A stretch of DNA of 34,198 nt from Sphaeroforma arctica JP610 (lineage: Eukaryota), in the NCBI RefSeq assembly GCF_001186125.1, contig NW_014040265.1, forward strand, positions 36,164-70,361, written 5' to 3'. Below the pieces are notes generated by a model that saw only the letters and a program-made list of their open reading frames with translations, was not told where the DNA came from and made no database searches. This document shows positions 1 through 34,198 of the stretch, in pieces. How positions within the stretch are numbered: position 1 is the stretch's first letter; each line of letters opens with the position of its first letter. Made by a program: the position numbers and the translations under genes.

Positions 1-612
1 ATCGCCTTTCAGTCGTTCACAAAAAGGATTGGTTTTAGGGGTTTAAATACTCGTATATACTTTCAAAAAAACAAACGTGAAAAAGAAGGTGATTTTGGGA
101 AACGTAAAAAATGTAGGTGATTTGTTTTTGGGAATTTTTATGGTAAATCTGCCACACACAAAAACAGTGTATTTGGGACATCAAGTGGACAGCCCGAGCG
201 GCCTCTGTCGTGATTTTGGTATACTACATACTTTGCTGTGTATACTGGCCACGTCTGCGGCCAATAAAAAAAACGCTGGGGACATATGTGGCGTCCTAGC
301 CCGCCCATTGGCCTGTTGGAACAACAACCGGGTGTGTGCTGAGTAGATGTTTGAACCCTACGTGAGCTGCTGACTTAAAGAAGGATTTTTTTTAAAAGTA
401 TAAATCACTAGCCAGCCTTTAGTTTTAGTAGTTAATCCTTTGCTGTAGTAAACTGTGCACTGAGTTTACTACTGATAAAAATATTCGAGGTAGATGTTTT
501 CTACCTTGATTACCAGTGTACGAAGGACCCTGTTATAGTGTCTAGGACCTACTATAGTGGGTCGTGAATACATGACCAGCCTAGGACCCCCATGTGTGAA
601 AGTCCTGAGTTA

Positions 613-1424
613 TGTTATAAACGCACTCTTAAGCAGTACGTAAATTATAAACGTACTCTTAATAGTACGAGGAACTTAAGTTTCCTAAATGTACTCTTAA
701 TAGTACGAGGAACTTAGTCTCCTAAATGTACTCTGAATAGTACGAGGACTTTAGTTTCCTAAAATGGTTTTTAATGGTTTTATTAATTAATACCTTTTCC
801 CTTTTACATATCAGATATTTGGACGACGCCACTAAAAGGCCTCAGTAAAATACCAAACATAAAGAGTTGGTCTAGTTCTATTAATAGAACTTCATTTACT
901 TTCCAATTTTATTTATATCTGAATACTTCGGTAGCGAGATGGCTCAACCGAATATAGGTTTCTAGGGACTATTAATGTTACCTAGTTGATCCTCCGATCA
1001 GCCAACCAGATGTGCCAGTCTGATGAAGGCTAAGTCGGTAATTCTTGATAGTGGCAAGTTACTTGTTAAGACACTAACTAAAGACATCAAGAGTATTTTT
1101 GTTTCTATTTTTTTCTTCTAAAGATAGGATTTTATGAGTCTCTCGGATTCGCCCCAGTGAAACATACCATAGTTTCTAATAGAGCGACAACGAAACACTA
1201 AATAAAATCCCTTCGGCGGAAACAGTACCGAGAGGATTATATATAGGCAATGTCTTAGCCTCACAATCCCTCAGAGTATTGCTGTTTTCACGAGGCATAC
1301 CTAACTTTACTAAAAGTCTCATTTCGTTTATTTACTTTGATATTTATACGATACTTAGAATTGCCCTACGCGTTTATTTATTCTAAGGCATTAGTATCGC
1401 CTTTATTAGACCGAATCTTACACA
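613..1424 (+). repeat. 5' LTR
   Basis: Starts TGTTATAA and ends TTACACA. Collinear and highly similar to 7256-8035, with one extra copy of an internal ~38-bp repeat. Confidence 0.9.
649..760 (+). repeat. LTR-internal tandem repeat, ~38 bp x3 (x2 in the 3' LTR at 7292-7367)
   Basis: Unit AAATGTACTCTTAATAGTACGAGGAACTTAAGTTTCCT read directly from the sequence. Confidence 0.9.
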
Positions 1425-1546
1425 TTTAAAAGTTATCAAAGGTATTAGTAACTTATACTTAAGCGTAAAGGTAGATTAACAACCACAAAATGTTTCTTAT
1501 CCAAGCTAGTCCTTAAGAGACAAGCTAGTAGTCCTAAGTTAAGATT

Positions 1547-3288
1547 ATGACCAAGAAAGACAATACTCCTTCTAAGAAGCGTAAAGCTGAAAAGAAGAAG
1601 ATGGAGAGAGAAGCCACAAACGCTGCCGCAGCTACTGCGGCCGCATAAGCAACCGCTGCCGCTGCTGATGCGTTTAACCGCACTGTAGCCGAAGTACTTG
1701 CCTCTGACAATTCATATAAGGATGTAGCCACTTCGCTTAAGGAGACTACTCCCACTGATACAGCCCGAGGGCCAACTATTGCCTCAACTTCAAAGCTTGT
1801 ATTTACGAAGCCAAGAAGTGAGACAAGGGACACGACTCAAGACGCCCCAACCCATTCTTCTGACGAAACTCAGAAAGGAAAGTCCCCAATTATGAGGGCG
1901 TCCCCAATTATAGGGGACAAGGACAAATCTCAGAAGGAACCTATTTTAGAACCAGAAGAGGAGGCAAGCTCAAGTGGCAAACCCAAATTTACGTCCGAAA
2001 CTACTAAGCCAACGCGCATAAGTAAGTTAATTACTGAAAACGCCGATCTTAAGAATCAGTTAGCTACCATTATGAAAGACTTGACTGTCGAACATGTAGA
2101 TCAATTATATAGATCAGGAAAACATACACAGTACTTACGCGAGCATGTTTCCCCGGGCATTACTGAAGCCCTACAGAAGTGGATAGAACGTCGACAGGCA
2201 ATTACGCCCGAAGAACGTAAAGACTCAAGCGCTACGCCTGAGGCATATGAACCAGATGTGCTCAGCGTATCTATACCGTACGAGGCACTACCGTCAGAAG
2301 TTCAGGCTAATTACTCGCCTGTTCTGACACCCGGCCGTGAGTCACCCGTCCTCGAGGGTATTATAGACCCAGAGGCAGGTAGAAATACTCCAGCACTTTT
2401 ACCCAATTGGGATGACAATCGTCGGAAACCAGTTAAGACTGGGTATGTTATCCAGACGCACGAGAGACGAATGATATCGCTCCCCAGCAATGGATCTCTG
2501 CTTTAATGCAGACATTTGACCCTACAGGTACAAGTTATTTGATCCTGCAGCGACACCAGCATGAGCTGGACACTTGTCGTGACTGGCTAGCTGTGTGTTG
2601 GTTGGTTACATCCTTGTTAAGTAAGGACATGCGTAGCCCTGGACTGAGTTCAATTTTAACTGAACCAGCTCAGAACACGCCCATTCAGAGTTATATTCTG
2701 AAGCTAGATGCTGACCTGAAACGTCCAGATATACCAAAGGACAAGGCACAGCGATGGTACGAGTTCCTGGTTATGCACGAGTTCTGTAAGAACATAGGGA
2801 ACAACGACCGTGAGAGCCTGTACACCGAGTTGTGACGTAAACACGCGACTGAGGCCCGAGACAAGGGATATGAAACAAATCTATCCCGACTTACGTGGGA
2901 ACAGCTTTATGATACTGTATCCACCCTTTTCCCCGCACATCGAGTAACATCAAAGGGAAAAGCGGCTGTTAAGAAGCCGCGAGAACACACCGATTACGGG
3001 TACGTATCCAGGCAGACCTCAAACGAGAGACCCCAACATACACGTGCTCGCGACTCCACTCTATCCACGCGACCCAATAAACGGGCACGCGCGGGAGCGA
3101 AGAACATGAAACCTCCATTTAAGGAGATCAAGAAATGTTCCGACGCACAATTAACCCCTAACGGTTATTGGAATGGCATACATGCATCCACTTGTACACA
3201 CTTTCTTACTAAGTGTGACAAGTGTGAGAAGACCAATGGCTATCACACTAAGTCTTGTGACAGAAAGCCCAACATTAAGTTGGAGTGA
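1547..3288 (+). pseudogene. gag: gag-like ORF (disrupted) ending in a Cys/His zinc-knuckle-like motif
   Basis: ATG at 1547 is in frame with ORF 1892-2506 (stop ~1646). A frameshift near 2460 leads into ORFs 2506-2835 and 3106-3288. C-terminal HASTC...CDKCEKTNGYHTKSC. Located between the 5' LTR and the protease. Confidence 0.7.
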
Positions 3289-3633
3289 AGGTACTACCAG
3301 GTACAATCATTACACAGACAATACAACGACTCTTTAGATGAGCGTGTAATAATCCCTGTATATTGCAATGGAAATAAAATCCTTGCGTTGATTGATCCTG
3401 GTTCAGAAATATCATGTATATCCGATCGCTTTGCATTAATGAAAGATATCGAAGGGAGAACACAAACAACTCACCTCATGTTAGCTGATGATAAAACTGC
3501 TAAAAGTGATACCATGGCCACAGATGTTAAAATATCCCTGGCCAATGATAGGAATATCACTACCCAAGCTGTGATAGTTAAGATGTCACAGAAGTACGAC
3601 ATTATAGTTGGAATGAGTGATTTACTCACTTAG
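3289..3633 (+). pseudogene. pol: retroviral-type aspartic protease domain
   Basis: KILALIDPGSEISCI (D-[S/T]-G motif reads DPG here) and YDIIVGMSDLL flap-end motif. In frame with the end of gag. Confidence 0.8.
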
Positions 3634-3767
3634 GTATAACCGTAACTGATCTACCAACTAACATAGATCCATTAAAGGGTCAATCAGACGATAACTGTCT
3701 GAATCCATATAAGCCCCCGTCCGACACAGTCAAGGCATTAATACCTGACTTTGCGAGAAAAAAAATC

Positions 3768-5150
3768 ATGGATCTGATTCTAGTTAATAAGAAGAGAAAG
3801 ATCACAGTTTGGGCCAAATTCCGCTTTAACGACGGATATGTCAGCCTTGACTTAACCAAGGTGGACTTTACACAGTTAAAGTGTCCCTCAAGGATCTATG
3901 TATCCTGGAGACACGAGGCTGTGGTAAAAGAACAAGTTGAGAAATGGCTAGCAGATGGTGTGATAGAAATTAACTATCAACAAACGCCAGTTAACTTGGG
4001 ACTGCTAGCCGTAGACCGACATAACTCTGACGGATCGTTTAAGAAAGTCAGAGTATGTTTAGATATGAGTCCAATAAACAAATTATTACCGACTCATAGC
4101 TTTCACTTACCTCGTATTAACGAGCTACTGCGAAGGATGGAAGGTGCTGCAGTATTTACAACTATAGACCTTACACAAGGATACCATCAAATGCAGGTAT
4201 ACGAACCACACCGTAAATAATTTAGCTTTACGTGGAAAGGTAAACAATACCGGTTCAGAGGTGCACATTTCGGGTTACACTCTTTACCAGCATTCTTCTA
4301 ACAAGTAGTGGAAGAATTTTTTGCAGACATGCCTAACGTGCAAGTCTATATAGATGACATAGTCATCTTTTCTAAGACTAAGGGCGAACACGCCGCATTA
4401 GTCAGACGAGTCCTTAAGAGACTCAACGAGCAACACTTCAAGATTAACGAGAAGAAATGCCACTTTGCAATGAGCGAAATACAGCTCTTAGGCTACCATA
4501 TATCTGGGGAAGGTATTAAAATCGACCCCGGTAAGGTAGCACACCTGTTAGATTGGCGAACACCAACTACAGGAAGAGATGTTAACAGCATATGTGGGTT
4601 TGTAAACTTCTTTTCAGATGGAGTACCACACTTAGCTGACTACCTTAAACCTTTTGGACACTTAAGATGTCATAAAGGCAAACTAGGAGACTTGTGGACT
4701 AAAGAGTGTGATGACGCATTTAAAGCGCTCAAACACGCAGTCCAACAAGCCCCAGTTGTACAAGGACCAGTCGATGGCGTGCCGTTTGAAATAGCAACGG
4801 ACGCCTCCGACTTAGCCTTAGGAGGAGTATTATATCAGGTTATAGATGACAAACCTAGATATATACAATTCTTTAGTCGAGCAATGAATGCTTCACAGTT
4901 GAATTATCCAACTGTTAAACAATAGCTATTAGCCATAGTGGCAGCTCTAACACACTTCCGAGATTACTTATACGGAACAGCATTTACGCTGATGTGTCAT
5001 CAGAGATCTCTTCAATATATGAAAGAGATGAAACCCGACTCACAATTACTGAGTCGCTGGCATGATACAATATCAAAGTTTCATTTTGATATAAAACATC
5101 TGCCAGGAATACATAACCATTTACTGGATATGTTATCACGCTTCGTACCG
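3768..5150 (+). pseudogene. pol: reverse transcriptase and RNase H domains of Gypsy pol (in-frame stops ending at 4220, ~4301, 4925)
   Basis: RT motifs RVCLDMSPINK, LPRINELL, FTTIDLTQGYHQM, YIDDIVIFS and LLGYHIS. RNase H motifs FEIATDASDLALGGVL, FFSRAMN..Q.NY and HLPGIHNHLLDMLSR. All in one frame. Confidence 0.95.
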
Positions 5151-5186
5151 GACTTTAATAAATCCGTACGTGAGTTACTAGCCACT

Positions 5187-5513
5187 GACTGGAAGTGTAA
5201 TCCCAGGTGGTTTGAACTGGCTCAAAAGATATTTGGGCCACATACCATAGATATGTTTGCTGCACATCATAATGCACAACTATCGAATTACAGGACTTTA
5301 AATCATCCTTTGGGAGACGCCTTTGAAATAGACCTCTCCAAACTTAATGCGTGGGCTAATCCACCTTGGCAGTTAATTACCCAGCTATTAAATTATGTTC
5401 ATATACATAAAGCTACCATCACGTTGTGTTGCCCATTACGGAGTAAGGATCCATGGCTCAATAAATTGATATGCATATACAATGCGAGCCAATATATTTC
5501 GATAGGAAAGTAG
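5187..5513 (+). pseudogene. Dam-like DNA N6-adenine methyltransferase domain (DIRS-type MT) within pol
   Basis: DWKCNPRWFELAQKIFGPHTIDMFAAHHNAQL...DAF...WANPPWQLITQLL...ATITLCCP...PW. SAM-binding-like DMFA at 5250-5261 and catalytic NPPW at 5358-5369. No stop between RNase H and this domain. Confidence 0.88.
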
Positions 5514-5666
5514 ATACTTTCCTATATCAGGGTACCCGAGCCGTCCAGAAGACGCCCCGGAGACATACTATTATGTCGTATAGGTCCCATTGGAACAACC
5601 AAATGGGCCCCTTCTGAGACCTTCCTTAACAAGATCAAAGAATCAGAGATTCCACTCTCTACCCAA

Positions 5667-7163
5667 TTGAACGTTAAGCAGTTCAAAGGCAACACAGCAT
5701 TTAACGTCTGTGCACAAGAAATACAATCTACTAATGACACTGTTAAGAAGCGTCAGTCTCTAGCTAGGACTCTGTTTAATAACATAAAGTCCAAGCCCGC
5801 GGTCTTTCAAACCTTATTTTTAAAGGGATTAATGAAAGACAATCCTGAAGCGTACACACATATAATGCGACTATTTAATAAGTCAGGTGTATCTAACGCA
5901 CATGAGCGCATTTATGACGCTCATGTAAAAGCAGGACAGGAGTCTGAAAACACTACAGACTTAGAGACCACGCAAGTGGATTCTCAACACCCTACCTTTA
6001 TTCTGGAGGAGCAGAATGATAAAAACATTATTGCTTTGCTGACGCAAAATTATAAGCTGAAGCACCAGAACGTAGTAGACGCACTTAAAGATGCTAAGCG
6101 ACATGGGATCGCGCACCCTAAACTGGCAACTTTAGTTGACAGAGTATATCAGTCATGTACAGACTGTGATCTCAATCAGATCAAGCGCTATGGGTTCGCA
6201 CCGCTTAAGAGTGTGACTGAAGATGTTGCATGGCGCAGGGTCATCATTGATCTGATTGACCTGCCCACGTCCGAGCACACAGGCGACCGTTACATATGCC
6301 ACTTCTTTGATGTGGCGTCACGGTTTAACTTGCTCTATCCATTAAAGGATAAGAATACGCAGACCGTGGCAGAATTATGTTGCCAAGTCTTTGCTGACCA
6401 CGGGTGGCCAGGTATTATGTGCACTGATAACGGTAGTGAGTTCTGCGATGACGTAATGGAATCGCTAGTACTCGTATCAGGCATATGCCATAAGAGAGGT
6501 GTGCCATAAAAGCCGCAAACGCAAGGCGCGAATGAAGCGCGCCATAGACGACTTAAGTTCTTCTTGCGTACTGCATTAACGGATGATGCAGATGATTGGC
6601 CGTACCACCTTAAGTGGGTACAAACACAGATGAACGAGTGTGCTGATCCGGTTACAGGAACAAAACCCGCTCACTATTTTCGTGGCAGATATAGTGAGCT
6701 ACAAATACCCTTTAACAAGGACGAACCTGAACACCATGAGTTACCATGGTTAGAGAAGGTCCAACGTATTTATAACGTTGCATATCCTTGCTTGCGAGAA
6801 ATACGCAATATAGCCTTATTTAAAAAGCAAAAGCATTGGAACACTACCAAAAAGATAGCAGAGTATCAGGTTGGTGACAGAGTTAACATCCGTCAACGTA
6901 ATTCCGATGCTACTGTATTGACATCTAAATGGATAGGTCCATATATAATCTCTGTAGCAGACACTAAAAGTGGAACGTACGAGGTAAATAACCCCGATGG
7001 TTCTAGTGCGCTTAATATAGGCACAAGTCGTATTCCGACTACCGATATTATACTCGCAAGAAGACATGACTCTAATGCCCCTCTTGATCGTTCTGAATTT
7101 GAAGCCAAAAAAAATGGAGAACGGATATGGGAGGTTATACATACTATCGTACACGCTTTTTGA
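5667..7163 (+). pseudogene. pol: DDE integrase with GPY/F domain and possible chromodomain remnant
   Basis: Zn-binding-like H...CTDC; WRRVIIDLIDLP; D-ASRF; TDNGSEF; PQTQGANE after the stop at 6507-6509; KWIGPYII; terminal ERIWEV. Same frame as RT/RH/MT. Confidence 0.92.
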
Positions 7164-7255
7164 CCCATAATCAGCTTGAGTGAGCAACTTGCTTCCCATG
7201 AGTTTCAAAGCTGGGTGAGGGCTGTGAATAAGCCGGGCCTCCACATTAGACTCTA

Positions 7256-8035
7256 TGTTATAAACGTACTCTTAAGCAGTATGTAAATTATAAACGTACT
7301 TTTAATAGTACGAGGAACTTAAGTTTCCTAAATGTACTCTTAATAGTACGAGGAACTTAAGTTTCCTAAAATGGTTTTTAATGGTTTTAATAATTAATAC
7401 CTTTTCCATTTTACATATCAGATATTTGGACGAGGCCATTAAAAGGCCTAAGTAAAATACCAAACATAAAGAGTTGGCCTAGTTCTATTAATAGAACTTT
7501 ATTTACTTTCCAATTTTATTTATATCTGAATATTTCGGTAGCGAGATGGCTCAACCGAATATAGGTTTCTAGGGACTATTAACGTTACCTAGTTGATCCT
7601 CCGATCAGCCAACCAGATGTGCCAGTCTGATGAAGGCTAAGTCGGTAATTCTTGATAGTGGCAAGTTATTGGTTAAGACAATAACTAAGGGCATCAAGAG
7701 TATTTTTCTTCTTCTTTTCTTCTTCTTCTAAAGATAGGATATTTATGAGTCTCTCGGATTCGCCCCCGTGAAACATACCATAGTTTCTAATAGAGCGACA
7801 ACGAAACACTAAATAAAATCCCTTCGGCGGAAACAGTACTGAGAGGATTATATATAGGCAATGTCTCAGCTTCACAATCCCTCAGAGCATTTCTGTTTTC
7901 ACGAGGCATACCTAACTTTACTAAAAGTCTCATTTCGTTTATTTACTTTGATATTTACACGATACTTAGAATTGCCTACGCGTTTATTTATTCTAAGGCA
8001 TTAGTATCGCTTTTATTAGACCGAATCTTACAACA
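7256..8035 (+). repeat. 3' LTR
   Basis: Starts TGTTATAA and ends TTACAACA (7/8 inverted-terminal match). Direct repeat of 613-1424. Confidence 0.9.
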
Positions 8036-8304
8036 GATGGATGTTTATTCTTTGATTCCAGGAGGGACCCTGCCAGATGTCGTGGCCAAAAGCCCGGCGA
8101 CAAGGTGCCCATCTTATGAAGGTGCAGGTGCAAGTTGATCAAGTCACAATAATAAAAGCGCAAATTTCATAGCCGGTTTTCAAAATTGATTTGTTCCTAA
8201 TAGATTGCAATTTTTTTATTTACTTTTTGAAATTGAAAACAATGTTCTGGTAATGAACATTACCCTAATCTACTATGCAAAAGAATGGAATTCAACCGCA
8301 TTGA

Positions 8305-9600
8305 TTGACAATATACCTGCACGATAGTGTCCGAGAACCAATAAAAAACTTCGTTACCTACAGCATAATGGCATGTTATCATCACTTCAATAACTCCTCA
8401 AAGAATAGTGATGCAAATCCAGATAGTCGATGCAAGGAATCGATCACTTTACTACATACTGATACTCACAAGAATACATACGCGACGTAAGGAACCTACC
8501 TTATATGAACTGGATGAATCTTCATTTGACATATAAAAGGATATTCGATTTTATACTTCAGGGACAGGGATTCGTGACTTGCTTCTGTCGGCGTACTTCT
8601 CATGAAATCCATCGATTTCTATAGTATTTCTTTTAGGAAGGAGAATATCGATCATTTGTTTAAAGTTAACTAAGGTAACAGCTATCACATTGTAATTCAA
8701 ATGACGAGTTTTACAATATATCCGCAGCCGATCGATTATTCGATCCTATACGTATGCTGCGCGATATTGAATATCCAAACAACTAGATGATTACTTCCCG
8801 GTGCACTTACTTCATCTCAAGACGAAGGTAAAACCATTAATTTCACCTTCACAGCCAGCCAAATTATCAAACAAAGAAGAAGAGAAACATTGTGTCAAAA
8901 GTATGATGCCCAAGGGTATACAAGCACACAACCTTGGTAATCGGCTGACCTCTACGGTCCAGACAATTGCACAGCTCTTTGGGACAAACCAGCATAGAAC
9001 AGTGTGATATTTGCAATCAAAGCAATAGTTGTGTTTTAAGATGGAATTCGCATGATACAAAATCATAGATATGTGAGCAAGAATGTCGCATTTAAGGCAT
9101 TCTTTGTGGGTCACAAAGGTACAGTGACACCAGTGGCATTCTTATTGTTAACTAACTACCTTCGTCTCCGTATAACACCTGAGCAACGTATCGAATACCA
9201 CAATAAGTTGCAGCATGCTGTACTTTATCATGGATCTGTATTTATAATAGAGTGGATGAAACATTAACGTCCCTTGAGTGTAGCTGCCGGATAGGCGGAC
9301 GTGCAAACAGGGGTCTGGCTATTACTACAACATCTTAGAGAACCAGATACCTACAGCAAAAGGCATAGTGGCAGAAACTGTACCATCTACAACTGATCAC
9401 TATCTTATGTTATTTCAAAAACAAAAGATACATGCTCAATACACGGACCAAAGTTTACATACTCCATAGCTGTTACCGAGGAAAGAAAGACGGAGAGGTG
9501 GTTAACAATGGCGTGACAAAGATCATGTGCGTCCAGCGCGCTATCAAATCAACAGAGATACGTCTTAGTGTGGTGATGCGCACATAGGTATGACAACTGT
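8305..9600 (+). mobile_element. possible highly degenerate Mutator (MULE)-like transposase relic
   Basis: Fragments FVGHKGTVTPVAFLLLT...IEW (9052-9267) and DKD...QRAIK (~9515-9548, frameshifted) loosely resemble the MULE DDE core. No TIRs found. Confidence 0.3.
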
Positions 9601-11039
9601 CTTGCGGAAGGTAACATATAGGCCTACTTTAGTCCCTACGGTTGCTATGCCCACTGCATCGACCCACATCATATGCTTTCGATGTGAGCAATCACAGATT
9701 CATCAAAATGTTCCATAGCAACGGACAGGGAAAACCCATAGTCCAAAAAAAAATTCTAATAACAATTCAGGAACTACCTTGTATGGTTGCACTTTGTGCT
9801 AATACGCATCTCCACTAACATGCGTCGACTTTACACGAAACGCTTGTGCTTCTGATGAATAGTCTGGATTTCCTCAACAACTTAATCAGCTCTCGGGAGT
9901 GAGCTAACTTTGATGTTTTTATTATTTAAATCTGAGTAGGTTGCTTGCTGTGAAATCAGATTTAATATCTGCAGTCTGCCATACATCTAGATTTACAAGA
10001 ACACCTTATGACCATCAAATATCGAGATGGAGCAACGCATTAGCAAGCTGGTGCCGTTTCTCGTTTAGCACATTTTCAGAATCGACAACACATATATACT
10101 AAAGTATCCTCTTTAGGAGTTGATGTTCACAAGCATTCGTGCACGCAACTTCTCATGTAAGTCCGTAATCAGCAATAAGCAAAGCAGATACAGTTGTTCC
10201 ACATACAGCTCGATACATAATTTACATACAATCTTACAGGGAGCTTTGATAGACACCTCACCAAATGCACTGAATTTATCCAAAACTATAATAACTCGTT
10301 TCTTTCAAAACATGTCCAGCAGCTTTTTGATTATCAGTTTATCAGTTCCACAAACACGTAAAATTACAATTTCTAGCCTTGCTCTGCTACATTAATGAAT
10401 TTGTTGTTGTTCGATCACGTAACAGTCAATTCCCAAAGAAATTATATATATCGGATGCCTGGATCGTCTCGGAGGTTGCCACCAAAACCCTCCGCTGGCG
10501 TAAAAATAATATCGCCTGAGAGACTACAATAGTAGACGTATTTCTATATACGTTAATAACGTTTTACGTCGTCAGCCCGAGAATAATTTGGTACTTGTTC
10601 TCAAATTAATATAAGTATAAGTGGGTCAGCCCGAGAGAACGTAAGAGTAATTTGAGACTTCTTCTCAGATTATTTTATTTATAGAATACGGGCCACCGGC
10701 TAGCCGAGAGCCGAGGTCCGAGACTGAGTGTAGTAACAGAGAATATGATATATTTATTTCTAGAAAATATATCCGAGTGCTAAAGTGTTCTGCATAAGGT
10801 TTCTCGTACTGATCATATGAGATTTTACCCTGGCCTACCCAAGTGGTTGAACACTAGTATAAACACCATCAGTATATAACTGAGGGTGAGATCATAAATA
10901 AATTCATTCGAATGCACCATACTTTAGATACACTACACTTTACTATTAGCCCCCCACACAGCACGCTAACAACTCACTTCTCCATTTATTCACATGCTTT
11001 GCCAACACTTCCGTCCAATAATTCCGCAAGAAATAATTC

Positions 11040-11800
11040 AGCAAGAGAGCTATCCTATGACCTGGAAAAATCCCCCTCACAATTCCCATCCTTAAAGTAC
11101 CTAAGCCTCCAGTTGCTGCAGAGTTCAGGCCGATCTCGCTCACACAGATCTTCAGATGGATTTTTGAAATAACAATTTTCCAACCTTTCACACTCACCCA
11201 GCCTTCAAATTTTGTAGATCCCAAGCCGGCTACATACTTAAATAATCTGCCACATGACATGCACTCACACTTCATGACCGTATATCCTACCATATCCGAA
11301 ACCGAGGCTCGTCAAAGCGCAACCATCTTGTTGTTCTGGACTTTAAACATGCTTACGATAGAGTTAATTACAAGCGATTGTTACATCTCCTACGGCTCAG
11401 AGGCGTCCCTATCCTAATCACCGTTATGTGCGCAAATCTTCTGGAGAATCAGAGCGCCAGGGTTTTATACCAAAGCAAGTTATGCGCGACGTTCTCCCGC
11501 CGTAGAGGTCTTCCACTAGGATCACCAATTATGCTCCTACTTTTCAATGTCTACATTGACCCACTGGCTTGGCAACTTGAGAAGTTCTGTGAAGATGCTT
11601 CTCTTCTCCTTGCCGACGATATATTTCTGTATCACCATGACACAAGCACACTCTAAATTCTGCTAAATTGCTGTCAAAGTTGGGCAGATGACTGAATTAA
11701 AGTGTGGCTTTATTCCCGGATATCAAGATGGACGTCCCTCTGATTTTGCTATTAGACCTATCCCGATAGTAGTCACATACAAATATAAAGAAATTCCATG
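11040..11800 (+). mobile_element. degenerate non-LTR retrotransposon (LINE) reverse transcriptase
   Basis: Across frames: P.TWK, PILK...EFRPISLTQIF (11121-), QAG, LLFLDFKHAYDRV, RGLPLGSPIMLLLFNVYIDPL, LLADDI, YKY. These are the canonical non-LTR RT motifs in order, with stops and frameshifts. Confidence 0.85.
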
Positions 11801-12387
11801 CCACACTCATGGAATTCTACGGAAGCTCTAAATAGCAAACTCAGCAAAGCAGCACAAATTGGCTGCTCTTTTGGATTCCACGCTGGCCCCCAACTACACC
11901 CATGTACCAAACCACTGCTATATAAGACATTTATGTAATCCAAGATCGTTTTGAGATTGAGTATCATCGAACTGCCACCCCGTGGAGCTCAGACTTCCAC
12001 AATCTAACCAGTTTGACATCTATACTTACCATAATGATGTGATCCTAAAGTGCGCAGCTACCATTTTTAACTGCAAAAATCTTCCACAAGAAATTCCATT
12101 CCACACTCATGGAATTCTACGGAAGCTCTAACTAGCAAACTCAGCAAAGCAGCACAAATTGCCTGCTCTTTTGGATTCCACGCTGGCCCCCAACTACACC
12201 CATGTACCAAACCACTGCTATATAAGACATTCATGTAATCCAAGATCGTTTTGAGATTGAGTATCATCGAACTGCCACCCCGTGGAGCTCAGACTTCCAC
12301 AATCTAACCAGTTTGACATCTATATTTATCATAATGATGTGATCCTAAAGTGCGCAGCTACCATTTTTAACTGCAAAAATCTTCCAC
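11788..12387. repeat. 300-bp direct tandem duplication (11788-12087 / 12088-12387)
   Basis: Exact 300-nt period with about six substitutions seen by eye. Confidence 0.95.
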
Positions 12388-15358
12388 CAGCCAACAAACC
12401 CTCTCTAAGTGTAAAACCCTACTTCGTTTTGTTTTAGGGGGTTTTTTTTGCTAAACCCTAAAAAACTATCGCGATATCTCAGTGGGACGACTTGGGGCCT
12501 TTTGTACCGCTCTTCGGCCCCAGACCATCCCCTCAAATCGGTATTTCTCCACCCAAATATTAGGCTACATATGGCATCGTACGCTCGGCTATCGTGCCTC
12601 GCCTTTCATGGCCCTACCAACAGAACGTATATCCAAATGGCTGTCAAAGCCAGCAAATGTTGAGAACAAAATCGCAACAGATTCCAGGCCAATACTGTCA
12701 CCTAACCGTACAGCACGAGCACACAAATGCTACTGCACGATAGGGATACTAAGAACTATGTGGATAACGTCTTCACGTCGCACCAAGCCCAAGTTGTTCT
12801 TGTCAAACTACTATGGTGCTTTAACACTTTCTGGTTCATGATGTCTACCAATGTGACCGGAACTCTTGGTGGTCTTCGGTGGCCGCAACACACTGATATC
12901 ACCGCCACGACATCACACTCCAATCGCTTAAAAGACTTCCTTCAAATACTGCTGGGTCCCACCCATCATGGTACAGACACCATAATTTCGTGGTTAGCTG
13001 ACAAAGACAAGTGGATACATTTGGCAGTAAACCACTCTCACCTTAAATACTTCTTCATACCGCGAAACCAACCCCTACCCAGCCCTATAGCAGCAAAAAA
13101 AACATATTACATTACCCATATTCATACGTCCTATACTAGAATACCTTCATATCACAAAGGTATTTCACTCTCAGCCTCATACCCATCCCACAATTATCCC
13201 AACAAACTCCCACACAATGCACCGACTTGGCTCTGCCTGGATCCCTAATGGTAGAATCCTGGCTATGGCGAGACTCTGTCAAAGACTCCTATTTATTGCT
13301 ATTGGACTTGCTGTAAAACCCCCGCAACTACAACATCCTAATGCTATACTCCTAGCAATCCTCCATGACCGCATCCTTCCACTGCCTTTCCAGGGTGGAC
13401 CGGCTACTTCTAGATCGCACACACTGTTCTTTGTTGCTATGGTCCCTAGCTGCCTCCTTCTTAGTTTTACTACAAAGTGGCACACACTCTACCCTATATT
13501 AATTGAAATAATCAACGCTATTGATCCTTTGTCCCATCGCATCGCTACTAAGCCAGTAGTGTGATTAGGCAAACGTCCATAACACTTAGTATGGAACAAG
13601 TTGCCGCTCCATGCCTCCAAATCTTTAGCTATCTCAACTAACTTTAATGTGTATTGTATGCTACCATGAATTGCTGCTCGAGATGTCCAAGAACGTAGTA
13701 GATTTTCAATTCACTCTCTATTGCAATAAATATGAACAAAAAAAATCAATGTCTTGTCAGTATATGATAAGGCGGTAAAAGCAAAGTTACATTTGCCAAA
13801 ACCTCATATATTTATGGCAAGTCAGTCCTAAGATATATGTACAGGTCGGTCATATGGGACCGTCTTGCACGTCAAGAGCACTTACTGTCAAGTCATGACA
13901 CTTGACACCAAGGGGCTGCAGTATTTTCTTATAGTCATCAACCTGGGTTACCGGGAAATCCATTGATCATTTCGGTTTCCCTCACTAGCAAATGAGATAA
14001 ATTATTCTAAATAACGAAATTACGTTAGGGATATTAATTTTCCTCGTGCCAACTGTTTACCCACAGTCACACACTAGAGGACTGTTAGCTTGATTTAAGC
14101 AAGACGTCCTTGAGGTTAAAAGCATTCGCTAAAATGGCGAAAAACGAGATATTCTTGAGATTTTAAAGCCAATAGGGTTTAAAGTTCATTTTCTTTTTAG
14201 ACAAATTTTAGCTTCAAATCAAATTAACTGAACATTAAGGCTCTATAGCTATATGCAGCTATAGTGCATAGAAGTAGGAAAATGGCTTAATAAAGAGTGG
14301 AACAATGACCCAAGAGGTCAGTTGTTTACAGTCCAGTTTAAACATACTTGTAAAAATTTATTAATTCTTTTACAGAGATACGATGGATTAAAATTAAAAT
14401 GACGATATTAGGATCGTTTTCAATTAACTATCCAATTAATAGTGATTCATTATACGTGCTAGGCGTCGTCACTTTTCTATGCCTTATTAATCAATAAATA
14501 TATTACTCTCAAACAAACAGTAAACCACGCTGATTCTTATTTTGTTCTGAATTATACTGTATTTGACTATAACAACTGTTACTATGGAATTCACTTCACG
14601 AAGGAGCACTACAACACTATTTGTGTGGATCCTTATAAACTTGAAGCTATGATTGATTTGTGCTAGGTTTACTGTTTCTTTCCAATTGATTGATACGTCT
14701 GTTATTTTCTCGTGCTTCTGATATTTTAGGTACAGATTGTTTTATTTCTACGAAGTTTCATCTCTGCGGCAATAGTCCGCGCTCAGACACTTGATCCACT
14801 TTCGGCCGACGTATTGTTTCATCGATGTTCATCATGCATTTGGCATTCTTATTCTGTCGTAAAGTCTTGTCTATGGTGTATGGTTTTATCGTGTCATTGC
14901 GGGATATTTTGGATCTGATTGACGTTTTAATAAAGTCACCCACTCCGATAATTTGATACGATATGTAGCCTGCTGATTCAAATTTCCGTTGCATATAATT
15001 TAATCCTGCACGCGAGTGATCGCTTGCTTTCAATCTAACAGAGAATCTTGGATCCAATTTTGAAATGTTTCATCTTTTCTGTTGCCGTTTCTTTTGTCTA
15101 TAGTTTTGCTCTTCTTATCCGACAGTGTCAAAACTGAAATATAACTATGTACTGATTTTTGGCAAGTAGAGTACCTGTGTAAACGCATCCCATTGCAATC
15201 CGTATCGCAATGAAGGTCTATTGTTTAAATACAGCGTTTACCTTATGTTCAGTTACTGTTAGTACTGTTCAGTAATATGAAGTATAATACCTGGAAGTTA
15301 TGCCACCTATCAAGAGTATGCTTGTATATCCTAGATCTCACATATTCTCTTACACCAT

Positions 15359-15433
15359 GCAGGTATTCTGACTGATCGATGATTTGGCACGCAGGTATTC
15401 TGACTGATCGATGATTTGGCACGCAGGTATTCT
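15359..15433. repeat. 32-bp tandem repeat x2.3
   Basis: GCAGGTATTCTGACTGATCGATGATTTGGCAC repeated. Confidence 0.9.
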
Positions 15434-15944
15434 TTATCTGTCAATAACATACCACGGTTCTCGCTCAAATTACCTCGTTATTGGACTAATCACCAAGTTT
15501 TACTCGGGCCTTGCCCTGAATTTTCATATAATGTTCGTCATATAATAATAATAAATCATCCATCGTAGATTTCCATATTGTTCATATAACTCCCCTCCTG
15601 ATTGAGCTTTTAGAATAGAAATCGATTCATACGCTTTTATTGTTATTTAGAGTGGCAGGAAGCCTAAAATATTCTGGGAGGATTCGATGATCAAACGCCA
15701 GAAAGGAATGGTATCTTCACATTGACAAACAACTTGATAGACAAAAATCTTCGAAACCCTGATATAGAAATTTAGTTGTCGTTTATGTATGGGTCGCTAT
15801 GACACGAGCAGACTGAGGCGTATTAGCCCATACCAAGAGGTACGACATTAATAGTAAAGAATATCTCAGTATAGACCTCTGAAGCAGATCTACGAATTAT
15901 GTATTTTATTAACACTTAAAAAAATATGAATTCCCGATTTTAAA

Positions 15945-18900
15945 TTATACAGGCTGTACTGCATTAAGTTTCGCAAATTCGCCACCCATTGCTACCAACT
16001 CGTCAAATTTGCCTTGCTCGACGATAACACCATCTGGAGTGGGGATAAGGGAATGAACGAACGTGAGATGTATTGTCAAACATAATTGGGAAATGTACAC
16101 TGTGGGTGTAATAGCACCTTTCCACGTGCTTTTTATATTATCTGGCAAAGCATAACACTGTTCAACATGCAAGGCATGATGCGTTTTGAGTACAGCTGTG
16201 AATCAGCATGAGATCGGGCAGTATTCACGCGAAATCAGAAACCAGGGGCAATTAAAATCAGAAACACACCACAAACATACAGACACGCGCTTCACCATCA
16301 CACAGATCTGAAAACAAAAAAATCAAACGAATGGCACGAGTATCATATATTCATCCAAGTTGGAAGCTGGCCAAGGTGTATTCGGACACACAAGCATAAA
16401 ATGTTTTGCACACCGTGACTAGCCTGCAACTGTCCCGAAGCCTTTTTTAAACTCCCAACCTCCCCCCAAAAAATCATAGCTGCGTCATTTTTACGCACAC
16501 ACGGGATAACACCTTCATACACCCAACTCTTATATCAAACGATGACATACTCTTGATTACAGCTATCTTATCGGCGTTCTTAATAGTGGTCAAGCGGTGA
16601 GCAACAATGATTGTGGTTCGTCTCTGAGCTGCCAACAACTTGTCCAGCGCATCCTGTACAACGCGTTCACTCTCCGCGTCCAGGGCCGAAGTCGCCTCAT
16701 CAAGCAGTAGAATACTAGACAAAAGTACACAGTTATGAGATTCAACAACTCTTGGCAGATATGTTTCTGTGTGAAAAGTGTGTTAAGAAACAAAAAAAAT
16801 ACGGACTAGAAATACAGTATATGCATTTTACGAGAGAAACCTGCTGATAAACCAACACTGTCAATTGAACCTGTACTCGTCGTGCTTAAACTTTGAAGAT
16901 TAAGAACTTGCCGGCCCTGTGCTGATAGTATCGGGATAGCAGGCGCGAGAACATACCGTGGGTTCTGAATGATGGCTCTAGCTATGGCCACACGCTGCTT
17001 CTGCCCACCCGACAACTGTGCACCCCTGTCACCCACTAACGTCTCGTACCCATCGGGGAAGTCCATGATGAAGTCTGAAGTGTATAGTGTAGTATGATTA
17101 ATTGGTCCATGATAAAGTCTGAAGTGTATAGTATAGTATGATTAATTGGGGTGTTGTGTTTGTATCGGCGCGTGGGTGATTCACTTAGAACGAGACTGGC
17201 ATGTTTTGCTTTAGGGTTTGGGGTTTGTTCTAATGAGAGCGTGTGCAGTGCCTTTGTGGACAAAGCCTGCACTGGTCAAAGATTGGCCTGTATTTGGCCT
17301 GCAACAGTATCTGAGTGATTCCAAATCATTTTACTATTATTAAGATGCGGTGTCAAGAAGCGATACAGAAAAAGGCCGAATCATATCAAGACCACTCACA
17401 ATGTGACAACAAACGACACAAACCGGGTACTTACTGTGTGCGTTCGCGGACTTGGCAGCATTTACAACCTCTTCAGAGGTGGCGCCTGGCTTGCCAGTAG
17501 CAATGTTAGACATGATTGTGCCACCAAACAGCACCGGTTCTTGGCCCACCAGCCCCACTTGAGAACGCAGCCAACTGGGTGAGGGACATGACAGGTGGGG
17601 TGAACAACCAATCAGCAGAGAATAATGTCAAGGAAAAGCTCGTATTTATCGCATACGCCGTGATACACAATGTGCATCTCTCATACACAGCATGAGAGAT
17701 GCACATTGTGAATGTTAATATCCGGTGAGTTCCAAGGTTTGAGCCTTAATACTATCGGCGGTGGTAGGGTATCTCCCCATCCAATCAGTGGGGAGTATGT
17801 TTGCCCACAAGTGATTGGCGGGAGGTGCAGTCGACAGAAGGCTATCGATAGTAAGTAAATATCTGGCTATTTCAGTGGGTGTTCGACAATACCCCGAACC
17901 CAAACCCAAGCCAAACCGACTATACTATTATCGCTGACAAAGTGGCTTGCTATACATACTTCACGTTGAGTTCTGTTAAATCCACTCCATCCAGGTACAC
18001 CTGTCCGGCGTTGGGGTCGTAGAAGCGCTCCACCAGAGAGATGATCGTCGATTTACCACTGCCTGCAAGTCGAAAGGGTAGAGACAAGGATGAATATATA
18101 CGTCTATAACTTCAGATAATCGAGCCTATGTGGCTTGGATGCCGAGTCGTAGGATGTCAAAGGATACCATGAGGAGAAAAGATTGACATCCGAACCAGTG
18201 CGCTACGGTACGGTGCATGATAGAAGACAAATAGTCTCTGTGCAAATTTAGTAGTATCTATCTACAGACGGCATCAAACGCACACACAGACGCACAGGCA
18301 CATTCACACACCCCACTTGACACACAGCACCTCTCTCTCACTCTCTCTCTAACACACACACACACATCCACGCTCACCTGATTCACCGACGAGTGCCACA
18401 GTCTGGCCCTCACCAATGTCCAAGTTGTAGCCCTTCAGAATACGTTGCAGTGGTCGTGAGGGGTATTTGAAGTGGACGTTCTTCACCTCAATGTGTCCCT
18501 GAGTCGCTTTCGGCTGTGCGCCTTCGAATGACGAGATGTCAATGTCGGGCACACGGTCGACGACCTGAGCATCGGAGATGTGAGTGAGTGTGTGGGTGTG
18601 TGAGTGTGTGTGGGTGCGTGTCTCTGTTGTGTGTGTGGGTGTGTGTATCTGTTGTGCGAGTGTAAGAGTGAGCTAGTGTGTGTATGTGTTTATCTGTAAA
18701 GGGCCCAGTGATAATAATAGTTTATAGATACATCAATAGATACTTATAATGTGTAATGTGCAGAATAGCATTTCTACCTAACAATCCAAAACTCAGCAGA
18801 AAGCGAAAAGGGGAAAATCTATCTATCAATCCAAAACTCAGAAAAGGGGAAAATCTATCTATCAATCCAAAACTCTGCAGAAAAGGGGAAAATCTATCTA

Positions 18901-21900
18901 TCAATCCAAAACTCTCAGAAAAGGGAAAAATCTATCTATCAATCCAAAACTCTCAGAAAAGGGGAAATCTATCTATCAATTCAAAAGGTTTTTAGTTTTA
19001 GCTGACCCACAGGGTATCTGTCCACACACACCACATCCGATCAAATCGCTGAGAGAGATTGCACATCGATCTTAGCGGCCATGCTTCTAAACCACTTGCC
19101 CTATAATGTACACACACACACACACACACTGACCTGTACACGTGTACACAACGCAATATCATGAATACTCTCCAGCTACTCACCATGAAGATCTTGCGCG
19201 CGGCATCGTTTGCGGCTGTGCTGTCGGTCATAAACGACGATGTCTGTGCCAAACCCATGGCAGCGAACATTATAGCCATCAGAGACTTTAGGCACTCGTC
19301 GAACGTGATCTCACCTTTACCTACTAAGGTGCCTCCGTACCTACACATTGAGTGTGTTCATTTTTATTGCTAGGCGTCAATGGTGTGGAATACTGGCAGG
19401 GAGGCTCGTACACTGTGACGGTTGTTCAATTAGTAATATGTAATTTTTAACTATGTTTGTTCAATTAGTTAATACTATGTAATTTTTAAGTATGTTTGTT
19501 CAATTAGTTAATACTATGTAATTTTTAACTATGTTTGCTCAATTAGTTAATACTATGTAACTTTTAACTATGTTTGTTCAATTAGTTAATACTATGTAAT
19601 GTTCAACTATGTTTGTTTAATTAGTTAATATTATGTGCCTCTCAGCAGCTTGTGACACTTCAAACGTCTGATTCCATTATTATTTATATATGTATAACAA
19701 CGTGCCATACATACTGTGTATATACGATATATAACGTAACATATCTAACCTAAAACCATACCAGAATACGAGCGCATAGCCACCGAACGAGATGAACTGG
19801 GTCATGCCCACAGAGAACCCACCAATCATGCCCTTCTTCACCGTTTCTTTGGTGTTGGTTTGCAGAGCCGTCTGCCAGCGGTGGAATAACGTTGGTGGAA
19901 TAACGTTGGTGTAAGTAACGTTGGCGAACTACAGTAGTGATAGGCGGTAGGTTGTAGGGAATGCAGATAGAGCTCACTACATTTGTATCTCGTAGACTGC
20001 CTGCTCCTCGCAGCAGGTAATACAGTACTGCTAAGGTCGTTCTGTATACCTACATCATCCGCTTATAAGTGTGCTAAGGTGCCTGGCCATAGAGTGTAGG
20101 TACGTGCGTGCTGCTGAGATTGTAATAAATCAGTCGAACCGACTGATAATAAGAGAGCGGCTATGCAGCCCATTTTTTCTTTCCAAACACTAAAGATGTT
20201 GTCTCGCTCAACTCGAATGAAATTTAAAAAACTAAAGTATAAACACACCGCATATATAAATATATATATATATGAGGTATATACATATATATATGTATAT
20301 ATACAGATAGACTTATATGAATATATGTGATAACATAATTTTGACGACGACGTTCAAGCTTGCCAGAACGGACTCTCCATCCCGATCTAAATATAGATAC
20401 CTGGTAATTGGCGGCAATGGGCCTTTGCAAACCAAACGCCTTCACAGTCCTGATGTTACCCACAGCCTCAGTGGCGAGTTTGCCTGACGCAGCCACCGAG
20501 TCATTGGCGTCTTTTGCACCCGCTTGGATGAATTTGATCTGAATGTTCCGATAATAAGACACGAATAAATTAGGACCAATCATGATTTAGAGACGGACAC
20601 CAGCCGCATAATTCTGTTCCGTTATATTGAGTACAAAATGTGTTGTATCGGGATTTAACTCGGTGGGAACTACTACAGTGTGTGTGTGAGTAAGAGAACG
20701 AAACCAGTACTACATAGGCATGAGAGTGCATGGGGTGAGACCAAGGAAGGTCTGCTAATGCCAAAGCTAGACTGTAAACAGTGAATATAAAGATACTAAT
20801 ACAAATAGAAAGATACTATAATACAAAGGTAGTAGACAGGTACTATAATACAAGTATAGTAGACTGTTAATATAATACAAGTATAGTAGACAGGTACTAT
20901 AATACAAGTATAGTAGACAGTCACTATAATACAAGTATAGTAGACAGTCACTATAATACAAGTATAGTAGACAGTTACTATAATACAAGTATAGTAGTAA
21001 TTACTATAATACAAGTATAGTAGAAAATTACTATAATACAAGCATAGAAGACAGTCACTATAATACAAGTATAGTTGACAGTTACTATAATACAAACACT
21101 TCGACACTTAGCAAGAGCGGGAACACAGCCAGCAGTACGGCACCACCAGGGTGACCACCGAACTACCCAGCACAGAGAGCCGATACGACCCAGGACTTAC
21201 CTATTACGTCAAGCGTCAACTACACCCCCGAGTACAATACACCACACAAATATCAGACATATCACCTATCTGAAACGGACAAGAACCCTGGTACTAACAC
21301 CGTACATCGCTCCAGTACACATACGCACACACAGCTTCTATACACACCACCACCTCACATCCATCCTCACCCACTCACCTGCAGGATACTGACACCCCCC
21401 CATATCCCCACACACTCACCTGCAGGATACTGACACCCCCCCATATCCCCACACACTCACCTGCAGGATACTGACACCCCCCCACATCCTCACCCACCCA
21501 CCTGCAAGGTACTGACACCCACCCACATCCTCACCCACCCACCTGCAAGGTACTGACACCCCCCCACATCCTCACCCACCCACCTGCAAGGTACTGACAC
21601 CCCGCCCATCCTCACACAGCCACCTGCAAGGTGCTGACACCCACCCACATGCTCACCCACCCACCTGCAAGGTACTGACACCCCCCCACACACCCACCTG
21701 CAAGGTACTGACACCCCCCCACACACCCACCTGCAAGGTACTGACACCCCCCACATCCTCACCCACTCACCTGCAAGGTACTGACACCCCGCCCATCCTC
21801 ACACAGCCACCTGCAGGGTACTTACAACCCCTCACATCCCCACACAGCCACCTACAGGGTACTAACACCCCCCCACACACCCACCTGCAAAGGTGCTGAC

Positions 21901-24900
21901 ACCCACCCACATGCTCACCCACCCACCTGCAAGGTACTGACACCCCCCCACATCCCCACACACCCACCTGCAAGGTACTGACACCGATCAACAGCGGGAA
22001 CAGGGCCAACAGCACCAGCGTCACCTTCCAACTACCCAACACAAAGGCAATGACCATAGCCGTCACGAGTGTAGACATATTCTGCACAATACGCCCCTGG
22101 TTTTGTCCGCTCACGTCCTTGACCAGTGTGGCGTCGGTGGCCAAACGGGCTGTTAGAGAACCCGTGTTGTTGCTCTCATCGTCGAAAAAGGCGATATCCT
22201 GTGTTTGTTTGTTTGTGTGTGTGTGGAGAGAGGGAAAAGTTAGTTTATGTGATGATTTGAATGTAGAGATATGAATGTAAGGTCAAGGCGATGCGATCAG
22301 AGAGTCGAACAAAGAATGGAACGATGCACGTGCGACGCTTGAAGTATATAAATAGGTAATGCCTTTTGATGTTGTTTCCGTTGTCGAAGCGTATCCGGTA
22401 TCCTCTTCAAAGTTGAACGAGCATATATATATATATATATATATATACATACATATATACATACATACATATACATACACACCCACCCACCCACCCACAC
22501 ACACATATATATATATATAACCCGACATCGCTGCGTGTTGGTATCAGTGGATAAAGGAAGCGGCCCGAGAAGCGGTATATGACAATGTGGGATATAGGAT
22601 AGACCACATGCAGGGACAAGTAAAGGACGAGTATCGTTTGATAATACGACAATATCCAATCAGTTAAGTCTCATCGCACGAACTCTCACACACACGTACA
22701 AGTGCCGAACCTCAAACACGCACCCCAGCTACCTCGAGGAATTGGCACACATTGAACGAATCAGCAACAAAAAATTTATCACAACCGACGATCCTATTTT
22801 CGAAATCGAATTGAAGCAGTACACACCGCAACAAAGCACACACTCGAGTGGTTGGATACACCTGGACGAATCAGACACGAGTATTTTAACCCACCTGGAC
22901 GAATCAGACACGAGTATTTTAACCCACCTGACGAATCAGACACGAGTATTTTAACCCATCTGACGAATTAGAAACGAATATTTTAACCCACCTGACGAAT
23001 CAGATTGGAGAACGTCATGACCCGCAGGCGCGTGACGAGCTTCTCACCGGCATACGAAAAGATGTACGTCTGGAAGAACATCAGCACACCCGCGACTATA
23101 GCCAGAATGACAAAGTCTAACGCGGCCGCACTCATCTGGTCGTAGAGCGTCTCCTTAGGGGCAGTACCCAGTACGTTGATGATGTTGGTTAGCATGACGC
23201 TCATGACTGGGAAGACGGCTCCATTCAGCTGCAGGGTGGTATGGGTAGTACGGGTCATTCAGGGTTTTAGGGTTTAGGGTTGGGTGTACATGAGAAAAAG
23301 GATGCGACGATAAGGGAACACCCCAAATTTAAAAGAGACAAGTGATTCAAGAGAGTGTATAGAGGTGTGGGATGGCGGGACTAAAAGTAGGAGGGTATCT
23401 GGTAGAGGGACGTGGATCGACACATTGCAACACTTCGAACCCACTGTGCGAGTTTTAGTATCTATGCAACCCGTCAGAGAAGACTTTCGCTCAGGAGATA
23501 GATATATACATGCAATCAACACCTCGTGTACCTATATATGACCTCGATATACACGACCACATACTCATGTAGGTGAACAGACGTATAAGTATAGATAGGA
23601 TATGCGCCCTTGATCAGTGTGCTTGTTTAAGTACGCCAAGAAAAAACAATATTTGGATTCTTAAATACTACCCCAGAATTTTGACGAAAAAACGCATGCA
23701 ACTTTATACTTCATCTATATATATACATATACATATATATAAAATGGTTGTTTACGAGTTTCATTTCTAGAATACAACAATCTGGAACCGAAATTCATAT
23801 CAGGTCAAAATGAATAAGAAACACTCGAAAGATTGCTGAATTCATTTACCTCCATACTTGTGTATAAATACATAGATACACACACACGCACACACACACA
23901 TACATATATACGTACATACATAAAAACATAAATATATATATATATACAAATAACAATATGATATACATACATAGTACACAGTAGATACAAAAGTACAAGA
24001 CACTATCCAGTCGAGCGCACATACCGCAGCCGCAAACATGCCCAGTATCATGAACATGCGCACTGGTTTATTGAGGCTCCAAATACGGCGAGTCAACTCC
24101 CAGCCCTGTGCGCCTTCGTCGACGGGTTGAGCCTCGGGATCCTCCTCTGTTAACCCCACATTAGAGTCCTCTTTAATGCCCATCGAACAGCCATCACAAT
24201 TAAGTTAGCGGGTACGTGCAATAAATAACCTCAAGAGTCTGTACTGACACTTTAATGACCATTGAAGCTTTAATTAAGTTAGCGTGTATGCACGATGGTC
24301 CCCCCACGGCCGTTTGTATGGAATATAGACATGCTTGCGGATGCGTGTGTGCGTATGTGGGTTGTATATACACTTGTGCATGTAAGGATCGTCATATAGG
24401 TCAGTCAGCAGCGGTTGGATTGTGAGTTTGGCTGATACACATGCGTGCGTACGCAATCGACTTAAACGCATCTGTACGTCTATCTTTAGTGACCATCTTT
24501 ATGGTAGACAGACGGATGATAGTAGAGCAGGGGACCAGCCCGTAGGCACATGTGTGATAGTGTGGGAAGAGTGGTAGTCACTATATCGCCGGTGTAAATA
24601 GAGGGATATGGTAGGTGACTTTTTGATAGATGTATGTCTGTTTTGTTTGGTCGTTGCGTACACCCATAGGGTATGAAATAGTATACGAGCGTACTCATGT
24701 TGACTTACATATACGTTAACACTCGAGCAAGCAACAAGCAGAGTGCATGAAAGCTCGTGTCCCCACACGAAGATCACAGAAAAGAATACACTGTTTGTAC
24801 AGTACACCAATCTCGTGGTGGTTGTCAAAATCTAGCGAGAACACAAAAACACACATGTATATATGCATATGCATATATATATATATATATATGTATGTAT

Positions 24901-27900
24901 ATATATATATATACATATATATATATGTAAGCTGAACACACACACACACACACACATATATATACATTTATATATATATATATATATACATATATATACA
25001 TATATATTTACACACATATATAAACACAACATATAACATATACATCTCTGCACATACCTCCGCGACTCTTGGTCGACTGACTAGTGTGTAGCACACTATG
25101 CCTGCTCTTCACACTACTAGTGCGACTGCCCCCCATCTGCGAGATCTTTCGCGCAATATCTGTGGCAAACGCTGACGCCTTGCGTACATTCGGCACCATA
25201 TTCTCATCAAAACCAGCCGGGACGGGTTCGTCCAGATCGGGTTCTTTGTCCTCGTCCGAGTCGCTGTCGTCTCCGTCTGTGGGGGGGTACGTGTGCGTTG
25301 GGTTCAGTACTGCCGCTCGATGGTTGCATACGTTATCATACGGAACGTATTGCATTTAATACAACACAGTTCAATAACCGTGTAGGGTGGTGGGGTTTAT
25401 GTGCCCGTTCGACCCGGTTGAGTATAGTCATAAGTGGTGTGTGGTGAGACTCTAACGAGTGCGTTCCATTTAGTGCTGCCGCTCGATGGTTGAAAACGTT
25501 GTAATGCTTATCGCATTGGATCCAAGACATCACAGTCCGCCGAGTACTCGTAGGTCTAGTTGTGCTATATGTATTTTCAACTCAGATTCTGAGATCGATG
25601 GGGTTATCAAATGTGTGGCTGCATGTCGTTGTAAACATTCGCACATAACCTCAGAGAACACCAGACCATCCAAAAAATAAGATAACACAGACAAATAACT
25701 GCCACATATGCATCAATGAAAAAAACAACAACATATAATCAACACCATATCAGTAATACAACCAGTCATCACCACTAACCAATAGTCAAGTACCGAACTT
25801 CTATCGCCACATACCTGCCAACTGGTCTGTATAGGCCTTTCCCATCTGTAGCTCAATCAGACCATAGTACACTCCATCCTTAATCTTCATCAACTCATCG
25901 TGCGTGCCTTGCTCGTGGATTCTGTAAGAGAGGTTGTAAGAGAGGTTTGTGCGCAGTTAATGTGTGTTAACGGTTTGGGCGGTTGGTAACCAAATACAAG
26001 TTGTGGTAGACCTGGCGAGACAAACAGGCTTGTACAATAATGAGCTACGTAAATCGCACGCATCACAAGGCATACAGGGAACTTAAAACAGCACCTGCAC
26101 AGCTACATATATCCAAACAAAGTAGATACGTGACTACTGAGAGATTGCCCTTACATGTGTACAAACCACGTGCAAACACTGGAATGGTGTGCTCCTCGGC
26201 TGGGATGGTCAAAGTTATCATATATGCTTGATAGCGAATAGTGTACTGCTGACTGTGTGGGCAATAAACTCATTTTCTATCACCTCAAAACAAAGAAGAA
26301 AATCAGCGCAATGTATATTTACGGAATATACACTCACTCTCCATTTTTGGATAAGAACACGGACACGACTTGCGCAGTGTATAGTAAACCACCTGCCCTG
26401 TGTGAGCAATACACTTACTTTCCGTCTTTGAAGCACGCGATCACATCAGCGTTGCGAATAGTTGTCAGTCGGTGCGCCACAACCAGACACGTGCGGTTGT
26501 TGTCGTCCATGAGACCGTCGAGCGCCTGCGTGTGGGTGGCAGGACTTCAATCAGCACATATGGCTTATCTAGGCGTATATATATATACATACATACATAC
26601 GTATATATACATACATACATACATATATATATACACACACAGAGACATATATATATATATATACATATACATATACATATATACTCAAATGCTGAGAACG
26701 AATACGTACTACTTTTATATACGTACTACTTTTATATATGTAAGGGGTAAGAGGTATGTAGGTGTATATCTGTATGGTCATGGTCACTGGTTCGCATTCA
26801 TAAGTGTGTATTGTCAATTTTATATCGCCGAGTACATACCTACCTATACAAGCATATTTAGTTCTATTCCCTTGCCTTATATTATAACAACTACCGTTGC
26901 TTACTGATTCAGGTCAAATATTGCATCTCAGAAACAAACATGAACATGTCAAGCGTCAGGTATAAAAAAAACAAGTGTCAGGTGTCGATCGTCAGTGTCA
27001 TGTTAAATTAAAAATATCAAAGATAGATATCCGATATGCACTGCTACCGCTTTCCATCTCAAGAGCACTGTTTGCTACACATTAAAAGCACAAATCTTTG
27101 GGCTGCGTATGCAGCAGCATCTACCCACATACGCATTCGTATCAGTAGACATGTGTATGTACAAACGAGTACTTATGCCAATGAGCAGACACTTACGGCG
27201 CTATCGAATCGTGACACAGCTGTTAAATTATACACTCTCATGCACATACATGCAGACAAACACACACACACACATATATATATAAATATATAGGCATATA
27301 CATACACATATATCATACCGCCTGGACAATTCTCTCACTCTCCGTATCCAGAGCACTAGTGGCTTCGTCCAGCAACAGAATCTGTGGCCGACGGATAATG
27401 GCACGGGCAATGGCGATGCGCTGTTTCTGACCGCCTGAGAGTTGCACACCTTTCTCACCCACCAGTGTGTCGAAGCCGTTTGGGAACTGCATGATGTAGC
27501 TGTGAACGGGATGGAGGAGTATATGAGGCGATTCAATAGAAGTACACGGGCAGTGCATGCCACGTGGTAGCACACACACACTGTTGTAGATCACACCGAG
27601 ATACTATACCTATGCTAAACGTCAACGGAAGGGGACTTCCAAATCCAAACTACAAACGTGAAGCCGCTCTGACTTAAGTCCTATTTTTATAACACACCAC
27701 AAAGACATGGACAATAAAACACTCCAAAGACATAGACACTGAAAGACCCCAAAGACAGAACAACTCACTACCACTCACTTGTAGGCATTGGCGCCAGTCC
27801 CACTTCTATAAAAGATCCCAAAGACATAGACACTGAAAGACCCCAACGACATAGAACAACCCACTACCACTCACTTGTAGGCATTAGCGTCCTTGGCGGC

Positions 27901-29894
27901 TTGCACGATGTCGTCCATAGACACAGTTGAGATGTCGCCCTTTCCGAACGCAATGTTCTCTGCGATGGTGCCGTGGAAGAGAGAGGGCTCCTGTCCCACC
28001 AGTCCTATATACACAAATATAGGTTATTCACCCAGGATTAGATAAACGGGCTGGGCTGGATTGGGTTGGGTTTAGGGTTGGGCTGGGTTGGATGGGGTTG
28101 GGTGTTTGAGAATAACTCCAGTAAGCTATGGGCAATCTGTAGCTTTGGTACGAATCAGCTCGGGTCGGAGAATGACTCACACAAGCGTGTGTTTGTACTA
28201 CATAACCAGAATATTGGACCTTAAGTCCTGAATATTGGAACTTTAGTCCTGAATATTGGACCTTGAGTCGTGAATATTGGACCTTAAGTCCTGAGACACA
28301 TGGACAAAGAAGGGACCGCAATGAAGATCCGGACAAACCACTCTACAAGTTGGCCGGATGGAAGGGAGTCGTGGATTGGTTACACAACACTACAATACCA
28401 CATACACAGACAAGTGATGGAAACCTTCGGCTGATGAATAACCCTAAAACCCAAAACCCTTATATACCACAATGCCATAGTGGGTATAAAGTGTCGCACG
28501 ACACACGCAGATGCTATGAGGAGAGAGATAGAGATAGACATTGCAAACATAAACCACACACCAACACCACAGATAGACGAGTGACATAGACCATATGCAC
28601 AAACCTCAAACACCACCACTAAAACATAAGCATACCCATTTGACCACGCAGCCAGTATGTGTCCAGACCCTTAATGTCCTGGCCATCCAGCAGAACAGAC
28701 CCCTGAATGGGCTCATAGAAACGCTGCAGCATGCCAATAGCGGTACTCTTACCTACCCATTGCGGAAGAGGAGTGGACGTAGCAAGATTGTTATGTATTA
28801 GCTTCTGTTTGGGTAGGGGGTTCTTTTGGGTTTGGTACATCACCGACTTTGCTGTATATGGTGTATTGCGCGAGTTGGGTTTCCTATGCTAACTGATGTG
28901 TGAGGTGCTCGTCATTCGCTGTAGATGATCAGTAGTATTGGATGTCGCAGACATTGATAGATACAGCAAACTGCGCGAGTCTCGATATAGATTTCGCTGT
29001 TACCGTTACATGCAAGCAATTCACGCTGCTATATATATATATATATATACATATGTATACACTCCCACATGATAATAAATATACACATGTATTTGTACAT
29101 ATATACTATATCTTATATATATATATATATACTTACCAAGGACCACTCACTTACCACTTCCCGAAGCACCGACTAAGGCGACGGTTTGGCCTGGCTTGAC
29201 CTTCAAGTTGAAGTTTTTGAGAATCACTTGGTCGGGTCGAGATGGGTAGACGAATGTGATGTCTTTAAACTCGATCACTCCCGCTGTGCTGTCGGGTTTG
29301 GCACCACCGTCCTGATGATGGCATGGACACACGCATGAAGAGTGTGAGAATACGTACCTTGTATCGTCATACATATATGTATGCAAGAACATACAGGTGT
29401 ATATGTATGCTCATACAGTTATATATGTCCGATTTATGATGTGTGGTTGAGCGATTTTATGTGAACCGTATTAGAAGTCTGGTTATGTCTGCGTCTCCGT
29501 TTGTTTGTGCGGGTGCGATTGTGAGCGCCTGTGTAAACGCGTGCGTGTGTATAATGTGCATATACGTGTATGTGTGTAATGTGTACTTGGATGTTTGTGT
29601 GTAGATACCTATACCTATACCTACATATATATATCTATAAGTATATATATATTGTAACAATATATATATATATACATATACATATACGTACGCACACACA
29701 CACATATATATATACATACGTATGAGCGTAACCGTTGACCTACCTCTGGAATTCGGGGGTTTCGCTTGAGGATACGCATGATAGACTCCATAGCACCACG
29801 GCCTTCAAGGATGGATGTGAAATTAGGACCCACCTGAGAATACATATCGAGAAACAATTGTCAAAAAGTGAAGTCGAAAACTATATGCATATAG

Positions 29895-29931
<37 letters not shown>

Positions 29932-29940
29932 TACGTATGC

Positions 29941-29971
<31 letters not shown>

Positions 29972-32900
29972 GATCATACACATACATATACATAAATTCA
30001 TACATATACATACATATACACACACACATATATATATATACTCAATATATATATATATACACTATATACGTATATACATATACATACATACACATACATA
30101 CATACATAGATCATACATATATATATATATATCCCAAAAGTCCCTCAAAATCGGACCACTCCGTACCATTCTGAAACGGAAGGACACACTGGTCACACCA
30201 GCCACTAACTGCTCCACAGTACGTGTACACTCGCAATGTACGACATACACATCACTGCTACACACCTGGGCAATCGCCATAGCACCCATAGTGGGACTCA
30301 GGAACACATCTCCCACTTGCCTGTCCTTATACAACTATCAGAATAAACCATACCTGCATGGTACTACACCTCTCACCCTACACACTTCTCTATAGATCTA
30401 CACCGCGTACAGACATAGTAAATAAGTTATAGGGACTAGCCAACCACACACCCGAGCAACAGCCAGAGCCCTCGTCATGAAAATGAACCGAAGCACACTC
30501 AGCCCCATATTTGAAACAATACATCCACTACACTACTACAGTTCAATTGATGTACAAGATATACACCCCACTACAAACCACCCCCACACCTGCGCAATAG
30601 CCATAGTCCCCATCATGAAACTGAAGAACACATTGGTTACATCGCCCACGGACTGGATGTTGGGATCGTCGTTGCTGATCAGATACCCGCCCCACCACCA
30701 ACCCAAGGCATAGGTCAGGAAGATGATCATGAAGATAAAGCCCAGACTCAGGGCCAGCAGAAGCCCGGCCTTGATGGCAACCTATTTGAGATACACAAAG
30801 GGTAAATACATCACGAATGAACACACAGGTCAGGAAGAGGGGTATAGAGATAAAGCCCAGACTCAAGGCTAGCAGAAGTCATGCTCTGATGGCAACTGAT
30901 GTAAAATGATATAGTATGAATACACCAGGAGTGAATATACGTAGGCAAAAAAGATAGGTATCGAGGAACAAGCCCTGACTAAGGGTAAATACATCACGAA
31001 TGAACACATAGGTCAGGAAGAGGAGTATAAAGATAAAGCCCAGACTCAAGGCTAGCAGAAGTTATGCTCTGATGGTAACTGATGTAAAACGACATAGTAT
31101 GAATACACCAGGAGTGGATATACGTAGGCATAAAACATATACATATACAAATACACACGTATATATATAAATACACAGACACATACATGTATACATATAC
31201 ATTTACATATAAATTTGCACATACACACTCACACACAGAAACATATGCGCGTGTGTTGTGTACACACCCACCTTCTCAGCACCAGCAACAAAGCCCTCGT
31301 AGCGCTCCGTCTGAGTCTTTTCCGCCGACAAACTGGCGACCGTTCGCATTGAGCTGAAGGTCTCCTCAGCCACACCGCCTGCCTTAGCGTACGCCGTTTG
31401 CTGCTGCTCTGTGATGATCTTAATAGCCACGCCCAAGGCACCGAAGGCAATGATCATCACGGGGAGACCGGCACACATCATCAGAGCCATCTTCCAGCCT
31501 GTGTGTGGGCGGGCGTGTAAGTAGGTAACACACACAGAAGAATATAAGCAATACATTTACCCTTCACGATACCCACAATGAAACCTTCGAAGAAAGGGCA
31601 TATACATCTAACCCTCTGATTACACACAGAAGAATATAAGCAAACCACCTACCCTTCAAGAAACCCAGAATGAAACCTCCGAAGAAAGGACATAGACATC
31701 TGACCCTCTAATCACACACAGAAGAATACAAGCAAACCATTTACCCTTCACGAAACCCAGAATGAAACCTCCAAAGAACTGGCAGATATACTTGATGAAT
31801 TCGGAAAGTTTCTGGCCGATGGCACCCTGTATCAAAACGGTATCTCCTGCAATACGCGACGACAGCTGTGTGGGCTCTCGCACATCATACCATCCTAGTT
31901 CCTGCTTGAGTGTCGCTCGCAGCGCCTGTTTAGCAGAAGCACCCAAATAGATAAGTAATGGTATACATACACACACACACACATACATACTAACTCTTAT
32001 ATATATATATATACATATATGCATATATTTACATATATATATATAAACATATATATATATATGTACAATTTGTGAAGAGAAAATAGACTTCCAACTGTCC
32101 TCAGATGTATGACGCTAGCCCGAGAAGAACCTTCATACCTGAACACACCGCAGGCGGAGGTGGCGATCTCAAAGTGCAAGTGAGCGCGTAAGCGAATACG
32201 TTTACCAGAAGCGAAAGGAGTCAATAAAACATTATGGCAGAAAATACCTACCTCTGCCCGGAGTATCTCAACCTGATTGGCCGCCGCAACTGCGAAGCAT
32301 GCATAACCAAGGAAACTGGTGAGAAAGAGCACGATGGCAAAGTAGAAGAAGTTCAGCGACGCATCCTTGACGACATCGGGTTGGTATGTGGGATAGAATC
32401 CGTCCATGGTGTCTCCAAGTAGCAGACCAAAGAAGGGGAAGGCGACACCTGTGTGTTTATGGTAGGTAGTTTGAACTTTGATAATGAAGGAATGCAACGT
32501 TTGTGTGTATATAGAGAGACAGGAATGATAGTTGAGTTTTATTAATTAAGCAATACAACGTTTGTGTGTATATAGAGGGGCAGGAATGATAGTTGAGCTT
32601 GATTAATTAAGCAATACAACGTTTGTGTGTATGTAGAGAGGCAGGAATGATAGTCGAGCTTGATTAATTAAGCAATACAACGTTTGTGTGTATATAGAGA
32701 TGCAGGAATGATAGTTGAGCTTGATTAATTAAGCAATACAATGTGTGTGTGTCTATAGAGAGTCAATGATGATAGTTGAGCTTGATTAATTAAGCAATAC
32801 AACGTTTGTGTGTATGTAGAGAGGCAGGAATGATAGTCGAGCTAGGATATTAAAGAAAGACAGCTTACAACACGTATCTAGTGCGATAAAATTTTACTCA

Positions 32901-33580
32901 ACGAGATGCTTTATGCACCAAGATATATGACGCTGCACAAGCCAAAAGCAATGAAATCAAATGAACGTAAATCCACTGCCCTGGGGTCCTACTACGATCG
33001 ATACGTATATATTGACTGCAAATCAACGAATATTGAGTTGGTTGGCAGCACGCCAGAAGATAGACAGTACATGCACAGGCACACACCTGCTACGCCTGAG
33101 GTGATAGCTCCCAATAGCATAAGATACCAGTCTTTCTTGGTCGCCATGATAAACATGTCTTTGAATCCAATATCCACCGCTTCCTCGTCATCGGGGACTT
33201 TGTTCTTATCATCTGATAGTAATAGAAATAGAAAGTGGGGCAGGACACGGCGGATCAGATCACAAGTGGCAGTGCGATGGGGTTATGGATTGCAGCTTGG
33301 TTTTTCATATGTATAGGGTGATTGACTACAGCTTGATTTTTCATATGAATAGCGTATCTATGCAGAGCTTGAAATTTCATCTGTATCGTAGATACATGAC
33401 GCTGGGAACTGTACAACTCGAGTTCGCATACATTGTAATAGAACAGCTCACATCACAGCGAAAATGGCGTATCATACCTTCCTTTGTTTTCTTGTCTTTC
33501 TTCTTGCCCCATTTACGTTTAGGTTTGCGTCCTCCGAGATCATCGATGGCGTCTGAAGGAGACAATATCATAAATCTCGC
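15945..33580 (-). CDS. ABCB1: ABC transporter subfamily B full transporter (P-glycoprotein/MDR1-like, TMD-NBD-TMD-NBD), 26 exons in window; 5' end uncertain
   Basis: Exons on the minus strand, all GT-AG and phase-compatible: 33580-33478, 33212-33087, 32448-32252, 31925-31745, 31498-31272, 30781-30590, 29833-29744, 29311-29155, 28752-28636, 28004-27875, 27499-27319, 26525-26419, 25921-25815, 25276-25058, 24146-24025, 23228-22992, 22198-21968, 20538-20401, 19871-19762, 19340-19184, 18564-18378, 18062-17960, 17574-17435, 17074-16957, 16714-16551, 16033-15945 (sum 3930 nt, ends TAA). Two Walker A (GASGSGKST, GESGSGKST), two LSGGQKQR signatures, two [12 protein letters not shown], two AHRL, and YPSRP A-loops. 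The symbol indicates family similarity, not proven orthology. The acceptors at 33580 and 24146 have alternatives (33552, 24170). Confidence 0.95.
17061..17148. repeat. 44-bp duplication spanning an intron acceptor/exon start
   Basis: GTCCATGATGAAGTCTGAAGTGTATAGTGTAGTATGATTAATTG x2. The first copy overlaps the exon boundary at 17074. Confidence 0.85.
18772..18986. repeat. intronic minisatellite, ~36 bp x~6
   Basis: AATCTATCTATCAATCCAAAACTCTCAGAAAAGGGGA-like units. Confidence 0.9.
19422..19636. repeat. intronic minisatellite, ~39 bp x~5
   Basis: TTGTTCAATTAGTTAATACTATGTAATTTTTAACTATGT units. Confidence 0.9.
20812..21094. repeat. intronic minisatellite, 27 bp x~10
   Basis: TACTATAATACAAGTATAGTAGACAGG-like units. 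Confidence 0.9.
21350..21985. repeat. intronic minisatellite (~41 bp, ~16 copies) built from the exon end plus splice donor
   Basis: Each unit contains CACCTGCAAGGTACTGACACC, i.e. minus-strand GGTGTCAGTACCTTGCAG|GTG, matching the true junction at 21968. Confidence 0.92.
22858..23003. repeat. ~31-bp repeat x~5 containing exon end plus splice donor
   Basis: ACCCACCTGACGAATCAGACACGAGTATTTTA units. The last copy is the true junction at 22992. Confidence 0.88.
27726..27890. repeat. ~95-bp duplication spanning a splice donor
   Basis: AAAGACATAGACACTGAAAGACCCC...CACTACCACTCACTTGTAGGCATT occurs twice. The second copy is the true junction at 27875. Confidence 0.85.
28209..28293. repeat. 21-bp intronic repeat x4
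   Basis: GAATATTGGACCTTAAGTCCT units. Confidence 0.9.
30799..31130. repeat. two ~150-bp intronic copies containing a diverged copy of the adjacent exon start
   Basis: AGGTCAGGAAGA...GATAAAGCCCAGACTCA...GCAGAAG...TGATGGCAAC matches exon sequence 30712-30781. Copies at ~30799-30948 and ~30981-31130. Confidence 0.85.
31528..31790. repeat. ~92-bp repeat x3 containing exon end plus splice donor
   Basis: CACACAGAAGAATATAAGCAA...TACCCTTCA...CCCAGAATGAAACCT units. The third copy is the true junction at 31745. Confidence 0.88.
32495..32842. repeat. intronic minisatellite, ~61 bp x~6
   Basis: CAACGTTTGTGTGTATATAGAGAGGCAGGAATGATAGTTGAGCTTGATTAATTAAGCAATA units. Confidence 0.9.
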
Positions 33581-33799
33581 CTGTAAGTAAATACGTATCT
33601 ACCACAATTCATACCGTAAGTATACATGTATCTCACACAATTAACACTGTAAGTATATATTTACCTCACAGAATTCATACTGCAAGTATATTATACTTAT
33701 CTCTCACACTTTATACAGTAAAATATATACGTATCTCATACAACTCATACTAGAAGGATATTCGTACCTCACACTCGTATCACCAATTGTGCTTGCGGT

Positions 33800-34119
33800 A
33801 TTGTATATATACATACACACACACACATATACATACATATATATACATATATATATATGTATATAAATATACATATATATATATATATACATATATATAT
33901 ATGAATATATATATATATGTATATACATATACATATAACATTTACATTTACACAATTATACAAATATACAATTGTACAAATATATCTGCATATACATATA
34001 CATATATATATGTTTACATATATATAAATATATATACATATATATATATGTATACATAAATATACATAAATATATATATATATACATACATACATACATA
34101 CATGCATACATAAATTTAG

Positions 34120-34151
<32 letters not shown>

Positions 34152-34198
34152 ACATACATACATATATATATATATTATATTGTATATAATAAAATATA
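33800..34198. repeat. (TA)n/(CA)n microsatellite tract (one of many, e.g. ~22420-22520, 24850-25045, 26575-26685, 29600-30130, 31960-32065)
   Basis: Long imperfect TA/TACA dinucleotide runs. Confidence 0.95.

What the first reader, a model, noticed from the sequence alone, without database searches (positions are those of the whole stretch)
4938..5666. Gypsy LTR retrotransposon with a DIRS-type N6-adenine DNA methyltransferase fused in-frame between RNase H and a DDE integrase
Seen: directly after the RNase H end (DMLSR), with no stop, the pol frame reads DWKCNPRWF...FGPHTIDMFAAHHNAQL...DAF...WANPPWQLI..LL...ATITLCCP...PW. After one stop (5511-5513) the same frame continues into an rve-type integrase, and the element has ordinary direct TG...CA LTRs. 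Established: DW.L.P..F...GP.T.D.FA...N....DAF...NPP(W/F) is the Dam-like MT domain found C-terminal to RT/RH in DIRS retrotransposons, which use a tyrosine recombinase and lack a DDE integrase. NPPW fits the [DNS]PP[YFW] amino-methyltransferase catalytic motif. Standard Ty3/Gypsy pol has no such domain. Inference: this is a chimeric lineage (PR-RT-RH-MT-IN) that captured an adenine methylase, or an intermediate between Gypsy and DIRS architectures. It might mark its own cDNA or LTRs with 6mA to mimic active host chromatin or avoid silencing. The MT motifs are intact although this copy is dead. I cannot confirm that the architecture is undescribed.
Basis: partly seen in the sequence, partly recalled or inferred. 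Interest (0 to 1): 0.93.

Follow-up and report, generated by a model that had tools for sequence, protein, structure and literature searches.

The report
Dead methylase-carrying gypsy retrotransposon, hidden chromodomain
This is a broken copy of a gypsy-type jumping gene of the protist Sphaeroforma that carries an adenine-methyltransferase domain between RNase H and integrase, a design that a 2026 preprint already described in this genus, although intact relatives also end in a likely chromodomain that the preprint says is absent.

Summary
The element (595-8035, TG...CA LTRs 96% alike) encodes protease, RT, RNase H, a Dam-like domain with DMFA and NPPW, and a DDE integrase. Two intact relatives carry these domains in one reading frame, and the methylase is as conserved as RT. 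A neighbouring host exon is 99% identical to Sphaeroforma arctica. bioRxiv 10.64898/2026.05.21.726589 (May 2026) names an 'Ichthyosporean DAM-LTR lineage' in S. arctica, Abeoforma and Pirum; our RT and Dam trees group this copy with Abeoforma proteins. This scan also found DAM-LTRs before, in other genomes.

Corrections: the stop at 5511-5513 is out of frame, because the methylase C-half lies in another frame between two frameshifts, so the domain is broken in this copy. The LTRs start at 595 and 7223.

Addition: the preprint says the lineage lacks chromodomains, but 9 of 12 clade proteins have a chromo-like tail, and the tail of a close relative folds like a chromodomain (Z 8.0). The substrate is unshown. 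The top fold match of a Dam-domain homolog is the RNA cap methylase PCIF1.

The parts
595..1424 (+). 5' LTR (830 bp, TG...CA; lacks about 14 bases near its start relative to the 3' LTR and has one extra unit of a short tandem repeat)
   Evidence: start inferred from the 3' LTR boundary
591..594 (+). Possible 4-bp target-site duplication, left copy CATG; the right copy GATG at 8036-8039 matches 3 of 4
   Evidence: suggestive only
1547..3288 (+). Broken gag-like region (stops, one frame change near 2440-2500; Cys/His-rich end). No Pfam match at the curated cut-off; gag is inferred from position
3352..3618 (+). Aspartic protease (frame 1; frameshift near 3630 separates it from the pol frame)
   Evidence: Pfam Asp_protease_2 E 1.6e-6
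3879..4508 (+). Reverse transcriptase, YIDD; premature stops at 4218-4220 and 4299-4301
4776..5153 (+). Gypsy-type RNase H; premature stop at 4923-4925
   Evidence: Pfam RT_RNaseH_2 E 8e-21, RT_RNaseH E 1.2e-10 and 1.7e-9
5181..5600 (+). Dam-like (PF05869) N6-adenine methyltransferase domain with DMFA and NPPW; C-half in frame 2 between frameshifts near 5470-5476 and 5570-5575
5601..6020 (+). Poorly conserved linker (25-30% identity among close relatives)
6021..7094 (+). Integrase: HHCC region (first His is Tyr in this copy), D-D-E core present, stop at 6507-6509, C-terminal region
   Evidence: Pfam rve E 1.7e-6
7095..7159 (+). Remnant (first half) of a divergent chromodomain, frameshifted near 7105-7112 and cut off after 7159
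   Evidence: frame 2 aligns to the P0002 tail, 0 of 1000 shuffles (P0001: 4 of 1000); other contigs differ here and run on
7213..7222 (+). G-rich tract before the 3' LTR, probable polypurine tract
   Evidence: read from the sequence; function inferred
7223..8035 (+). 3' LTR (813 bp, TG...CA)

Best explanation
This is a dead copy of an ichthyosporean DAM-LTR, a Ty3/Gypsy retrotransposon whose pol reads protease-RT-RNase H-Dam-like methyltransferase-integrase and, in intact relatives, ends in a likely chromodomain; the methyltransferase likely puts N6-methyladenine on the element's own new cDNA so that fresh insertions would be kept active by the host. Shown here: the domain order, one open frame in intact relatives, conservation of the methylase, the broken state of this copy, the host genus. 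Inferred: pol is packaged and cut in the particle. The methylase stays tied to RNase H, binds SAM (DxFA) and an adenine (NPPW), and acts on the RNA-DNA hybrid or nascent DNA. After integration the host AMT1 would maintain 6mA at ApT, a mark of open chromatin in these protists (model of the preprint). The chromo-fold tail would help choose or hold the insertion site. I put the identity at about 0.95 and the cDNA-methylation step at about 0.5.
For: Pfam order in the window. P0001 (1376 aa) and P0002 (1400 aa) carry RT, RNase H, Dam and rve in one stop-free protein; the window is 56% identical to P0001 over 1201 columns. P0002 against P0001: RT 61%, RNase H 77%, Dam 68% and 66%, linker 30%, tail 20%. 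NPP[W/F] is present in 14 of 15 clade rows. RT-RNase H tree: the window lies in an 11-row all-DAM clade with Abeoforma P0003 (97-99 SH-aLRT), inside Gypsy-type rows. Dam tree: the same group, 15 rows (98 under LG, 94 under the mixture model). Contigs of 4 of 4 runs cover the Dam stretch at depths in the range of its neighbours, and in run X16 single contigs bridge 4809-5232 and 5341-5699. Host exon 99% to S. arctica SARC_04906. The preprint reports more 6mA-marked insertions and more expression for DAM-LTRs than for other LTRs in S. arctica and A. whisleri.
Against: No activity has been shown: the preprint's E. coli expression raised no 6mA. The Pfam Dam score is below the curated cut-off. P0002, an intact close relative, has CPPW in place of NPPW. 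The best fold match of a Dam-domain homolog is PCIF1 (Z 10.3, rmsd 3.0, 135 aligned), tied with rRNA methylases; DNA methylases score lower (M.TaqI 8.3, T4 Dam 7.7). Iyer et al. judged DIRS1 methylase domains likely inactive (PMC4738411, passages). The 6mA excess in the preprint is a correlation measured at ApT and could come from host AMT1 alone. No ApT or GATC bias is seen in the element.
Confidence: 0.55

Rival explanations
1. Same element, but the domain methylates RNA (the cap-adjacent adenosine or internal adenines of the element's own transcript), like its structural relative PCIF1, to stabilise, translate or package the genomic RNA.
For: Top structural match of P0025 is the zebrafish cap-specific adenosine methyltransferase (6irx, Z 10.3), followed by DIMT1, KsgA, Erm and METTL5. 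A weak PCIF1_WW Pfam match overlaps the Dam region of P0045 (E 0.008). Iyer et al. place DIRS1 methylases in the PCIF1 clade. The DNA assay in E. coli was negative.
Against: Z values within 1 are tied and a shared fold shows no substrate. Sequence profiles point to phage DNA methylases (PF05869, PHROG 111). P0025 is a homolog of unassigned element type, not this copy. The reported 6mA excess is on DNA.
Confidence: 0.2
2. The domain is a non-catalytic nucleic-acid or SAM-binding module that helps reverse transcription or integration; the 6mA on these elements comes from host AMT1 because they are transcribed.
For: Negative E. coli assay. CPPW in intact P0002, while its Dam domain stays 66-68% identical to P0001. 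Iyer et al.'s view that DIRS1 versions are likely inactive. The preprint says that the eukaryotic domain lacks part of the bacterial Dam.
Against: NPP[W/F] is kept in 14 of 15 clade rows, and D26, P60 and the F-A of the SAM-site motif are invariant or nearly so in 39 aligned homologs, which fits retained catalysis.
Confidence: 0.2
3. The methyl mark protects the cytoplasmic cDNA from host nucleases or deaminases rather than acting through chromatin after insertion.
For: Inference only. DIRS elements keep the same domain in hosts that lack AMT1 (preprint), so a function that does not depend on AMT1 must exist there.
Against: DAM-LTRs were found mostly in AMT1-positive species (9 of 13, preprint). 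Nothing tested here.
Confidence: 0.1
4. A DIRS fragment has inserted by chance into one Gypsy copy, or the join is an assembly artefact.
For: This copy has frameshifts inside the domain and only a 3-of-4 target-site match.
Against: Two stop-free close relatives and Abeoforma proteins share the layout. RT and Dam trees are congruent for the clade. Other contigs bridge the RNase H-Dam junction and the Dam C-terminal end.
Confidence: 0.01

Closest known systems
Ichthyosporean DAM-LTR lineage (Fernandez-Moreno et al., bioRxiv 10.64898/2026.05.21.726589, 22 May 2026; whole main text read, figures and supplements not seen)
   Same: Same host genus (S. arctica is named), Ty3/Gypsy RT, Dam PF05869 domain with NPP motif in pol, DDE integrase, LTRs; groups with Abeoforma whisleri proteins in RT and Dam trees.
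   Different: The preprint says the lineage 'lacks chromodomains'; here the clade, including Abeoforma P0003 and P0016, has a divergent chromo-like tail below Pfam's cut-off. The preprint's text does not give the domain order for this lineage or its terminal features. This copy is dead.
Chlorophyta DAM-chromovirus-like clade and other chromodomain-bearing DAM-LTRs (same preprint)
   Same: RT-RH-Dam-IN-chromo order is seen in P0005, P0011, P0014, P0019, P0024, P0027 and others; most share a 20-row RT-RNase H clade with the window (99).
   Different: Their chromodomains pass Pfam; the hosts of these rows are unnamed, so I could not tie them to the preprint's clades.
DIRS1-type tyrosine-recombinase retrotransposons with an MT domain (PMC4738411 and PMC5890265, passages read)
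   Same: Homologous Dam-like domain directly after RT-RNase H.
   Different: Their ORF ends after the methylase and integration is by a tyrosine recombinase (recalled; also stated in the preprint). RT similarity to the window is far lower (best score 196, against 345 for Gypsy without Dam and 772 for DAM-LTR).
KnitGypsy-Dnmt3 of Klebsormidium (de Mendoza et al. 2018, PMC5890265, passages read)
   Same: Gypsy pol that has captured a DNA methyltransferase.
   Different: A C5-cytosine DNMT, unrelated to the adenine methylase.
PCIF1/CAPAM cap-specific m6Am methyltransferase (PDB 6irx)
   Same: Best structural match of the Dam-domain model (Z 10.3, rmsd 3.0, 135 aligned, 13% identity).
   Different: A cellular RNA enzyme with WW and helical domains; a shared fold does not show a shared substrate.

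Membership tests
Ichthyosporean DAM-LTR lineage | Host is an ichthyosporean | tested here: met
   Neighbouring ABC-transporter exon 99% identical to S. arctica SARC_04906
Ichthyosporean DAM-LTR lineage | Dam (PF05869) domain with NPP motif inside pol | tested here: met
   E 9.3e-6 (the preprint's screen used 1e-5; below Pfam's curated cut-off), NPPW present
Ichthyosporean DAM-LTR lineage | Dam domain groups with those of Abeoforma, Pirum and Sphaeroforma elements | tested here: met
   15-row clade with Abeoforma P0003, P0006, P0016 (98 and 94 SH-aLRT); the preprint's own sequences and Pirum were not available
Ichthyosporean DAM-LTR lineage | Described as lacking a chromodomain | tested here: not met
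   Chromo-like tail in 9 of 12 clade proteins, Abeoforma included, chromo fold for the P0002 tail. Pfam alone misses it, so this looks like a detection limit of the description and not a different family
Ichthyosporean DAM-LTR lineage | Excess 6mA and expression on insertions | not testable with these tools
   No methylation data; reported in the preprint
Ty3/Gypsy (Metaviridae) | Order PR-RT-RH-IN with DDE integrase | tested here: met
Ty3/Gypsy (Metaviridae) | RT groups with Gypsy-type RTs | tested here: met
   35 Gypsy-type against 24 DIRS-like rows split at 99-100 SH-aLRT; labels come from domain layout, with no named reference elements; where the DIRS branch attaches is unresolved (AU p 0.41, 0.21)
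Ty3/Gypsy (Metaviridae) | Direct TG...CA LTRs and polypurine tract | tested here: met
   595-1424 and 7223-8035, 96.1% identical; G-rich tract at 7213-7222
Ty3/Gypsy (Metaviridae) | Target-site duplication of 4-6 bp | tested here: inconclusive
   CATG against GATG, 3 of 4
Ty3/Gypsy (Metaviridae) | Primer-binding site after the 5' LTR | tested here: inconclusive
   No TGG after the LTR; an exact-complement scan against the LTR as first drawn (613-1422) found only a 7-base match; host tRNAs not available
DIRS1-type retrotransposon | Tyrosine recombinase in place of DDE integrase; no aspartic protease | tested here: not met
   rve integrase and protease present; no recombinase among the 10 element ORF pieces scanned
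DIRS1-type retrotransposon | MT domain after RNase H | tested here: met
Chromovirus (Chromoviridae clade of Ty3/Gypsy) | Chromodomain at the integrase C-terminus | tested here: met
   In intact relatives; only a frameshifted first half in this copy
Chromovirus (Chromoviridae clade of Ty3/Gypsy) | RT falls in the chromovirus clade of named references | not tested
Active N6-adenine DNA methyltransferase | Class I SAM-methyltransferase fold with [DNS]PP[YFW] | tested here: met
   Model of homolog P0025, pLDDT 89, matches amino-methyltransferases; NPPW in the window
Active N6-adenine DNA methyltransferase | Methyl transfer to DNA adenine | not testable with these tools
   The preprint's E. coli assay was negative

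The most novel reading that the evidence does not exclude
Ichthyosporean DAM-LTRs are cryptic chromoviruses. They keep a divergent chromodomain that has lost part of its aromatic cage, and they share one ancient capture of the methylase with the chromodomain-bearing DAM-LTRs of other eukaryotes instead of arising independently. Their PCIF1-like domain marks the element's own RNA or RNA-DNA hybrid inside the particle. The chromodomain part alone I put at about 0.85; the single capture (AU p 0.44, not rejected) and the RNA substrate are only not excluded.
Probability: 0.15. Interest if true: 0.6.

Novelty: already known. Interest (0 to 1): 0.25.

Why it matters
Retrotransposons that carry their own adenine methylase may exploit 6mA, a mark of active chromatin in many protists, to escape silencing. 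That idea and this lineage were put forward in May 2026, with S. arctica as one of the test species, so this copy is a further dead example. The lineage appears to end in a divergent chromodomain that a Pfam threshold misses, which bears on how many independent captures are counted and on insertion targeting. The PCIF1-like fold keeps an RNA substrate open and could explain the negative DNA assay. P0001 (NPPW) and P0002 (CPPW) are a natural pair for testing catalysis.

Tried and rejected
No whole genome is held, so I could not collect copies, count them, compute dN/dS or search host tRNAs; per-domain protein identity was used as a stand-in. The run search listed no RNA holder (kinds marked 'RNA?' are guesses), so nothing is said on expression. 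Depths are not copy numbers. Sequence search of the PDB with the Dam alignment and with the two-sequence tail alignment gave no match at E 0.001. Pfam gave no Chromo match for P0001 or P0002, whole or tail. A profile of 10 canonical retrotransposon chromodomains did not detect P0001, P0002 (2 of 50 shuffles as high), truncated P0007 or the window's tail; the direct profile-profile match of those two tails to canonical chromodomains was only 4% probable. The clade-tail profile found nothing in the three frames of the window's element. Foldseek had no chromodomain match at E 0.001 or better (best 6.5e-3). The Atlas hit (Chromo, 0.90, 164 shared features) is a lead only. Self-priming: only a 7-base exact complement, not accepted. 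No ApT, CpG or GATC bias in the element. My first LTR boundaries were replaced. The careful RT tree did not finish; all trees are 'quick'. Rows dropped before trees: 12 ids were excluded (near-duplicates of one cluster and apparent multi-element proteins) along with short hits, leaving 59 of 83 RT rows and 57 of 110 Dam rows; Dam-only fragments were left out. The rows were chosen by similarity to the window, so the sample is biased towards its clade. A paper search for Ty3 + chromovirus + methyltransferase domain + integrase + Dam found nothing. The scan's own index had no look-alike by sequence.

Full report
1. Observation. The + strand from 3621 to 7163 reads as one pol-like frame with five internal stops. 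Pfam on 10 element ORF pieces gives protease (E 1.6e-6), RT (1.1e-12), RNase H (8e-21), Dam PF05869 (9.3e-6 for 5187-5510, below the curated cut-off) and rve (1.7e-6) in that order. PHROG 111 'DNA methyltransferase' also matches (3.8e-4). The domain is not a chance match.

2. Corrections. The stop at 5511-5513 is out of frame. From about 5470 to 5575 the methylase is read in frame 2, which aligns to the intact relatives with scores 131 and 114, reached by 0 of 1000 shuffles; frame 3 takes over again at CRIGP. Contigs of all 4 runs laid carry one more base behind 5476 and behind 3630. The true premature stops are at 4218, 4299, 4923 and 6507, and the first His of the HHCC motif is Tyr here. The copy is dead and its methylase is broken, although DMFA and NPPW remain. 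I first drew the LTRs at 613-1422 and 7256-8032. Laying contigs on 7040-7300 showed loose ends with unlike, long flanks at 7227-7234, as expected where the same repeat starts after many different sequences. With TG at 7223 and 595 and CA at 8035 and 1424 the LTRs are 813 and 830 bp, 762 of 793 aligned bases identical. A G-rich tract precedes 7223, and the flanks CATG/GATG match 3 of 4. No TGG primer-binding site follows the 5' LTR, and a scan for self-priming found only 7 complementary bases; priming is unexplained.

3. A family, not an accident. Two stop-free relatives were found: P0001 (1376 aa, 71% over the Dam part) and P0002 (1400 aa). Both have RT, RNase H, Dam and rve in one protein. 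The window is 56% identical to P0001 over 1201 columns. Between P0002 and P0001 the Dam halves are 68% and 66% identical, RT 61%, RNase H 77%, integrase core 57%, linker 30%, tail 20%, so the methylase is held as tightly as RT. A wider search returned 3610 proteins at E 0.001, of which 150 were listed. I scanned 30 of them, picked for length or Dam match: 27 have a Dam match at E 0.01, and many are long RT-RH-Dam-IN proteins, some with Pfam chromodomains. Named ones are Abeoforma whisleri P0003, P0006 and P0016 (20 proteins looked up). In public runs the whole element, Dam included, is covered in 4 of 4 runs, far deeper than the flanks (no copy number can be read from this). In X16 one contig spans 4809-5232 and another 5341-5699.

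4. Host. An exon of the neighbouring ABC-transporter gene (21965-22201, minus strand) is 99% identical to Sphaeroforma arctica SARC_04906 and 82% to a EukProt protein CFRG4039T1 (that this is Creolimax is recalled). The window is S. arctica or a very close congener.

5. Trees. With 59 of 83 RT hits, Gypsy-type (35) and DIRS-like (24) rows split at 99-100 SH-aLRT. The window sits with P0001/P0002, inside an 11-row all-Dam clade with Abeoforma P0003 (97-99) and a 20-row clade of 18 DAM-LTR and 2 Dam-less rows (98-99). Local RT scores to the window: best DAM-LTR 772, best Dam-less Gypsy 345, best DIRS-like 196. Against this, AU tests do not reject moving the long DIRS branch next to the window's trio (p 0.41; p 0.21), so the attachment point of DIRS is unresolved. 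In the Dam tree (57 of 110 hits) the same group forms 15 rows (98 under LG; 94 under the mixture model), 24 of 26 DIRS-like rows form their own group, and holding all 31 DAM-LTR rows together is not rejected (p 0.44). Labels rest on domain layout, recombinases were not checked, trees are 'quick', and sampling is biased towards the query.

6. Literature. A search for Gypsy + LTR retrotransposon + adenine methyltransferase + DIRS gave two papers. bioRxiv 10.64898/2026.05.21.726589 (whole main text read; figures and supplements not seen) claims the first identification of Dam domains in non-DIRS LTR elements. [quoted passage not shown] 'DAM-LTR' occurs in this paper only. PMC5890265 (passages) covers Gypsy-Dnmt3. 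PMC4738411 (passages) puts DIRS1 methylases in the PCIF1 clade and thinks them likely inactive. Earlier agents of this scan reached the same preprint for other genomes (seen after I had read it); their notes are not evidence.

7. The chromodomain. A profile built from 10 Pfam-confirmed chromodomains of DAM-LTR proteins scored the last 260 residues of 12 clade proteins. Nine beat all 50 of their shuffles (Abeoforma P0003 best, 27.8 bits; P0016 only its cut-off first half); P0001, P0002 and the truncated P0007 did not. A profile of 8 of those tails matches canonical chromodomains at 98.4% (hhalign) and the P0002/P0001 tails at 95.7%, and picks the same tail in both full proteins above 100 of 100 shuffles. 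The direct match of the P0002/P0001 tails to canonical chromodomains is only 4%. The AlphaFold2 model of the P0002 tail (pLDDT 82.5, three strands and a helix) returns chromodomains or chromo-shadow domains at the top of both searches: Foldseek best E 6.5e-3, TM about 0.7; VIA Z 8.0, rmsd 2.0, 56 aligned to the Oxpecker chromodomain. Z 8 alone is middling; the uniformity of the list and the position after the integrase carry the case. Pfam Chromo gives E 0.0011 (P0155), 0.082 (P0058) or nothing, all short of the preprint's 1e-5 threshold. In the window a frame-2 remnant at 7095-7159 aligns to the P0002 tail (0 of 1000 shuffles). Other contigs in 3 of 4 runs run on from 7159 with letters that I read by eye as IDGTI, like P0002's MDGTV, so this copy has lost the second half. 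The tails lack the loop aromatic of HP1-type cages and P0001/P0002 have Phe for the central Trp (alignments; the cage residues are recalled), so methyl-lysine reading is doubtful.

8. Mechanism. Shown: anatomy, conservation, motifs (NPP[W/F] in 14 of 15 clade rows; P0002 has CPPW), and a class I amino-methyltransferase fold for homolog P0025 (pLDDT 89). Its best match is PCIF1 (Z 10.3), then rRNA methylases, with M.TaqI at 8.3 and T4 Dam at 7.7. Inferred: the domain travels in the particle beside RNase H and methylates adenines of the nascent cDNA or hybrid, and host AMT1 then maintains 6mA so that the new copy stays transcribed (about 0.5). Rivals: RNA substrate (0.2), non-catalytic module (0.2), cDNA protection (0.1), nested DIRS fragment (0.01).

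9. Verdict. Real, correctly recognised from raw sequence, and already described in the same genus. Interest 0.25, for the chromodomain correction and the open question of substrate.

Noticed in passing
window 11061-11656: Broken non-LTR (LINE-like) reverse transcriptase fragment, Pfam RVT_1 E 1.1e-10 for 11258-11653; the LINE label is from motif likeness, recalled.
   Followed up: partly
window 11788-12387: Tandem duplication of 300 bases, 98% identical, just after the LINE-like fragment.
   Followed up: no
window 12395-12465 and 1-60: Short AAACCCT / TTTTAGGGG telomere-like motifs in both orientations; one X17 loose end also reads as AAACCCT repeats.
   Followed up: no
window about 16400-33400, minus strand: Intron-rich ABCB1-like transporter gene; one exon is 99% identical to S. 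arctica SARC_04906. Its introns hold AT/AC microsatellites and minisatellites of 27, 39, 41 and 61 bases.
   Followed up: partly
window 1425-1450: No TGG-type primer-binding site after the 5' LTR; how the family primes reverse transcription is unexplained.
   Followed up: partly
window 640-760 and 7283-7370: The LTR holds a 36-37 base tandem repeat, three units in the 5' LTR and two in the 3' LTR.
   Followed up: no
P0002: Intact close relative with CPPW in place of NPPW while the rest of the Dam domain is conserved.
   Followed up: partly
window 3286-3288: TGA between the gag-like region and the protease in the same frame; whether it is a natural read-through stop or a mutation was not settled.
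   Followed up: no
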